Shown here: positions 1 through 16,507 of the stretch, piece after piece
How the letters are laid out: the number at the start of each line of letters is the position of its first letter
Position numbering within the stretch: position 1 is the first letter of the stretch
IMG/VR virus record: IMGVR_UViG_2740892442_000006
Source of the DNA: a virus
Lineage: Duplodnaviria; Heunggongvirae; Uroviricota; Caudoviricetes
Reading direction: 5' to 3' (one strand)
Length of the DNA: 16,507 nt
Position numbers and translations under genes: made by a program
The notes under the pieces: generated by a model
Told to the model about the DNA's origin: nothing
Database searches by the model: none
What the model saw: only the letters and a program-made list of their open reading frames with translations

Positions 1-114
1 ACCCTATGCATCGAAGAGTATTATTCTGCTACCGGAATTTATAATTATGATGATGCTGATGAGCAAACTGAGTTACTTAAAAATGCATTAAGGGACTATA
101 AAATGGCTCACTAG
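1..114 (+). CDS. Possible 3' end of an upstream ORF that continues beyond the window start; product unknown
   Basis: Frame 1 is open from position 1 to a TAG at 112-114 (37 codons, ...LRDYKMAH*). Too short to assess further. Confidence 0.3.
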   Translation, partial: TLCIEEYYSATGIYNYDDADEQTELLKNALRDYKMAH

Positions 115-183
115 TGAAAAGAGGCTAACTTGTATTAGCTCAAACTTGATCTTACACTTTTACTGCATAGGGCTTAACCTAAG

Positions 184-218
184 CTGACAGTCCGCTCTGT
201 GCCAGAAGCGGACGTTAG
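184..218. repeat. Palindromic repeat, copy 1 (internal hairpin GTCCGCT-N10-AGCGGAC)
   Basis: Read directly: CTGACAGTCCGCTCTGTGCCAGAAGCGGACGTTAG. The 7-bp arms at 190-196 and 207-213 are exact reverse complements. An inverted copy lies at 4194-4228 and a partial direct copy at 3007-3023. Confidence 0.7.
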
Positions 219-288
219 CCATAGTGAATAATGCACAATGCAGTGACTGGATACAGATATGGGAAACTATTACTTTTAAAGTCCGACA

Positions 289-316
289 TTCTTGATTCTT
301 GATTCTTGATTCTTGA
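289..316. repeat. Tandem heptamer repeat (TTCTTGA)x4, followed by a degenerate fifth unit TTACTTA at 317-323
   Basis: Read directly: four perfect head-to-tail copies, about 120 bp upstream of the ORF at 435. Confidence 0.9.
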
Positions 317-434
317 TTACTTAATCTAAGTAACCGTGCATTTTTATCCAGCTTCAACTATCCAATGAACCAGTATGTTCTGTAACATAAAAGCAGGCTA
401 TTTAGCCACAATCAATTGATAATTAGGCACTTAT

Positions 435-1487
435 ATGAAACTAAAAAAAATGCTTGAAATGGATTTCATCAAGGAGTTTCAAGAGCACCTAGAAACTGAC
501 TTTGAGCATGAACTCTTACATGCCAGTCTTCGCAACTATTGTTCTCATGGTAATCCTCTGCGCTTCAACAACTTTGCATTTGCAATACGTGAGCTAATAA
601 ATCATGTGCTGAAACGACTGGCACCAAATGACAGAGTTATGGCGTCTCCATGGTTCACTAAAAACAAAAATAACGCCACTGTTACCCGTAAACAGCAAGC
701 AAAATACATCGCCCAGAAGCATATACCCGATCAACTTCTTGATGATGTAGCTATCGAAAGACTAGATGATGGTATAGCATGGTTCAATAAAAACTATTCT
801 TCTTTAAACGATTACACCCATATTAGCGAACATTCATTTGATAGTAACCCCAAACAGTTTTTTGAGAGTGCTAAACTAATAATAGAACTGTGTAACATAA
901 TATTCGATACCTTCGATGAACTTGAGCGTGTTATTACCGAATCAATAATCGAGGAAGTACAGAATGAAGTTACTGACATCACAATGAATAATATCCCTGA
1001 CGAACTGGATATATTATCTTCACAAACAACTGTTGATTGGTGCAATGTTGAATCCATTGAGTTGCTGAACCTTGACGAAAATTATATTTATCTTTTGGTG
1101 CGCGGAATAGTTGAAATTACTAGGCAATACGGGCGTGGTGAGGATTACTTTGCACAGCAAGATTCTTATCCCTTCAAGTTTGCAGTCTCTATTCGCACTG
1201 ATAATTTCAATTTAATAGCACCATTACTTAACACTGTAGTAGTGGATACAGGCTCATGGTATGACGATGGCGAAGGATCTGCTCATTATGACACAATTTA
1301 TACAACCTCCAGATTTTTGGAGATGATCTCACATATAAAAATTAAACCAAAAACAAAGAGAAGATTGTTTCCTGAGCTTAGTACAGTAGTAACACTAGGG
1401 ATTCATGAAAGTGAAGGTATATCAGAATCGGTCGTCCCAGAAATATGTCATCTAAATCAAGGAAGCTTCAATTTAACTGAATTTTAG
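435..1487 (+). CDS. Hypothetical protein (cargo ORF A, 350 aa); no family recognised; contains an R-x4-H motif (RNYCSH, residues 33-38)
   Basis: Long ORF with an ATG start and a weak AGG upstream; first gene of a co-directional cluster in the AT-rich island. No ATPase or other catalytic signature recognised. Confidence 0.75.
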   Translation: MKLKKMLEMDFIKEFQEHLETDFEHELLHASLRNYCSHGNPLRFNNFAFAIRELINHVLKRLAPNDRVMASPWFTKNKNNATVTRKQQAKYIAQKHIPDQLLDDVAIERLDDGIAWFNKNYSSLNDYTHISEHSFDSNPKQFFESAKLIIELCNIIFDTFDELERVITESIIEEVQNEVTDITMNNIPDELDILSSQTTVDWCNVESIELLNLDENYIYLLVRGIVEITRQYGRGEDYFAQQDSYPFKFAVSIRTDNFNLIAPLLNTVVVDTGSWYDDGEGSAHYDTIYTTSRFLEMISHIKIKPKTKRRLFPELSTVVTLGIHESEGISESVVPEICHLNQGSFNLTEF

Positions 1488-1503
1488 GATTATCTATGGA
1501 GAG

Positions 1504-2442
1504 ATGAAAATGTCTAATAAGATCTATAGCCTACAAAGAATGCCTACTGAAGCATTTAAGATATTTGCAATGTCATTGCCACATGGGCCTAATTATGGTA
1601 ATGCGGAATTACTTTCCGCTTGGTCAAATGAAAAAGGGCTTGGATATGGTGCAGTCCTTCAATACAGCAAAAATTCATATGGCCTTGTTGTGCTCAGGCG
1701 ACGGGAAGATTATGTGCTGGTACCTCTCGAGCATGAGATGTGTTTTACCGAGCAGGAGGCATTGGTGCATCTTGATAAGCACCTTTCAGCCGGAGGAGAT
1801 TTATTACCGATTCCATCTGGGCAATCACGTAGAGCCCGACTGGATCATGTTGGTGAGCGGAATGTTTGTCAGGCATTTATACAATTATCGTCCACGATAA
1901 AGTACCGAGGAGCATTTCATTTAATTGTCGAGCTCTATCTGGCATTACCAAAACCTGATGATAACTTCAGAACCGATCTCCAGACCCAAGGATTCAACTC
2001 TAGAATCTGGGAGCTATACCTTTTCGCATGTTTTAAAGAGCAGGGAATTAAAGTTTTTCAAGATTATCCATCTCCGGATTTTATGCTCATGAACGGTAAT
2101 AACAAAGCATATGTTGAGGCGGTCACCGCGAATCCAACTGGTCCGGGCAGCCTAAAGTTGCCTCAAACACAATTCCCCCCCGGAGATCGATTAGCTCGCA
2201 CAGCAGGTGATATGGCAGCACGGTTCGCTAAGACCATCAGATCTAAACTCCAGAGAAAGTATGAAGAACTACCGCATGTTAAAGGATTTCCATTTGCAAT
2301 CGCTATAGCGGATTTTAGCGGTGGGGGCACTATGGTCTGGTCTCGCGAGTCACTTCCAACCTATTTGTATGGGCAAACCGCACATACAGTCAAAACATCC
2401 AAAGGTATGAAGCTGCTGCATTATCAATTGAAAAGCTTTTAG
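1504..2442 (+). CDS. Hypothetical protein (cargo ORF B, 312 aa); family unknown
   Basis: ATG at 1504 preceded by GGAGAG at 1496-1501, 16 bp after the ORF A stop. The downstream frame-0 ORF overlaps its 3' end, so B and C may be one gene split by a frameshift. Confidence 0.75.
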   Translation: MKMSNKIYSLQRMPTEAFKIFAMSLPHGPNYGNAELLSAWSNEKGLGYGAVLQYSKNSYGLVVLRRREDYVLVPLEHEMCFTEQEALVHLDKHLSAGGDLLPIPSGQSRRARLDHVGERNVCQAFIQLSSTIKYRGAFHLIVELYLALPKPDDNFRTDLQTQGFNSRIWELYLFACFKEQGIKVFQDYPSPDFMLMNGNNKAYVEAVTANPTGPGSLKLPQTQFPPGDRLARTAGDMAARFAKTIRSKLQRKYEELPHVKGFPFAIAIADFSGGGTMVWSRESLPTYLYGQTAHTVKTSKGMKLLHYQLKSF

Positions 2443-2504
2443 GCCATGTAAATATTCCGGCAGGACTATTTAACCACCCAGAGATTGAAAATTTATCTGC
2501 TATC

Positions 2505-2903
2505 TTGTTTAGTAATGCTGGAACATTGCCAAAATTCCAGCGAATGGCAATCCAAGCTGAATTTTCCTCACCTATTGTGAAAGCCCGCAGGGTTGGGATT
2601 TTATTTGATAGGACTGAAGGGGCCTTGGAACCAATTGACTTCGATCTAGATATTCAATCGCCTGAATATATTAATCTTTGCGATGGCAAAGAATTTTGGT
2701 GTTTTGAACTTGAAGTATTTCATAACCCTAATGCTGCTTATCCAATGTCCCATGATTTCCTGCCGGGGGCAACACATTGGTTTGAACACAATGGAGAGAT
2801 CATCTGTGAGACCCAATGGAAAAACCAGGTACTTGCATCAGTAACCGAGTTTAGTATTGTTCCAGATGTCGCCGATAAACTCAAAGCCAAGGAAAAGCCG
2901 TGA
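2505..2903 (+). CDS. Hypothetical protein (cargo ORF C, 132 aa as listed); possibly the C-terminal continuation of ORF B
   Basis: The frame is open from 2319 and reads like protein (...YEAAALSIEKLLGHVNIPAGLFNHPEIENLSAILF...), but has no ATG/GTG/TTG before the TTG at 2505 and no convincing Shine-Dalgarno before 2505 or the ATG at 2544. Confidence 0.5.
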   Translation: MFSNAGTLPKFQRMAIQAEFSSPIVKARRVGILFDRTEGALEPIDFDLDIQSPEYINLCDGKEFWCFELEVFHNPNAAYPMSHDFLPGATHWFEHNGEIICETQWKNQVLASVTEFSIVPDVADKLKAKEKP

Positions 2904-3006
2904 TTGCTTGATGCAAGCATATTCTTGAAAGAAGAAAATTGACAAGATTTAAAACTAATAATGAAGGGGGGAATGTTACGAGGTTGTCAGGGCTGCAACA
3001 GCAGCC

Positions 3007-3023
3007 CTGTGTCAGAAGCGGAC
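3007..3023. repeat. Partial direct copy of the palindromic repeat (CTGTGTCAGAAGCGGAC), just after an 8-bp-stem hairpin at 2988-3009
   Basis: 16 of 17 bases match copy 1 at 197-213. Hairpin CAGGGCTG-caacag-CAGCCCTG read directly. Sits between ORF C and the ORF at 3080. Confidence 0.6.
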
Positions 3024-3079
3024 ATTTTAAGCATTCGAGTGTAAGGTCTGTTTTTTAATTTGTAATTTTAGGAGGTAAC

Positions 3080-4033
3080 ATGCCAAAGAAAAGACGGTCT
3101 ATTAGCCAGGTAAAAGAAGACATTTCAATCAGGGTTCTGCGGGAAAAACTACCTCGCGAATGGGTCGTACATAGCTATGGCGCTGACTATGGTATTGATT
3201 GCGTTGTTGAATTATTTGATTTTATTGATGACAGTGAAAGTATTGCAGAAACCCTTGGTGAAAACTTCTTTGTACAACTAAAATCTTCAGATTGTATTGA
3301 ATATTGTACACGTAAAGCCTATGCTCGTGGAAATGTAACCAAAGGAAAGTTAACAGAAGATAAAAGCGATTTTGTCGAAATCCCTGTCGCAAAATTCAAG
3401 TTAGATATATCAGACATTTTGACTGTTCAGTCTATAGGTATTGCAATTCCAGTATTATTGATACTAGTTGACACTAATACAGAAAAGGCATTTTTTATTT
3501 GCCTTAATGATTACATAGATAAAGTTCTCATACCAGAAGACCCGAATTATTCTAAAAAAGACTCAAAGACTATATATATACCTCTTGAAAATGAAATTCT
3601 GGATGATGAAGATGCGCTTGTTCCATTACGTGCATATGGTAAAAGATCAAAAATGTATGGCGCATTCTCACTTTTTAACTATCAATTAAAAGAAATAAAC
3701 CGATTACAAGGTAAAGCGGCCGTACAATTTCCTGTCTCTTTCGATGAAGCTATAGAGATGGTAAATAACTTTATTGTAATTGCTCTTAGACAAGATATAT
3801 GGTCTGGTCATGAATTTTGGAAGCCGATGGTATCGAGCCAAAAGGAGTTGATCCAACTTCAAATAGATATTGATAAAGAGGTAAAACCTGAACATTATGA
3901 ACATTTTTTGAGTTACTGTTCCGAAGTGGTTTGGCATAAGTTAACAAATCTTTCAAATATGTATGAGGAGCTTGTTAGAGAATGGTTCATGCCAACCTTG
4001 CTAGCGACATTAACATCAGCCCGCCCTAAATAA
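3080..4033 (+). CDS. Hypothetical protein (cargo ORF D, 317 aa) with an N-terminal PD-(D/E)xK-like nuclease-fold motif candidate (DUF4365-like by recollection)
   Basis: Strong RBS AGGAGGT at 3068-3074, six nt before the ATG. N-terminal motifs in order: DYGID, VVELFDF, FVQLKSS, consistent with a D...E...QxK restriction-endonuclease-like core. Family assignment is from memory, not a search. Confidence 0.8.
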   Translation: MPKKRRSISQVKEDISIRVLREKLPREWVVHSYGADYGIDCVVELFDFIDDSESIAETLGENFFVQLKSSDCIEYCTRKAYARGNVTKGKLTEDKSDFVEIPVAKFKLDISDILTVQSIGIAIPVLLILVDTNTEKAFFICLNDYIDKVLIPEDPNYSKKDSKTIYIPLENEILDDEDALVPLRAYGKRSKMYGAFSLFNYQLKEINRLQGKAAVQFPVSFDEAIEMVNNFIVIALRQDIWSGHEFWKPMVSSQKELIQLQIDIDKEVKPEHYEHFLSYCSEVVWHKLTNLSNMYEELVREWFMPTLLATLTSARPK

Positions 4034-4193
4034 TAATAGCAATGCTACGCAAAAGCATCCTAGCCCTAAATTCTTAAATAAGGGCTTCATATCAAATTGA
4101 AGCCTTTGTGAACAATAGAAACAACACTAAAAGACACCCCTATCACATTTAGTTGAATAGAAAAATAATAATGCGCCCACGACGATACAATTA

Positions 4194-4228
4194 CTAACGT
4201 CCGCTCCTCGCTCAAAGCAGACTGTCAG
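4194..4228. repeat. Palindromic repeat, copy 3, inverted relative to copy 1
   Basis: The reverse complement of 4194-4228 matches 184-218 at about 30 of 35 positions, by hand alignment. A further ACTGTCAG motif lies at 4253-4260. Confidence 0.65.
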
Positions 4229-4293
4229 ATTTGATTGCATTTTGCCTACGCAAACTGTCAGTTCGAGCCTGAGCTAATACAGCTAACTGGATG

Positions 4294-5397
4294 TTAGCCT
4301 TTTTTAATTTTATTTTTAGATTGTTCAATGTGATGATTTAACACTTCTCTCTTTGCCTCTTCATAGGTTAGCTCTCCATTGATTACCTTATTTTTTATTT
4401 CATTAAAAAATGAGGAGCCTTTGGGATCTTTACTTGATAAAAAAAGACTGGCTTCAGCTCTCCGAAAAGCTTCTTTCCTTGCTTCTATAGAAAATGAATT
4501 AGCAGGGTTATTTTTGTTCATAAGTTGAAGTGCCTTATTATTTATATTCGGGATGTTTTTATCTACAAGAGTTAGTCTTAACTCCGAGAATTTATTTCCT
4601 GATATTTTATAACACTGATTTTCATTTTTTTCAATATAAAGAGATTTGCTTTCTGCGCTACCACATGTCGTAGATGTTCTTGCATCAAGAAAAATAAACT
4701 TTTCTTGAAATCTTTCAATATATTTCATTGCTGTCATGCTAATAATAAAAAGAGCAACTGACACAGCAAAAAGGGATAAGCCTGATACTAAACGATTAAA
4801 ATTAAATTTCCTTTTAATAACTAATGAACTGGCTAGATTGACCATGTTATAGGGGACCATAATTATGAGTCCTATTAATATTATTTTTTCAGGAAGATTG
4901 TTCACTTGTATATGATGTTGAGCCAAGTTTCCAATATATACTGAAATCATAGAGGATATTACTATTTTTGCTGGGGATACATCTCGCAAAAATATGTATA
5001 TATAGACTGTAGTTGCACAAATCATTGCTCCTATTGGAAATGAGAGCATGAAAGCATAAGCTAATGTTGAGTAATTAAGATTTTCTGGGGCTATACCATA
5101 AGCTATGTCAAGCTTAAACTTTGCGATCCATAAGCATACTGAATATGTAAAGCCAGTTACGCCCCACTTAACCACTGTATTATTAAATACTTTATTTAAT
5201 AAATCACGATATCCTATGTATACACTGGTTAATAAAGCTATAGATGATAGAAAAATTGGAGCGGCAATGTATATATTTTCTAGCCATAATGGGTTTTCTA
5301 CAATCAAGTATCCAAAAGGTATTAAGTATATTATAGCCAATAGTTGAGGGTTGTTTAATTTGGATGATGCGTCAACCAAATTATTTTTATATTCCAT
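4294..5397 (-). CDS. Multi-pass inner-membrane protein (about seven hydrophobic segments in the N-terminal ~225 aa, then a ~140-aa charged soluble C-terminal domain); function unknown
   Basis: 367-aa ORF with AGGA about 7 nt upstream of the ATG. Starts 9 bp after the stop of the integrase at 5407-6480, on the same strand. Very AT-rich. Confidence 0.8.
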   Translation of the reverse strand: MEYKNNLVDASSKLNNPQLLAIIYLIPFGYLIVENPLWLENIYIAAPIFLSSIALLTSVYIGYRDLLNKVFNNTVVKWGVTGFTYSVCLWIAKFKLDIAYGIAPENLNYSTLAYAFMLSFPIGAMICATTVYIYIFLRDVSPAKIVISSMISVYIGNLAQHHIQVNNLPEKIILIGLIIMVPYNMVNLASSLVIKRKFNFNRLVSGLSLFAVSVALFIISMTAMKYIERFQEKFIFLDARTSTTCGSAESKSLYIEKNENQCYKISGNKFSELRLTLVDKNIPNINNKALQLMNKNNPANSFSIEARKEAFRRAEASLFLSSKDPKGSSFFNEIKNKVINGELTYEEAKREVLNHHIEQSKNKIKKG

Positions 5398-5406
5398 ATA
5401 ACGTCC

Positions 5407-6480
5407 TTATTTCAACTTTAACGCCAAATCTTCAGCTTTTGGATGATAATACCGCATTAGCATTCTTGGATCTTTATGTCCTGTAATTTTGGTCAGTTCA
5501 TGCATAGGGAAAATTTCAGCAAGTCGAGAAGTTGCTTCATGTCGAAGGTCATGAAATCTTAAATCTTTAAGGAATGATTCATCACATAATGAGTTTGTTT
5601 TCTCGTATCGTTCTCTGGCTCGTTTTACAGCTCGGTCAAAAGCTCGGGTAATCGCGTCTGCACGCATATCAAAAACCTTATCAGCAGCTGGCTTAGAATG
5701 TTCCTTGAGACTGGACAGTATCGTGATGGCTTTCGTTGATAAAGGGACATCGCGGGCATTACCATTCTTAGTATCCGGCAGATGTGCAACTCGCCGATCA
5801 AGATCGATAAAGCGCCATCGAAGATCTGCGATTTCGCTACGGCGCATGGCTGTCTCTAACGCCAGAAGAATGATTGCTGGCAATACTAATGAATGTGTTG
5901 CGGCGATGATATGTTCGATCTCGTTGGCTATTTCCTTTCCTGACGTAACACCGGTTTTCTCAGAAACTACAGGCAGCGCTTCCAGGCGTCTGGTCCTGGA
6001 GTTCTTGGGTTGAGGTTTGCGAATGGCCTCTACGGGGTTCAGCAGGCTCTCCATGCCCCATTCTTTCCGCGAAACGTTGAATACATGAGAAAGTAAGGCC
6101 AAACGCCTTAAAACGGTTGCAGGGGCATAGATTTTCAACCATTCATCTCTCAGCTTGGCGACATCGGCACTCCTGATGCTGGCCATATAGTTTTTCGCCA
6201 GCTGAGTGCCTTTTAGTATCCGCACCAATGATTGGTCTTGCACTGCCCCTTTTTTGTCGGGAACAATCTCTTTTTCATATCGCGTTAGGGCTTCATACAA
6301 TGTCGTAGATTCCGCTTCGCTGCGGCTAAGCCAAACTCCTCTCGCCATTTCTGACTCGATCATTTTGGCCCAAGCTTCTGCTTCTACTTTGGTGTTAAAG
6401 GTTTTGGTTTGAGAGGGAAAACCTCGTTTACGGATTTGAGCTTCCCATTGGTAGTTACCACGTTTGCGTATAGTCGCCAT
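5407..6480 (-). CDS. int: Tyrosine-type site-specific integrase (island integrase)
   Basis: C-terminal catalytic signature FHDLRHEATS...MRYYHP (H-x-x-R-H box and tyrosine). The ORF track starts at a TTG at 6510; the ATG at 6480 (MATIRKRGNYQWEAQIRKRG...) is the more likely start. Confidence 0.9.
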   Translation of the reverse strand: MATIRKRGNYQWEAQIRKRGFPSQTKTFNTKVEAEAWAKMIESEMARGVWLSRSEAESTTLYEALTRYEKEIVPDKKGAVQDQSLVRILKGTQLAKNYMASIRSADVAKLRDEWLKIYAPATVLRRLALLSHVFNVSRKEWGMESLLNPVEAIRKPQPKNSRTRRLEALPVVSEKTGVTSGKEIANEIEHIIAATHSLVLPAIILLALETAMRRSEIADLRWRFIDLDRRVAHLPDTKNGNARDVPLSTKAITILSSLKEHSKPAADKVFDMRADAITRAFDRAVKRARERYEKTNSLCDESFLKDLRFHDLRHEATSRLAEIFPMHELTKITGHKDPRMLMRYYHPKAEDLALKLK

Positions 6481-6568
6481 TTCTGTCTGATTCCTAACGA
6501 ACTGTGGCAATATTGTGGCAAAAAATCCATTTAAATTCGATAGGTATTGATTTTACAAGATCAATTTA

Positions 6569-6617
6569 CGCATTCGTAATGCGAAGGTCGTAGGTTCGAC
6601 TCCTATTATCGGCACCA
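6569..6617 (+). tRNA. 3'-terminal 49-nt fragment of tRNA-Thr (anticodon CGU); not a complete tRNA; likely an att-core direct-repeat copy
   Basis: Anticodon stem-loop with CGT at 6575-6577, T-arm GGTTCGACTCC, 3' acceptor strand and CCA. Matches the 3' part of enterobacterial thrW as I recall it. The upstream sequence has no 5' acceptor strand (GCCGATA) or D-arm. Confidence 0.8.
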
Positions 6618-6631
6618 TTTAAATCAATAAG

Positions 6632-7795
6632 TTACACATCATTAGTACCTTCCTTATTTTTTGACTGGGACAAATTTGGGACCGATGGGTTCAGGATCGA
6701 GTCTATTTGCCGTGCGTGTTCGGTAAGGTGATTAGGTGCAAGGTGAGCATATCGACGAACCATTTCGATAGACTCCCACCCTCCCATTTCCTGTAACACT
6801 GACAACGGGACTCCGGCTTGAACCAGCCAACTTGCCCAGGTGTGTCTCAAGTCGTGAAATCTGAAATCATCAATACCAGCCCGTCTCAGCGCCGCTTTCC
6901 AGGCTGTGTTTGCGTCATACCGCATCTTCCTTACTGTTGGCGCTTTCGTTCCGTCTGGTTTGGTACAGCTTTCCTTGTACACAAATACCCAACGGTGATG
7001 ATTCCCGATTTGTTTTTTCAATACGCGACATGCAGTATCATTCAGCGCAACGCCAATTGCGCGGTTTGATTTACTCTCTTCCGGGTTTATCCATGCCACC
7101 CGGCGCTGCATATCTATTTGTTGCCATTCAAGGTTGATGATGTTCGAGCGTCTTAAACCTGTTGCCAGTGCAAATTCAACAACAGACTTTAATGGCTCCG
7201 GACATTCATCAATCAGCCTTTGTGCTTCATGGGGCTCCAGCCAGCGGATCCGTTTATTCTTTGGTTGAGGCACTTTAATAATTGGTGCCTTATCCAGCAT
7301 TTTCCATTCACGCTCTGCGGCTCTTAGTAGGGCCTTTATAAATGAAAGATGCGTAGCCTTCGTTGCAACGGACGCTGGTTTTGGCGTGTATTCTGGAACA
7401 GGTTTCCCTTTTTTTCTGCATGCTTCTGCCCTGAGTTTCCAGTTTTCCTCATGACGCCGGTTCGTCATTTTCTGCATTGCTGAATAAATTTTTGATTCAG
7501 TAATGTCTCTTAGTTGCATTCCTGCGAAATGTTGAAGCCAGAATCCGATCCGGCTTTTGTCATCGTCCAGTGATTTTTTATGTGCTTTCTCTTCAAGCCA
7601 CCTGACACACGCTTCCTCGAACGTTATATCAGGTATTTCACCAAGTTTGCTGACCCGCCATGCTTCAGCCTTTAGCTTGTCATGGAGTTCTGTCGCCTGC
7701 CTTTTGTCCTTTGTTCCAAGAGACTGTTTAAATCTTTTACCGTTCGGCAATGTGAAACTGGCGTACCATATTTCACCTCTGCGGAAGAGTGACAT
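6632..7795 (-). CDS. int: Lambdoid (P22/SfV/e14-type) phage integrase
   Basis: N-terminus [34 protein letters not shown] is typical of this enterobacterial prophage integrase group; catalytic [10 protein letters not shown]...VRRYAHL. GAGGAA RBS. The 3' end lies 15 bp from the tRNA-Thr fragment. Confidence 0.92.
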
Positions 7796-8022
7796 TTTCT
7801 TTCCTCTGTTATGCCATCACCCGCGCTCACCTGGACAGTATGCAGCGGAGACTGAAGAGCCGCAATGCAGGCTTGTCGTGTTGTGAGGTAAGGAGATTTA
7901 TTCTTAGTGGGATCTTTGCGTGTTGCCTGAAGACGCCCTGTGCGTATCCAGTTAATGGCAGTCGGTCTGGATATCTTGAGAAAATGACAGGCCTCATCGA
8001 GTGTGAGGCTGTATGGCTCCAT
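7672..8022 (-). CDS. xis: Excisionase / AlpA-like HTH protein (about 117 aa from the ATG at 8022)
   Basis: [31 protein letters not shown] is a helix-turn-helix excisionase-like N-terminus. The ATG overlaps the upstream stop (ATGA). The 3' end overlaps the integrase start by about 124 bp in another frame, so the true stop is uncertain. Confidence 0.6.
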
Positions 8023-8327
8023 TATTTCACCTCTTGCTGTGACATTGTTGAAAAATGGATACCAGCTCGTTGCTGCCAGACGATCCAACCGAGAGTCATA
8101 TCCCATGCCATGTATTCGTTATCGCCGTTTTTTGCTCTCCGACGATCTACTAAGTCACCGAAACGCTTTTCCATGAATAATTCATAAGCTTCGCGTTCAT
8201 CTGGTTCTACTTCCAGCGATAGGAGTGCGATTTCATAAGCACGGCGCTCAATATCGTCTCGCACGTCAAGGCTGCTGATACGCTCTTTAATTTCTTTAAT
8301 CAGTTCTTTGTCGGTAAAAGTGATCAT
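8022..8327 (-). CDS. Hypothetical prophage early protein (101 aa)
   Basis: Coding-like codon usage; start overlaps the upstream stop (TAATG) and its stop overlaps the xis start, indicating one coupled operon. Confidence 0.65.
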   Translation of the reverse strand: MITFTDKELIKEIKERISSLDVRDDIERRAYEIALLSLEVEPDEREAYELFMEKRFGDLVDRRRAKNGDNEYMAWDMTLGWIVWQQRAGIHFSTMSQQEVK

Positions 8328-8689
8328 TATGCTCCAGCCTCCGGTGCTTTTGGCATTATTGCCCAGTGAGTGATATTGACGTTTTCAAGGTCCCCGACCT
8401 GAAATGTCCACTGCCATTCTCCGGTTTCTTTTTGTCCCCAGGTGTACCAGAGAGAACGCCTGCCAATTAGCCAGCCTTCTCCGTTAGCATCGAATAACAA
8501 AACACTTTCATTTGCTGGTGGCAGTTCAGCTGACACTGGTATTACTTTGTTTTCCTGTGCTGCACATTTAGCTTCAAGCGCATCGAATTTACGCACCAGG
8601 TATTCAGCATCTGTTTCATTTACTTTCAGATCTCGCGGTACACATCTCCCACGAAGAAACCCTTCCATTTCGAAAACATTCATGCGCAT
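8327..8689 (-). CDS. Hypothetical prophage early protein (120 aa)
   Basis: ORF in the same minus-strand operon, overlapping both neighbours by a few bases. Confidence 0.65.
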   Translation of the reverse strand: MRMNVFEMEGFLRGRCVPRDLKVNETDAEYLVRKFDALEAKCAAQENKVIPVSAELPPANESVLLFDANGEGWLIGRRSLWYTWGQKETGEWQWTFQVGDLENVNITHWAIMPKAPEAGA

Positions 8690-9243
8690 TTGCGTAACTC
8701 CGATAACTCGTTAAAACGTTCCATAAACATCCCGTAGGCATGGCCCGGTGCCTGTGGAATCACTTTGAACATCTCTGTTGCCGGGATACCTTCCAGTACA
8801 GGCCAGAAAGAGCCATCATCAAGCCCGAGATCGCGGCGTTCGGTTGCCAGCATAATGAGATCGGCATATTTCACTGGCGTGCTCATAACAGGAGGTAACC
8901 CGTATTTCTCACGTATTACGGCGTCTATTTTTTCTTCCATCCGTTTATAGTCAGGAAGAAGTCGTTTCAGTGGTGCGGGGATGTCCTGGCAATATGCTTC
9001 TGTTGCATCATGCATTAAAGCTTCAAAAGCAAATTCCTGTGGCACCAGCTGGCTGCAAAGCACCGCATGTTGGGCGACACTGTAGAAGTGTGAAAGATGT
9101 CCTGCAAAGCGACAGATATTTGAAAGGGAAACCGCGATATCGTTAATAACGATGTCGTCTTTATTTATCCTGTCATAATAAAAATGCTTCCCGGAAAAAG
9201 TTTTAATAAATGACATTTTGTTCTCCACGTATATGCGCTGCAC
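8680..9243 (-). CDS. HD-domain phosphohydrolase (YfdR-like, as found in enterobacterial prophages)
   Basis: Ordered H...HD motifs (SVAQHAVLCSQL then ALMHDATEAY) in a protein of about 187 aa; first gene of the leftward operon ending in xis and int. Confidence 0.65.
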   Translation of the reverse strand: MQRIYVENKMSFIKTFSGKHFYYDRINKDDIVINDIAVSLSNICRFAGHLSHFYSVAQHAVLCSQLVPQEFAFEALMHDATEAYCQDIPAPLKRLLPDYKRMEEKIDAVIREKYGLPPVMSTPVKYADLIMLATERRDLGLDDGSFWPVLEGIPATEMFKVIPQAPGHAYGMFMERFNELSELRKCA

Positions 9244-9340
9244 CGCGCTGAATTCGGGTAAAAGGAAGCCCTCACCGTCCGGCGATTATTGAGTCAATTA
9301 CATTTCCATAAATGCCCCCGTAGGGCGGTTAGTTTCTCCA

Positions 9341-9427
9341 CAAAACAGAGAAGAACACCTGCGGTGGCAGCCGCCCGGATGGATTGGGTTATGAGCCCGT
9401 CGTCCGGTGATGCTCTTCTCTGTTTTG
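9341..9427. repeat. Inverted repeat: 17-bp arms (CAAAACAGAGAAGAACA at 9341-9357 and its complement at 9411-9427, one mismatch) around a 53-bp spacer
   Basis: Read directly, in the 435-bp region between the divergent minus-strand and plus-strand prophage operons. Confidence 0.7.
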
Positions 9428-9473
9428 TAAAAAGGACGGTATCCGCCTGACGGCTAATCAGGCATATCACCAG

Positions 9474-9677
9474 ATGGTGAAGCTGGGGATCGTCGAGCAG
9501 CGCGAACGATACAGCCGTACCGCGATTAACAACATCAAAAAATTCTGGTCGCTGACAGCGAAAGGCTGCATGTTCGGCAAGAACATCACCAGTCCTGCAA
9601 ATCCGCGCGAGACGCAGCCGCATTTCTTCGAATCCCGATTCCCTGAGCTGTTAAAGCTGCTCGATACCGTTCATTGA
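9474..9677 (+). CDS. Possible small ORF (67 aa) just upstream of the DUF968-like gene
   Basis: ATG start, coding-like third-position bias, stop 1 bp before the next gene; no recognisable family. Competes with a minus-strand ORF that I rejected. Confidence 0.3.
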   Translation: MVKLGIVEQRERYSRTAINNIKKFWSLTAKGCMFGKNITSPANPRETQPHFFESRFPELLKLLDTVH

Positions 9678-9678
9678 G

Positions 9679-10674
9679 GTGACCGTGAGAGCACTACTGA
9701 CCCCTGAAATAGCCCCGCGTATGGGGATCGTATTGTTCAGACCCGGTTCAGAGCTGATGCCCCTGTTTATGCAGGGGCGTGTCCTGCTGGAGCCTGAGCC
9801 GGAACGTTATTCATCTTTCGCCAGTGGTGCCGTTCCCGCGGCATCACAACCGCTGGCGGATGATCCTGCCGTTCGAGCCGTGTTCTGCAATGAGGCAGTG
9901 ATCCGTCGTGCTGGTGGCGTGGAATGTCTTGAAAGCTGGTTACTTCGTGAAAAGGGCTGTCAGTGGCCTCATTCCGACTGGCACAGCGAGAACATGACCA
10001 CAATGCGACACGCGCCGGGCGCGATCCGTCTGTGCTGGCACTGCGATAACCAGCTGCGCGATCAGTTCACGGAACGGCTGGAATCAATGGCAACGGATAA
10101 CTGTGCCCGCTGGGTGTTGTCTGTTGTGCGTCGGGATCTCGGTTTTGATGACAGTCACGTTGTGACAATGCCGGAACTGTGCTGGTGGCTGATTCGTAAT
10201 GACCTGGCGGATGCCTTACCGGAAAGTGCAGCCCGTAAGGCACTGAGATTACCGAAGCCTGTTGTGCCGTCTGTCACCCGGGAAAGTGACCTTGTGCCTT
10301 CGGTTCCTGCCACCAGCATCATCCAGGATAAGGCGAAAAAGGTGCTGGCGCTGAAAGTGGATCCGGAGTCGCCGGAGTCTTTTATGTTACGCCCAAAACG
10401 TCGCCGCTGGGTTAATGAAAAGTACACGCGCTGGGTTAAGACACAGCCGTGTGCATGTTGTGGAAAGCCTGCTGATGATCCCCACCACCTGATAGGCCAC
10501 GGTCAGGGTGGGATGGGTACAAAAGCGCATGACCTCTTTGTGTTGCCTTTGTGCAGAAAGCATCACGACGAGCTGCATGCGGATACCGTGGCATTTGAAG
10601 AGAAGTATGGCTCCCAGCTGGAGCTGATATTTCGTTTTATCGATCGTGCGCTGGCAATAGGCGTACTGGCGTAA
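9679..10674 (+). CDS. Prophage protein with a C-terminal HNH-like Cys/His cluster (DUF968-like)
   Basis: 331-aa ORF with a GTG start. C-terminus CACCGKPADDPHHLIGHGQGG...CRKHHDELH is a zinc-finger/HNH-type signature. Sits immediately upstream of Q, as in the nin region of lambdoid phages. Confidence 0.65.
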   Translation: MTVRALLTPEIAPRMGIVLFRPGSELMPLFMQGRVLLEPEPERYSSFASGAVPAASQPLADDPAVRAVFCNEAVIRRAGGVECLESWLLREKGCQWPHSDWHSENMTTMRHAPGAIRLCWHCDNQLRDQFTERLESMATDNCARWVLSVVRRDLGFDDSHVVTMPELCWWLIRNDLADALPESAARKALRLPKPVVPSVTRESDLVPSVPATSIIQDKAKKVLALKVDPESPESFMLRPKRRRWVNEKYTRWVKTQPCACCGKPADDPHHLIGHGQGGMGTKAHDLFVLPLCRKHHDELHADTVAFEEKYGSQLELIFRFIDRALAIGVLA

Positions 10675-10687
10675 GTGGAGAACGAGC

Positions 10688-11416
10688 ATGAACCTTGAAG
10701 CTTTACCAAAATATTACTCCCCAAAATCTCCAAAATTGAGTGATGACGCACCGGCGACAGGCTCGGGTGGTTTAACAATTACAGATGTGATGGCTGCGCA
10801 GGGGATGGTGCAGTCGAAAGCACCGCTTGGGTTTGCCTTATTCCTGGCAAAAGTTGGTGTTCAGGATCCTCAGTTTGCGATTGAAGGTCTGCTCAATTAC
10901 GCGATGGCACTGGATAACCCGACATTGAACAAATTGAGTGAAGAAATCCGGTTACAGATCATCCCTTACCTTGTGAATTTTGCCTTTGCTGATTATTCCA
11001 GGTCTGCGGCAAGTAAGGCTCGCTGTGAGCATTGTGCTGGTACTGGATTTCATAATGTATTGCGCGAGGTGGTGAAACACTCCAGAAGCGGGGAATCTGT
11101 TATCAAGGAAGAGTGGGTGAAGGAACTATGTCAGCATTGTCATGGTAAGGGAGAAGTCAGCACAGCGTGCAGAGGGTGTAAGGGTAAAGGTATTGTCCTG
11201 GATGAAAAAAGGACCCGGCTTCATGGCACGCCTGTTTATAAGATTTGTGGGCGTTGCAATGGAAACCGATTTAGCCGTTTACCAACCACACTGGCGCGGA
11301 ATCATGTCCAGAAGCTGGTACCAGACCTGCCGAAGATCTGGGAAAAGTCACTTTCCGCCCGTCCATCACGGCTTATGTGGTGGGAGATGACTGCTTTGAC
11401 CAGCGCGATCGCCTGA
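10688..11416 (+). CDS. Q: Late-gene antiterminator Q homolog (lambda Q family); C-terminus probably altered by a deletion junction
   Basis: N-terminus MNLEALPKYYSPKSPKLSDD...TDVMAAQGM parallels lambda Q as I recall it, followed by CxxCxGxG zinc-finger repeats. The last ~30 codons overlap an N-like reading frame. Confidence 0.75.
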   Translation: MNLEALPKYYSPKSPKLSDDAPATGSGGLTITDVMAAQGMVQSKAPLGFALFLAKVGVQDPQFAIEGLLNYAMALDNPTLNKLSEEIRLQIIPYLVNFAFADYSRSAASKARCEHCAGTGFHNVLREVVKHSRSGESVIKEEWVKELCQHCHGKGEVSTACRGCKGKGIVLDEKRTRLHGTPVYKICGRCNGNRFSRLPTTLARNHVQKLVPDLPKIWEKSLSARPSRLMWWEMTALTSAIA

Positions 11417-12531
11417 TTGACGCGCTGAATAAACCCGGTCCCGGCACGCTTGTCCACCCGACATACGGTGAGTTGAAAGTCTGTGTTGACGGGGAAGTTC
11501 GGGTCAGCACATCGAAGAGTGAAGGGCGTATTGTCCGCTTTGACCTGAAGTTTGTCGAAGCGGGAGATCTCTCTTACCCCACATCAGGCGTGGCGACGGC
11601 GCAGACGCTGATGTCATCCTGTTCTGCACTGGATGACTGCATCAGTGACAGCTTCAGCGGTTTCAGTATCGATGGCGTGGCAGATTTTGTGCAGAACGAC
11701 GTCGTCGGTAATGTCGGCACAATGCTTGGGTATGTTTCTGATGCGATGAAAGTGGTGGATTCTGCCGTATCGGATGCCGCCAGGCTGTTGCAGGGGGATA
11801 TCTCGGTACTTCTTCCGCCGCCATCGTCAGGCAAAAATTTCGTTGAGCAGGTGCAGAAAATGTGGCGTACCGGGAAACGCCTTTATGGTAACGCCAGCGA
11901 CCTGGTCACCATGATCAAAACGCTTTCCGGTGTCAGCCTTGGCAGCGATCTGCAACCGCGCGGCGTCTGGAAAACGGACAGTAAAACCACCGCCACGGCG
12001 ACGCAGCAGCGTAACGTGGTTGCCAGCACCCTTCGTACGACCGCAATCAGCGAAGCGGCGTATGTCGTCACACGATTGCCTGCGCCCACAACTTCCGCGG
12101 TGATGCAGAATGCCACAGTGGGGCAGTCAACAACACCCGCGCAGAGCACCGGCTGGCCTTCTGTCACGCATCCGGCACTGAACAATGCACCGGCGGTGAA
12201 AAACACGGTTGACCTGCCAACGTGGGAAGAACTGACCGACATTCGCGACACACTGAATACGGCAATTGATAAGGAGTTGTCCCGTACAACCAGTGATGCG
12301 CTGTTTCTGGTGCTGCGCCGGGTGAAAGCAGATCTGAATGCGGATATCAACACGCGCCTTGAACAGTCTGCACGGATCATTCAGCGCACGCCGGATGAGG
12401 TTTTACCCGCGCTGGTGCTGGCGGCGACCTGGTTTGATAACGCGGCGCGTGACGCGGACATTATCCGGCGTAATGCCATTACGCATCCCGGCTTTGTGCC
12501 GGTGATCCCTCTGAAGGTGCCAGTGCAATGA
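11377..12531 (+). pseudogene. Mu gp43 (N)-like DNA circularization / tail protein, 5'-truncated
   Basis: Similar in length and position to Mu N, but about 100 residues shorter than I recall for the family. The frame is open from 11275 and overlaps the Q 3' end. GTG start only. Stop overlaps the next start (ATGA). Confidence 0.6.
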
Positions 12532-13606
12532 ACGACAATGTCACGCTACGGGTAAATGGCCGGGAGTGGAATGGCTGGACATCGGTGCGCATCGGTGCCG
12601 GTATTGAACGGCTGGCGCGGGATTTCAGTGTGGAGATCACCCGCCAGTGGCCGGGAGATGAGGGTATCACCACGCTTCAGCCGCGCATTAAAAACGGTTC
12701 AAAAGTGGAAGTGCTGATTGGTGATGAGCTGGTGATCACCGGCTGGGTGGAGGCGACGCCCGTTCGTTACGATGCCCGTTCGGTCAGCACCGGTATTGCC
12801 GGACGTAGTCTGACGGCTGACCTGATTGACTGTGCAGCCGAACCGACACAGTTTAACGGACGCTCGCTGGTGCAGATTGCGCAGGCGCTTGCTGCGCCTT
12901 TCGGCATTGAGGTGGTGAACAGCGGTGCGCCGTCGGGTGTTATTCCTGATGTTCAGCCTGATCACGGTGAAACGGTGATTGAGGTAATAAACAAAATACT
13001 CGGTCAGCAGCAGGCGCTGGCTTACGACGACCCGCACGGCAGGCTGGTGATTGGCGGTATTGGCTCAACGCGGCACATACCGCGCTGGTACTTGGGGAAA
13101 ACATCCTTTCCTGCGATACGGAGAAGAGTATCCGGGAGCGGTTTTCTGTTTACCAGGTGGCGGGGCAGCGTGCCGGAAACGACGATGATTTCGGTGAGGT
13201 CACCACCACCGCGCTGCGGGCCCGCACAGAGGACGCATTTATTGCCCGTTACCGTCCGATGTATATCAGGCAGACAGGGCAGGCCACGGGGGCAGGCTGT
13301 ATTGCGCGTGCTGACTTTGAAGCCCGACAACGGGCGGCGCGGACGGATGAAACCACCTATGTGGTGCAGGGCTGGCGACAGGGTAACGGTACGCTGTGGC
13401 AGCCCAACCAGCGGGTGATTGTCTTTGATCCGGTCTGTGGTTTCGACAATACCGAACTGCTTGTCTCGGAAGTCACGTTTACTCAGGACCAGAACGGCAC
13501 CCTGACGGAAATCCGTGTCGGCCCGCCTGATGCTTATCTGCCTGAACCCGAAGCCCCCGGCGCGCGGAAAAAGAAAAAAGCCAGAGTACAGGAGGACCCG
13601 TTCTGA
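12528..13606 (+). pseudogene. Mu gp44 (P)-like baseplate hub / tail protein, interrupted by a frameshift near 13065-13080
   Basis: Frame 0 (12528-13418) and frame 2 (open upstream of 13157, to 13606) each read like protein: ...GGIGSTRH then ...TALVLGENILSCDTEKSIRERFSVYQVAGQ... The combined length of about 359 aa fits the family. Confidence 0.6.
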
Positions 13607-14154
13607 TGAGGACGATTGAAGCCATGCAGCGACAACTTCTCGGCCTGATTGCGCGGGCAGTGGTGAAAAGCATCAGTGCCGCCACGAAATGTCAGACCGT
13701 GGATGTGTCCCTGATTGCCGGTGAACCCAAAGCCGGGGTTGAACATCTTGAACCCTACGGTTTTACCGCAAGGGCAAACAGCGGCGCGGAAGCGGTGGTG
13801 TTGTTTCCGGATGGCGACCGTTCTCATGCGGTGGTTGTTACGGTGTCGGACCGGCGCTACCGCCTGAAAGGGTTGCAGACGGGTGAGGTGGCTGTCTATG
13901 ACGATCAGGGGCAGTCTGTGACGCTGACCCGGGAGGGGATCGTGGTGGACGGTGCAGGTAAAACGATCACGTTTCGCAATTCACCTAAAGCACGTTTTGA
14001 AATGGACCTGGAAGTGACAGGACAGGTGAAAGACCTGTGCGACTCCAGCGGCACTACCATGTCAGCGATGCGGCTTGCCTATAACGGGCATCGTCACAGA
14101 GAGAACGGTCAGGGCAGTAACACCGACAAACCGGATAAAGCGATGGAGGCATGA
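13606..14154 (+). CDS. Mu gp45-like baseplate assembly / spike protein (gpV-like)
   Basis: About 182 aa, translationally coupled to its neighbours (TGATG upstream, ATGA downstream); position and size match a Mu-type baseplate module. Confidence 0.65.
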   Translation: MRTIEAMQRQLLGLIARAVVKSISAATKCQTVDVSLIAGEPKAGVEHLEPYGFTARANSGAEAVVLFPDGDRSHAVVVTVSDRRYRLKGLQTGEVAVYDDQGQSVTLTREGIVVDGAGKTITFRNSPKARFEMDLEVTGQVKDLCDSSGTTMSAMRLAYNGHRHRENGQGSNTDKPDKAMEA

Positions 14155-14579
14155 TGGAACTGTGGCTGACGGTGAACGGTAAACGCACCTGCGCCAGCGC
14201 ACCGCTGGATCCGCTGACCCGCGCCGTGGTGATTTCCCTGTTTACCTGGCGGCGGGCGGAGCCTGATGACAACGCCGACGTCCCGATGGGATGGTGGGGG
14301 GATACCTGGCCTGCGGTACAGAATGACCGTTACGGCTCCCGACTGTGGCTGCTTCAGCGCAGCAAACTGACCAATCAGCTGGTGCAGACAGTAAGGGGGT
14401 ATATCCGCGAATGCCTGCAATGGATGATTGATGACGGCGTGGTGTCCCGTATTGATCTGGATATCCGCCGCACCGGGATTAATGAGCTGGGTAACAGTAT
14501 CACCCTCTGGCGTCGTGACGGACCGGTAATGATTTCTTTTGATGATCTGTGGAGTGCGATAACGCATGGCGGACAGTGA
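14151..14579 (+). CDS. Mu gp46-like baseplate protein
   Basis: About 142 aa, overlapping both neighbours; order gp45-gp46-gp47-gp48 is conserved. Confidence 0.65.
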   Translation: MMELWLTVNGKRTCASAPLDPLTRAVVISLFTWRRAEPDDNADVPMGWWGDTWPAVQNDRYGSRLWLLQRSKLTNQLVQTVRGYIRECLQWMIDDGVVSRIDLDIRRTGINELGNSITLWRRDGPVMISFDDLWSAITHGGQ

Positions 14580-15624
14580 ATTTCAGCGCCCGACGCTGGC
14601 AGAAAATATCAGTATGCTCCGTAACGATTTATTCGCCAGGCTGGACGTCAGCGACACGCTCCGGCGCATGGATGAAGACGTGCGGGCAAAGGTGTATGCG
14701 GCGGCGCTGCATACGGTTTACGGGTACATCGATTATCTGGCAATGAACATGCTGCCTGACCTGTGCGATGAGTCCTGGCTGGCGCGACATGCTGCGATGA
14801 AACGGTGTCCGCGCAAGGGGGCCACGGCTGCCAGCGGGTATATGCGTTGGGAAGGTGTCAGCGATGGCCTGAAGGTGACCGCCGGGAGTGTTATTCAGCG
14901 CGATGACCTGGTTCAGTACACGGCAACTGCCGATGCAACCAGCTCCGGTGGTGTCCTGCGCGTGCCGATCGCCTGCTCAAGTGCAGGCGCGGTCGGTAAC
15001 GCTGACGACGGTACGTCATTAATCCTGGTCACGCCGGTTAATGGTCTGCCGTCTTCCGGCGTGGCAGATACCCTTACAGGCGGATTTGATACTGAAGAGC
15101 TGGAAACGTGGCGCGCCCGCGTCATTGAGCGGTATTACTGGACGCCTCAGGGCGGGGCTGACGGGGACTATGTCGTCTGGGCTAAAGAAGTGCCCGGCAT
15201 TACCCGCGCATGGACATACCGTCACTGGATGGGAACGGGAACTGTCGGTGTGATGATTGCCAGCAGTGACCTGATTAATCCCATTCCGGAAGAATCAACG
15301 GAAACGGCAGCAAGACAACATATCGGGCCACTGGCCCCGGTGGCAGGCTCTGATTTGTATGTATTCAGGCCGGTGGCACATACGGTGGATTTTCATATCC
15401 GCGTGACGCCGGACACACCGGAAATACGGGCTGCCATTACCGCGGAGTTGCGTTCGTTCCTGCTGCGTGATGGTTATCCGCAGGGAGAACTGAAGGTATC
15501 GCGTATCAGTGAGGCGATTTCCGGTGCGAACGGGGAATACAGCCATCAGTTGCTTGCACCGGTGGACAATATCTCCATTGCGAAAAACGAACTGGCGGTA
15601 CTGGGGACGATTTCATGGACGTGA
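14566..15624 (+). CDS. Baseplate J-like protein (Mu gp47 / e14 JayE-like)
   Basis: About 352 aa, in the expected position between the gp46-like and gp48-like genes. Confidence 0.7.
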
Positions 15625-16199
15625 CAAACGATGATTACATCCGCCTGTTATCGGCACTGTTGCCGCCCGGTCCGGCGTGGTCAGCCAGCGATCCGGCGAT
15701 TGCCGGTGCGGCACCGTCATTAACCCGTGTTCATCAGCGTGCGGATGCCCTGATGCGGGAGCTGGATCCGCGCACCACCACTGAACTGATAAACCGCTGG
15801 GAGCGTCTGTGCGGTCTGCCGGATGAATGTATTCCGGCGGGAACGCAGACCCTTCGCCAGCGTCAGCAACGGCTGGATGCGAAGGTTAACCTGGCGGGCG
15901 GCATCAACGAGGATTTTTATCTTGCACAGCTTGCTGCCCTGGGCAGACCAGATGCCACCATCACGCGATACGACAAAAGCACGTTCACCTGCTCATCGGC
16001 CTGTACTGACGCGGTGAATGCGCCGGAATGGCGGTATTACTGGCAGGTCAACATGCCAGCCGCCACCAACACCACCTGGATGACATGTGGCGATCCCTGT
16101 GATTCCGCACTGCGTATCTGGGGTGACACCGTTGTCGAGTGTGTGCTTAACAAACTCTGCCCGTCGCATACCTACGTAATTTTTAAATATCCGGAGTAA
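15615..16199 (+). CDS. Mu gp48-like tail protein (DUF2313 / YmfQ-like)
   Basis: About 194 aa; N-terminus [23 protein letters not shown] resembles the YmfQ family as I recall it; immediately precedes the tail fiber gene. Confidence 0.65.
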
Positions 16200-16202
16200 T
16201 CC

Positions 16203-16507
16203 ATGCATCGTATAGACACGAAAACCGCGCAGAAGGATAAGTTCGGCGCGGGTAAGAACGGTTTTACCCGTGGTAACCCCCAGACCGGCACGCCTGCCAC
16301 CGATCTGGATGATGACTACTTTGACATGTTGCAGGAAGAGCTTTGTGGCGTGGTGGAGGCATCCGGTGCCAGCCTGGAGAAGGGGCGGCATGACCAGCTG
16401 CTTACCGCGCTTCGTGCGCTGCTGTTAAGCCGCAAGAATCCGTTTGGCGATATCAAATCGGATGGCACCGTGAAAACGGCTCTCGAAAACCTTGGTTTGG
16501 GAGAAGG
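16203..16507 (+). CDS. Tail fiber protein, N-terminal part (continues beyond the window end)
   Basis: N-terminus [29 protein letters not shown] is a typical conserved start of enterobacterial prophage side tail fibers. The ORF is open to the last base. Confidence 0.7.

Follow-up and report, generated by a model that had tools for sequence, protein, structure and literature searches.

The inverted repeats of the Z/fun region ('Z-region') of P2-like coliphages (GenBank AJ512676-AJ512685) are of the same sequence family as the ends of the element described here; these records are presumably those of Nilsson, Karlsson and Haggård-Ljungquist (Mol Biol Evol, 2004). In P2 the left and right repeats bracket variable cargo ('lysogenic conversion') between genes G and FI. 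The window is the whole 16,507-nt stretch of viral DNA (IMG/VR record IMGVR_UViG_2740892442_000006) that was analyzed. The outer termini of the P2 repeats are degenerate (TGTATGAGCTCT / TGCACTCACTCA) and the clean 7-bp duplication is gone, whereas in the window copy the termini are intact, the duplication is perfect and an empty site still exists. BLAST aligns the 86-bp end of the window with the 'left inverted repeat' features of the AJ5126xx records (P2-EC30, -EC46, -EC48, -EC53, and -EC67) at 75-92% identity, and nhmmer finds P2-type ends, including right ends, at locus L010 (E = 1e-20 and 6e-14). The P2 Z-region locus, between the tail-fibre assembly gene G and the sheath gene FI, was rejected as the location of the window copy, which sits in a non-P2 traJ/trbJ/trbL island beside VbhA and an integrase.

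The largest recent survey of P2/P4 hotspots (NAR 2026, PMC13586616) describes very fast swapping without pseudogenes and transposable elements that are "almost nonexistent"; homologous recombination is considered there to hardly explain exchange with unrelated elements, and the mechanism was left unresolved. A family without a transposase gene is invisible to gene-based screens, and a change of cargo exactly at the repeats may explain gene exchange in such phage "defence hotspots". The reading favored here, with moderate confidence, is that the window holds a non-autonomous transposon (131-4281) with integron-like cassette exchange at L-type and R-type cores, for which we infer both the transposase and the activity of a recombinase.

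Structure of the element

Judged from its sequence, the segment 131-4281 is a discrete insertion of 4,151 bp with terminal inverted repeats and a 7-bp target duplication (Table 1). A sequence-only reading of the window had set the borders of a mobile module at 184 and 4228; these are wrong, the true limits being 131 and 4281. The inverted repeat is also longer than first described, the repeat search joining the inverted pairs 176-225/4187-4236 and 131-160/4252-4281. When the ends 131-216 and 4196-4281 are aligned in register, 59 of the 86 positions match and the terminal 12 bp are perfect.

Table 1. Features of the 4,151-bp element and its target, in window coordinates
Feature	Position	Strand	Basis or remark
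Left target-site duplication, GCTAACT	124..130	.	one GCTAACT only in the empty site of L001, GAGGCTAACTGGATGTTAGCC
Left (L-type) 86-bp terminal inverted repeat	131..216	+	nhmmer E = 6e-23; contains copy 1 (184-218)
Cassette A: pPIWI-associating nuclease homologue and PD-T7-1-like gene	217..2980	+	Pfam, PADLOC
Internal cassette junction	2981..3026	+	palindrome 2988-3009 and L-type core 3001-3026
Cassette B: DUF4365 (restriction-endonuclease-like) gene 3080-4033 and 3' spacer	3027..4195	+	Pfam PF14280, 2.8e-15
Right (R-type) 86-bp terminal inverted repeat	4196..4281	-	nhmmer E = 9e-24; contains copy 3 (4194-4228)
Right target-site duplication, GCTAACT	4282..4288	.	heptamer present on both sides of the insert
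Interrupted target: terminator hairpin GGCTAAC-TGGAT-GTTAGCC and T-run	4282..4304	+	intact in empty site

The match that had been claimed between copy 1 and the reverse complement of copy 3 is confirmed at 30/35 positions and is far beyond chance, as the best inverted match to copy 1 in shuffles of the window (n = 300) is 22/35 and a score of 30 is reached in 0/300; a pattern search with up to three mismatches gives one occurrence where the expected number of matches is 0. Each copy had also been said to contain a hairpin: that of copy 1 is stable (dG -9.3 kcal/mol, z -3.8), but the stem of copy 3 has a central mismatch and folds no better than shuffles (dG -2.0, z -0.2). The reported recurrence of ACTGTCAG exists, at 4254-4261 instead of 4253-4260. 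The 17-bp partial direct copy that had been placed beside another hairpin, between the third and fourth ORFs, corresponds to the internal junction and is borne out (194-216 versus 3004-3026, 87% identity), with an adjoining hairpin of perfect 9-bp stem at 2988-3009; this third repeat copy divides the 'four-gene cluster' of the sequence-only reading into two cassettes, a division which had been overlooked.

In the left end, the terminal TGTATTAGCTCA is accompanied by two CTGNCAS boxes (151-157, 184-190) and by the core GTCCGCTCTGTGCCAGAAGCGGAC (190-213). In the right end, whose terminal TGTATTAGCTCA reads on the minus strand, the boxes are CTGACAG (4222-4228, 4255-4261) and the core is GTCTGCTTTGAGCGAGGAGCGGAC, at 4199-4222 in plus-strand coordinates. 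The target hairpin lies downstream of a small ORF ending at 113, and the element is inserted in its 5' stem. This hairpin is the only nearby terminator call (4282-4298); rho-independent terminators were rejected at 184-218 and 4194-4228.

For cassette A, Pfam gives PF18165/PF18166; in PADLOC the nuclease homologue gene (435-1487) matches Aga_Nuclease (1e-58) and the second gene (1504-2903) matches PD-T7-1 (4e-83). The PD-T7-1-like gene is intact in L002 and L074 (464-466 aa), from which the window differs by two 1-nt deletions; in the window it is broken, a 1-nt deletion after 2411 leading to a stop at 2440-2442. The junction palindrome reads CAGGGCTGC-AACA-GCAGCCCTG, and this 45-nt stretch is also found after the stop codon of the 200-aa tyrosine recombinase gene in L005, L151, L160, L178, and L179; in L005, homology of the DUF4365 unit to the window begins at 2981. 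The unit 2981-4223 is present alone in NZ_CP182336, with 97.4% identity, beside a recombinase pseudogene.

Insertion and transposition

Among the 85 E. coli genomes that have the locus, 35 are empty (including L001) and about 26 have split flanks, i.e. are occupied; these counts refer to the window's own insertion site only. Perfect 7-bp duplications of constant length are found at no fewer than eight unrelated sites (GCTAACT, GTTTATT, CACTATT, CTATATC, CATAAAT, AATCATG, TTTCATG, and AATAATT), and the terminal 12 bp of the ends are kept across genera. The terminal inverted repeats, the duplication and the empty site in relatives support the earlier suggestion that the repeats are the terminal repeats of a mobilisable cassette. 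A transposase domain was not detected in 54 cargo ORFs and 30 further ORFs, where the only rve-type ORF belongs to an IS30-family IS inserted into an R core; likewise, an autonomous relative was not found among the elements examined. The sequence shows that the whole unit entered the terminator hairpin of a tRNA-linked island by cut-and-ligate transposition, duplicating 7 bp of target; a putative DDE-type transposase acting in trans would recognise the conserved termini (TGTATTAGCTCA and the CTGNCAS boxes). We know of no transposase family that combines 7-bp duplications with such termini.

Core sites and cassette exchange

The consensus of the L-type core is GKCMGCTCTGTGCCAnnAGCGGAC and that of the R-type core is GTCTGCTTTGAGCGAnnAGCGGAC; the two differ consistently at five positions, some of them in the predicted crossover hexamer. 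The identical site holds other cargo between the same ends in other genomes, namely Shedu in L003 and a 461-aa protein in L004; the left end of the window borders the cargo in both, and their R ends are nearly identical to that of the window. Flank identity to the window is 99.7% for occupied and 96-98% for empty sites, which points to a single insertion followed by exchange in place. Same-site variants were compared at three sites: in eight of nine comparisons the ends differ at no more than one of positions 1-74, and in the same eight the runs of difference start at 75/76 in both ends; the breakpoints of cargo exchange map exactly to the repeats. A simple motif rule classes 24 of the 34 complete elements as L+R; on inspection nine of the remainder fit L+R and one looks L+L. 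Elements with multiple cassettes show back-to-back R-core/L-core junctions.

Cassettes bounded by an L-type and an R-type core would be swapped or added at these cores, with GTGCCA (L) and GAGCGA (R) at positions 69-74 as the proposed heterospecific crossover regions. Each type of core would recombine with its own kind alone; such specificity would allow cargo to be exchanged without inversion or deletion and would enable integron-like cassette insertion. The element in the window would then hold two cassettes (pPIWI-nuclease with PD-T7-1-like; DUF4365), and the junction between them, 2981-3026, would have lost its recombinase gene. The window contains no copy of this gene, and exchange there must therefore act in trans or belong to the past.

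The candidate tyrosine recombinase

The proposed catalyst of exchange is a conserved 200-aa tyrosine recombinase (for example WP_001305361.1 of Nissle) that comprises the catalytic domain only and has the catalytic residues R, K, HxxR, H, and Y all present; its gene lies within core junctions. It has about 8,000 homologues, of which the best 120 listed share at least 75% identity with the query and come from several gammaproteobacterial orders; the gene is found in 875/5,426 E. coli genomes. Its best PDB match is XerD (E about 5e-4), it scores 18.6 bits against the NCBIfam integron-integrase model (cutoff 435), and NCBIfam gives weak similarity to FimB/FimE-type DNA invertases.

In 12/12 contexts examined CAGGGCTG-N4-5-CAGCCCTGTGCCAnnnGCGGAC, an L-type core, lies no more than about 10 nt after the stop codon, and beyond it the sequences diverge into variable cargo; some of these contexts are unrelated islands, where the homologues have 78-81% identity to the query. 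An R core breaking at 68|69 precedes the gene in several contexts (Proteus/Providencia and E. coli loci), and the upstream R half-site is missing in some (L168, L172). Complete elements bounded by terminal inverted repeats with the gene inside occur at L157 and L179. From the adjacency of gene and core and the positions of the breakpoints, it is proposed that the recombinase would act on the core sites. The earlier idea that the repeats are recombinase targets thus gains circumstantial support, in that cargo swaps exactly at them and an L-type copy directly follows the gene.

Alternative explanations

Exchange could also be the product of transposon ends and ordinary homologous recombination, in which the 86-bp ends and flanking genes are homology arms for RecA or phage recombinases and the small tyrosine recombinase is a passenger or has an unrelated role, such as dimer resolution or local inversion; this is considered less likely. 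The ends are common to many mobile elements, and the near identity of flanks within one site makes phage-by-phage recombination easy. The palindromes are without covariation (pairing is 77% in the short L hairpin and 89% in the long dyad, and the R stem has a T·G pair), so that a structural role is not arguable from compensatory change. Positions 75-76 vary family-wide, and a 74|75 boundary is thus expected for any crossover in 1-74; it could also reflect homologous crossovers within the only well-conserved 15-20 bp. Against this, the ends of elements at different sites share only about 70-80% identity over 1-59, and crossovers there would leave mosaic outer ends, whereas same-site variants are nearly identical over 1-74. 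The only block sufficiently conserved between unrelated elements is the same 15-20 bp or so, which is judged short for RecA-dependent recombination, and homologous recombination leaves unexplained the consistent difference between L and R at five core positions, the back-to-back junctions and the invariant placement of the recombinase gene between R core and L core.

The repeats also lie at cargo borders in phage late-gene regions, the L-type copy makes a stable hairpin, and P2-like phages keep the inner core better than the outer terminus, all of which would suit boundary elements (operators, terminators or insulators) that shield cargo transcription from the host element. This is improbable, as a terminator scan calls nothing at either repeat, a T-tract is not found after them, the R-type copy does not fold, the repeats match no Rfam family, and the cargo genes can point either way with respect to the L and R ends; target duplications, empty sites and junction copies would be left unaccounted for. 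The earlier suggestion of shared operator or terminator elements is accordingly not upheld. Inversion of 184-4228 by an invertase acting between the inverted copies, as had also been suggested, is very improbable. In its favor are the inverted arrangement of the repeats and their link to a tyrosine recombinase family with weak similarity to DNA invertases, but the seven full-length copies in E. coli all have the same internal orientation relative to the flanks as the copy in IMG/VR, with no inverted variant seen. The five differences between the L and R cores fall partly in the predicted crossover hexamer, and the inner genes have their own upstream regions, with no obvious gain from inversion.

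Distribution and implications

The repeat family occurs at 2,946 places in 1,992/5,426 E. coli genomes, and its hosts include P2-like phages, lambdoid phages, plasmids and other Enterobacterales; repeat ends around defence cargo are also found beside a P4-type integrase and in an ICE-like island. It had been proposed that a repeat common genome-wide in unrelated intergenic regions would speak against a link to the cluster; numerically the repeat is common, but the sampled places border variable cargo modules and are not unrelated intergenic repeats. Context is drawn from a few dozen loci of E. coli, other Enterobacterales, phages and plasmids, gathered by patterns drawn from the repeat itself, which biases estimates of conservation. 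An Rfam search of the repeats gave no family match. REP/BIME/ERIC-type repeats were rejected, as the sampled copies border accessory cargo in prophages, islands and plasmids and form L/R pairs with target duplications.

More tentatively than the transposon reading of the window itself, the family is suggested to be a previously unrecognised two-tier platform of Gammaproteobacteria, in which a transposase-less carrier with terminal inverted repeats is combined with the 200-aa recombinase and heterospecific L/R cores that would enable natural cassette exchange. If true, this platform would drive the fast turnover of anti-phage systems in P2 hotspots as well as their exchange between phages, satellites, ICEs and plasmids. 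The question of hotspot exchange is now directly testable with one candidate recombinase gene and two sites of roughly 24 bp; the L and R cores are usable as sequence tags to find new defence cassettes, and, if the heterospecific-site model is true, the recombinase would, together with its sites, offer a compact tool of natural origin for cassette exchange.

Comparison with known systems

Integrons, especially those of class 1 in Tn402-type transposons, resemble the proposed system in having a tyrosine recombinase gene beside a primary site followed by cassettes, an analogy of layout only; further likenesses are promoter-independent cassettes separated by imperfect palindromic sites ending ...AAC/GTT..., a defence-enriched cargo and a platform nested within transposon inverted repeats. 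IntI-type recombinases are about 320 aa with an extra IntI-specific domain, whereas the recombinase here has the catalytic domain only. The junctions are sequence-conserved imperfect palindromes (AAC-GTCCGC...GCGGAC-GTT, R core plus L core) that do not fit the attC consensus (R''-L''...L'-R', RYYYAAC...GTTRRRY); attC sites are structure-defined, in contrast to the two sequence-conserved site types (L, R) described here. Here a cassette often holds several genes and brings its own upstream regions, and 7 bp of target are duplicated, compared to the 5 bp of Tn402-type elements.

The pdif modules of Acinetobacter plasmids (XerC/XerD sites) are likewise cargo modules bracketed by inverted short recombination sites, with toxin-antitoxin and resistance genes among their cargo and identical modules across replicons. 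They differ in that pdif sites are dif-like 28-mers used by host XerCD, while the cores here are without dif similarity and are accompanied by a dedicated mobile recombinase gene; pdif modules are also without outer transposon ends or target duplications. MITE-like elements (Tn3-derived TIMEs and integron mobilisation units) share the terminal inverted repeats, the target duplication, the lack of a transposase gene and a mobilisation presumed to occur in trans; compared to these, the ends here are long at 86 bp, contain several boxes and are asymmetric between L and R; the duplication is 7 bp, and the inner part of an end also serves as a cassette boundary. Engineered lox/FRT cassette exchange by Cre or Flp offers a further likeness, as heterospecific sites that differ only in the crossover spacer each recombine only with their like and cargo is swapped between two loci without excision or inversion; here, the corresponding exchange is suggested by natural breakpoints.

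Insertion site and surroundings of the element

The window is E. coli chromosome, with positions 1-4600 being 99.9% identical to strain TUM10008. In NZ_OY754392 the flanks of the gene cluster are joined directly (...GAGGCTAACTGGATGTTAGCCTTTTTT) and form an intact terminator hairpin; this hairpin is interrupted in the window by a block, 131-4281, that starts TGTATTAGCTCA, ends TGAGCTAATACA and has GCTAACT on both sides, the hallmark left by a transposon that duplicates 7 bp of its target on inserting. The empty site, established at a single locus, that of the window, is present in 35 of the 85 E. coli genomes carrying the locus, with flanks 96-98% identical to the window; in about 26 of the 85 the flanks are split into two places and the site is occupied, those listed having flanks 99.7% identical. 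These identities fit one insertion event in one island lineage.

Along the island around the element, traJ, trbJ and trbL are followed by a small ORF and the cluster; next come the genes of a VbhA antitoxin, a hypothetical protein and an integrase, and then a tRNA-like site and a second prophage. The antitoxin gene lies just outside the element and overlaps a ~296-aa ORF without a Pfam match; the two, which probably form a toxin-antitoxin pair belonging to the island, are kept at both empty and occupied sites. The tRNA-like site is annotated in RefSeq as a 112-nt 'tRNA-Ser' between two integrase genes; ARAGORN finds no tRNA in it, the Rfam tRNA match is sub-threshold only (22 bits, 6543-6610), and two integrase-bearing elements meet there back to back.

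Coordinates of features in the window and in related loci (L numbers)
Locus	Coordinates	Feature	Remark
Window	124-130 and 4282-4288	GCTAACT direct repeats	
Window	131-216 and 4196-4281	L-type and R-type ends	86 bp each
Window	217-2980	Cassette A	pPIWI-nuclease homologue, PD-T7-1-like gene
Window	289-317	TTCTTGA heptamer, four tandem copies	~120 bp upstream of first cargo gene, within element
Window	2981-3026	Cassette junction	
Window	3027-4195	Cassette B	DUF4365 gene
Window	4294-5397 (minus)	VbhA-family antitoxin gene and ~296-aa ORF	
Window	~6536-6647	'tRNA-Ser' of RefSeq	
L149	14209-14279	Cassette junction	
L155		Cassette junction	Three occurrences
L157	6451-6520	Cassette junction	
L179	9936-10006	Cassette junction	
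L157	10595-11452	IS30-family IS in R-type core	2-bp GC duplication
L067	~7054	IS30-family IS in R-type core	
L073		IS30-family IS in R-type core	
L015	3020-3072	R-end deletion	
L015	3574-3700	L-core triplication	
L086	1860-2475	616-bp family member	
L149	27646-30128	DUF4365 gene near related element	Yersinia plasmid
L158	14318-16258	DUF4365 gene near related element	Proteus

Anatomy of the ends

A sequence-only reading had described inverted copies of a ~35-bp hairpin repeat around one four-gene cluster. The inverted match holds, since 184-218 matches 4194-4228 in reverse complement at 30/35 positions (best of 300 shuffles 22/35), and so does the partial third copy between them, with 3004-3026 being 87% identical to 194-216 and adjoining a perfect hairpin at 2988-3009. 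The repeat is longer than proposed, however: 131-160 pairs with 4252-4281, and 131-216 matches 4196-4281 at 59/86 positions in register. The hairpin is stable in the first copy (dG -9.3, z -3.8) but not in the copy at 4194-4228 (dG -2.0, z -0.2); the second ACTGTCAG, placed at 4253-4260, lies at 4254-4261; and the cluster is two cassettes rather than one module, as the third copy is a cassette junction. No Rfam match to the repeats was found, and the terminator scan made no call at them.

The ends are of two types, L and R. The L-type consensus is TGTATtAGCTca...cTGaCAc...GGCACAGAGC...AAtCTGACAG.CcGCTCTGTGCCA.aaGCGGAC and the R-type consensus is TGTATTAGCTCAgacttga.CTGAcagtTTtcac.ggcAgcAcac.AtCAAATCTGACAGTCTGcTTtGAGCgAg.AGCGGA; the ACTGTCAG/CTGACAG motif first noticed corresponds to a box that each end carries twice, at 21-27 and 54-60. 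A simple motif rule types 24/34 complete elements as L+R; in the remaining 10 at least one end is untyped or mistyped by the rule, and by eye nine fit L+R while one looks L+L. For L-type ends a long dyad (34-43 with 64-73) shows 89% pairing versus 77% for the short hairpin originally described. Compensatory changes in these dyads and hairpins are few and covariation support is weak, so a folded-DNA or RNA function is not claimed; the dyads are treated as putative protein-binding symmetry rather than a proven fold.

Several other identities for the repeat were considered and rejected. For an attC/integron site, GTTAGCC does follow the copy at 184-218, but the R''/L'' partner is absent at attC spacing and GTT is inconstant at other borders. 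An att site derived from a tRNA or tmRNA 3' end would require a similarity that is absent, and ARAGORN gives no tRNA at 6300-6900; for a recombinases-in-trio element, the integrases are only two of the three downstream ORFs and come from two adjacent islands.

A partly deleted IS30-family IS occupies one identical R-core position (...CTTTGAGC|TGTGAGTTCAA...) in three elements, and appears to target the R-type core specifically. In the Citrobacter youngae locus L015, the R end has lost 33 bp internally, exactly between its two CTGACAG boxes, and on the opposite side the L-type core is a 39-bp tandem triplication; both boxes and cores seem liable to slip or recombine.

Distribution of the family

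Related loci were collected by patterns taken from the repeat itself, which inflates their apparent conservation. The 86-bp left end as query is found at 2,946 places, a few dozen of them inspected individually, in 1,992 of 5,426 complete E. coli genomes, and in 55 P2-like phages of the phage collection; the consensus R-type end, derived from related elements, occurs in 82 plasmids of Klebsiella, Salmonella, Yersinia, Pantoea and others. The exact core pattern extends to Erwinia, Edaphovirga, Providencia, Morganella, Citrobacter, Edwardsiella, Proteus, Serratia, Yersinia, Kluyvera, Lelliottia and Enterobacter, and the terminal 19-mer to more than 120 IMG/VR contigs. In the P2-like prophage copies examined, the ends flank the G|FI 'Z' region or the D|ogr gap, with one beside gene A; in lambdoid phages they lie in the Q-S region. 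Further contexts are between tail-fibre genes, beside a P4-type integrase, downstream of argR, and on IncI-like and Yersinia plasmids.

A carrier without a transposase

Perfect 7-bp direct repeats flank paired ends at at least eight unrelated sites, and the elements measure from 616 bp to 8.5 kb. Their cargo is mainly of defence type (Shedu, PD-T7-1 and -3, PD-T4-2 and -3, ThsB/TIR, AbiV, GmrSD, Mrr-STAND, DUF2971/PDC-S31 and AAA_15/21 ATPases); a TolA-C-like gene and a FadL/MscS/alkylsulfatase set are also carried. Searches of ~85 cargo and flank ORFs with Pfam, PADLOC and NCBIfam found no transposase, and when cargo was compared all-against-all by BLAST no large protein turned up at more than one site; the elements are therefore considered non-autonomous. 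Very recent insertions are represented by identical elements at new sites, such as L130/L150. Candidates for an autonomous relative proved to be otherwise: one-ended loci (L060, L050, L085) adjoin P2 gpA or defence genes, the copies on plasmids are again small non-autonomous elements of this kind, and an HTH_38/rve ORF beside the R end in L157 belongs to the deleted IS30-family IS in the R core, with its 2-bp duplication. Given the inverted ends and the fixed-length duplication, a DDE-type transposase would act in trans; IS481, IS21 and Tn552-like families make duplications of 6-8 bp. Sequence evidence shows a transposase-less carrier, bounded by terminal inverted repeats and target duplications, and this transposon level of the model is held with high confidence.

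The 616-bp member, found in L086 and ~70 other IMG/VR contigs with the duplication GTTTATT, has as sole cargo a 130-aa TolA-C-terminal-like ORF, and in mEp460-like lambdoid phages its place upstream of the holin gene is fixed; it may act in superinfection exclusion.

Cargo exchange within conserved ends

The window's copy of the element differs from those in TUM10008 and an IMG/VR contig only by two single-base deletions (405-406, 2411-2412). The deletion after 2411 frameshifts the PD-T7-1-like gene, leading to a stop at 2440-2442; the gene is intact at 464-466 aa elsewhere, and the break reflects either recent pseudogene formation or an error in sequencing. The heptamer tandem could be a slippage-prone spacer affecting expression. 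Cassette B with its two cores is found alone in another island at 97% identity. DUF4365 genes also lie near related elements, beside a full-length tyrosine recombinase gene in L149 and fused to TPR repeats in L158, and may be a frequent stand-alone defence cassette.

Other strains hold different cargo at the window's site. CT282 has the same ends and a single Shedu gene; TW14425, also with the same ends, has a 461-aa gene and an IS3 copy in the left end; M3, TA8571 and XD35 carry a 417-aa gene and A30 the 461-aa gene, all with a rearranged left side. Identity among same-site variants ends at the inner foot of the repeats (...GCGGAC|). Nine comparisons were made at three sites (GCTAACT, CATAAAT and CTATATC/GATATAG); in eight, the ends are near-identical over positions 1-74 (0-1 difference) and runs of differences begin at 75/76, in L and R ends alike, which places the swap boundary at 74|75. 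Multi-cargo elements have internal junctions in which a short spacer separates a reversed R core from an L core; the window's third copy is a junction of the same kind as those in L149, L155, L157 and L179.

The small tyrosine recombinase

In the other island carrying cassette B, the junction sequence lies directly 3' of a frameshifted 200-aa tyrosine recombinase gene. Intact homologues number ~8,000 at E ≤ 1e-10, with catalytic residues R, K, HxxR, H and Y kept; the best 120 of these share 75-97% identity with the query and belong to Enterobacterales, Idiomarina and Cycloclasticus-type MAGs. The closest solved structure is XerD, at only E ~5e-4, and the protein scores far under integron-integrase and FimB/E models. 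In 12/12 contexts the stop codon is followed within ~10 nt by CAGGGCTG-N4-5-CAGCCCTGTGCCAnnnGCGGAC, beyond which the loci diverge into different cargo; the pairing of the gene with an L core is constant among them. Upstream of the gene, the R core is cut at 68|69 in Proteus/Providencia and E. coli copies, so the gene takes the spacer position in an R·L junction, opposite to the placement of cargo. It is found inside complete L...R elements in L157 (6/7 duplication, GTTTAGC/GTTTAGT) and in L179 (Qin prophage), and in 875/5,426 E. coli genomes, Nissle 1917 included; strain YJ1 has the Qin-prophage copy.

Homologues with an L-type core also stand at module borders unrelated to defence (L162-L167, L168-L171). 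In an ICE-like element from marine metagenomes one of them separates arsenic-resistance from copper-resistance blocks, and in Idiomarina-type contigs another has chromosomal gcvP on one side and a mer/Pycsar block on the other. The recombinase/core system may handle accessory cargo generally.

Proposed mechanism and comparison with known systems

Breakpoints of the two kinds, 68|69 and 74|75, fall on either side of the hexamers at positions 69-74 (L, GTGCCA; R, GAGCGA). If the recombinase acts on the cores, these hexamers would be heterospecific crossover regions; L×L plus R×R exchange between two elements would swap cargo without inversion or loss, and one L×L event alone would release or take up a circle of cargo and R·L junction, which would account for the junction structure. 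The main rival would ascribe the exchange to homologous recombination of the usual kind, restricted to the conserved core. Ends of different sites are 20-30% divergent over positions 1-59, so crossovers spread along them would leave mosaics, and none was seen among the same-site variants compared. P2-like phages have decayed outer termini and inner cores ~90% identical to those of the window, which suggests that the cores are kept for a reason other than transposition. Action of the recombinase at this second level is given about an even chance.

Inverted repeats around the P2 Z region are already known, as GenBank records of P2-like isolates (AJ512676-85) annotate the ends as 'left/right inverted repeat'. 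These records reportedly belong to a 2004 paper by Nilsson et al., the title of which invokes site-specific recombination. The literature searched yielded neither the repeat sequence itself nor a description of the 7-bp duplications, L/R typing, junctions or small recombinase. A 2026 survey of P2/P4 hotspots found transposable elements almost absent and left the swapping mechanism open (PMC13586616). On this comparison the system is filed as a non-autonomous transposon that also houses a cassette platform of integron-like type, its layout being comparable to that of a class 1 integron in Tn402. With its recombinase far under the integron-integrase model and its junctions departing from the attC consensus, it is not placed in the integron family.

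Follow-up and report, generated by a model that had tools for sequence, protein, structure and literature searches.

A polymorphic heptanucleotide array in the leader of a mobile defense cassette of Escherichia coli

The cassette, its boundaries and its surroundings

The stretch of DNA considered here, referred to as the window, comprises 16,507 nucleotides of the E. coli chromosome, and the same 6.6 kb is found in eight complete RefSeq genomes at 99.6-99.96% identity. Toward its left end lies a group of defense genes that is bracketed by hairpins and preceded by a perfect tandem array of the heptamer TTCTTGA, in the following arrangement:

184..213, plus strand: left boundary hairpin, ctgacaGTCCGCT-ctgtgccaga-AGCGGAC (hairpin search and comparison of loci)
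289..316, no strand assigned: perfect heptanucleotide array (TTCTTGA)x4 (sequence and Tandem Repeats Finder; orthologous arrays have 1-7 units)
435..1487, plus strand: pPIWI-associating nuclease, the first cargo gene (pP_pnuc_1 and pP_pnuc_2, Pfam E=1e-34 and 5e-17; PADLOC Aga_Nuclease E=1e-58)
1504..2903, plus strand: PD-T7-1-like defense gene (PADLOC PD-T7-1 E=3.8e-83 for the intact copy at locus L001; 464 aa in other copies)
3000-3023, plus strand: degenerate hairpin copy (hairpin search)
3080..4033, plus strand: DUF4365 protein (Pfam)
4199..4222, minus strand: right boundary hairpin, an inverted copy (hairpin search)

The first two genes form a conserved pair, which we observe in E. coli, on Rts1, in Moellerella and Rahnella victoriana, and on a metagenome contig. 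PD-T7-1 is an anti-phage system with experimental validation (PMC9519451), and the pair may represent a two-gene variant of it. Nuclease homologues of 67-77% identity stand alone in Serratia P2-prophage hotspots and in Klebsiella; protein-pattern and DNA-pattern scans of the GTDB representative genomes returned no close relatives of the nuclease gene, and the phage collection gave no match. The DUF4365 gene, with the degenerate hairpin copy at 3000-3023 before it, constitutes a cassette of its own, which loci L050, L052, and L054 lack. Pfam and PADLOC detected no DNA-binding domain in the cassette proteins or in the 70-aa protein encoded upstream, and within the cassette they identified nuclease and defense domains only.

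The defense cargo is enclosed by an inverted pair of hairpins of about 30 nt, ctgacaGTCCGCTCTGTGCCAGAAGCGGAC on the left and GTCTGCTTTGAGCGAGGAGCGGAC inverted on the right. Elsewhere the same pair encloses other cargo: at L033, which shares the ICE backbone, it flanks Shedu; at L032, a P2-like prophage, a SIR2 protein; in another island (L031), a hypothetical protein together with a DUF4365 protein; and in Klebsiella (L026), a nuclease homologue. It is present as well at L050 and L052-54, and it brackets cargo in IncT plasmids. Of 5,426 complete E. coli genomes, 1,932 (approximately 36%) contain the hairpin element, and none of them annotates it. Where the same ICE holds other cargo, the junction between backbone and cargo falls at the 3′ end of the hairpin (in L033, right after GCGGAC); where the same cargo lies behind a different left flank (context B), the junction is the 5′ edge of the hairpin core. 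From this comparison of loci the hairpins look like a site of cassette exchange, possibly the process that Nilsson et al. 2004 (Mol Biol Evol 21:1) reportedly described for P2 morons. This hairpin-bracketed context, with its varied defense genes distributed over ICEs, P2-like prophages, and plasmids, may be a more valuable lead than the array itself.

Relative to the left hairpin, the heptamer array belongs to the cargo, and it moves together with the nuclease operon. Array and operon are present together in the ICE-like island at the tRNA gene thrW, at a second chromosomal context (L009-11, L016-20, and L055-62), in a prophage-like viral contig (L050), and on plasmids, namely Rts1, Moellerella pW65-a, and a Rahnella plasmid.

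Beyond the window, the upstream region contains TraJ, TrbJ, and TrbL remnants of the ICE-like island, along with Hachiman, AbiJ, and other defense genes. Downstream of the cassette lie a VbhA-like gene, a gene for a 296-aa protein, and an integrase gene (5407-6480, minus strand), followed by a 3′ fragment of thrW and then by a second integrase gene (6632-7795). The segment at approximately 6566-6617 is what we take to be the 3′ part of tRNA-Thr thrW (…GCGCATTCGTAATGCGAAGGTCGTAGGTTCGACTCCTATTATCGGCACCA); RefSeq carries a 112-nt "tRNA-Ser" annotation at this fragment, and neither ARAGORN nor Rfam reported a tRNA at ~6566-6617. If this identification is right, the fragment marks an attachment site common to the ICE-like island and the adjacent prophage. 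That prophage is defective, with yfdR/S/T-like genes, a DUF968 gene, antiterminator Q, and Mu-like baseplate genes. Within its part at 9679-12531, the lambdoid regulatory genes DUF968 (9679-10674) and antiterminator Q (10688-11416) stand beside a gene for a protein that matches only positions 55-88 of the 88 in the model of the Mu-type DNA-circularization N-terminal domain, and the Mu-like baseplate genes come after this partial protein. The layout is that of a putative deletion-derived defective prophage related to CPS-53/KpLE1 (yfdR/S/T).

Other strains (in the series L065-L074) carry quite different cargo in the same ICE slot, between the genes for the 75-aa VbhA-like and the 70-aa proteins: LysR, LysE, aldo-keto reductase, MarR, and MFS genes, a histidine phosphatase with an acetyltransferase, and an AAA_15 ATPase system. 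The hotspot is thus not limited to defense genes.

The array and its variation among cassette copies

The four TTCTTGA units occupy positions 289-295, 296-302, 303-309, and 310-316, and TTACTTA comes next at 317-323; according to Tandem Repeats Finder, the array spans 288-318, with period 7, 4.4 copies, 100% matches, and a score of 62. It lies in the noncoding leader between the hairpin repeat at 190-213 and the ATG at 435 that opens the ORF 435-1487, with 118 nt separating the end of the array from that ATG. The original prediction, which described four exact heptamers between the first repeat copy and a start codon about 120 bp downstream, is thus accurate in both sequence and placement, and what it called a degenerate fifth unit corresponds to TTACTTA, which can now be described more fully as also being the left arm of a palindrome at 317-333.

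The expected number of perfect 4x7 arrays in 16.5 kb of such composition is 4e-9 to 1e-8, and period-7 self-matches reach 24 nt in the window as compared with at most 10 nt in 500 shuffles, so that the array cannot be attributed to chance; arrays of this kind arise solely via duplication. The window contains no other short tandem repeat (unit of at most 12 nt, at least three perfect copies), and 158 kb of related loci contain none with a 4-12 nt unit apart from a trivial CCTA x3. A search of IMG/VR for (TTCTTGA)x3 gave 18 matches, two of which are the same cassette; since the other 16 are unrelated repeats in unrelated contexts, the TTCTTGA unit is not a recurrent motif. The leaders of other cassettes bounded by hairpins, and those of distant nuclease homologues, yielded no repeats.

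We counted units in 28 distinct cassette copies of at least 98% identity, anchoring each count on identical flanks, and obtained the following distribution:

3 units: 6 copies (L016, L017, L019, L050, L056, L060)
4 units: 11 copies (the window, L001, L004, L018, L037, L065, L009-11, L020, L055)
5 units: 4 copies (L002, L005, L057, L062)
6 units: 6 copies (L003, L006-8, L064, L068)
7 units: 1 copy (L063)

The differences in length are always exact 7-nt steps between identical flanks. The distribution of unit numbers is broad and unimodal around 4, every number from 3 to 7 is seen with no helical phase preferred, and none of the 28 E. coli-type copies has fewer than three units. Each main context has several alleles, the ICE 4-7 units and the second chromosomal site 3-5. 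Copy number is therefore anything but invariant across strains, and the earlier proposal that it changes by slippage holds for these near-identical copies: slipped-strand variation between isolates is confirmed.

Outside this group the array is shorter. On Rts1 and the Moellerella plasmid (approximately 96% identical), two units are followed by TTACTTA, and in the Rahnella victoriana plasmid and the metagenome contig (approximately 90-94%), the corresponding sequence is TTCTTGA-TTAGA-TTGCTTA, a proto-repeat with a single unit, which is carried by L012 and L053. These orthologues with one or two units, at 90-96% identity, have intact genes for the 350-aa and 464-aa proteins. More distant nuclease genes (in Rahnella, Serratia, and Klebsiella) have no homologous sequence at the array position and no repeat there, so array length is not conserved among orthologous loci.

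Among 20 full-length copies, 3,966 nt of sequence with the array removed contain 19 SNP columns, and parsimony mapping of unit number onto the SNP haplotypes requires at least seven changes when the polytomy is resolved favorably and nine when it is left unresolved. Two haplotypes each include more than one allele: L007 (six units) and L063 (seven) share one, and L020 and L055 (four units) share another with L062 (five). Most SNP-identical groups are nevertheless uniform in unit number, as in the case of the window, L001, and L037 (all four units) and of L003 and L006 (both six). With at least seven unit-number changes set against 19 SNPs in about 4 kb, the array is approximately 1,500 times as mutable as the average nucleotide of the cassette. 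At a per-site mutation rate of ~2e-10 per generation, slippage would then proceed at roughly 1,500 x 2e-10 = ~3e-7 per generation, an estimate to be taken as an order of magnitude only. Classical contingency loci change at 1e-5 to 1e-2 per generation, and a rate of ~3e-7 would resemble that of a slow VNTR more than that of such a locus; the uniformity of most SNP-identical groups is consistent with this slow pace.

Five examined cassette copies carry an insertion sequence or a frameshift in the nuclease or PD-T7-1-like gene:

The window: frameshift
L002: IS1
L016: 1-nt insertion
L057: 1-nt insertion
L059: IS3-family element

These lesions indicate that natural loss of function of the cassette does not depend on the array. 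They suggest that the genes are costly or under relaxed selection, although some of the 1-nt indels are perhaps sequencing errors.

Elements next to the array and candidate functions

Three further elements of the leader adjoin or overlap the array:

255..287, no strand assigned: 33-nt invariant block AGATATGGGAAACTATTACTTTTAAAGTCCGAC, directly 5′ of the array (alignment)
299..327, plus strand: weak sigma-70-like site, consisting of TTGATT (299-304), 17 nt, and TAATCT (322-327) (PWM scan)
317..333, no strand assigned: perfect 7-3-7 palindrome TTACTTA-ATC-TAAGTAA (DNA fold, alignment, and Rts1 junction)

The 33-nt block is identical at all 33 positions in L012, L052, and L053, where the adjacent gene shows 86-94% identity at third codon positions; for the most diverged pair, the chance of observing no change in the block is approximately 0.006. 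Because it is invariant where neutral sites differ by 6-14%, the array adjoins a constrained noncoding element. Two hexamers of the form TAnnnT lie within the block, TACTTT at 271-276 and TAAAGT at 277-282, by virtue of which it may belong to a real promoter, in which case the array would lie at the start of the transcript. It is probably part of the promoter or operator of the nuclease operon, and an altered distance between it and the downstream sequence could matter. More than anything else, it is this block that lends some weight to a modulating role for the array.

The palindrome directly downstream has a history of its own. On Rts1, an IS5 element is inserted at CTAA within its equivalent (L054, ~3768-3850 and 5001). 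In the clade of L012 and L053, two adjacent palindrome pairs have changed to G-U wobbles, which are valid pairs on plus-strand RNA only and give a weak hint that the region may be transcribed rightward. A different palindrome that overlaps this one, TTAGATT-GCTT-AATCTAA, is found in the sister clade.

A consensus promoter scan of positions 116-434 found no sigma-70 site, and the weak site recovered with the PWM scores 9.4 bits, which is not significant given that the best scores of shuffled sequences have a median of 8.5 and a 95th percentile of 11.9. Its -35 hexamer, TTGATT, straddles units n-2 and n-1, which means that the site exists only at three or more units, and from three through seven units its geometry is identical. 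A threshold effect between two and three units is conceivable on this basis. We rejected the possibility of a promoter-spacer switch, since a PWM scan of synthetic alleles with n=1-6 found nothing other than TTGATT-17-TAATCT, unchanged at n>=3 and at the level of shuffles. The array does not lie between a -35 and a -10 element, and with the same geometry at all lengths from three to seven units, the observed variation cannot work as a -35/-10 spacer switch.

A role as a frameshifting repeat inside an ORF was likewise rejected: all plus-strand frames are closed by TGA within three units, and no reading frame holds the array. Open frames on the minus strand do not exceed 65 aa, have no ATG, and extend through sequence that depends on the genomic context. 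Nor did structure in RNA or single-stranded DNA offer an explanation, as none of the folds considered is better than those of shuffled sequences (minus-strand RNA at 186-330, z = +0.6; plus-strand leader at 330-450, z = -0.7; single-stranded DNA at 270-340, z = -1.1). The consensus fold of six leaders contains no compensatory pairs, and Rfam gave no match close to the array at E values up to 1.

With respect to the classes of repeat to which the array might belong, it has in common with contingency loci that it is a perfect short-unit tandem repeat with whole-unit differences between isolates. All the features of neutral VNTRs that sequence comparison can reveal are present, namely unit-step polymorphism, lineage-specific expansion from a proto-repeat, and a length that is not conserved. 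Of the features expected for iterated heptad operators or centromeres, there is neither a cognate DNA-binding protein in the cassette nor conservation of the array among orthologues.

Origin of the array and competing explanations

The reading that we favor, at a probability of roughly 0.6, is that the array is a near-neutral heptanucleotide microsatellite (VNTR) which replication slippage both created and keeps polymorphic. An ancestral proto-repeat, TTCTTGA TTAGA TTGCTTA, would have given rise to the two perfect units of Rts1 and Moellerella, and slipped-strand mispairing would have extended these to the 3-7 units of the E. coli lineage. Mismatch repair is poor at correcting loops of 7 nt. 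The resulting variation would most likely be close to neutral and a side effect, not an on/off switch that evolved as such; at most, the array might tune a weak promoter by way of the adjacent 33-nt block and the -35-like hexamer TTGATT that is present at three or more units. Counting against neutrality is the biological attraction of phase-variable control for defense genes that are costly.

Intergenic VNTRs without known function are common in enterobacteria, for example the MLVA loci STTR6, STTR9, and STTR10 of Salmonella Typhimurium (PMC5183578). These are the closest parallel in likely biology, as they too have short units, lie in intergenic or prophage DNA, and vary in unit steps between close relatives. 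The present array differs from them in being shorter, in its location in the leader of a defense cassette, and in being far slower, with at least seven changes per 19 SNPs within 4 kb as compared with about one change per seven genome-wide SNPs at the MLVA loci. If the array is only a microsatellite, it would serve as a handy high-resolution marker for tracing the cassette between mobile elements, and little more.

The strongest competitor, which we regard as possible though distinctly less probable, holds that unit number tunes or gates transcription of the defense operon, making the array an expression modulator or contingency element. Such an effect could arise by three routes: the array might supply a -35 hexamer, with expression on at n>=3 and off at n<=2; unit number might shift the distance or helical phase between the 33-nt block and a downstream core; or, if transcription starts in the 33-nt block, unit number might alter the 5′ UTR. 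In keeping with this proposal, unit-step variation occurs in both genomic contexts, the invariant block adjoins the array, and the combination TTGATT-17-TAATCT exists at three or more units only, a number that all 28 of the E. coli-type copies attain. There is also precedent in the hmw1A and hmw2A genes of Haemophilus influenzae, where 7-nt repeats located about 100 bp upstream vary between 13 and 38 units and have an inverse effect on expression (Dawid et al. 1999, as reported in PMC2651432). In form this is the closest of the known systems, sharing the 7-nt unit, the noncoding position about 100 bp before the start codon, and a copy number that varies between strains; the hmw arrays differ in being longer, with 13-38 units as against 3-7 here, and in that their effect on expression has been demonstrated.

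Several observations weigh against modulation by unit number. The promoter-like site is no better than those in shuffled sequences and does not change over n=3-7, and all unit numbers from 3 to 7 occur, no helical phase being preferred. Orthologues with one or two units keep the operon intact, the array is short and its inferred rate low, and inactivation in nature has come about through IS elements and frameshifts. We consider it rather doubtful that the array is a genuine contingency element through which an anti-phage cassette, costly to its host, would be stochastically tuned or gated, either because three or more units supply the -35 of the promoter or because unit number fixes the spacing to the invariant 33-nt block. 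The cassette would then be a phase-variable defense module that takes a switch of its own along between ICEs, prophages, and plasmids.

E. coli is not known for repeat-based contingency loci, and no use of such loci for immunity is known among enterobacteria. If unit number affects expression, the array would stand among the few instances of repeat-mediated control in E. coli; a defense cassette with its own stochastic throttle, if true, would bear on how the cost of bacterial immunity genes is managed. The closest parallel with respect to host is neuO, of the CUS-3 prophage in E. coli K1, in which a heptanucleotide repeat within the ORF switches translation by frameshifting (PMC9659370, citing Deszo et al. 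2005). The two have in common an E. coli host, a 7-nt unit, location on a mobile element, and slipped-strand variation. In neuO, however, the repeat lies inside the ORF, whereas the present array is intergenic and no frame crosses it.

Much less likely is a function as iterated sites for a small repressor or centromere-binding protein that binds cooperatively, in the manner of omega (ParB) of pSM19035. The array resembles the omega arrays in its contiguous 7-bp units, with 3-7 direct heptads beside the palindrome at 317-333, and in pSM19035 a functional parS requires at least four contiguous heptads (PMC9499535). The omega arrays, however, mix heptad orientations, show conservation, and are accompanied by a nearby gene for their cognate ribbon-helix-helix protein; the present array has none of these properties. 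No ribbon-helix-helix, helix-turn-helix, or other DNA-binding domain is present in the cassette proteins. The array, moreover, follows its cargo into unrelated backbones (the ICE, the second chromosomal site, the prophage-like contig, and the IncT plasmid), which makes a backbone-encoded binding partner unlikely, and there are orthologues with only one or two units. The TTCTTGA heptad is presumably unrelated to the omega site, another point against a binding array.

Slighter still are the prospects of the array being part of a minus-strand product, whether a small RNA or a short ORF that unit number would throw into a different frame. All three minus-strand frames are open through the array, among them a 65-aa ORF with a TTG start at 160-357, and a promoter-like sequence, TTGATA-16-TAGATT, is present in L012 and L052. 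That sequence, however, is degraded in E. coli, where it scores 6.5, and the frames, none exceeding 65 aa or having an ATG, cross the hairpin into sequence that varies with context; the missing Rfam match and the RNA fold with z = +0.6 against shuffles speak against a small RNA.

It is scarcely credible that the variation is an artifact of assembly or sequencing: although three private 1-nt deletions in the window suggest some sequence error, lengths differ by exact multiples of 7 nt, and do so across many independent complete genomes as well as metagenome assemblies, unit numbers agree within haplotype groups, and the arrays span merely 21-49 nt.

These private deletions, located after positions 405, 2411, and 4532 and seen in no other copy that covers these sites, are either assembly errors or true pseudogenization. 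The deletion after ~2411 splits the PD-T7-1-like gene into ORFs at 1504-2442 and 2505-2903, one deletion fuses the VbhA-like ORF and that of the 296-aa protein into a single ORF at 4294-5397, and one falls in the leader hairpin GGCTATTTAGCC(C).

Follow-up and report, generated by a model that had tools for sequence, protein, structure and literature searches.

Four co-directional ORFs (435-1487, 1504-2442, 2505-2903 and 3080-4033) lie beside an integrase gene in a caudoviral record (IMG/VR IMGVR_UViG_2740892442_000006), and the question they raise is whether they encode one undescribed defence system. The whole stretch of DNA that was analysed, hereafter the window, is 16,507 nt long.

Gene content of the window

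The window was compared with E. coli TUM10008 (NZ_CP135658.1), the RefSeq record of the same strain. The comparison showed no substitution, and five single G/C bases absent from short runs of the window. One of them is a G at 2411/2412, within gene B. This G is present in all relatives examined and in the RefSeq record, where gene B is a single 464-aa CDS (WP_001724240.1); the gene is also uninterrupted in strain PSS-13, Enterobacter and plasmid Rts1, and intact in loci L002, L014-17, L073 and L035, the last an IMG/VR contig. As all five differences are deletions in G/C runs, with no substitutions, they point to sequencing error rather than decay, and the split of gene B most likely stems from an indel in the assembly and is not biological. 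If the frameshift were real in the source strain, gene B would be inactive there. The region 435-4033 contains three genes (A, B and C), not four: the co-directional ORFs of the four-gene cluster proposed in an earlier note on this DNA are borne out, but the four-gene unit is not, ORF2 and ORF3 being one gene.

435-1487, + strand: gene A, 350 aa, pP_pnuc_1 and pP_pnuc_2 ('pPIWI-associating nuclease') architecture
1510-2903, + strand: gene B, PD-(D/E)xK nuclease of the PD-T7-1 family by homology, 464 aa when intact
1504-2442 and 2505-2903, + strand: the two ORFs of gene B in the window, split at 2411/2412
3080-4033, + strand: gene C, 317 aa, N-terminal DUF4365 (DREN-type PD-(D/E)xK) nuclease domain and conserved C-terminal helical bundle

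The dN/dS values of the three genes, 0.08-0.40 (0.12-0.40 for B, the part downstream of the frameshift included), show that each is under purifying selection. The whole A-B-C block is conserved at no less than 99.7% in 7 E. coli genomes, and the genes are present in only 7-8 of 5426 complete E. coli genomes. No family for A, B or C was found in NCBIfam, sequence searches of the three against PDB chains gave nothing meaningful, and a promoter and terminator scan stayed at background level. By tblastn against 50,697 isolated phage genomes, A and C gave no match, and B gave only matches of ~31% identity to its core. Contrary to the earlier impression that the cluster bears no standard signature, profile tools matched the families of A, B and C; PADLOC, which had been named as a check, recognises B (PD-T7-1) and A (Aga_Nuclease), but not C (no match in PADLOC-DB 2.0).

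The cargo slot and its island

The features that delimit the cargo (131-4281) and its surroundings are the following.

124-130 and 4282-4288: left and right copies of the 7-bp target-site duplication GCTAACT
131-225: left terminal inverted repeat, beginning TGTATTAGCTCA, with hairpin hpL (190-213, GTCCGCTCTGTGCCAGAAGCGGAC) at its inner end
288-315, + strand: four tandem copies of the heptamer ATTCTTG, 120 nt upstream of gene A
2981-3030: module junction, with A-B homology up to 2986 and C homology from 2981 onwards
4187-4281: right terminal inverted repeat, ending TGAGCTAATACA, with hairpin hpR (4199-4222) at its inner end
5407-6510, - strand: integrase, followed by a second integrase and a prophage remnant
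6569-6617, + strand: 49-nt 3' fragment of thrW (tRNA-Thr), att repeat and right end of the ~19.6-kb island

The cargo has a GC content of 0.39 versus 0.56 for 9500-16507, in agreement with the AT-rich region described earlier. Its inverted repeats were identified from repeat-finding pairs and by comparison with the empty site and with a Shedu-containing variant. The sequence GCTAACT occurs exactly twice in positions 1-4400, and the target is a terminator hairpin, more precisely its loop; genomes with an empty site have this hairpin intact. The empty site in locus L075 reads GAGGCTAACTGGATGTTAGCCTTTTTT. By its inverted repeats and target duplication, compared with the empty site, the cargo resembles a non-autonomous, transposon-like carrier. 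No transposase lies between the repeats, and among the comparison loci the outer terminal inverted repeat was found only at the cargo slot. Hundreds of E. coli genomes, AH50 among them, have nothing in this slot, and one, CT282, has Shedu there; the cargo is swapped at short hairpins. The ATTCTTG heptamer is present in 2-5 copies in related loci. The hairpins were also considered as integron attC sites, since one copy fits RYYYAAC...GTTRRRY; the others are without core sites, and this reading was dropped.

Both the integrase beside the cluster and the tRNA-Thr integration site were confirmed. The site is thrW, of which the window holds the 3' 49 nt only; this fragment is an exact suffix match to the annotated tRNA-Thr(CGU) gene, whose intact copy lies 19.6 kb upstream, just after proA. 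ARAGORN and Rfam called no tRNA in the window, and the 112-nt "tRNA-Ser" of the RefSeq annotation is really the thrW fragment. Lamassu and a Septu-like pair are encoded in the island as well.

Families of the three genes

Intact B matches the PADLOC PD-T7-1 profile at 3.8e-83 (277.7 bits), its residues 113-449 aligning with positions 114-447 of 452; scored separately, the two window ORFs match it at 4e-48 and 3.2e-23. The PADLOC PD-T7-5 profile is matched at 3.6e-38. PD-T7-1 has been classed as a PD-(D/E)xK nuclease (PMC10952713) and is a validated single-gene system against T-even and T7-like phages (PMC9519451; 10.1101/2024.12.20.629700). In 38 sequences, residues E168, D190 (in SPD) and E203 of B are invariant; the expected ExK lysine corresponds to Val205/Thr206, and K246 or R238 may substitute for it. 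The first 112 residues gave no alignment to the PD-T7-1 profile but are conserved across B's own subfamily, which numbers more than 500 full-length homologues. As these residues are unaligned, the trigger of B may differ from that of the tested PD-T7-1 protein. A role of B in anti-phage defence is well supported by homology. In two Rahnella assemblies B has decayed into three frames, and in strain ES3 it is truncated by IS1, so that the module is not always maintained.

Gene A matches Pfam pP_pnuc_1 and pP_pnuc_2 and the full PADLOC Aga_Nuclease model, and is a predicted nuclease of the pAgo-associated type, here without Argonaute. In its structure model a helical N-domain is followed by a beta domain similar to NTF2/cystatin and by a disordered tail that ends ...NLTEF, and the fold search returned weak, non-specific matches only (Z no higher than 8.1). 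A HEPN reading, for which the R-x4-H motif pointed out earlier in ORF1 would have spoken, was rejected, the fold matches being weak and the histidine not conserved: R52 is invariant among homologues, but H57 varies (H/N/Q/S/I). Many members of the A family have an SSB-tip-like C-terminus, and in many relatives this tip closely resembles that of E. coli SSB (e.g. ...PPDFEMDDNVPF). No PIWI/Argonaute gene was found in the window, in L001-L002 or in the 12 Pfam-annotated A-homologue loci L006-L017, nor an Argonaute beside A homologues in the annotated (Pfam/RefSeq) contexts L005 and L073; at the 38 viral A loci, where the search for a PIWI-type partner covered the conserved neighbours only, the recurrent neighbours are portal and Dam methylase genes, with no PIWI-sized partner. 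One A homologue sits between gpQ and gpA of P2-like prophages, an interval that is a canonical defence hotspot (PMC9122126). An anti-phage role of A is plausible.

Gene C matches Pfam DUF4365 at 2.8e-15. The motif DxGxD...QxK (D36/G38/D40/Q66/K68) is invariant at all five positions, which upholds the earlier idea of a PD-(D/E)xK core in the fourth ORF, and it is required for the toxicity of the DUF4365 toxin EAT16 (PMC11297309). The best solved-structure matches (Foldseek) are SPARDA DREN-APAZ chains (9qcc, 9vx6 and 9jt2; E 2.7e-5), in an alignment that covers only ~180 columns; the C-terminal ~135 aa of C form a helical bundle unrelated to APAZ. In the contexts examined C is always a solo gene, and neither the window ORFs nor the C-homologue contexts gave a PIWI/Argonaute family match. 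The family consists of ~320-aa proteins in 447 clusters at 50% identity; a genome-contig scan with C as a single-protein query gave 7 loci, and an alignment query would reach further. Homologues of C adjoin Hachiman and OLD-like genes, and one lies inside a P2-like prophage. For C, too, an anti-phage role is plausible. The expectation, drawn earlier from genomic context, that the cluster serves anti-phage defence is supported by the validated PD-T7-1 family of B, the Lamassu and Septu-like neighbours and the hotspot locations of A and C homologues.

Modules, alternative readings and known systems

Outside the recent island that the 7 genomes share, C and A-B were found together at none of 9 other A-B loci and none of ~10 other C loci. 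A-B is present without C in Enterobacter (as the sole cargo of a thrW islet), in Rahnella, on the IncT plasmid Rts1 and in IMG/VR locus L036; C is alone in E. coli A134_1EC, Yersinia and Pseudomonas; and each of the three genes is also found by itself, often within defence hotspots of prophages or islands. The homology block of A-B gives way to that of C at 2981-2986, and this marks a recombination junction; the segment 2981-3030 holds a degenerate hpL copy (3000-3023), and in ~500 E. coli genomes it directly follows a truncated integrase gene. The cluster is a recombinational mosaic of two independently mobile modules, and we consider it probable that the cargo is a mosaic of three nuclease-type genes in the variable slot of a ~19.6-kb thrW defence island. 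One undescribed multi-gene defence or abortive-infection system made of all ORFs in 435-4033, as originally proposed, is highly improbable: its genes are co-directional and tightly packed in an AT-rich block beside an integrase, and this block is well conserved in the 7 genomes, but all of them have this one recent island, ORF2 and ORF3 form a single gene, and in relatives the cluster does not move as a unit.

A more restricted reading, in which A and B form a two-component PD-T7-1 variant with A as sensor, regulator or second effector and C unrelated, is unlikely. The two genes are adjacent, in the same order and 16-25 nt apart in five settings (the E. coli island and the four settings without C given above), their dS values against Enterobacter are similar (A 0.075, B 0.064), and every A homologue of at least 83% identity is followed by B. 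The pairing is, however, confined to one narrow clade and may be one hairpin-bounded cassette inherited whole; A homologues of 77% identity or less are never found with B (36 of the 38 viral-contig loci, Klebsiella and Serratia), A also occurring without B on phage-plasmid-sized E. coli plasmids, and B of 82% and 60% identity lacks A in loci L018-20. Moreover, PD-T7-1 works as a single gene (PMC9519451), and in Rahnella and ES3 a broken B stands beside an A that has remained intact. An extended version, to which we likewise give a low probability, would make A-B an undescribed two-gene defence module, in which the acidic, Phe-terminated tip of the disordered A tail would dock on the replication or repair machinery and so license or complement the PD-T7-1-like nuclease B; in the same version C would be a new nuclease system of the DREN type that stands alone and is gated by the helical domain. 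Less likely again, the genes might not protect the host at all, being addiction or toxin modules or exclusion factors in the service of the mobile elements on which they lie, or else cargo in decay, in which case B would be a true pseudogene. All three genes reside on plasmids, prophages, ICE remnants or islands, DUF4365 domains can be toxins (EAT16, PMC11297309), B is broken in Rahnella, ES3 and the window, and carriers are few among complete E. coli genomes. Against this stand the purifying selection on all three genes, the measured anti-phage activity of the B family, the absence of an antitoxin-like small gene beside A, B or C in the contexts examined, and the deletion-only pattern in the window, which points to sequencing error.

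In the preferred reading, a mosaic of three nuclease-type genes, the first module would be A and B, a putatively co-transcribed pair, of which B, as its homology to the tested PD-T7-1 family suggests, would on its own be an innate effector against phages, probably cutting DNA once infection is sensed. The second would be C, a stand-alone DUF4365 (DREN-type) nuclease, gated most likely by its helical domain, e.g. via oligomerisation, by analogy with SPARDA, whose DREN domains are switched on by assembly. The identities and number of the genes, the module boundaries, their independent mobility, the purifying selection and the hotspot settings of homologues are observed; the anti-phage function of A and C is inferred, and so are the triggers and substrates in general.

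The cluster is so reduced to three concrete, cheaply testable candidates. B represents a subfamily of PD-T7-1 in which the N-terminal domain, presumably the sensing one, is different; members of the A family, whose name refers to Argonaute, are mostly solo genes of phage hotspots and plasmids, and the SSB-tip-like tails of many of them suggest a testable link to replication proteins; and C indicates that the SPARDA DREN nuclease also exists as a widespread, highly conserved protein without Argonaute. The case also illustrates how an assembly indel of one base can simulate an additional gene. The hairpin-bounded cargo modules, the A-B pairing and the tails of the A family are secondary leads, and the hairpin-swapped slot may help to locate further defence genes.

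Among known systems, the P2-like, P4-like and island hotspots (Rousset et al. 2022, PMC9122126) have, like this locus, a conserved backbone and one variable slot whose content varies (here empty, Shedu or A-B-C), but lack a described inverted-repeat carrier in a terminator hairpin with hairpin-exchanged cargo. The pAgo-associated nucleases share the pP_pnuc_1/pP_pnuc_2 domains of A and have a PIWI operon partner, whereas A has none and its clade is solo in P2-like hotspots and on phage-plasmid-sized plasmids. C resembles SPARDA (short pAgo with DREN-APAZ) in its N-terminal DUF4365/DREN domain with the catalytic motif, but is without APAZ and without an adjacent Argonaute gene. The chromosomal integron of Vibrio cholerae carries Divona, a single-gene DUF4365 cassette active against phages (Darracq, Littner et al., 10.1101/2024.07.02.601686); compared by published description only, Divona and C each consist of one protein in which a DUF4365/Mrr-like nuclease at the N-terminus is joined to another domain at the C-terminus. 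In E. coli, homologues of Divona are reported to lie less than 20 kb from integrases (10.1101/2024.07.02.601686), and C likewise lies near one, at 1.4 kb. The C-terminal domain of Divona is described as crr6 (PF08847), which gave no match at E of 10 or less in that of C or 3 homologues, and more sensitive methods may underlie the published assignment. B is closest to PD-T7-1, which, like the related PD-T7-5 (Vassallo et al. 2022), is a single-gene E. coli anti-phage system. It differs in its unaligned 112-residue N-terminus, in the conserved partner gene A upstream and, in the window, in being split by a 1-nt deletion; it shares with PD-T7-1 a profile match over about three quarters of its length, a conserved acidic core that may be of the PD-(D/E)xK type, a similar size (464 aa against 452 profile positions) and a location in islands, prophages and plasmids.

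Gene content of the cargo

We compared the window (1-16507) with the chromosome of E. coli TUM10008 (NZ_CP135658.1) and found 0 substitutions and five single-base deletions, at window positions 405, 2411, 4532, 9322 and 13071, each in a short G or C run, a pattern that points to assembly error of the long-read type. The deletion at 2411/2412 interrupts what the RefSeq record of the same strain gives as a single 464-aa CDS, and this gene is uninterrupted in PSS-13, in an IMG/VR contig (100% protein identity), in Enterobacter asburiae and in plasmid Rts1. Therefore, the second and third ORFs listed in the earlier note are one gene, here called gene B. The other deletions also disrupt genes that are intact in RefSeq: that at 13071 breaks a baseplate gene in two, and that at 4532 joins a VbhA-family gene to a 296-aa gene. 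Counting gene B, the indels split or fuse at least three genes of the window. The 367-aa ORF by the integrase (4294-5397, minus strand) is thus an artefact in which a VbhA-family antitoxin-like gene of 75 aa runs into that for a 296-aa protein (PHROG 26661), both part of the conserved island backbone, outside the cargo.

The four ORFs of the earlier note are present in the window, in an AT-rich block as it had described (GC 0.39 for 131-4281 vs 0.56 on the prophage side). They correspond to three genes:

435-1487, gene A, Pfam pP_pnuc_1 and pP_pnuc_2 ("predicted pPIWI-associating nuclease")
1510-2903, gene B, second and third ORFs
3080-4033, gene C, Pfam DUF4365 (residues 13-178)

Cargo slot and thrW island

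In empty-site genomes (e.g. AH50), two backbone genes, the VbhA-family gene and a 70-aa ORF, converge on a terminator hairpin, GAGGCTAACTGGATGTTAGCCTTTTTT, placed between them. The window segment 131-4281 sits in the loop of this hairpin, and is bounded by imperfect terminal inverted repeats (TIRs) of ~95 nt (left TGTATTAGCTCA..., right ...TGAGCTAATACA) and by a 7-bp duplication. No transposase lies between the TIRs. In CT282 the same ends surround the Shedu gene sduA instead of A-B-C, and the slot is empty in the remaining strains examined. The whole cargo is a transposon-like but transposase-free carrier (window 124-225 and 4187-4288; compared loci L075 and L076).

124-130 and 4282-4288, GCTAACT duplication flanking the cargo
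190-213, hpL, 24-nt hairpin GTCCGCTCTGTGCCAGAAGCGGAC at the inner end of the left TIR
4199-4222, hpR, 24-nt hairpin GTCCGCTCCTCGCTCAAAGCAGAC at the inner end of the right TIR
~185-2986, A-B homology block
2981-4223, C homology block
3000-3023, degenerate hpL in the C block
6569-6617, 49-nt repeat of the thrW 3' end, island end
L001 1-5249 and L034 28875-32001, Lamassu and PtuA/HNH Septu-like (PDC-M01) pairs, upstream in the window's chromosome

The intact thrW lies directly after proA and is followed by Lamassu (LmuA 9.7e-156; LmuB full-length, E reported as 0), the Septu-like PtuA/HNH pair, HigA, traJ/trbJ/trbL remnants, IS1 copies and then the cargo slot, after which come the VbhA-family gene, the adjoining 296-aa gene and the island integrase. 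Considering that Lamassu, the Septu-like pair, HigA and conjugation-gene remnants are co-resident, this 19.6-kb island holds at least four defence loci, the window cargo among them.

In many E. coli genomes RefSeq labels 6569-6617 as a 112-nt "tRNA-Ser". This label was rejected, the sequence being only the 3' 49 nt of thrW (tRNA-Thr CGU), and neither ARAGORN nor Rfam called a tRNA there. The segment is a repeat of att type that separates the island from the element following it; beyond it lie a second integrase and a degraded composite prophage. The prophage region (6632-16507) has an integrase, yfdR/S/T-like genes and a DUF968 gene, together with KilA-N and antiterminator genes that are truncated, and a block of baseplate and tail-fibre genes of Mu/P2 type.

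Separate distribution of genes A, B and C

Of the 5426 complete E. coli genomes, no more than 7 carry the whole A-B-C block. The cluster does not move as a unit: gene C is found alone, A-B without C, and A or B alone in other genomes. The single undescribed four-gene system put forward in the earlier note is not supported. Gene C stands alone in E. coli A134_1EC (98% identity, next to an integrase fragment), in a P2-like prophage region of Yersinia (85%), and in Pseudomonas (61-75%), where its homologues adjoin Hachiman, an OLD-like ATPase or ICE remnants. The A-B pair without C was found in four settings: in Enterobacter (A 97%, B 94%), where a small thrW islet has no other cargo; on Rts1, an IncT plasmid (97% and 95%); in the IMG/VR contig L036; and in Rahnella (83%). 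In Rahnella gene A is intact, whereas two independent assemblies both show gene B spread over three reading frames (L006/L007 9078-10464). Gene A is likewise intact in E. coli ES3, with gene B truncated by IS1 (L004 7112-7903). Gene B is never present with gene A homologues of 77% identity or less (36 of the 38 loci on viral contigs, those in Klebsiella and those on E. coli plasmids of ~95 kb), and gene B homologues at 82% and 60% identity occur without A. Across gene A subclades, the only neighbours that recur are genes for phage portals (11 loci) and for methylases of Dam type (10 loci), a sign of location, not of partnership. The dN/dS values of 0.08-0.40 for A, B and C indicate purifying selection on all three.

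The edges of the homology blocks with other genomes coincide with hpL and hpR, which are two types of GTCCGC-N12-GCGGAC hairpin with distinct loops. In E. coli Nissle an hpL...hpR pair also flanks HEC-08, a candidate defence gene, and in L036 one flanks a STAND-like ATPase; 24-nt hairpins were located in three of the compared loci (L014 6679/9515; L036 4162/6991/7033/11627; L078 7022/10234/11248/11290). In several unrelated loci, the cargoes bracketed in this way are A-B, C, Shedu, HEC-08 and the STAND-like ATPase. Sequence related to the hairpins recurs in 2014 of the 5426 E. coli genomes, at ~3000 intergenic positions that carry no annotation. These hairpins are candidate recombination sites, mobilisation ends or shared terminators.

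Predicted roles of the three nucleases

Genes A, B and C would most likely encode three nuclease effectors that act independently of one another. For gene B a defence role is supported; for genes A and C it is plausible. Secondary leads, of modest follow-up value, are the A-B pairing, the SSB-like tails of the gene A family and the cargo modules bounded by hairpins.

The intact gene B matches the PADLOC models PD-T7-1 (3.8e-83) and PD-T7-5 (3.6e-38). PD-T7-1, a single-gene system of E. coli that came out of an experimental selection, gives its best protection against T-even phages (PMC9519451), was later shown to be active against a T7-like phage (10.1101/2024.12.20.629700), and is classed as a PD-(D/E)xK nuclease (PMC10952713). 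The first 112 residues of gene B lie outside the PD-T7-1 profile, yet their conservation extends over more than 500 homologues of full length, and gene B therefore represents a PD-T7-1 subfamily with a different N-terminal domain. It would act as a PD-T7-1-like single-protein PD-(D/E)xK nuclease, the trigger of which would be set by the divergent N-terminal domain.

Gene A aligns end to end with the PADLOC Aga_Nuclease model (1.4e-58), and no Argonaute/PIWI gene is present in the window, the island or any annotated context of its homologues. The R-x4-H motif read by the earlier note in this ORF was wrong, because H57 is variable. In Serratia, a gene A homologue is placed exactly between gpQ and gpA, the interval defined as a P2 anti-phage hotspot by Rousset et al. 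(PMC9122126). Among the long-form homologues (≥295 aa), 71 of 75 end in Phe and 51 of 75 in Pro-Phe (typically ...DDNVPF), after an acidic, disordered tail (for example ...APPDFEMDDNVPF on the E. coli plasmids of ~95 kb); the tail is missing in 45 short-form homologues (family set P0001-P0120). The window protein ends in ...NLTEF, its tail being encoded by 1392-1487. The tails resemble the C-terminal tip of E. coli SSB, DDDIPF, which may bear on the role of gene A. This role is the least clear of the three: the hotspot and plasmid contexts suggest that gene A may act alone as an exclusion gene, or it may be a partner of gene B within the A-B clade. Upstream of gene A by ~120 nt, the heptamer ATTCTTG is repeated four times (288-315); among related loci it is found 5 times in ES3, 3 times in L036 and at least twice in Rts1 (with IS5 inserted adjacent), and the copy number may tune expression.

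Gene C has no PADLOC match. Its family is unusually conserved, with members in Yersinia, in Pseudomonas and as far away as cyanobacteria at 57-85% identity, and the published DUF4365 motif DxGxD...QxK (PMC11297309) is invariant in it (D36, G38, D40, Q66 and K68). The AlphaFold model (pLDDT 81) gives as top solved-structure matches the DREN-APAZ subunits of the short pAgo system SPARDA, then Holliday-junction resolvases and the homing endonuclease I-Ssp6803I. The DUF4365 assignment, the invariant motif and these nuclease-fold matches bear out the guess of a PD-(D/E)xK core in the last ORF. The last 135 residues form a conserved helical bundle in the model, and are not APAZ, with no detectable crr6. 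Gene C would be a DREN-type non-specific nuclease, inactive until the helical domain responds to infection. This gating model follows SPARDA, whose DREN domain becomes active on assembly, as well as the DUF4365 toxin EAT16 and Divona, a single-gene DUF4365 cassette of Vibrio cholerae, probably VCA0374 of strain N16961. The N-terminal domain of gene C matches the DREN domain of SPARDA, and the protein has no APAZ domain. As a whole, the cluster holds a new member or variant of kinds already known.

Follow-up and report, generated by a model that had tools for sequence, protein, structure and literature searches.

The gene under study occupies positions 1510..2903 of a stretch of 16,507 nucleotides from the IMG/VR virus record IMGVR_UViG_2740892442_000006 (Caudoviricetes), the whole of which is referred to as the window. 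It is preceded and followed by two other genes located on the same strand, and it is read here in two different frames. The features are the following:

435..1487, plus strand: upstream neighbour, a homologue of pPIWI-associating nucleases (Pfam pP_pnuc_1, 1e-34, and pP_pnuc_2, 5e-17; PADLOC Aga_Nuclease, 1e-58)
1510..2903, plus strand: whole PD-T7-1-like defence gene, 1394 nt here vs 1395 nt in relatives, with a 1-nt deletion inside
1510..2442, plus strand: 5' ORF of 310 codons, whose translation gives 301 native residues, then 9 that are out of frame (LLHYQLKSF), before a TAG codon
2412..2412, plus strand: site of the missing base, a single G where DNA alignments give GG in all relatives (AAG GCT, K301 A302)
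2412..2903, plus strand: 3' part of the gene, translated as residues 302-464, shifted by -1 from the frame of the 5' part
3080..4033, plus strand: downstream neighbour, a DUF4365 protein (Pfam DUF4365, 3e-15)

The earliest ATG codon of the frame-1 ORF occurs at 1504 and its stop codon, TAG, at 2440-2442, the start equivalent to that of RefSeq being ATG 1510, with GGAGAG just before it. Frame 0, the codons of which begin at positions divisible by 3, is preceded by a TAG codon at 2316-2318 and stays open from 2319 to the stop codon at 2901-2903. Both the stop codons and the translations agree with an initial inspection of the letters and their open reading frames (the sequence-only reading), according to which frame 0 is open from 2319 to 2903 and overlaps the ORF that ends at 2442. 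The first ATG, GTG or TTG codon in frame 0 is TTG 2505, and a search for Shine-Dalgarno-like sequences 5' of TTG 2505 and ATG 2544 found none, in keeping with that inspection, which had listed no start codon between 2319 and 2505 and no good ribosome-binding site before 2505 or 2544. Its additional remark that frame 0 reads like protein well before 2505 holds from 2412 onward, where residues 302-464 are encoded, and fails for 2319-2411, a segment of 31 codons in which frame 1 is the true frame and frame 0 is open by coincidence.

Unity of the gene and position of the missing base

A single gene is present here in two halves: ORF 1510..2442 contributes the first, and the frame open at 2319-2903 the second. 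A conceptual fusion of both frames, used as a query against 5.8 billion proteins (E<=1e-3), returned 496 matches, and the best 120 of these 496 are nearly all single proteins of 445-482 aa with a query coverage of 93-100%. The top match, a protein of 464 aa from Enterobacter asburiae, displays 94% identity over 100% of the query, and a single ORF is similarly called in all seven homologues that were viewed in their genomic context (50-81% identity). The proposal of one gene of ~465 aa split by the deletion of a single base, originally made from the letters alone, is thus supported by single-ORF homologues at every distance; instead of consistently encoding two proteins, the homologues consist of single ORFs that span both halves.

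Assuming on the contrary that the two ORFs are separate genes, encoding a protein of 310 aa and another one of 119-132 aa, one may point to the 119-aa product starting at ATG 2544 that gene finders call on seven contigs. These calls, however, were made at the ends of contigs or on other copies with a frameshift, and both TTG 2505 and ATG 2544 are devoid of a ribosome-binding site. In addition, an alignment of 60 sequences places 25 of the 66 invariant columns of the family beyond residue 301, that is, C-terminal to the break, and the segment 302-344, located before ATG 2544, contains the invariant residues L310, G319, F321 and S330, encoded upstream of both TTG 2505 and ATG 2544, together with N336, T339, K342 and F343, encoded upstream of ATG 2544. 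A single fold is also apparent in the AlphaFold2 model of P0001, a 94%-identical protein, which builds one compact unit (mean pLDDT 90.6, pTM 0.92) where the position of the break falls inside a β-strand (299-306). Already refuted by the single-ORF homologues, the existence of two separate genes is given virtually no credence.

The exact lesion was deduced from the comparison with closely related loci. The window consists of Escherichia coli DNA. Seven complete genomes of E. coli align to window 1400-3100 with 99.8-99.9% identity (1702 nt vs 1701 nt), and the sole difference from strain TUM10008 in this interval is one extra G in TUM10008. The sequence ATGAAGGCTGCT of TUM10008 and PSS-13 corresponds to ATGAAGCTGCT in the window, one G of the GG being gone after 2411. 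Relatives read AAGGCT at this site; the flanking sequence also occurs in four metagenome contigs, each of which has an intact GG and reads AAGGCTG. Once a G is restored after 2411, the protein consists of 464 aa, close to the ~465 aa predicted for the fused product, and is identical to WP_001724240.1, which the annotations retrieved for E. coli TUM10008, PSS-13 and F437 describe as a single 1395-nt CDS for a 'hypothetical protein'. Orthologous loci had been suggested as the place where an uninterrupted gene should be looked for, and the near-identical E. coli loci do contain one extra base and a single CDS of 464 aa. The position of the lesion has to be revised: the base was expected to be missing near the A-runs at 2392-2395 or 2401-2403, whereas the alignments put the loss 10-20 nt downstream, at the GG.

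The native sequence persists through K301 and is lost from A302 onward. Upon the loss of the G after 2411, the ribosome would read out of frame from codon 302 and meet a stop codon nine codons later, and the remaining 163 codons would lie in the -1 frame without a start codon or a ribosome-binding site of their own. With the predicted catalytic core lying 5' of it, the frameshift costs the protein its 163 C-terminal residues, which are conserved.

A shift of -1 is precisely what would be required for programmed ribosomal frameshifting, or transcriptional slippage, to join both frames into the full-length protein, and the frames do overlap over 2319-2442. Nevertheless, the junction occurs at a GG and not at an A- or T-run, and no slippery heptamer of the X XXY YYZ type was found in the overlap zone (2300-2442). 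Moreover, all homologues, including those with DNA identical save this base, are single continuous ORFs, and therefore the two-frame arrangement is not conserved. Programmed frameshifting, earlier retained as a less likely cause, is excluded by the lack of a slippery site and by the in-frame orthologues, and its probability is negligible.

The intact allele was seen in seven E. coli genomes, two ENA/Logan contigs and four metagenome contigs. In a collection of ~15 billion proteins, intact WP_001724240.1 is recorded on 298 contigs and the truncated product of 310 or 312 aa is absent. The exact 35-nt pattern across the deletion gave 0 matches in the collections of genome and metagenome contigs, of which the genome collection does not hold this locus at all.

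Other interruptions of the same gene occur in public data. The cluster of WP_001724240.1 (P0125/P0126) includes a split pair from Klebsiella variicola made of 230 aa and 233 aa, found on 19 and 10 contigs, respectively, which may correspond to a real pseudogene because it is recurrent. Two further arrangements, 356+119 aa and 166+163+119 aa, occur in a metagenome contig (L004, assembly coverage ~5x) and a Logan contig (L005).

Assignment to the PD-T7-1 family and predicted nuclease core

According to profile searches, the gene is a member of PD-T7-1, an already catalogued family of stand-alone anti-phage defence genes. The PADLOC profile PD-T7-1 matches residues 113-449 (E=3.8e-83, 277.7 bits) along profile positions 114-447 of 452, whereas the match to PD-T7-5 is weaker (E=3.6e-38, residues 116-418). 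Both profiles are matched by all 40 of the aligned homologues, with a best PD-T7-1 E of 3e-93. Searches of Pfam, NCBIfam and PDB sequences with both halves and with the restored protein gave no match, and PADLOC alone recognised the family.

PD-T7-1 from ECOR46 (RCQ85672.1) is a validated single-CDS anti-phage system that emerged from a functional selection against T7, confers a stronger protection against T-even phages than against T7, and was labelled 'Nuclease' by its discoverers (PMC9519451). An RmuC-like prediction of low probability for the same system is mentioned in a later paper (PMC10270631). The window gene resembles the PD-T7-1 of Vassallo et al. (2022, Nat Microbiol) by the profile match extending over ~335 residues, by its occurrence as a lone gene of ~450-465 aa, and by its variable neighbours in the mobile elements and defence islands where it is located (PMC9519451). 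It differs by the N-terminal ~112 residues, which lie outside the profile match, and by the interruption due to the 1-nt deletion; phage protection has been shown for the ECOR46 protein only. PD-T7-5 (Vassallo et al. 2022; E. coli UMB0934, RRM82777.1) is similarly a single-gene system labelled 'Nuclease', but its CDS is shorter (~390 aa vs 464) and its score lies far below that of PD-T7-1. Judging from these profile scores, PD-T7-5 is a sister family and not the family of the window gene.

The protein is predicted to possess a restriction-endonuclease-like core of the PD-(D/E)xK type, organized as α-β-β-β-α-β. The invariant E168 occurs in a helix, P189-D190 (SPD) at the start of a strand, and E203 in the next strand, and E168, D190 and E203 succeed one another in the canonical motif order of PD-(D/E)xK nucleases such as Hjc, VRR-NUC, CdiA-CT 1026b and the type II REases. 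In contrast to these nucleases, the Lys residue of the ExK motif is replaced in the window family, where E203-A204-V205 is invariant, and large N- and C-terminal parts of the protein are without an assigned homologue. The residue K246, also invariant in the family alignment, could stand in for the missing Lys of ExK. Foldseek searches against the PDB gave no significant match. The protein is regarded as a putative nuclease, and its PD-T7-1 membership, together with the motif residues, suggests that it is likely a stand-alone nuclease effector, which would presumably act in response to a phage trigger.

Five window-only deletions and the origin of the interruption

The whole 16.5-kb window was aligned to E. 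coli TUM10008, the only genome among 5,426 E. coli genomes that covers >=80% of it. The alignment contains 0 substitutions and five single-base gaps, every one of which corresponds to a deletion in the window:

405..406, intergenic, 30 nt upstream of the start at 435: CCC to CC
2411, plus strand, in the PD-T7-1-like gene: GG to G
4532..4533, minus strand, in the gene for a 296-aa hypothetical protein: CCC to CC
9322..9323, intergenic, inside the prophage: GGGG to GGG
13071..13072, plus strand, in the gene for a 359-aa phage baseplate assembly protein: GGG to GG

Three of these five deletions fall in coding sequence, each breaking a different and unrelated gene, and the other two are intergenic. 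The deletion at 4532 fuses the gene for the 296-aa hypothetical protein to the downstream VbhA-family antitoxin gene, to give an artificial ORF of 367 aa (4294..5397), and the deletion at 13071 splits the baseplate gene into the ORFs 12528..13418 and 13157..13606. At each site the base is kept by all other covering assemblies (2-6 per site), unrelated strains and metagenome contigs included. The five deletions share a common context, G(n>=2) immediately before C, read on either strand; this GnC context occurs at only 7.2% of the window positions, and therefore the chance of finding it in five out of five cases is about 2e-6. All 26 homopolymers of 6-8 nt present in the window are intact, with A8, C7 and T7 among the long runs. 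Inspected by eye, the contexts of the five deletion sites contain neither a Dam nor a Dcm methylation motif.

From this pattern, we infer that the deletion in the PD-T7-1-like gene very probably results from a systematic basecalling or assembly error. The lesion is confined to one assembly, near-identical sequences being intact elsewhere, and it belongs to a set of five indels of the same type, biased in their context and unaccompanied by substitutions over 16.5 kb. Extended to a genome of ~4.9 Mb, one deletion per 3.3 kb would represent ~1,500 frameshifting deletions without substitutions, a history of mutation that appears neither viable nor plausible. In this respect, the window resembles under-polished assemblies with indel errors, known for their 'frameshifted' pseudogenes, in which single-base deletions without substitutions hit short G/C runs, affect both coding and non-coding DNA, and are unique to one assembly; it differs from them in that the long homopolymers are unaffected and G(n)C contexts are preferred. 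What counts against an artefact is that a GG dinucleotide does not belong to the classic sites of long-homopolymer errors. A sequencing error was among the causes offered by the sequence-only reading, and the five deletions with 0 substitutions and a shared GnC context now strongly favour it.

Real pseudogenisation, the other cause offered at that stage, persists as a minority possibility, against which the zero substitutions and the shared context count. The isolate would then carry a pseudogenised PD-T7-1-like gene, through the loss of a costly defence or the neutral decay of the cargo of a mobile element. Defence genes located on mobile elements are often inactivated, public data hold other, different splits of the same gene, and the sequence as given does miss the base. 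A genuine mutation would nevertheless have to be one of five single-base deletions found in the window alone, which carries no substitution against its nearest genome, and these deletions strike unrelated genes and intergenic DNA alike in a single sequence context. Neither the truncated product in its exact form nor the allele with the deletion was found elsewhere among the protein collection and the metagenome contigs. Mismatch-repair mutators prefer long runs and also yield transitions; such a mutator would be expected to act in the long runs (A8, C7, T7), all of which are intact, and to leave transitions as well. A real deletion is thus considered rather unlikely. Its most specific version, namely a clone otherwise identical to TUM10008 in which the PD-T7-1-like gene is switched off and a fragment of 301 residues keeps the predicted nuclease core, is slightly less probable again; if true, the defence system would thereby have a natural loss-of-function allele, or possibly one whose nuclease is deregulated.

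The favoured reading of window 1510..2903, held with considerable confidence, remains one gene of the PD-T7-1 family encoding 464 aa with a predicted PD-(D/E)xK core, in which the deletion is most likely an artefact. Both ORFs should consequently be merged in the annotation into one PD-T7-1-like gene, equivalent to WP_001724240.1 once the base is restored, and it would be wrong to describe the ORF 1510..2442 and the downstream frame as two novel cargo proteins. No new biology has to be invoked for a gene that is already catalogued and that here is interrupted, most likely because of the assembly. At least four more single-base under-calls occur in the window, responsible for the false toxin-antitoxin fusion ORF and the false split of the baseplate gene. 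Before the assembly has been polished, no other oddity of the window that hinges on the reading frame should therefore be trusted.

Neighbourhood and mobile context

The homologue of pPIWI-associating nucleases ends 22 nt upstream of the PD-T7-1-like gene. It is apparently an orphan, no Argonaute or PIWI gene being present nearby. At the loci viewed, up to 81% identity, this nuclease gene is absent beside the homologues of the split gene, and the DUF4365 gene is similarly absent beside the homologues viewed outside this element. A conserved three-gene system, associating pP_pnuc, the split gene and DUF4365, was considered and rejected for the split gene, the neighbours of which differ at 81% identity. 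A short prokaryotic Argonaute, suggested by the pPIWI-associating neighbour, was also rejected, on account of the lack of a PIWI match, the nuclease-like fold and the poor conservation of that neighbour beside the homologues. The neighbours vary at each homologous locus viewed, including that of the 81%-identical P0002, and PD-T7-1 was itself cloned as one CDS; the gene fits a single-gene system carried by a mobile element as part of a defence islet. Related strains contain TrbJ/TrbL conjugation genes upstream and, downstream, an integrase, a tRNA gene fragment and a prophage.

Several repeats occur around the three defence-like genes. A sequence of ~95 nt at 131-225 is found inverted at 4187-4281, in two arms, one of 50 nt with 78% complementarity and one of 30 nt with 80%, and the two copies bracket the three genes. 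A partial direct copy of 23 nt occurs after the second gene and before the third, at 3004-3026, and each of the copies (131-225, 4187-4281 and 3004-3026) contains a GTCCGC...GCGGAC hairpin. These repeats may serve as cassette boundaries or terminators. About 200 E. coli genomes contain a match of ~45 nt to window 2981-3026, with 91-96% identity. The heptamer TTCTTGA is repeated in ~4 tandem copies at 288-320, in the intergenic DNA that precedes the first gene.

Further downstream, the segment GCATTCGTAATGCGAAGGTCGTAGGTTCGACTCCTATTATCGGCACCA at 6570-6617 looks like a tRNA-Thr (thrW-like) gene reduced to its 3' two-thirds. If it is a tRNA-Thr remnant, it is probably a copy of the attachment site, located between the integrase of the island (5407..6510) and the integrase of the prophage (6632..7795). 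Neither ARAGORN nor Rfam identified a complete tRNA at 6570-6617, and RefSeq annotates a 112-nt 'tRNA-Ser' at the equivalent position in TUM10008. The downstream prophage is degraded over window ~9430-12530 (9933-13035 in locus L003); in the near-identical region of TUM10008, the KilA-N, antitermination and DNA-circularisation genes are partial pseudogenes according to RefSeq.

Follow-up and report, generated by a model that had tools for sequence, protein, structure and literature searches.

A DUF4365 nuclease fused to a family-specific helical domain is a probable single-gene anti-phage system carried on a mobile 1.2-kb cassette

The open reading frame at 3080..4033 of the DNA analyzed here (a stretch of 16,507 nucleotides from the virus record IMGVR_UViG_2740892442_000006, referred to below as the window) encodes a 317-residue protein in which an N-terminal DUF4365/DREN-type PD-(D/E)xK nuclease domain is followed by a predicted helical domain. 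It is probably an uncharacterized single-gene anti-phage system, as judged from the type of nuclease and from the way in which the gene travels alone through defense hotspots. The reading that we favor, with a probability of roughly 55 %, is a self-contained, partner-free nuclease defense that is encoded by a single gene, gated by its C-terminal domain and moved as a 1.2-kb cassette (2981-4218). The same gene in Escherichia coli TUM10008 is WP_001724239.1, for which RefSeq gives merely the name 'DUF4365 domain-containing protein', and neither the PADLOC 2.0 nor the NCBIfam models match the product of the ORF. The features of the gene and its surroundings are as follows.

3070-3076, + strand: Shine-Dalgarno sequence AGGAGGT, 3 nt 5' of the ATG of ORF 3080..4033
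3080..4033, + strand: coding sequence with ATG start; DUF4365 (DREN-like) nuclease with family-specific helical C-terminal domain, 317 aa
3116..3613, + strand: Pfam DUF4365 (PF14280) envelope, PD-(D/E)xK alpha/beta nuclease domain, residues 13-178, E 2.8e-15
3185..3211, + strand: D36-Y-G-I-D40-x3-E44, acidic portion of the active site (DxGxD(x3)E), conservation 97 % over 69 homologues
3260..3283, + strand: E61...Q66-L-K68, active-site portion with QxK; E61 98 %, Q66 97 % and K68 100 % conserved
3608..4030, + strand: C-terminal five-helix domain, proposed regulatory, sensor or oligomerization domain, residues 177-317, from the predicted structure
4083..4104, no strand assigned: terminator-like hairpin in the gap between ORF 4294..5397 and the DUF4365 gene, which converge

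The assignment of the N-terminal domain is strong, and draws on Pfam, the predicted fold and the conservation of the motifs. The DUF4365 match scores 57 bits against a gathering cut-off of 24.3, the same model is matched by 69 of 70 family members, and the nuclease domain as a whole spans approximately residues 8-176. The original prediction had picked out the strings DYGID, VVELFDF and FVQLKSS, in this order, and had read them as a PD-(D/E)xK fold of DUF4365 type; the strings lie at residues 36-40, 42-48 and 64-70, and both the fold and the type are borne out by the Pfam match and the structural model. Its motif set holds for the acidic and lysine residues but not for the third motif, which is Q66-L-K68 and thus Q-x-K rather than (D/E)-x-K, a form that is typical of DUF4365 (PMC10810196, PMC11297309). 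Conservation of D36, G38, D40, E44, E61, Q66 and K68 reaches 97-100 % in the 69 full-length family members (30-98 % identity) drawn from 80 genome loci, which is far beyond chance; it does not extend to D47 and S70. A non-nuclease fold, or homologues devoid of the acidic and lysine residues, had been named in advance as counter-evidence; what was found is a nuclease fold and, given this degree of conservation, a family that retains its active-site residues. As the domain extends to about residue 176, some 140 residues are left unassigned, and not the ~240 first estimated.

The AlphaFold model of the protein (pLDDT 83.5, pTM 0.76) displays a restriction-endonuclease-like alpha/beta fold that matches DREN, Hjc, RecU, D212 and I-Ssp6803I. 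A fold search had been suggested for each domain separately, and for the N-terminal domain it returned nuclease folds, with SPARDA DREN as the best: in the PDB, Foldseek ranks DREN-APAZ chains from SPARDA highest (9qcc_A at E 3.4e-5, and with it 9vx6 and 9jt2), ahead of RecU/PrfA, Hjc and D212. The alignments to the DREN-APAZ chains run over 135-200 columns of chains that are 387-416 residues long, with target-normalised TM-scores of 0.21-0.29; these extents, which are column counts and not residue ranges, are consistent with a match of the model to the nuclease domain only. Matches in the viral structure library are to the N-terminal domain alone. Comparison by HMMER with solved structures, the DREN chains included, gave just chance matches (Snf1 kinase, Spc97) and no link at the sequence level; the catalytic residues are therefore mapped through fold and motif.

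Experiments have established DUF4365 as the DREN nuclease of the SPARDA short-Argonaute systems (bioRxiv 10.1101/2023.06.08.544223; PMC10810196). Counterparts of the conserved residues have been mutated in three such proteins. NbaSPARDA is inactivated by the triple mutant D41A/Q60A/K62A (bioRxiv 10.1101/2023.06.08.544223), while in TmuRE the likely active-site residues are Q62 and K64, and a Q62A/K64A mutant was built as an inactive control (PMC10810196). In EAT16 the DxGxD...QxK motif, the definition of which we take from the same study, consists of D42, D46, Q66 and K68, and toxicity was lost in three of four single mutants (PMC11297309). The DUF4365 nucleases that have been characterized cut without specificity and are toxic when activated (PMC10810196, PMC11297309, PMC12205087). 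Judged by its sequence and predicted structure, the product of ORF 3080..4033 is very likely a nuclease; it would be metal-dependent, with a putative active site made up of D36/D40/E44, E61 and Q66-x-K68.

The AGGAGGT upstream of the gene is the sole full Shine-Dalgarno sequence among the cargo ORFs, in agreement with the earlier description of it as the strongest ribosome binding site of the region. From 2904 to 3079, the + strand shows no convincing sigma-70 promoter. The encoded protein is acidic, with a pI of 5.1. No Rfam family and no tRNA was detected in the whole window, and the annotated 'tRNA-Ser' is presumably a truncated 3' part of thrW, recognized by its sequence. The gene had been counted as the fourth cargo ORF but ranks third, since ORFs 1504..2442 and 2505..2903 are the two pieces of one PD-T7-1-like gene. 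In E. coli TUM10008 that gene is intact as one CDS of 464 aa; in the window a deletion of 1 nt, at about 2411, divides it. PD-T7-1 is reportedly a single-gene system. The VbhA-like gene downstream is part of the island backbone, and is also present beside Shedu.

The C-terminal domain has a mean identity of 35 %, versus 46 % in the nuclease domain, with 15 positions conserved to at least 90 % and with K188, R189, K191, F196, D239, W241, W285, E296, E301 and P305 invariant. Searches of Pfam, PHROG, NCBIfam and PDB sequences with up to 70 members gave no match for this domain, and no meaningful match was obtained in PHROGs. The separate fold search was less informative here: it returned helical bundles of a generic up-down type (designed bundles, CheA P1, FliS), among them HEPN toxins at scores similar to those of the other bundles. 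As these are generic four-helix bundles, a role of the domain as sensor or oligomerizer is conjectural. A HEPN RNase site of the Rx6H type (R237-QDIWSG-H244) was considered and rejected, because neither R237 nor H244 is conserved; Crr6 (PF08847), a possible tie to Divona, gave no signal in 100 scans. A profile search with the C-terminal domain alone against 1.84 billion representative proteins recovered 208 clusters and no more, and the full-length members of these are nearly all 300-360 residues in length, with the domain at about 175-330. This nearly uniform architecture rules out a portable sensor that is borne by other effectors, and the domain therefore exists only in fusion to the DUF4365 nuclease. 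By these sequence searches it appears not to have been described before and to be exclusive to the DUF4365 fusion; its exclusivity and its conservation argue that it may be an integral regulator of the protein.

The gene is enclosed by copies of a junction element that occurs three times in the window and has an imperfect palindrome (GTCCGCT-N9-AGCGGAC) as its core.

184..218, + strand: junction element, left copy (GTCCGCT-N9-AGCGGAC), left boundary of the whole cargo
2981..3026, + strand: junction element, middle copy, left boundary of the 1.2-kb DUF4365 module
4194..4228, - strand: junction element, right copy (CTGACAGTCTGCTTTGAGCGAGGAGCGGACGTTAG), right boundary of the module and of the whole cargo

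The outer copies (184-218 and 4194-4228) form the core of an inverted repeat of ~95 nt (131-225 / 4187-4281) that brackets the whole cargo. The middle copy is composed of a 9-bp hairpin at 2988-3009 and the core CTGTGTCAGAAGCGGAC at 3007-3023; positions 3004-3026 hold the 3' half of the palindrome and repeat 194-216 at 87 % identity, and the upstream repeat copy that was first noticed from the sequence in this region is thereby accounted for. Homology with the Shedu strain E. coli CT282 stops at window position 216 and restarts at 4200, inside the element cores. Enterobacter adelaidei (98.4 %) and E. coli A134_1EC (97.5 %) have only 2981-4218 in common with the window, a segment made up of the DUF4365 gene and the two junction copies that flank it, middle and right; the genes upstream of it in these strains differ. 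Because the module is shared with strains that lack the upstream genes, the gene is a self-contained cassette of 1.2 kb in Enterobacteriaceae; of the two alternatives offered by the original prediction, the separate single-gene module is favored, and the effector of the upstream genes less so. In Enterobacter adelaidei, A134_1EC and many other E. coli the element starts right after the stop codon of a tyrosine recombinase of ~200 residues (92 % identity between E. coli and Enterobacter), and the cargo that follows the pair varies (a 373-aa unknown protein; a kinase with FRG; a TrlF-ATPase with PHP). Of 5,426 complete E. coli genomes, 214 contain the first 45 nt and eight the full module; as far as seen, the junction element is enterobacterial. 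The element and the small recombinase may explain how single-gene defenses are swapped between enterobacterial islands.

The family is patchily distributed over more than ten phyla (80 loci), and a tight clade of 55-98 % identity encompasses beta- and gamma-proteobacteria together with cyanobacteria, which points to horizontal spread. For a survey of neighbors, the ORFs of 82 loci were clustered by BLAST and the flanking genes summarized by Pfam and PADLOC. No conserved partner gene emerged, as had been suspected from the window: the most widespread neighbor cluster occurs in 7 of the 82 loci, and the 136 nearest substantial flanking genes fall into 131 different Pfam families. Phage integrase (5) and ResIII (4) are the commonest of these, followed by SWI2/SNF2, the type I specificity subunit and the rve transposase (3 each); integrases, transposases and parts of restriction-modification (R-M) systems are the most frequent neighbors. 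Housekeeping genes are found among some of the flanking genes, and were counted against a defense reading.

Loci of the family are defense or mobile-element hotspots. The integrative element is also present in E. coli CT282, where precisely this slot is filled by Shedu SduA. An island common to Ancylobacter and Caulobacter encodes PD-T7-1 (E 1e-120), a family member and Gabija GajB in this order, and on a Pedobacter plasmid the family gene lies 20 bp 3' of PDC-S46 and adjoins a type II R-M system. An identical protein is encoded in Pseudomonas beside a TraI relaxase and an integrase, or near an OLD-like ATPase; in Anabaena the gene is ~4 kb from an integrase, and full-length members are carried on plasmids of Bacillus, Pedobacter and Gluconobacter. 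In Yersinia mollaretii, an 85 %-identical homologue directly follows the tail-fiber assembly gene of a P2-like prophage, at a position that we take to be the Z/fun accessory locus of P2. The Z/fun locus has been named as a site of antiviral genes (PMC13586616). A tblastn search of phage records found no family member, and several copies in the family are split or interrupted. On the strength of this genomic context we lean toward a role of the family in defense.

We propose that the C-terminal domain holds the nuclease inactive as long as no infection-related cue is present, and that it would in this way take the gate role of APAZ and Argonaute, either by autoinhibition or by cue-driven oligomerization. 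By analogy with the D2 tetramer of SPARDA, activation would probably proceed via oligomerization under the control of the C-terminal domain; we advance this form of gating, which is drawn from that analogy, tentatively. Once active, the nuclease would cut DNA, and possibly RNA, indiscriminately, and the propagation of phage or plasmid would stop through growth arrest or death; abortive infection would follow from such indiscriminate cleavage. The cassette 2981-4218 would move within the variable defense-cargo slot of the integrative element, bounded by copies of the junction element. A more ambitious reading holds that the protein is an Argonaute-independent DREN collateral nuclease, that its C-terminal domain is an infection sensor that drives tetramerization, and that the recombinase-associated palindromic junction is an integron-like platform for defense cargo in Enterobacteriaceae; in this extended form we consider it rather unlikely.

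Other roles were weighed against that of a gated single-gene defense. The protein might be a solitary restriction-type endonuclease, modification-dependent or type IV-like, with a C-terminal domain that binds DNA and with direct cutting of invaders, free of an abortive or collateral phase and of an activation step. This would suit a PD-(D/E)xK nuclease that has no methyltransferase partner (none is present in the cargo of the window, and DNA_methylase is found in 2 of the 136 flanking genes family-wide), the invariant basic cluster K188/R189/K191 and the frequency of R-M neighbors, but the predicted helical bundle is unlike the known readers of modified bases, with no such fold among its matches, the protein as a whole is acidic, and the characterized nucleases of this type are, as described above, non-specific and toxic once active; we hold this role to be improbable. 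It is quite improbable that the protein acts with the products of the upstream cargo (the PD-T7-1-like gene and a pPIWI-associated nuclease) as the effector or a subunit of one system of several genes. The genes are on the same strand and their cargo is enclosed by one inverted repeat, and in the Ancylobacter/Caulobacter island PD-T7-1 is again directly upstream (45-52 bp) of the family gene, with each of the two proteins ~34 % identical to its E. coli counterpart; this arrangement in two independent lineages leaves some room for a functional link. However, the upstream genes do not accompany the module in Enterobacter, E. coli A134_1EC, Yersinia, Pseudomonas or Anabaena, nor at some 60 further loci, the junction element and its hairpin lie between the two genes, the PD-T7-1-like gene is frameshifted in the window whereas the DUF4365 gene is intact, and PD-T7-1 has been validated as a defense system in its own right (PMC9519451).

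We also give little credence to the view that the protein serves the mobile element, as a junction-resolving or homing endonuclease (Hjc/RecU/I-Ssp6803I-like) for the mobility of the cassette or the island, perhaps acting at the palindromic junction element. Its fold resembles those of Hjc, RecU and the homing endonuclease I-Ssp6803I, palindromic junction copies bracket the gene and the gene is always in mobile contexts, but the element is found beside unrelated cargo as well (Shedu, TrlF+PHP, kinase+FRG) and is tied to the tyrosine recombinase rather than to the DUF4365 gene. Moreover, family members of other phyla are found in unrelated contexts, and the element, as far as seen, is enterobacterial. 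As for a toxin, whether of a toxin-antitoxin pair or delivered in the manner of the eCIS toxin EAT16, the latter, whose N-terminal part is DUF4365, is lethal to E. coli (PMC11297309), and on the Bacillus plasmid a SocA-type antitoxin gene lies ~420 bp downstream of the family gene. Yet no small adjacent gene is conserved across the 82 loci, genes for secretion or injection are absent from the window and from the common neighbors, and the VbhA-like gene, as a backbone gene, accompanies Shedu too; a toxin is accordingly very improbable. The partner-free, single-gene nuclease defense gated by its C-terminal domain is the reading that we favor, and if it is true, a family that counts about 200 clusters (at 50 % identity) in more than ten phyla would join the catalogue of single-gene defenses.

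The known systems that bear on this reading resemble the protein in different parts. Hjc and RecU resolvases and the homing endonuclease I-Ssp6803I share its fold at an identity of just 8-17 %, but are small, single-domain and structure- or sequence-specific, whereas the ORF 3080..4033 family has a distribution that is patchy and mobile, not core. Type II R-M systems have an adjacent cognate methyltransferase, and there is none beside ORF 3080..4033. EAT16, an eCIS-associated toxin of Photorhabdus, has an N-terminal DUF4365 domain with DxGxD...QxK; it differs in its second domain and as the cargo of a contractile injection system, and no eCIS genes lie near ORF 3080..4033. Shedu SduA (DUF4263) is likewise a single-gene PD-(D/E)xK nuclease defense and shares the cargo slot in E. 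coli CT282, but it belongs to another nuclease family, its regulatory domain is a different, N-terminal one, and the PADLOC Shedu model does not match ORF 3080..4033.

The closest functional precedent, compared here by description and not by sequence, is Divona, a single-gene DUF4365 anti-phage system of V. cholerae that is carried as a chromosomal-integron cassette (Darracq et al., bioRxiv 10.1101/2024.07.02.601686 / Science 2025). Divona is probably VCA0374. Of the nine systems that this study found to act in V. cholerae, all except Nantosuelta gave lysis or growth arrest at high MOI, and homologues of Divona in E. coli were reported less than 20 kb from integrases (bioRxiv 10.1101/2024.07.02.601686). 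The likeness to the ORF 3080..4033 locus thus extends to the single gene, the N-terminal DUF4365 domain and the proximity of E. coli homologues to integrases. Divona was described with a Crr6 (PF08847)-like C-terminal part, whereas PF08847 was not detected at E <= 10 in 30 + 70 scans of members of the present family, although the detection used by the authors of the Divona study may be more sensitive. No Vibrio or Aeromonas genome is among the 80 loci found, which likewise speaks against identity with Divona. The DUF4365 proteins of V. cholerae pW7G and of Providencia plasmids were considered as proxies for Divona and set aside, as they have other architectures (643 aa and 240 aa). We think it somewhat unlikely that ORF 3080..4033 and Divona belong to one family.

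The DREN-APAZ proteins of SPARDA (NbaSPARDA, XauSPARDA, TmuRE-Ago) share with ORF 3080..4033 the DUF4365 domain, the top structural match, the DxGxD...QxK motif and the defense context. They carry APAZ on the nuclease, where ORF 3080..4033 has instead an unrelated helical domain of 140 residues, and they are encoded adjacent to a short Argonaute (MID-PIWI), which is found neither with ORF 3080..4033 nor at related loci. The C-terminal 140 residues hold no APAZ, being a predicted all-helical bundle with no Pfam match, and no PIWI was found in the seven window ORFs scanned, nor Piwi among the 25 most frequent Pfam families of the neighbors; ORF 3080..4033 is therefore no member of SPARDA, and activation by guide- or target-induced Argonaute filaments cannot apply to it. 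DREN on its own is an inactive monomer; its collateral DNase/RNase activity requires assembly into a D2 tetramer on the Argonaute filament, and its tetramers resemble those of I-Ssp6803I (PMC12205087). DREN has so far been understood solely as the output of guide-directed Argonaute filaments; if our reading is true, this protein of 317 residues would show a second, Argonaute-independent way to gate DREN, and would provide a handle on what its C-terminal domain senses.

The variable cargo of the integrative element, in which the 317-aa DUF4365 nuclease lies, is punctuated by copies of a junction element of about 35-45 nt, an imperfect palindrome of the form GTCCGCT-N9-AGCGGAC, with a separate 9-bp hairpin 5' of it in some copies. 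The copies in the window are:

184-218, + strand: junction element
2981-3026, + strand: junction element
4194-4228, - strand: junction element

Further copies were found at other compared loci (L087, 2501-2543; L003, 9902-9950 and 8179-8205; also L088, L089 and L090), and wherever two alternative arrangements of the cargo diverge, the breakpoint carries a junction element. Many E. coli, as well as Enterobacter, have the stop codon of a conserved tyrosine recombinase of about 200 aa directly 5' of the element; the cargo 3' of this recombinase-linked copy varies between DUF4365, TrlF-ATPase with PHP, kinase with FRG, and unknown proteins. Of 5,426 complete E. coli genomes, 214 contain the first 45 nt of the element. 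The junction element looks like a recombinase-associated cassette-exchange site.

To the right of the cargo are a pair of back-to-back integrase genes and a prophage, which makes up the right two-thirds of the window:

5407..6510, - strand: integrase
6632..7795, - strand: integrase
7672..9243, - strand: prophage
9679..16199, + strand: prophage

In the interval between the integrase genes (6511-6631) the sole feature is a 3'-terminal tRNA fragment that ends in ...GGTTCGACTCCTATTATCGGCACCA and that we take, from its sequence, to be thrW. Neither ARAGORN nor Rfam calls a tRNA in this interval; the RefSeq annotation places a 112-nt 'tRNA-Ser' here. This tRNA fragment is probably what is left of an att site belonging to tandem integrative elements. 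The prophage has a GC content of 0.55-0.60, against 0.30-0.44 for the island, and its genes include yfdR/yfdS/yfdT-like genes, a DUF968 protein and baseplate genes. In E. coli TUM10008 a number of the prophage genes carry the annotation 'partial'.

Comparison of the window with TUM10008 revealed three single-nucleotide deletions in short homopolymers, at about 405, 2411 and 4532. The deletion at about 2411 breaks a PD-T7-1-like gene, intact in TUM10008 (464 aa), into 1504..2442 and 2505..2903; another fuses a VbhA-like antitoxin gene to the neighboring hypothetical gene, giving the ORF 4294..5397. These deletions are either assembly errors or recent pseudogenization.

A 6.5-kb island common to Ancylobacter and Caulobacter (88.5% nucleotide identity; L046, 8464-12852, and L056, 8168-12681) has the order PD-T7-1, a 45-52-bp gap, a DUF4365 family member and Gabija GajB, with PD-T7-1 and the family member each sharing about 34% identity with the corresponding E. 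coli protein. PD-T7-1 is therefore directly upstream of the DUF4365 family in two independent lineages; this could reflect chance co-location in defense islands or a functional link.

Elsewhere, an uncultured bacterium has two members of the family as tandem paralogues (326 and 345 aa, 836 bp apart; L009), and in several other genomes family copies are frameshift-split or broken by an inserted gene (L067, L073, L074, L076, L077). Plasmids carry further DUF4365 architectures: a 643-aa protein near a SMEK-domain protein on V. cholerae pW7G (L083, 2989-4920), and a 240-aa protein 14 bp 3' of a site-specific integrase in Providencia, Proteus and Morganella (L084, 2498-3220), kept on eight conjugative or mobilizable plasmids.

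The cargo also encodes a second type of nuclease:

435..1487, + strand: 'pPIWI-associating nuclease' (Pfam pP_pnuc_1 and pP_pnuc_2; PADLOC Aga_Nuclease, E = 1.4e-58)

No Argonaute/PIWI gene is present anywhere in the window, so that the cargo holds, both without an Argonaute, two nuclease types that are known elsewhere as Argonaute partners.

Follow-up and report, generated by a model that had tools for sequence, protein, structure and literature searches.

The stretch of DNA analysed here, called the window, is the whole 16,507-nucleotide virus record IMGVR_UViG_2740892442_000006 from IMG/VR, which is assigned to the Caudoviricetes. Within it, the end of an island inserted at thrW carries an integrase gene, a gene for a predicted membrane protein (gene 1) and a small gene for a VbhA-like protein (gene 2), all on the same strand (Table 1). 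In Escherichia coli TUM10008, the intact thrW is found about 19.7 kb to the left of the displaced tRNA fragment, and in another locus (L026) an intact tRNA-Thr(CGU) lies at the far end of an island of only 2.7 kb. Copies of the integrase occur in 107 E. coli genomes and fall into three sequence types. Behind it, the layout consists of a variable membrane-anchored gene, a conserved VbhA-like gene that lacks the inhibitory glutamate of its relatives, and convergent remnants of conjugation genes (TrbL, TrbJ and TraJ).

Table 1. Features at the integrase end of the thrW island, in window positions.
Feature	Coordinates	Strand	Remarks
Gene 2, 75 aa, three-helix	4294..4521	-	PHROG 22101; WP_001039069.1, RefSeq 'antitoxin VbhA family protein'
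367-aa ORF, ATG to stop	4294..5397	-	as read in the window; a chimera of gene 1 and gene 2
Gene 1, 296 aa, 7-TM, frameshifted in the window	4508..5397	-	PHROG 26661; WP_087902574.1 in TUM10008
Single-base deletion	4533..4534	.	plus strand CC versus CCC in every related genome; gap after window position 4532
AGGA ribosome-binding site of gene 1	5404..5407	-	overlaps the integrase stop codon (5407-5409); read from the sequence
Island tyrosine integrase, 357 aa from the RefSeq start	5407..6480	-	Pfam Phage_integrase 3.7e-26; ORF extends to TTG at 6510
Displaced 3' part of thrW (tRNA-Thr CGU, anticodon stem to CCA)	6570..6617	+	integrase-proximal island end

As it stands in the window, the region behind the integrase reads as a single open reading frame of 367 codons. 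The first-pass annotation described this ORF as following the integrase after a short gap, with its own ribosome-binding site and about seven hydrophobic segments, and these observations are confirmed. The integrase ORF ends at 5407, leaving a gap of 9 nt (5398-5406), the AGGA motif (5407-5404 on the minus strand) is located 7 nt ahead of the ATG, and seven hydrophobic segments are found at residues of about 19-37, 44-62, 76-94, 113-136, 143-160, 172-190 and 203-221. The lysine- and glutamate-rich C-terminal region of about 140 aa that was also described is not one domain of one protein. It consists mostly of gene 2, which is joined to gene 1 by a 1-nt deletion specific to the window.

Comparison of the window with E. 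coli TUM10008 (NZ_CP135658.1) reveals five 1-nt deletions and zero substitutions over 16.5 kb. All five fall in runs of G or C, which, together with the lack of substitutions, is a pattern characteristic of sequencing or assembly error. The other four are located at 405, 2411, 9322 and 13071, and two of these also disrupt known genes, namely a PD-T7-1 homologue and a baseplate protein gene. In intact copies, the ATG of gene 2 is located within gene 1, so that the two genes overlap by 14 nt. In the window, translation that begins in the 296-aa gene is carried by the deletion at 4533-4534 into the frame of the 75-aa gene. As a result, residues 1-288 of the ORF correspond to gene 1 and residues 293-367 to gene 2. 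The deletion is found in none of the 59 complete E. coli genomes that carry the same stretch, and the 24 listed of 54 full-length records measure 1105 bp, versus 1104 in the window, with two annotated genes each. The exact 296-aa product occurs on 231 contigs and the exact 75-aa product on at least 1000 contigs. Among about 15 billion public proteins, the 367-aa product has no exact counterpart. The lengths of the homologues found span 218-331 aa, without a natural fusion among them, and PHROGs holds two separate profiles, of 296 and 75 positions. On these sequence comparisons, the 367-aa ORF is a chimera of two separate, translationally coupled genes, joined by one missing base.

Most probably, the deletion itself arose as an error of assembly. 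That the sequenced strain carries it as a real mutation is formally conceivable, and it would then still be a recent private lesion. It is highly improbable that the fusion is genuine and that the source strain makes a 7-TM protein with a VbhA-like domain on its C-terminus. The reading frame is open in the window as given, and neighbouring partner genes commonly merge in evolution. Against this stand the pattern of the five deletions, the absence of the fusion from every other genome, contig and protein searched, and the topology predicted for gene 1, which would send a normally cytoplasmic three-helix protein to the periplasm. A programmed frameshift that makes the fusion was also considered and rejected, since the small gene differs in spacing and frame among the three island types, so that no conserved programmed frameshift is possible.

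The restored product of gene 1 matches phrog_26661 over its whole length (positions 1-296 of 296, 1.3e-198), a family labelled 'unknown function'. A dN/dS of 0.21 versus Dickeya and the absence of indels point to purifying selection on this gene. In the AlphaFold2 model (mean pLDDT 76), seven transmembrane (TM) helices are followed by a three-stranded sheet. The loops predicted to be cytoplasmic contain 11 lysine and arginine residues, and those predicted to be periplasmic contain 3. Hydropathy and these charge counts suggest an inner membrane protein with its N-terminus inside and its C-terminus outside, in which residues from about 222 to 296 are predicted to form a small periplasmic beta domain (roughly 70 aa) with a pair of cysteines, C245 and C262. 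Both cysteines are invariant, as are D238 and Y254 in the same domain, and N97, Y100, I102 and Y109 are conserved in the loop between TM3 and TM4. The conserved residues would thus appear to face the periplasm. The family is small and accessory, with 17 representatives among 1.84 billion cluster representatives and presence in 88 of 5426 E. coli genomes. The GC content of the cargo is 30-33%, versus 46-48% for the integrase.

Homology to a transporter or core membrane protein, which the first-pass annotation had named as a refutation of its reading, was not observed, as no family in Pfam or NCBIfam is matched above threshold. Fold searches returned generic helical matches only, with no transporter or other known fold, and in PADLOC, Pfam and NCBIfam gene 1 matches no known exclusion or defence family. 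Two weak profile matches were treated as noise: EamA in the type 2 variant (E 0.0019, 18.9 bits versus a cut-off of 28.2) and TIGR03982 (E 0.029, far under the cut-off). The EamA match is the only hint that gene 1 could be an ordinary transporter or housekeeping membrane protein that lies beside the integrase by chance. The small number of representatives, the patchy distribution in E. coli, the AT-richness and the lack of a family at threshold all speak against such a protein, and this explanation is given almost no weight.

The 75-aa product of gene 2 matches phrog_22101 from end to end (1-75 of 75, 4.4e-49), and this family is likewise labelled 'unknown function'. A dN/dS of 0.39 without indels points to purifying selection here as well. 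The AlphaFold2 model contains helices at residues 12-30, 37-47 and 53-74, and an export signal is lacking. Class I Fic antitoxins carry the motif (S/T)xxxE(G/N) on an inhibitory helix, and the glutamate in this motif obstructs ATP binding (PMC3667792). At the corresponding position, the island proteins read S-L-F-L-S-S (type 1), S-L-Y-L-S-G (type 2) and S-L-Y-L-S-N (type 3), and the glutamate is replaced by serine in every aligned island copy, bar a single row of one alignment (A4). Plasmid relatives annotated as 'VbhA family' (38-47% identity, E down to 5e-6 in tblastn) carry S-L-[RK]-L-E-G instead. These plasmid relatives stand alone, for example as the sole gene besides rep on a 2.4-kb plasmid.

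Gene 2 aligns in register with VbhA and the plasmid relatives, and these alignments argue that gene 2 shares descent with the VbhA/FicA antitoxins. The profile scores are low: Pfam VbhA (PF18495) covers residues 35-60 only, with E 0.12 and 12.8 bits versus a cut-off of 25.9, where VbhA itself obtains 47.2 bits. NCBIfam gives no match for gene 2, the hhalign comparison with VbhA is not significant though in register (E 0.094), and neither a single sequence nor the family profile retrieved VbhA among solved structures by sequence. A six-frame ORF search of 13 loci, which took in the complete 19.7-kb island, found no Fic motif HxFx[DE][GA]N[GK]R. In addition, gene 2 has a membrane gene ahead of it and no Fic gene behind it, its next neighbour being convergent (a DUF4365 gene or a 70-aa ORF). 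With serine in place of the glutamate, gene 2 presumably cannot serve as a classical Fic inhibitor. A role as the island excisionase was considered and rejected, because the protein is all-helical and its close relatives occur on plasmids without an integrase.

The position of gene 1 directly behind the integrase had been regarded as unusual cargo placement. Comparison of islands reveals the opposite: the order of integrase, membrane gene and small gene is the conserved end of the thrW island family, and it is kept in E. coli, Dickeya, Pectobacterium, Lonsdalea, Enterobacter and Pantoea. Dickeya, Pectobacterium and Lonsdalea share the same two-gene layout with a 14-nt overlap, and in two E. 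coli loci (L037 and L038) the overlap is 11 nt. Among the three island types, the membrane gene and the small gene overlap by 14 nt in one, stand 13 nt apart in another and adjoin with a gap of 0 nt in the remaining one, and the small gene directly follows the membrane gene in every intact island copy.

The three types differ strongly in what the slot contains. The integrases of type 1 and type 2 are 93% identical at the nucleotide level and their small genes are 70% identical, whereas their copies of gene 1 are not alignable as nucleotides and share 23% amino-acid identity (E 1e-29), the type 2 protein being 315 aa long. The type 3 slot is occupied by an unrelated protein of 466 aa that combines two TM segments with a coiled coil, and a VbhA-like ORF of 62 aa comes next. 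The nucleotide similarity between the island types ends exactly at the integrase stop codon, and across E. coli lineages the middle slot contains three unrelated or highly divergent genes, none of which is matched by the PADLOC models. Elsewhere on the island, defence genes are present: PD-T7-1, an Aga nuclease and an HNH gene adjoining an ATPase gene. There is no terminator-like site in or near the 9-nt junction between the integrase and gene 1, and no promoter-like site upstream of gene 1 on the minus strand. Co-transcription of the integrase and gene 1, as proposed in the first-pass annotation, is therefore plausible, and all three genes may be transcribed from the integrase promoter.

Relatives of gene 1 have also been observed outside the thrW island. 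They are found, alone, between gpV and gpS of P2-like prophages, and the S-V interval is an established location for morons (PMC6823313). Further relatives neighbour a NotI-type restriction-modification pair or are near TIR and DUF6602 genes, and one has no partner gene at its place between ychF and budA. Members of a 218-aa subfamily consistently occupy an operon with the order AraC, PF00144 hydrolase, 218-aa gene. Some relatives are thus located off mobile elements, which points to a more general envelope role. A homologue search seeded with the family alignment gave, among the best candidates, almost exclusively close relatives. A scan of genome contigs yielded five loci, and tblastn searches of isolated phages with the E. 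coli protein and the P2-prophage relative returned no match. In the literature on VbhA with membrane proteins or integrases and on thrW defence hotspots, nothing on the pair of gene 1 and gene 2 was found.

Taken together, the best explanation combines a fusion artefact, a variable slot of the thrW island and a proposed cargo role for its occupant, and as a whole it is given a probability of roughly 80%. Gene 1 would be accessory cargo that acts at the periplasmic face of the inner membrane, where it could block the entry of foreign DNA, either as phage superinfection exclusion or as exclusion of competing elements. The gene behaves as a dispensable accessory gene on mobile elements, as expected for exclusion genes, given its place in the thrW-island and P2-like S-V slots and its occurrence in a small minority of E. 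coli genomes. That it is envelope-acting cargo which excludes phages or incoming DNA is nevertheless a tentative proposal, held at rather less than even odds. The hypervariability of the slot and the P2-like moron position of relatives lend some indirect support to the exclusion or abortive-infection idea of the first-pass annotation. Against the proposed cargo role stand the lack of a match to known exclusion or defence families and the relatives located off mobile elements. Gene 2 would be the conserved backbone partner, and could be a cytoplasmic regulator of the membrane protein or a Fic-binding decoy. In a broader and distinctly speculative form, which is considered unlikely as a whole, the interval between the integrase and the VbhA-like gene would be a hotspot reserved for membrane-anchored effectors of exclusion or defence, each encoded by a single gene. 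PHROG 26661 would then represent a new periplasm-facing superinfection-exclusion class, and the glutamate-less VbhA-like protein would be the common cytoplasmic partner, for example as a Fic-derived adaptor, or as a decoy that has lost the ability to inhibit AMPylation.

The close coupling of the two genes could also be that of a toxin-antitoxin or abortive-infection pair. A toxic membrane effector, for example a depolarising one, would be neutralised by the VbhA-like protein, and the effect of the pair would be either stabilisation of the island or death of infected cells. The small protein descends, by its alignments, from a genuine antitoxin family, the two genes lie close together in each of the three island types, no intact island copy of the membrane gene lacks the small gene behind it, and membrane proteins are common abortive-infection effectors (PMC9122126). 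The co-occurrence is neither obligatory nor specific. The membrane gene occurs without a VbhA-like ORF in at least seven contexts, including P2-like prophages, a 442-kb replicon, a Pantoea megaplasmid and a chromosomal site. The small protein also follows the unrelated 466-aa protein of type 3, which is unexpected for a specific antitoxin, and its plasmid relatives stand alone. Furthermore, the conserved residues of the membrane protein are predicted to face the periplasm, while the small protein lacks an export signal. A pair of this kind is therefore considered rather improbable.

Modification of the cell envelope (surface polysaccharide or peptidoglycan) as a form of lysogenic conversion, with exclusion as a side effect, is another reading of the same features. 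Multi-TM gtr and oac genes responsible for lysogenic conversion adjoin the integrases of Shigella and Salmonella phages. Gene 1 also adjoins an integrase, it is hypervariable and AT-rich, and its product has several TM segments as well as conserved residues that probably face the periplasm. The distant 218-aa subfamily is in an operon with a PF00144 serine hydrolase gene of the beta-lactamase/D-Ala-D-Ala carboxypeptidase type. Yet no similarity to GT-C glycosyltransferases, acyltransferase-3 or another enzyme fold is found, partner genes of the gtrA/gtrB type are absent, and the periplasmic domain of only about 70 aa offers no obvious catalytic set beyond one invariant Asp and the Cys pair. 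Envelope modification is thus judged less likely still than a toxin-antitoxin pair, and the exclusion cargo described above is preferred.

The main value of these results is a correction: the combination of seven TM segments with a charged tail of 140 aa stems from a missing base and is not worth pursuing. As the window contains at least four more such errors, other frame-dependent findings in it need comparison with a clean genome. What emerges in its place is a one-gene variable slot right behind the integrase of the thrW island, which holds different membrane-anchored proteins in different strains. Because the slot is variable and one family of its occupants is also found in the P2-like moron slot, these proteins are reasonable candidates for exclusion and defence screens. 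In addition, a VbhA-like clade without the inhibitory glutamate or a Fic partner raises the role of antitoxin-derived orphans on mobile elements.

Compared with the class I Fic antitoxins of the VbhA/FicA group (Bartonella VbhA, PDB 3SHG chain B, and E. coli YhfG), gene 2 is likewise a small three-helix protein, and it is in register with VbhA over the inhibitory helix (A-S-x-x-L-x-x..P) and the G-E-[LI]-T helix. It differs in having serine for the inhibitory glutamate, in lacking a Fic gene and in scoring below the PF18495 cut-off. P22 SieA and T4 Imm are examples of superinfection-exclusion membrane proteins. Like moron and superinfection-exclusion membrane proteins, gene 1 is AT-rich, accessory and hypervariable between near-identical backbones, and its predicted location is the inner membrane, with conserved residues on the periplasmic side. 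Among the P2 moron slots (old/tin, fun(Z) and orf30), its relatives occupy exactly the orf30 slot, between genes V and S. In the profile and fold searches, gene 1 shows no similarity to any named exclusion protein, and some of its relatives are chromosomal and operonic with a hydrolase gene. The general pattern of cargo hotspots has been described (PMC9122126 and PMC10121019). As in such hotspots (P4 psu-int, the P2 hotspots and defence-carrying IMEs in E. coli), a short interval between conserved genes, here the integrase and the VbhA-like gene, holds alternative unrelated genes, and the thrW island also bears recognised defence genes. It differs from these in that each occupant of the thrW slot is one membrane-anchored gene and not a multi-gene system.

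The 367-aa open reading frame (ORF) and the tyrosine integrase gene (int) are separated by 9 nt, and an AGGA sequence lies 7 nt before the ATG of the ORF, where it overlaps the integrase stop codon. The GC content is 30-33% across the ORF and 46-48% in the integrase. In a consensus scan, no terminator-like site was found at or near the 9-nt junction, and upstream of the ORF the minus strand has no promoter-like site; the minus-strand promoter-like matches in this stretch are all internal to the ORF. The first-pass annotation, which had placed the ORF on the same strand as the integrase with a 9-nt gap and its own AGGA, therefore described the position correctly. However, it had also read the ORF as a single protein with a charged C-terminal domain, and this protein is a chimera of two genes. 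The window matches the E. coli TUM10008 genome (NZ_CP135658.1) over its full length with zero substitutions and five single-base deletions, the third of which lies inside the ORF. At this locus, the RefSeq annotation of TUM10008 has two genes, encoding a 296-aa hypothetical protein (gene 1) and a 75-aa 'antitoxin VbhA family protein' (gene 2), with the ATG of gene 2 located 14 nt inside the end of gene 1. The missing base puts gene 1 into the frame of gene 2, and the ORF therefore consists of gene 1 (residues 1-288), a four-residue out-of-frame linker (ALQL) and gene 2.

Multiple comparisons show that the natural form is two tightly coupled genes and not a fusion. Among 54 full-length E. coli records, the 24 listed all span 1105 bp, not 1104, with two annotated genes each, and an exact match to an 80-bp probe across the deletion site was found in 0 of 59 genomes. 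No exact copy of the fused protein exists among about 15 billion public proteins, in which the exact 296-aa protein occurs on 231 contigs and the exact 75-aa protein on at least 1000. The homologues found in two large protein collections all have lengths of 218-331 aa, and in PHROGs the genes are covered by separate profiles, one of exactly 296 and one of exactly 75 positions. Dickeya, Pectobacterium and Lonsdalea have both genes with the 14-nt overlap kept; in further E. coli contigs both are kept with an 11-nt overlap. Between E. coli and Dickeya, purifying selection is observed without indels (omega 0.21 for gene 1, 0.39 for gene 2 and 0.09 for int). That the 367-aa fusion is a real protein is very improbable, and hardly more can be said for the deletion being a real mutation; five homopolymer deletions without a substitution are what sequencing or assembly error would be expected to produce. 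For the most part, the feature in its first description is an artefact. The five deletions in G or C runs look like uncorrected errors, and observations based on reading frames anywhere in the window need to be checked against a clean genome.

Coordinates of features in the window and in comparison loci
Feature	Locus	Position	Strand	Remarks
Single-base deletions	window	405, 2411, 4532/4533, 9322, 13071		all in short G or C runs; relative to TUM10008
Aga (pPIWI-associating) nuclease	window	435-1487	+	Pfam pP_pnuc_1, pP_pnuc_2; PADLOC Aga_Nuclease 1.4e-58
PD-T7-1 homologue	window	1504-2442 + 2505-2903	+	464 aa in reference; split by deletion at 2411
DUF4365 protein	window	3080-4033	+	after PD-T7-1
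367-aa ORF, ATG to stop	window	4294..5397	-	sequence reading
Tyrosine integrase	window	5407..6480	-	Pfam Phage_integrase 3.7e-26
P22-type integrase of decayed prophage	window	6632-7795
Baseplate gene	window	12528-13606		split by deletion at 13071; intact in reference
62-aa VbhA-like ORF, unannotated	L031, E. coli 2017-01-4CC (NZ_AP027745.1)	3381-3566	-	type 3; motif SLYLSN
VbhA-family orphan	L028, pJJ1886_4	2953-3150		S-L-x-L-E-G; korA-incC-korB region of conjugative plasmid
VbhA-family orphan	L029, 2.4-kb ColpVC plasmid	239-424		S-L-x-L-E-G; sole gene besides rep
Minimal island	L026, Candidatus Pantoea haifensis	4803-7548		about 2.7 kb

The about seven hydrophobic segments noted earlier belong to gene 1: hydropathy gives seven, and an AF2 model (block alignment of 21 sequences; mean pLDDT 76.3, pTM 0.63) contains seven transmembrane (TM) helices, a short helix and then a three-stranded sheet at residues 253-279. 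The loops carry 11 K+R on one side and 3 on the other, a distribution that supports a topology with the N-terminus in and the C-terminus out. In an alignment of twelve family members, with identity down to 20%, C88, I102, L216, D238, C245, Y254 and C262 are invariant and K77, W78, T81, N97, Y100, Y109, Y114, L237, K257 and Y263 nearly so. Since most of these residues are located in the predicted periplasmic TM3-TM4 loop or the C-terminal domain, the working surface is apparently on the periplasmic side; C245 and C262 may form a disulfide. Gene 1 is a member of PHROG 26661, labelled function unknown, and no named family was found for it; that it encodes an ordinary transporter is extremely doubtful.

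In TUM10008, the island runs from the intact thrW (tRNA-Thr) to a displaced thrW 3' fragment (window 6570-6617) over about 19.7 kb. From thrW onwards it contains a DUF4297 gene, a coiled-coil gene, an HNH gene, an AAA ATPase gene and HigA, followed by TraJ, TrbJ and TrbL remnants with IS1 copies, and then an Aga-type nuclease, PD-T7-1, DUF4365, gene 2, gene 1 and int. The intact 464-aa protein matches PD-T7-1 in PADLOC at 3.8e-83 and PD-T7-5 more weakly, and no Argonaute gene adjoins the Aga nuclease. The nuclease, PD-T7-1 and DUF4365 genes lie between an IS1 and gene 2 and look like a later insertion, because they are missing from simpler island versions. In many genomes, RefSeq places a 112-nt 'tRNA-Ser' at window 6505-6617 (+). 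ARAGORN finds no tRNA there and Rfam scores 22 bits (cut-off 29); only 6570-6617 is tRNA-like, with the anticodon loop UUCGUAA (CGU, Thr), and the stretch is read instead as the displaced thrW 3' part joined to island DNA. To the right of the fragment, window 6632-16507 holds a decayed composite prophage, which also contains yfdR/S/T-like genes, DUF968, truncated antitermination and DNA-circularisation genes and Mu/P2-type baseplate genes.

The island integrase was found in 107 E. coli genomes as three sequence types, type 1 being that of the window, and their comparison shows that genes 1 and 2 sit in a hypervariable slot behind it; both are probably co-transcribed with int. Through int, types 1 and 2 are 93% identical at the nucleotide level, and the similarity ends at the int stop codon; their membrane genes share 23% protein identity (E 1e-29), and their small genes are 70% identical. 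In type 3, the slot holds an unrelated 466-aa protein that combines two N-terminal TM segments and a long coiled coil; a VbhA-like ORF starts directly after its stop codon, so the small gene is conserved while the preceding gene is swapped. The island end therefore has the layout int, variable membrane-anchored gene, conserved VbhA-like gene lacking the motif Glu. Some versions of the island are reduced to hardly more than int, the membrane gene and the small gene: Lonsdalea has a short island beside proA, and the Candidatus Pantoea haifensis island, between a thrW 3' fragment and an intact tRNA-Thr(CGU), consists solely of the integrase and a type-2 membrane gene, which is frameshifted in that assembly, and lacks a VbhA-like gene. 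In E. coli FAM21845 and HH107, an IS1-mediated rearrangement has interrupted the membrane gene near residue 220, so that a truncated gene of 229 aa stands beside int and corA lies between both halves of the island end.

The RefSeq name of gene 2 was not reproduced by profile searches. Pfam VbhA scores 12.8 bits (cut-off 25.9), there is no NCBIfam match, VbhA was not retrieved in PDB sequence and profile searches, and hhalign against VbhA gives E 0.094. Using tblastn, plasmid proteins with 38-47% identity were found that read F-x-K-A-E-A-S-L-[RK]-L-E-G-M-D-P-S-G. These carry the canonical inhibitory motif (S/T)xxxE(G/N) (PMC3667792), and their alignments with VbhA and with the island protein are in register, which makes homology of gene 2 to VbhA through plasmid intermediates credible. 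In all compared island copies except one alignment row, the motif Glu is Ser. Since an E-to-G change by itself lifts Fic inhibition (PMC3667792), classical inhibition of a Fic enzyme is not expected of this protein. The six-frame ORFs of 13 loci, the whole island included, contain no Fic motif; gene 2 belongs to the VbhA lineage but lacks both the Glu and a Fic partner. The plasmid relatives are likewise orphans without a Fic gene, and 31 of the 38 plasmids with a match are conjugative.

Outside the thrW island family, gene 1 relatives stand alone, without the small gene. They are found between gpV and gpS of P2-like prophages, one of three recognised moron regions (PMC6823313), adjoining a NotI-type restriction-modification pair, near TIR and DUF6602 genes on a Pantoea megaplasmid, and between ychF and budA. 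A distant subfamily of 218-220 aa (L006, L032, L033; metagenome contigs) keeps the C-terminal Cys-pair domain and always follows an AraC regulator and a PF00144 beta-lactamase-family hydrolase, with an overlapping or adjacent start; a Na/H exchanger comes next in the two contigs that extend further. This operon may indicate a function connected with the envelope outside mobile elements, and envelope modification by gene 1 is a rather improbable reading of the island protein. Somewhat less improbable, though still unlikely, is that genes 1 and 2 form a toxin-antitoxin or abortive-infection pair. This reading is weakened because the membrane gene is found alone elsewhere, the same small gene stands behind an unrelated protein in type 3, and, in the predicted topology, the membrane protein has its conserved face across the membrane from the small protein. 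Tentatively, with a probability of about one in three, gene 1 encodes an accessory protein that hinders foreign-DNA entry at the inner membrane, as superinfection exclusion or exclusion of competing elements. Entry exclusion is preferred because gene 1 behaves like cargo, has relatives at a prophage moron site, lies near defence genes and is conserved on its predicted periplasmic face. The protein would sit in the inner membrane with its N-terminus in, its C-terminus out and a periplasmic working face, and would interfere with incoming foreign DNA, leading to exclusion of phages or competing elements.

With the artefact set aside, the locus holds two accessory genes, already catalogued but uncharacterised, in a variable slot next to the integrase. 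Gene 2 is related to the class I Fic antitoxins but lacks three features that define them, namely the motif Glu, a Fic neighbour and a sufficient profile score, and is not classed as a functional VbhA-type antitoxin. The arrangement of the slot resembles the cargo hotspots of P4, P2 and integrative mobilizable elements (PMC9122126, PMC10121019); unlike these, it holds a single membrane-anchored gene each time.

Follow-up and report, generated by a model that had tools for sequence, protein, structure and literature searches.

The DNA analysed here, referred to below as the window, is a stretch of 16,507 nt from a Caudoviricetes record (IMGVR_UViG_2740892442_000006) and matches E. coli TUM10008 at 99.97% identity; the matching TUM10008 locus is cited in its own coordinate system, L001. 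Positions 1-5406 of the window hold the right-hand 5.4 kb of the cargo of a 19.6-kb island, as described using the TUM10008 annotation, Pfam and PADLOC (no strand assigned). These cargo genes, given here by position without strand, are an Argonaute-associated nuclease gene (435-1487), a PD-T7-1-like gene that is split in the window by a 1-nt deletion (1504-2903), a gene for a DUF4365 protein (3080-4033) and a VbhA-like/hypothetical gene pair (4294-5397). The left island is a defence island that includes Lamassu, a Septu-like pair and the nuclease gene beside the PD-T7-1-like gene. In TUM10008 it carries IS1 insertions and retains transfer genes only as remnants, and no excisionase was identified in it.

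At the right end of the island, a 357-aa integrase is encoded on the minus strand at 5407-6480 and reads into the island (Pfam Phage_integrase PF00589, E=3.6e-26). Its catalytic residues were assigned by alignment with lambda Int and correspond to R212, K235, H308, R311, H333 and Y342. No arm-binding domain was detected in this protein by Pfam, and a PDB sequence search gave no match at E<=1e-3. A promoter and terminator scan of positions 6380-6720 returned nothing, including any sigma-70-like promoter upstream of the gene. The ATG lies 88 bp from the tRNA fragment described below and the gene reads away from it, as had been recorded in the first-pass annotation.

The fragment occupies positions 6569-6617 on the plus strand (CGCATTCGTAATGCGAAGGTCGTAGGTTCGACTCCTATTATCGGCACCA) and is identical at 49/49 positions to positions 28-76 of the intact tRNA-Thr(CGU) gene thrW of TUM10008. 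It begins at the second base of the anticodon arm and continues through the variable loop and the T arm to the 3' acceptor strand and the terminal CCA, which agrees with the initial description of a piece holding anticodon arm, T-arm and CCA without a 5' half. The 5' half is absent: no tRNA was found in the window by ARAGORN, and the Rfam tRNA model RF00005 scored the fragment at 22.3 bits, below the gathering threshold of 29.

The second integrase gene, at 6632-7795 on the minus strand, reads toward the fragment and encodes 387 aa (Phage_integrase, E=3.2e-48). The protein, earlier named P22-type, shows 100% identity to SfIV Int and aligns with P22 Int along the full 387 residues at 90% identity; its distance to the fragment, given before as 15 bp, is 14 bp, counted from the CCA to the stop codon. 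Its residues R-K-H-R-W-Y align with lambda Int, and the six catalytic positions are conserved in both integrases. The PGAP start is at 7750 (372 aa), but it is the 387-aa form that aligns with the phage proteins end to end. The 5' end of the gene is overlapped by an excisionase gene (7672-8106, minus strand; Pfam HTH_17), whose product is identical to the SfIV excisionase at 144/144 positions. The remainder of the window (8107-16507, no strand assigned) is the left-hand part of a 19.0-kb defective SfIV-like prophage, as judged from the TUM10008 annotation and comparison with the full-length prophage of strain 14EC007. It contains yfdT/S/R, a truncated KilA-N gene, a DUF968 gene, baseplate genes and a truncated antiterminator gene fused to a truncated DNA-circularisation gene, and the element is devoid of immunity, replication, lysis and head genes.

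Attachment-site sequences of both elements meet at the fragment. On its right, the 14 nt between the CCA and the integrase stop codon (6618-6631, plus strand) are the start of an SfIV-type P' arm: they are identical to the thrW-int junction of strain 14EC007 and differ at one position from the right arm of SfIV attP (TTT here, TTA in SfIV). Alignments with SfIV attP, P22 attP and the far-right copy of the core described below delimit an identity block at 6572-6627 (plus strand), made of 46 nt of tRNA followed by TTTAAATCAA; BLAST pairs window positions 6572-6635 with L001 40226-40289. The 46-nt core equals the att site of 46 bp published for SfIV, SfI and SfV (PMC3851460). The left arm of SfIV attP matches the DNA to the left of the far-right core copy and the right arm matches the window from 6618 on, so that both attP arms are found at the ends of the right element, together with an Int and an Xis orthologous to the phage proteins; the attP-int geometry is also that of P22. 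The predicted attP of this element is L001 40120-40271 joined to the window from 6618 on.

To the left of the fragment, positions 6481-6568 (plus strand) form the P arm of the left-island att site and carry two TGTGGCAA repeats (6503-6510 and 6514-6521). The same pair, with its 11-nt spacing and orientation kept, recurs in the P' arm, 82-100 nt past the intact thrW gene. Both arms thus have pairs, and 4/7 occurrences of TGTGGCAA in 42.6 kb are at most 100 nt away from one or other att site. A variant island with 89% identical int DNA has a P arm that is 96% conserved, and its P' homology ends directly after the second TGTGGCAA repeat. The pairs are candidate arm-type binding sites of the left integrase, judged from their placement and conservation, and a predicted attP of the left island was assembled by joining window 6418-6617 to L001 1680-1879. 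Enterobacter and Pantoea have homologues of this integrase at 92-99% identity, and in these a tRNA-Thr fragment is retained 88 bp upstream. In the Pantoea locus L011, the only one checked for mismatches, this fragment has three differences in the acceptor stem, presumably the tRNA sequence proper to that species. Upstream of remoter homologues (58-69% identity; Yersinia, Thiobacillus, Pseudomonas), no tRNA-like match was found within 600 bp, and target specificity is therefore claimed only for homologues of at least 92% identity.

In TUM10008, three co-oriented copies of the core are present on the plus strand, at L001 1631-1679, 21270-21318 (window 6569-6617) and 40226-40271. The first belongs to the intact thrW gene (L001 1604-1679), which follows proA and lies 19,639 bp to the left of the fragment, 13.0 kb outside the left edge of the window; an intact tRNA-Thr beyond this edge had been predicted from the orientation of the fragment. 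The third copy, 18,953 bp to the right of the fragment, is 46 nt long with 1 mismatch and is directly followed by chromosomal backbone common with K-12 (yagP/pao). The intact tRNA and an additional copy, whose absence had been named beforehand as refuting the interpretation, are thus both present. The G-to-A mismatch of this copy was considered as a crossover marker and found uninformative, SfIV and P22 attP both having G. A comparison with empty thrW sites had been proposed at the outset. When both elements were excised in silico, thrW joined to the yagP-side backbone gave a sequence that agrees at every base with the unoccupied sites of E. coli B and C (100% identity to BL21 and to E. coli C). 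For both elements, an intact, regenerated tRNA on one side is matched by a co-oriented 3' fragment on the other side, as expected for insertion into the 3' end of a tRNA gene, and the locus as a whole corresponds to the definition of a tandem array (PMC4383910), with at least three co-oriented core copies and an integrase and a fragment for each member.

Occupation of the site was surveyed in 5,426 complete E. coli genomes. An empty thrW site was found in 948 genomes and an SfIV/P22-type int directly at thrW in 1,495; the left integrase is present in about 100, and the exact junction of the window in 16. The right end of the left island is joined straight to the backbone in 32 genomes, and strain PSS-13 has the left island without an SfIV-type module. 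Conversely, the int protein of the right element (WP_001132557.1) stands directly on an intact thrW in strain 14EC007, where it heads a complete prophage. With three core copies, matching attP arms, intact catalytic residues, and single-occupancy and empty states in other strains, the 49-nt piece is, with high confidence, the att scar inside a tandem array of two members at thrW next to proA, where it is the attR core for the left island and at once the attL core for the right element. The tandem occupation of one att site proposed in the first-pass annotation is thus borne out. Its statement that two unrelated elements share the junction holds for the elements, which are different and independent; it does not hold for the integrases, which are distant homologues (30% identical across 244 aa of their catalytic domains).

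The order at the locus is proA, intact thrW, the 19.6-kb defence island with the 357-aa integrase at its far end, the 49-nt thrW fragment, the 19.0-kb decayed SfIV/P22-type prophage with int and xis first, the 46-nt thrW fragment and yagP/pao. On this reading, each element entered by tyrosine-integrase recombination of an attP that contains the tRNA 3' half with the tRNA gene itself or one of its copies, an event that regenerates the tRNA at the left and pushes the old 3' half rightward. The middle site is accordingly a hybrid in which the shared core has the P arm of the left island on one side and the P' arm of the prophage on the other, and both int genes face it only because the island has its int at the right end and the prophage has its int at the left end.

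Several other readings of the fragment and of the block around it were weighed. That the 49-mer matches by chance, or is a dispersed repeat unconnected to integration, can be set aside entirely: chance is excluded by the 0 matches obtained in 100 shuffles, and a common dispersed repeat, the circumstance named beforehand as fatal to the interpretation, is ruled out by a median of 1 copy per genome and a maximum of 4 in 5,017 E. coli genomes, the annotated match being thrW and the additional copies, where examined, standing at element boundaries. It is barely conceivable that the fragment is part of a real but unusual tRNA gene, the 112-nt 'tRNA-Ser' placed by PGAP at 6506-6617. RefSeq does annotate this tRNA-Ser in TUM10008 and in most genomes with the left integrase, but neither ARAGORN nor the sub-threshold Rfam score supports it, the anticodon arm is that of a tRNA-Thr, and of the first seven bases only five find a pairing partner in the 3' acceptor strand. 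Moreover, the 5' part of the annotated gene is the conserved P arm with its TGTGGCAA repeats, whose conservation is explained without a tRNA function. The 38.6 kb from thrW to yagP could also be a single composite element with two integrases and an internal pseudo-att, acquired and moving as a unit. The two parts are contiguous and their junction is the same in 16 genomes, and composite mobilisation of accreted elements has been described for some ICE/CIME systems. Against this, each part is found alone at thrW with exact att boundaries in other strains, the right part has its own complete SfIV-type attL and attR, and in strain E4 this right part is combined with another left island. The exact version of the right part occurs in only 2 genomes, as against 16 for the junction, which indicates independent assortment and leaves the single composite element very improbable.

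Within the two-member array, the order of arrival has to be approached through other strains, since both histories yield an identical product and junction sequences alone cannot give it. Strain E4 also has this decayed prophage, at 100% identity across the 6.1 kb that were compared and with an unchanged set of annotated genes up to yagP/pao, standing behind a different island with a 439-aa integrase; the prophage remnant therefore probably predates both islands. This suggests that the prophage was resident first and that the island later used the regenerated thrW. The reverse, in which the island came first and an SfIV-type phage entered its displaced fragment (attR) and not the intact tRNA, is unlikely but deserves some weight, as the displaced fragment contains the SfIV core in full (46 nt) along with the native downstream TTTAAATCAA and would be a usable target. 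Besides the E4 configuration, what speaks against it is that SfIV-type occupants are about 15 times commoner than the left island, and that the repeats of the left island are perfect (49/49) while those of the prophage have a mismatch. Experiments have shown SfI and SfX to integrate in tandem at thrW, the newcomer using the resident's attL, that is, the regenerated tRNA (PMC3306764), which likewise favours the prophage as first resident.

With respect to mobility, both elements may still be able to excise separately; alternatively, given the genes lost from the right element and the IS1 insertions and remnant transfer genes of the left island, both may be fixed in place. Because the two integrases act on one and the same stretch of ~46 nt of tRNA and the right element has an intact SfIV-type Int and Xis, it is conceivable that the array is a cross-mobilisable composite, in which one integrase joins thrW and the far-right fragment (a 38.6-kb block) or a superinfecting SfIV/P22-type phage mobilises the island in cis, but this is considered very improbable.

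Both members of the array can be compared with known elements. The right element has the Int-Xis-attP module of SfIV/SfI/SfV and P22, with thrW next to proA as target and with the 46-nt core of SfIV/SfI/SfV, but differs from these phages in being a defective remnant. In place of the gtr O-antigen genes next to attP, it carries AbiTii, DUF6650, a type II restriction-modification pair and a GIY-YIG gene. The left island resembles CP4-6 of K-12, which also targets thrW, has a repeat from tRNA position 28 (annotated CP4-6 start 262898), and carries its integrase at the distal right end, reading away from the displaced fragment, with yagP/pao beyond. Membership of the CP4-6/IntF family was nevertheless rejected: the CP4-6 IntF has 466 aa and is only 25% identical to the left integrase over 189 aa (E=2e-6), and the two elements differ completely in cargo. 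The left island is one of CP4-6 architecture and core boundary with a different integrase lineage. For the array itself, the nearest parallel is SfI and SfX in S. flexneri serotype 1d, which are arranged head-to-tail at thrW and separated by an att site, the newcomer being the one nearer the tRNA. There, however, the members are two related functional phages and the combination is laboratory-made, whereas here an island with a distantly related integrase and a prophage remnant are combined in natural isolates. With an integrase and a correctly oriented tDNA fragment for each member, the locus also corresponds to the operational definition of the Islander/TIGER tandem arrays, from which it does not differ in kind.

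Stacked elements at thrW are an ordinary and well-documented situation, and tandem arrays at tRNA genes are catalogued routinely. The present analysis places the boundaries of two elements exactly, at a known hot spot of integration, and has little importance beyond correct annotation. In this respect, the false 'tRNA-Ser' recurs in RefSeq at the junction in most of the ~100 genomes with the left integrase. The thrW gene of E. coli serves at least four integrase lineages as a target, namely the SfIV/P22-type, IntF, the 357-aa integrase described here and the 439-aa integrase of strain E4. The left integrase is a thrW-specific and apparently uncharacterised enzyme with a compact predicted att site of ~240 bp, and is a candidate addition to integrase toolkits.

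The 49-nt thrW fragment occupies positions 6569-6617 of the window on the + strand (CGCATTCGTAATGCGAAGGTCGTAGGTTCGACTCCTATTATCGGCACCA) and matches positions 28-76 of the intact tRNA gene at every base. The first-pass annotation had described it as a tRNA 3' copy devoid of its 5' half and flanked by two integrase genes, which is accurate within one base, coordinates included; its left gap of 88 bp also stands, and the right gap, given as 15 bp, is 14 nt in the sequence. ARAGORN detected no tRNA over the whole window, and the fragment scored 22.3 bits with the Rfam tRNA model for a threshold of 29, so that on model score it is part of a tRNA rather than a gene.

Across the 2.6 kb surrounding the fragment, identity with the E. 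coli TUM10008 chromosome is 100%, and RefSeq contains the region with its annotation. In TUM10008, proB, proA and the intact tRNA-Thr(CGU) gene are followed by a 19.6-kb island with the 357-aa integrase gene last, the 49-nt fragment, int, xis and a decayed prophage, and then by a yagP remnant, paoD and paoC. Intact thrW was found 19,639 bp upstream of the fragment, which bears out the earlier inference that it lies beyond the left edge of the window. A further core copy, which had been sought in the flanking sequence, is present 18,953 bp downstream (46 nt, beginning with ATTCG, with one G-to-A difference), and the K-12 backbone adjoining yagP aligns with the DNA directly after it. The possibility that the 49-mer is a dispersed repeat was rejected: E. 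coli genomes contain a median of one copy and a maximum of four, figures that also show extra copies to be common.

Over its whole length the window is 99.97% identical to TUM10008, the differences being five single-base deletions (window 405, 2411, 4532, 9322 and 13071), all of them located in short runs of G or C and none inside the fragment or its junction. The deletion at 2411 splits the gene for a 464-aa PD-T7-1-like protein, that at 4532 joins a VbhA-like antitoxin ORF to its 296-aa neighbour (ORF 4294-5397), and that at 13071 disrupts a baseplate gene; such a pattern resembles homopolymer sequencing error more than a biological difference. A 112-nt "tRNA-Ser" called by PGAP in RefSeq (window 6506-6617) consists of the P arm of the left island plus the thrW fragment. 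This call recurs in TUM10008 and in most genomes with the left integrase, and is probably a recurrent annotation artefact, given the ARAGORN and Rfam results.

The right integrase ORF (387 aa, 6632-7795, - strand; Pfam Phage_integrase, E=3.2e-48), whose 3' end faces the fragment across the 14-nt gap, encodes a protein 100% identical to the Shigella phage SfIV integrase and 90% identical to P22 Int across all 387 residues; in alignment with lambda Int, R212, K235, H308, R311 and Y342 are kept and W replaces H333. The excisionase ORF upstream of and overlapping int (7672-8106) is 100% identical to that of SfIV. By alignment, the right arm of SfIV attP runs from window 6618 on into int, and its left arm matches the DNA directly left of the third core copy. 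The tRNA-derived identity block of this element is 46 nt, and identity reaches 10 nt further (TTTAAATCAA), into native downstream sequence; a 46-nt att block has been published for SfIV, SfI and SfV (PMC3851460). In strain 14EC007, the gene for an identical integrase protein directly abuts intact thrW and opens a complete lambdoid prophage, compared with which the right element has lost the immunity, replication, lysis, packaging and head genes. At window 10688-12531, two truncated genes, one for an antiterminator and one for DNA circularisation (Mu-type tail), run directly into each other. The lysis, terminase and head genes were lost in the large internal deletion that this fusion marks, and the exact deletion is common to just one other complete genome, strain E4. 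Where gtrABC O-antigen genes adjoin attP in SfIV and P22, the remnant carries AbiTii, DUF6650, a type II restriction-modification pair and a LEM-3-like GIY-YIG gene (33735-39766 of the TUM10008 locus, beyond the window); the accessory (moron) genes beside attP look to have been swapped.

The left integrase ORF (357 aa, 5407-6480, - strand; Pfam Phage_integrase, E=3.6e-26) starts 88 bp from the fragment and reads away from it. Its product is 30% identical to SfIV-type Int over the catalytic domain and 25% identical to K-12 IntF, no integrase of the phage collection exceeds about 40% identity to it, and by these values it is a distinct lineage; R212, K235, H308, R311, H333 and Y342 of lambda Int are all kept. 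Homologues in Enterobacter and Pantoea (92-99% identity) likewise have a tRNA-Thr 3' fragment 88 bp away, a conservation that supports specificity for thrW; three acceptor-stem differences in the fragment of the Pantoea locus that was checked presumably reflect that species' own tRNA sequence. The island shares its layout with CP4-6 of K-12: a distal integrase gene directed into the element and a repeat that begins at tRNA position 28. At 48-66 nt to the left of the fragment (window 6503-6521) there are two TGTGGCAA repeats with a spacing of 11 nt, and an identical pair with the same spacing lies 82-100 nt right of intact thrW (1761-1779 of the TUM10008 locus); together they account for four of the seven occurrences in 42.6 kb. 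A diverged island, whose cargo differs and whose int DNA is 89% identical, shows 96% conservation of the P arm and loses P' arm homology directly after the second TGTGGCAA repeat. We infer that the pairs are candidate arm-type integrase-binding sites bounding an attP of about 240 bp.

The cargo of the left island includes Lamassu LmuA/LmuB (PADLOC E-values down to 0) and a Septu-like PtuA ATPase and HNH nuclease pair, both within 2534-7947 of the TUM10008 locus, beyond the window. A three-gene block at window 435-4033 encodes an Argonaute-associated nuclease (Pfam pP_pnuc_1/2, PADLOC Aga_Nuclease), the PD-T7-1-like protein, in which no Pfam domain was found, and a DUF4365 protein; the annotation shows no PIWI/Argonaute gene next to the block, which may be an uncharacterised defence combination. 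TraJ, TrbJ and TrbL remnants are also present, with two IS1 copies in TUM10008. Since Lamassu and the Septu-like pair are carried as well, the left element is, as read from its gene content, a defence island in which the cargo varies and a HigA-TraJ-TrbJ-TrbL-int backbone is conserved.

Reconstructed junctions were queried against 5,426 complete E. coli genomes. For the comparison with empty-thrW strains proposed at first pass, 948 genomes have an unoccupied site, and the reconstructed sequence is matched at 100% in BL21 and E. coli C. An SfIV/P22-type int directly follows intact thrW in 1,495 genomes; the left integrase, always a single chromosomal copy, is present in 107, the right end of its island is joined directly to the backbone in 32, and the window's own junction occurs in 16. 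Other arrays were also observed: in E4 (18515-20046 of its locus) a 439-aa integrase island with Ag43 and CbtA/CbeA precedes the same decayed prophage; in 2017.01.04CC (21084-33525 of its locus) a variant left island comes first, next a satellite-like element that has a capsid gene and an integrase of its own, and after it CP4-6-like genes; in PSS-13 unrelated island remnants come after the left island. The integrase lineages that use this tRNA segment number at least four.

Each element integrated by recombination of its attP with a thrW core, restoring the tRNA on the left and pushing the earlier 3' half rightward; the middle site is a hybrid of left island P arm, shared core and SfIV-type P' arm. 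Separate excision of each element is possible in principle, because each retains a complete attL/attR pair, and the products would be exactly the single-occupancy states of other strains. Arrival order cannot be read from the junction sequences. That the prophage was resident first and the island later used the regenerated thrW is more likely, since E4 has the same decayed prophage following another island, genomes with the SfIV-type occupant far outnumber those with the left island, and SfI, when added to an SfX lysogen, integrated at the attL of the resident (PMC3306764). The reversed history, against which the same three observations stand, is improbable.

The thrW gene is among the E. coli tRNA genes targeted most often (PMC7545054), the SfIV/P22-type module and its thrW site have been characterised (PMC3851460), tandem integration at thrW has been obtained experimentally (PMC3306764), and Islander, in a set of 3,919 islands, counts 125 arrays with at least two members (PMC4383910), with a criterion for resolving tandem arrays under which this region also resolves (PMC4383910). 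Reading the region as tandem occupation is therefore correct, and the structure is of an ordinary kind that was already known. What it adds is confined to details: a left integrase that appears to be uncharacterised, its candidate arm sites, and the repeated PGAP "tRNA-Ser" call.

Follow-up and report, generated by a model that had tools for sequence, protein, structure and literature searches.

The long xis–int overlap of an SfV-like prophage remnant follows the normal layout of P22-type recombination modules

The int–xis sequence of Salmonella phage P22 reportedly comes from Leong et al. 1986 (J Mol Biol 189:603). Its GenBank record (X04052) places int at 43..1206 (387 aa) and xis at 1083..1433 (116 aa), with a 124-nt overlap in the same frame relation as in the DNA described here. 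PMC4111918 tabulates P22 Xis among recombination directionality factors, with 116 aa and 14 kDa, in an entry that cites Mattis 2008, and a passage of PMC7498355 cites work in which the protein was purified and shown to bend att DNA. In the records of Shigella phages SfIV and SfV, int and the xis stop are annotated as in our sequence, and SfIV has been obtained by induction from a lysogen (PMC3851460). Phage lambda resembles our locus in that xis lies upstream of int, the two genes are co-oriented with overlapping ends, and Int is a heterobivalent tyrosine recombinase. Lambda Xis introduces a bend into arm DNA and shares an interface with Int (PMC7498355), and the cII-dependent pI promoter sits within lambda xis (PMC2951348). 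However, the lambda genes share only 23 nt (int 27812..28882, xis 28860..29078) as opposed to 124 nt, and lambda Xis is 72 aa long (PMC4111918) as opposed to 116 aa.

We examined this junction in a window of 16,507 nt, by which we mean the whole stretch of DNA that was analyzed. A sequence-only reading had noted that an excisionase-like open reading frame (ORF) runs about 124 bp into the integrase gene, and the ORF list bears this out, the segment shared with the helix-turn-helix ORF being 7672..7795, exactly 124 nt. Both genes lie on the minus strand. The int gene (6632..7795) encodes a P22/SfV-type tyrosine integrase of 387 aa with an ATG start at 7795, and xis (7672..8022) encodes a P22-type excisionase (recombination directionality factor) of 116 aa with a TAA stop at 7674..7672. 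The dual-coding segment (7672..7795, minus strand) specifies Int residues 1–41 together with Xis residues 77–116 and the xis stop, in frames offset by one base. Read in the xis frame, the minus strand gives GAA AGA AAA TGT CAC TCT (E R K C H S), whereas the int frame yields A ATG TCA CTC (M S L), which places int at +1 relative to xis; the xis TAA straddles Int codons L41 (CTA) and K42. The ribosome-binding site of int, GAGGA (7802..7806, minus strand), is located 6 nt 5' of the ATG and consists of xis codons E73–E74. The ribosome-binding site of xis, GAGGTG (8028..8033, minus strand), was read from the sequence, and the P22 record marks one at the equivalent place. Upstream of xis, a yfdT-like ORF (8022..8327, minus strand) ends in a TAA stop that overlaps the xis ATG (8020..8022) as TAATG.

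The ORF tool had placed the start of xis at the first ATG, 8106, giving an ORF of 144 aa (7672..8106). The true start is the ATG at 8022 (MEPYSL..., 116 aa) and not 8106. The GAGGTG site and the TAATG junction both speak for the ATG at 8022; moreover, it aligns with residue 1 of P22 Xis, an in-frame stop is found directly 5' of the equivalent ATG in several homologous loci, and NCBI's PGAP gives the same 351-nt xis coding sequence (CDS) in the closest genome, that of E. coli TUM10008. The SfIV and SfV records differ in that xis is annotated with 444 nt (4073..4516 in the compared pieces), from an ATA start lying 94 nt inside the upstream ORF. The 351-nt xis equivalent to that of P22 is far better supported than this 444-nt version.

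Comparison at the nucleotide and protein levels placed the locus firmly among these phages. Int matches Pfam Phage_integrase (PF00589, E=3e-48) and Xis matches Pfam HTH_17 (E=3e-8); sequence searches tie Xis only to HTH_17 and, marginally, to the PDB chain of mycobacteriophage Pukovnik Xis. Over 6600..8350, nucleotide identity is 99.7% to SfIV, 99.1% to SfV and about 80% to P22, and int–xis with the next two genes shows 98.8–99.7% nucleotide identity to SfIV, SfV and SfII (NC_022749, U82619, KC736978). The numbers of amino acid differences in Int and Xis are 0 and 0 relative to SfIV (387/387 Int residues identical), 6 and 2 relative to SfV, and 39 and 15 relative to P22 (348/387 Int residues identical). 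The alignment of Xis with P22 Xis is gap-free over 116 aa (87% identity) with the same length and ends, and settles where the authentic stop lies: it is the end of the ORF at 7672..7674, the position at which the 116-aa P22 Xis also stops. The ribosome-binding features are in the same places as in P22, and an identical 23-bp att core within thrW is shared with P22; SfIV and SfV have the same att core and P' side. On the other hand, the xis stop is TGA in P22 and TAA in the window, and P22 is a complete podovirus, whereas the window holds a deleted SfV-like remnant with Mu-like tail genes. With an integrase of ~387 aa, a P22-like Xis, a 124-nt overlap with a +1 shift and the thrW att core all present, the locus is a P22/SfV-type Xis–Int module in every feature testable.

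Scanning one genome per species yielded 45 loci, and the 41 with an integrase directly downstream were used for counting overlaps. The overlap is either 124 nt (Xis of 115–117 aa) or 145 nt (Xis of 123 aa) in 41/41 loci, with a constant frame relation and Xis identity down to 43%. The int ATG is at the equivalent position in all 41, preceded by GAGGA, GGAGA or AAGGAG built from xis codons, this Shine-Dalgarno (SD) sequence being located 5–8 nt upstream of the ATG in every case, and no premature xis stop occurs in any of them. Full-length Xis homologues of 115–123 aa with 59–87% identity are found in Salmonella, Enterobacter, Cronobacter, Citrobacter, Pantoea, Erwinia, Edwardsiella and Serratia. 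Loci of the 145-nt class have R instead of L at Int residue 41; a CGN arginine codon at this position would abolish the xis TAA, so that Xis would extend by seven residues. The sequence-only reading had left open either a genuine extensive overlap or a shorter or altered excisionase. Homologous xis–int pairs with the same overlap and both proteins intact, which that reading had named as its refutation, exist in P22, SfIV, SfV and 41/41 loci; they show that the overlap is no anomaly and speak for a genuine overlap, and the idea of a shorter or altered Xis falls away.

Several 64-aa "helix-turn-helix" proteins from other E. coli genomes (P0083–P0091) correspond to xis frameshifted after about residue 43, and their tails match an alternative-frame ORF of the window (7827..7997). 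We considered them as authentic short excisionases and rejected this, since their C-termini are the −1 frame of xis, marking them as frameshift mutants. They show what a truly altered xis looks like, and the xis of the window is not of this kind.

We regard 7672..7795 as very probably a native feature, namely the dual-coding junction within a site-specific recombination module of the P22/SfV type. That it could instead be a decay product of a cryptic prophage, in which a lost xis stop, a frameshift or an assembly error left an altered excisionase, is hardly credible, even though the element is a heavily deleted remnant and frameshifted xis derivatives do occur in other E. coli genomes. Aligned with E. 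coli TUM10008 (NZ_CP135658.1), the window shows no mismatches but five 1-nt deletions (at ~405, ~2411, ~4532, ~9322 and ~13071) that split other ORFs and, judging from the alignment, look like assembly indel errors. However, none of the five (0/5) falls within 6572..9322, and the overlap is therefore not an assembly artefact; furthermore, the Xis and Int proteins are 100% identical to those of SfIV, and the position of the xis stop is common to P22 and the 41 loci. A shorter overlap would also result if Int started at the TTG at 7750, giving 372 aa, a 79-nt overlap and 15 initial codons that are untranslated in the int frame. PGAP annotates this start in TUM10008 (WP_001132557.1), and a 372-aa NCBI protein cluster (P0126) has 2009 members. 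Nonetheless, we find the TTG start very unlikely. The TTG is not conserved, because an L at residue 16 is confined to the E. coli/Salmonella group, with T, S or A at this position in the others, whereas the ATG equivalent to 7795 with its SD is present in 41/41 loci. Residues 2–15 (S[LI]FRRGxxWYASFT) are conserved, with a pN of 0.24 below a pS of 0.51 at codons 2–11, and a TTG start would remove predicted beta strands 1–2 of a confidently predicted sheet. Most homologues are called with 387 aa, as is Int in the P22 record.

To gauge chance, we fixed the Int protein and redrew codons from its own usage. The xis frame remained open across the overlap in 61% of redraws for the window; over 29 loci the same procedure left it open in 42% on average, and the other alternative frame in about 3%. 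An open xis frame in one sequence alone is no more than chance, and we judge the overlap to be real because it is conserved across lineages and identical to that of characterized phages, not because the frame is open. Divergence was more informative. For 29 distinct loci, synonymous divergence in the Int frame amounts to 0.56 within the overlap and 0.75 in the rest of the gene, the former lying below all 299 non-overlap windows of 40 codons (minimum 0.62, median 0.76), while Int amino acid divergence in the overlap is ordinary across the 29 loci. Third-position entropy of int is likewise reduced (0.98 in the overlap vs 1.35 elsewhere). The suppression is centred on Int codons 2–31, with the lowest value (0.37) at codons 22–31, which correspond to Xis residues 98–107, and the last 10 codons of the overlap are at background level. 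Int codons 42–48 show a pS of 0.54 where overlapped (the 145-nt class) and 0.73 where not, based on few sites.

The naive pN/pS in the Xis frame, 1.1 in the overlap, was set aside as uninterpretable because Xis third positions are Int second positions, and an OLGenie-style count of NN, NS, SN and SS changes was used in its place. By this count, the Int-frame dN/dS in the overlap is 0.38 (95% 0.26–0.52). Purifying selection on the Xis tail at Int-nonsynonymous sites was not significant (dNN/dNS 0.85, 95% 0.57–1.30; phantom-frame control 0.94), but changes that are synonymous in Int while altering Xis occur about 30% less often in the overlap (0.54) than in the phantom-frame control (0.77). These results therefore mark Int as the dominant frame, with a constraint on the Xis tail that is weak or mixed and at most moderate. 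Overall, evolution of the overlap is clearly dominated by the Int frame, and evidence for constraint in the second frame is suggestive but not decisive.

Structure prediction divides Xis into two parts. Residues 1–60 (7843..8022, minus strand) form a predicted winged-helix DNA-binding domain (AlphaFold2 pLDDT 78–93) in the order strand-helix-helix-strand-strand-helix. The best fold match in the PDB is Pukovnik Xis (4j2n), with a TM score of 0.74–0.78 over 53–55 residues, followed by other small winged-helix directionality factors or MerR-like proteins (BldC, RacA and P2 Cox), all of which share the fold of residues 1–55. These Pukovnik-like proteins differ in being ~55 aa long, without the 55-residue linker and tail, and in having about 25% identity to Xis of the window. 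Since the best match has ~55 residues, the tail is an addition to the standard small fold of recombination directionality factors. Residues 61–116 (7675..7842, minus strand) make up this low-confidence linker and tail (pLDDT 39–58), which is predicted to be largely disordered apart from one predicted helix at residues 89–102 (7717..7758), and which contains a basic LLxQRTKGR motif. The motif is kept in homologues of only 34–38% identity, yet its counterpart in the other frame is the Int motif SLGTxDKRQA, which it mirrors. PDB sequence searches with Xis and with a profile of the Int N-terminus returned only chance matches (erbB-2, vasohibin-binding protein), Pukovnik Xis appearing at E=1.4. Xis residues 1–66 compared with protein-cluster representatives gave only 39 representative clusters, which say little about the origin of the tail.

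The N-terminal domain of lambda Int binds arm-type sites. In Int of the window, residues 2–51 (7643..7792, minus strand) are predicted to form three strands (2–6, 9–15 and 21–25) and a helix (31–51), with block-mean pLDDT of 74–86 over residues 1–40 and 60 over residues 41–50 (AlphaFold2). Thus, the overlap would encode the sheet and the helix start of the Int N-terminal domain. The full-length Int model was poor beyond residue 165 owing to a shallow alignment, and the N-terminal part alone was used. Foldseek returned full-length lambda Int structures (1z1b, 1z1g and 5j0n) as top matches for this domain, at a marginal level (E=1.3e-3, TM 0.22), and Pfam DUF6538 was found at the Int N-terminus below threshold in 17/17 homologues (24.6 bits vs a 27-bit cutoff). 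By analogy with lambda Int, we infer that the domain may bind arm-type sites.

Expression of the two genes can be pictured as follows. xis and int are co-oriented and would, in intact phages, be co-transcribed within one early-left transcription unit. Xis would consist of an N-terminal winged helix and a tail whose last 40 residues derive from the DNA encoding the first 41 Int residues, read one base off. Since the int start lies within xis, ribosomes translating xis cross it and terminate 124 nt inside int, and Int would be translated independently from its own ATG (7795) through the GAGGA made of xis codons. A lambda-style pI promoter or cII box inside xis was rejected. The xis gene of the window, unlike that of lambda, has no recognizable internal pI-type promoter in consensus scans: the TTGCN6TTGC cII/C1 box was absent from the minus strand of 7795–8330 with up to 1 mismatch allowed, and no sigma-70 consensus was found on the minus strand of 6400..9800. 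We also considered an RNA structure hiding the int ribosome-binding site, which would imply coupling via xis translation, and rejected it as well, the SD of int being unpaired in the predicted mRNA fold and the fold no more stable than shuffled sequence (z=0.06). With no internal promoter and no significant mRNA structure, Int would most simply be translated independently from the transcript of the early-left promoter in intact phages.

As to origin, overprinting of the Xis tail on an ancestral Int frame is probable, because this type of N-terminal domain occurs in integrases without an overlapping xis. The neighboring integrase (5407..6510), whose N-terminus is similar, lacks an upstream xis. 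The older and dominant frame would be that of Int, and the Xis tail would be an extension overprinted onto it; literature searches for discussion of this overlap or of overprinting found nothing relevant.

What the tail does is a separate matter, on which two readings seem about equally possible to us, neither held more than tentatively. The 40-residue tail could be a functional peptide overprinted on the 5' end of int, contacting Int or tuning the Int:Xis ratio. It could just as well be a tolerated read-through, the functional excisionase comprising only the first ~60–75 residues and the remainder being conserved merely via the underlying Int sequence. The solved Xis proteins of this fold, at just ~55 aa and aligning with residues 1–55, fit a tolerated read-through, as do the low pLDDT of the tail (39–58), the non-significant dNN/dNS (0.85) close to the phantom-frame 0.94, the naive pN/pS of 1.1, the average probability of 0.42 for an open frame given the Int protein, and the mirroring of the Int motif by the conserved LLxQRTKGR. 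The absence of premature stops (0/41) is harder to reconcile with it, as synonymous sites of Int have almost reached saturation between clades (pS about 0.75); for five deep clades, a rough estimate of the chance is 0.42^5, about 0.01. The rarity of Int-synonymous, Xis-altering changes (0.54 vs 0.77) also stands against a mere passenger, along with the reduced third-position entropy, the strongest suppression at Int codons 22–31, and the lower pS at codons 42–48 solely in the overlapped class (0.54 vs 0.73; few sites). A functional tail draws on the lowest Int-synonymous divergence of the gene, the lack of premature stops, and the co-variation of the 124- and 145-nt classes with Int residue 41. 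If the tail is functional, the 124-nt stretch would encode both the N-terminal (arm-binding) domain of Int and a segment of Xis, which would make the two partners one inseparable evolutionary unit.

The att core, ATGCGAAGGTCGTAGGTTCGACT, lies at 6579..6601 on the plus strand, 30 nt downstream of the int stop, and its 23 bp match the P22 attP/thrW core exactly; the core sequence was taken from PMC8022706, and no exact match is expected by chance. A second core, differing by 1 mismatch, lies 19 kb to the right in E. coli TUM10008 (3,867,503..3,867,525), outside the window, and is preceded by 189 bp of the SfIV P arm at 96% identity (36101..36289 in the TUM10008 piece compared). With one core intact beside int and another 19 kb away, excision appears plausible if Int and Xis are supplied or expressed. 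It would be limited by expression and not by the overlap, because the phage regulatory region has been lost. The sequence-only reading linked the overlap to the question of whether the remnant could still excise; this link found no support, since the inducible SfIV has Int and Xis proteins of 100% identical sequence. In TUM10008, PGAP annotates a "tRNA-Ser" of 112 nt at 6506..6617, in which ARAGORN finds no tRNA and Rfam gives a sub-threshold match at 6543..6610 (22.3 bits vs 29). The 3' half of thrW, with anticodon CGT and the att core, is joined to unrelated 5' sequence there, making this "tRNA-Ser" a pseudo-tRNA.

The surroundings are those of a remnant. Collinearity of the window with SfIV is limited to 6572..9325, and no repressor, replication, lysis or head genes are left. 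SfIV, SfV and SfII carry gtrABC next to attP and a full genome, whereas gtr and most phage genes are gone from the element in the window. In TUM10008, genes for restriction-modification, a DUF6650 protein and AbiTii stand at the expected gtr position, the remnant and this defence cargo being bracketed by both att sites. Deletion junctions fall within 9250..11400: the SfIV DUF2303 gene is lost at ~9322 and is followed by a KilA-N fragment and a DUF968 gene. A Q-type antiterminator is truncated at ~11330 and fused to a DNA-circulation (Mu gp43-like) gene. In this way, the deletions bring the KilA-N fragment, the DUF968 gene and the truncated Q gene up against Mu-like baseplate genes. Among the 1-nt deletions, the one at ~2411 splits an ORF pair (1504..2442 and 2505..2903) that is a single 464-aa PGAP CDS in TUM10008, the one at ~13071 splits a baseplate pair (12528..13418 and 13157..13606), and the one at ~4532 lies inside an ORF at 4294..5397.

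At the head of a different island to the left (435..6510) stands the second tyrosine integrase (5407..6510, minus strand), directly adjoining the att/tRNA fragment. This island contains a gene with a pPIWI-associating nuclease domain (435..1487), a DUF4365 gene (3080..4033) and a VbhA-family antitoxin, along with a large ORF that has no annotation. In TUM10008, trb conjugation genes disrupted by IS1 follow further to the left. The arrangement resembles a hotspot for tandem islands at thrW, and some of the genes are candidates for defence.

In summary, the long xis–int overlap is the normal P22-type layout, known from GenBank ever since the P22 sequence of 1986. We see in the dual-coding segment a minor, tidy case of overlapping genes with one dominant frame, that of Int, and whatever mild novelty there is concerns a possible dual function of this segment. 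Automatic annotation pipelines or records that, to accommodate the overlap, shorten int (the 372-aa PGAP version from TTG) or lengthen xis (the 444-nt version of the SfV and SfIV records) are probably wrong. In P22/SfV-like prophages, a long overlap of this kind is not to be taken as pseudogenisation. At this locus the recombination proteins are intact, and the mobility of the remnant depends on expression and on the att sites.

Follow-up and report, generated by a model that had tools for sequence, protein, structure and literature searches.

A Q–N deletion junction in a decayed SfV/e14-like prophage at thrW of Escherichia coli

The sequence analysed here, hereafter referred to as the window, is the whole 16,507-nt stretch of the IMG/VR record IMGVR_UViG_2740892442_000006. 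Its gene content is that of a reduced lambdoid prophage. A 49-nt 3′ fragment of a tRNA-Thr gene (6569–6617) lies next to a tyrosine integrase gene (6632–7795), and the yfdR/S/T-int region, a KilA-N gene reduced to its 3′ fragment and an intact DUF968/HNH-like gene (the last two at 9438–10674, plus strand) are found upstream of a remnant of an antitermination gene Q (10688–11329, plus strand). This remnant runs directly into the remnant of a Mu-N-like tail gene (11330–12531, plus strand), which is followed by a distal tail module on the same strand (12528–16199) encoding a Mu P-like baseplate hub and homologues of gp45/V, gp46, gp47/J and gp48/YmfQ, with fibre genes that continue past 16199. 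Both the integrase beside a tRNA-Thr attachment fragment and the colinear gene order are those of an SfV-like prophage at thrW. No structured RNAs or tRNAs were detected in the window by Rfam at gathering thresholds or by ARAGORN.

The Q-like open reading frame extends from 10688 to 11416, encodes 242 residues and matches Pfam PF03589 (antitermination protein Q, E = 9.7e-42), while a match to the DnaJ-type CxxCxGxG motif stayed below threshold (31.1 bits against the Pfam cut-off of 32.7). The initial annotation had described this gene as intact-looking, with some doubt about its last 30 codons or so. The doubt was well placed and the description was not. Residues 1–214 are native and identical to full-length Q, being encoded by nt 1–642 of a 753-nt, 250-aa gene of the lambda family, and the last 36 of the 250 residues (the last 111 nt), equivalent to Qλ 172–207, are missing. 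Over these 642 nt, the window shows 100% identity to Q of the intact prophage that E. coli JE86-ST05 carries at thrW. Residues 215–242 align neither to full-length Q nor to Qλ; they are read from 28 codons followed by a TGA stop (11330–11416, plus strand) that consist of N-gene DNA in the wrong frame, 100% identical over this stretch to SfV orf15. The 753-nt full-length Q gene is present in 2,418 of 5,426 E. coli genomes, and nearly all evenly sampled Q matches (58 of 60) span it from end to end.

The consequences of this truncation can be gauged from the structure of Qλ. A full-length relative of the window Q aligns with Qλ (PDB 7UBM) from residue 1 to the last (E = 1.3e-37), and its residues 160–250 pair with Qλ 117–207 without gaps; therefore, the native Q sequence breaks off at the position of Qλ residue 171. 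The N-terminal segment and the zinc-ribbon arm are kept, and the zinc-ribbon cysteines C161, C164, C187 and C190 are invariant in the alignment of the window Q with Qλ. According to the published structural account (PMC9388147), the body of Qλ is made of residues 61–113 and 153–207, helices H4 and H5 form the DNA-binding helix-turn-helix that binds the Q-binding element, and NusA contacts residues 182–197. It describes residues 195–207, including L202 and T206, as the region that contacts the flap-tip helix of RNA polymerase and later the Q torus, and substitutions of L202 and T206 as abolishing antitermination (PMC9388147). Projected onto this description, the break would fall between H4 and H5, so that a complete helix-turn-helix would be absent, and the segment equivalent to the contacts with NusA (182–197) and with the flap tip and torus (L202, T206) is not encoded by the window Q. 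Because H5 and the C-terminal contacts are missing, the remnant should neither bind its DNA site nor antiterminate. Its site of action is also gone, as the late-promoter region downstream of Q lies within the deletion. Residual binding of RNA polymerase through the N-terminal and zinc-ribbon parts could in principle be retained.

On the other side of the junction, the 11330–12531 remnant derives from a gene for a 'DNA circularization' tail protein of the Mu-N/SfV-orf15 type from which the 5′ end is missing. Its DNA is 97.8–98.3% identical to orf15 of SfV, SfII and SfI, and its product aligns with the JE86 and SfV proteins over 399 residues at 97–98% identity, colinear to the end. The initial annotation had estimated that roughly the first 100 residues were lost; the actual figure is lower. 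The first residues that remain, EDLGK, start at position 44 of the 442-aa allele or 49 of the SfV protein as annotated with 447 aa. The product therefore lacks 43 or 48 residues, respectively, and the gene has lost its first 127 or 142 nt, including the start codon. Only positions 39–88 of the 88-position profile PF07157 are covered, as opposed to positions 2–88 in SfV orf15. An open frame, other than that of Q, extends from 11332 to 12531, and the first possible start within it is a GTG at 11377. Initiation at this codon would leave N without 58–63 residues and half of its conserved N-terminal domain, and direct reading of the sequence upstream of this GTG revealed no evident Shine-Dalgarno motif. 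We infer that the N remnant is translated little or not at all.

The two frames overlap by 85 nt (11332–11416), or by 40 nt when the GTG at 11377 is taken as the start of N, in agreement with the initial annotation, which had noted that the Q frame overlaps an N-like gene in another frame. An in-frame Q–N fusion protein was considered and rejected, since the frames differ and the Q open reading frame stops at 11416. Both remnants are dead pseudogenes, and RefSeq (PGAP) already marks them as such in two carrier genomes, E. coli E4 and TUM10008, where they are labelled 'antitermination protein, missing C-terminus' and 'DNA circularization protein, missing N-terminus'.

A three-way base comparison of the window with the left and right arms of the intact prophage placed the breakpoint at 11329|11330. 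Homology to Q stops at 11329 and homology to N starts at 11330, both by megablast and by base-by-base comparison. The same boundary was found among 50,697 phage records, in which the Q matches (phage Ayreon and Stx2c phages) stop at 11329 and the N matches (SfV, SfI, SfII and SfIV) start at 11330. A megablast search with positions 9000–14000 of the window against 5,426 complete E. coli genomes covered the full query in E4 and TUM10008 only, and among the 20 records listed of 4,028, many others matched from 11330 (query base 2331) onward. The Q segment alone as query gave matches in 2,847 genomes, stopping at 11329 or, for some alleles, at 11332. Homologues with the same arrangement and with both genes complete were sought, and full-length Q and N were never so arranged; the Q–N junction itself is present in 2 of the 5,426 genomes. 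Its sequence is identical in these two independent complete genomes, E4 (USA, poultry) and TUM10008 (Japan), which carry different islands to the left of the prophage and differ as well in the IS3 insertion next to pinE. The restriction of the junction to two genomes that differ in these respects indicates that the deletion is recent and confined to one lineage.

The quality of the window sequence has to be considered at this point. Compared to TUM10008, the window displays zero substitutions and five single-base deletions (406, 2412, 4533, 9323 and 13072), each of them in a short run of C or G, and E4 agrees with TUM10008 at the two of these sites that it covers. These deletions give rise to apparent frameshifts in the baseplate hub gene, which is split by the 1-nt deletion at 13072 into 12528–13418 and 13157–13606 as opposed to an intact gene of 1,080 nt, in a PD-T7-1-like gene (1504–2442 and 2505–2903) and in two minus-strand genes that appear fused (4294–5397). 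The five indels look like long-read homopolymer errors of the source assembly and not like real mutations. Such private errors could raise the suspicion that the junction, too, is an artefact of assembly or sequencing, that is, a chimeric join. Nevertheless, none of the five falls within 11270–11420, and the identical junction occurs in two genomes that were assembled independently in different countries. We thus give the artefact explanation next to no weight and treat the junction as a genuine feature of the chromosome.

The extent of the loss can be read from JE86-ST05, which has an intact-looking prophage at tRNA-Thr (thrW, next to proA) that is colinear with the window. The window is shorter than this prophage by 16,317 bp at the junction, where Q nt 642 is followed directly by N nt 128. 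Alignment against SfV, which had been suggested as a way to map the breakpoint, was also run and gave an equivalent loss of 15,413 bp in SfV coordinates, with an N breakpoint at nt 143 in SfV numbering. The missing interval begins with the final 111 nt of Q, followed by the adjoining downstream intergenic region. On the lysis side, it comprises the genes for a holin, an endolysin, a lysis protein and an HNH endonuclease. On the head side, the small and large terminase subunits (terS/terL), the portal, the protease, the major capsid protein and the connector and closure proteins were lost. The tail side comprises the sheath, the tube, a tail-assembly protein, the tape measure, a small open reading frame and the first 127 nt of N. 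The initial annotation had read the locus as a deletion junction that removed lysis, head and proximal tail genes, and this gene list is in full accordance with it. The cos site, beside the lysis cassette and the terminase, would also have been in the lost stretch. A terminator is annotated about 100 nt past the Q stop in SfV and Ayreon; this whole region is deleted in the window, in which Q is not directly followed by a cognate late promoter with a Q-binding element and terminator.

Two smaller deletions relative to JE86-ST05 are located further to the left. The first one removed 1,305 bp (yfdQ/yfdP; junction at ~9322–9325, with a 4-bp overlap). The second one removed 6,351 bp (junction at ~9438–9441, also with a 4-bp overlap) that contained the repressor, cro, replication and nin-like genes and the 5′ part of the KilA-N gene. 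A 120-bp relic separates the two junctions. As a result of these two deletions, the remnant has neither immunity nor replication genes, and together with the 16,317 bp missing between Q and N, about 24 kb have been lost relative to an intact thrW prophage.

The base sequence around 11329|11330 provided insights into how the junction may have arisen. The join is blunt, with 0 bp of microhomology when the 100%-identical Q allele is used for comparison and an overlap of at most 3 bp (CCG) possible with other Q alleles, and no direct or inverted repeats or IS ends were found at this position. Homologous, site-specific and IS-mediated origins of the junction were rejected for want of any repeat, IS end or microhomology. 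This lack of traces points to illegitimate (homology-independent) recombination as the process that produced it.

Meanwhile, the two arms of the remnant are not equally close to JE86-ST05. Positions 9438–11329 (1,892 bp) are 100% identical to the JE86-ST05 prophage, which encodes a DUF968 protein identical to that of the window, and the right arm is just 97.9% identical. The true parent is therefore not in the databases, and the size given for the deletion is an estimate. This inequality is also what might be expected if the element were a hybrid that two prophages, or a resident remnant and a newly entering phage, had formed by illegitimate recombination, and the best relative of the right arm, F1005 (99.5%), carries a different type of Q gene. 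We consider such a hybrid origin unlikely. The prophages found at thrW are ordinary mosaics, in which one structural module is combined with varied early and Q modules at the same locus, and the unequal similarity of the arms to JE86 is explained by this ordinary mosaicism. F1005 itself is an intact-looking prophage at the same locus and is bordered on the right by the same truncated LysR pseudogene. In addition, the int/attL side and the right border of the element (the truncated LysR pseudogene next to the pao genes) fit a single occupancy of thrW, and the outcome would be unchanged either way, namely two pseudogenes and the absence of the late genes.

The genes to the right of N have fared better. 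In E4 and TUM10008, the distal tail module is annotated as intact, and it is colinear with SfV orf16–20; the persistence of baseplate and fibre genes, which the initial annotation had pointed out, is thus confirmed in the carrier genomes. The same annotation had found no sheath, tube or tape-measure genes ahead of N and had concluded that the remnant cannot make a particle, and it was right on both counts: such genes occur neither in the window nor in the remnant of E4 and TUM10008, and in the intact relative all of them lie within the deleted interval. It could be argued from the intact baseplate and fibre reading frames of E4 and TUM10008 that the arrangement was selected for a function, with a truncated Q that was domesticated, a tail-derived module borne on the Q transcript, or both. 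The existence of a second, independent deletion in another strain that also starts in the last 90 nt of Q would fit with this idea. Nevertheless, a protein that is without one of its helix-turn-helix helices and its C-terminal contacts, next to a deleted late-promoter region, argues against a working Q, and an element that lacks sheath, tube and tape measure can form neither a tailocin nor a particle. A simple consensus scan of 9100–12600, a weak tool, yielded no rightward sigma-70-like promoter and one minus-strand site against 2.2 expected, an outcome that is not decisive. The restriction of the junction to two genomes speaks against selection as well, and the reading frames are intact at 98–100% identity to live phages, which recency explains better than selection does. 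Hence, we regard a selected function as very improbable, and the baseplate and fibre genes that survive are most probably recent passengers of a decayed prophage and not a working machine.

The flanks of the remnant displayed a different gene content. A second tyrosine integrase (5407–6510, minus strand) is located directly left of the tRNA-Thr fragment, and the presence of two integrases flanking this fragment indicates that two elements are arranged in tandem at thrW. The minus-strand neighbours of the second integrase encode an antitoxin of the VbhA family and an uncharacterised protein which, judged by eye, looks like a multi-pass membrane protein. At the position of the second integrase, E4 carries a different, CP4-like island with Ag43 and CbtA/CbeA. 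In TUM10008, PGAP annotates a 112-nt 'tRNA-Ser' between the two integrases that was not reproduced by ARAGORN or Rfam. Further to the left of the prophage, positions 435–4033 of the window hold a small defence-type island. It encodes a pPIWI-associating nuclease (PF18165/PF18166; PADLOC Aga_Nuclease, E = 1.4e-58) that has no evident Argonaute gene beside it, a 464-aa PD-T7-1-like protein (PADLOC E = 3.8e-83) and a DUF4365 protein. Defence-type cargo is also found in TUM10008 at the right end of the remnant, past pinE and to the right of the window (locus coordinates 22035–28066), and includes a LEM-3-like GIY-YIG protein, a DNA cytosine methyltransferase with a type II restriction endonuclease, DUF6650 and AbiTii. 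The remnant may owe its persistence in the lineage to this cargo beyond pinE.

Based on these findings, we propose, with a probability of roughly 0.93, that the window contains a decayed SfV/e14-like thrW prophage in which one illegitimate deletion of ~16.3 kb joined Q to N; no observation speaks against the deletion as such. The starting point would have been a lambdoid prophage of the SfV/e14 type, with a Mu-like contractile tail, integrated at the tRNA-Thr gene thrW of an E. coli chromosome. A single illegitimate event would then have connected Q nt 642 to N nt 128, converting both flanking genes into pseudogenes and eliminating the lysis, packaging, head and proximal tail genes. The element would have persisted since the loss of lysis and of late-gene expression presumably rendered it harmless. 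These findings imply that this thrW element is unable to lyse its cell or to produce particles, and that the reading frames of Q and N are best annotated as pseudogenes, as is done by RefSeq in the two carriers. The junction provides an example, resolved to the base, of homology-independent deletion during prophage decay, and it can serve as a marker for the lineage that carries it. This is the ordinary decay of a well-known prophage family (PMC3636060) and is already reflected in public annotation; its importance beyond annotation is small, and no open question is advanced by it.

The closest parallel to this event was found in E. coli USDA-ARS-USMARC-49610 (NZ_CP104123), in which a prophage of the same kind has a deletion that extends from near the 3′ end of Q into the tail module. 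This deletion is independent: Q nt 666 is joined to the 3′ part of the tape-measure gene (locus coordinates 7251–8813), the junction has 8 bp of microhomology, and N is full-length. Two independent deletions in different lineages thus start at Q nt 642 and nt 666, within 24 nt of each other. One may speculate that the last ~110 nt of Q are a recurrent left endpoint of deletions that disarm SfV-like prophages, although we hold this to be doubtful, as two endpoints are equally consistent with chance and too few to be told from coincidence. If it were true, it would imply either a local fragile site or selection for the loss of late-gene activation and lysis in one step, by deletions that spare the DUF968 gene and the distal tail, fibre and invertase cargo.

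Compared to Qλ (PDB 4MO1 and 7UBM), the window Q has conserved the N-terminal segment and the zinc-ribbon cysteines, whereas it ends at the equivalent of Qλ residue 171, without H5 and the C-terminal helix, and carries an insertion of ~47 alignment columns (window 11030–11270, Q residues ~113–160). This insertion characterises the YdfT-like Q subfamily, in which it adds two CxxCxGxG motifs and brings the number of DnaJ-like zinc-finger motifs to four; it is a trait of the subfamily as a whole and not of this locus.

The serotype-converting Shigella/E. coli phages SfV, SfI, SfII and SfIV and the intact thrW prophages share with the window an integrase that adjoins a tRNA-Thr 3′ fragment, and integration of the SfV group at thrW has been documented (PMC3636060). 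The SfV group and the JE86-ST05 prophage also share the gene order int-xis-yfdT/S/R ... KilA-N-DUF968-Q ... N-P-gp45-gp46-gp47-gp48-fibre, at a DNA identity of 97.8–100%. Between the tRNA-Thr fragment and int, the window lacks the gtr genes for serotype conversion, unlike the SfV group.

The element is also reminiscent of e14 of E. coli K-12, which is likewise lambdoid and defective and has distal tail genes like those of SfV. e14 is located at icd and has undergone deletions of its own, and the Q::N junction at thrW is an event separate from it. In the E. coli records that we examined, the e14 gene names ymfQ, pinE and tfaE are used for the same families. The packaging and morphogenesis genes of e14 are reported to be homologous to those of SfV and SfI (PMC3636060).
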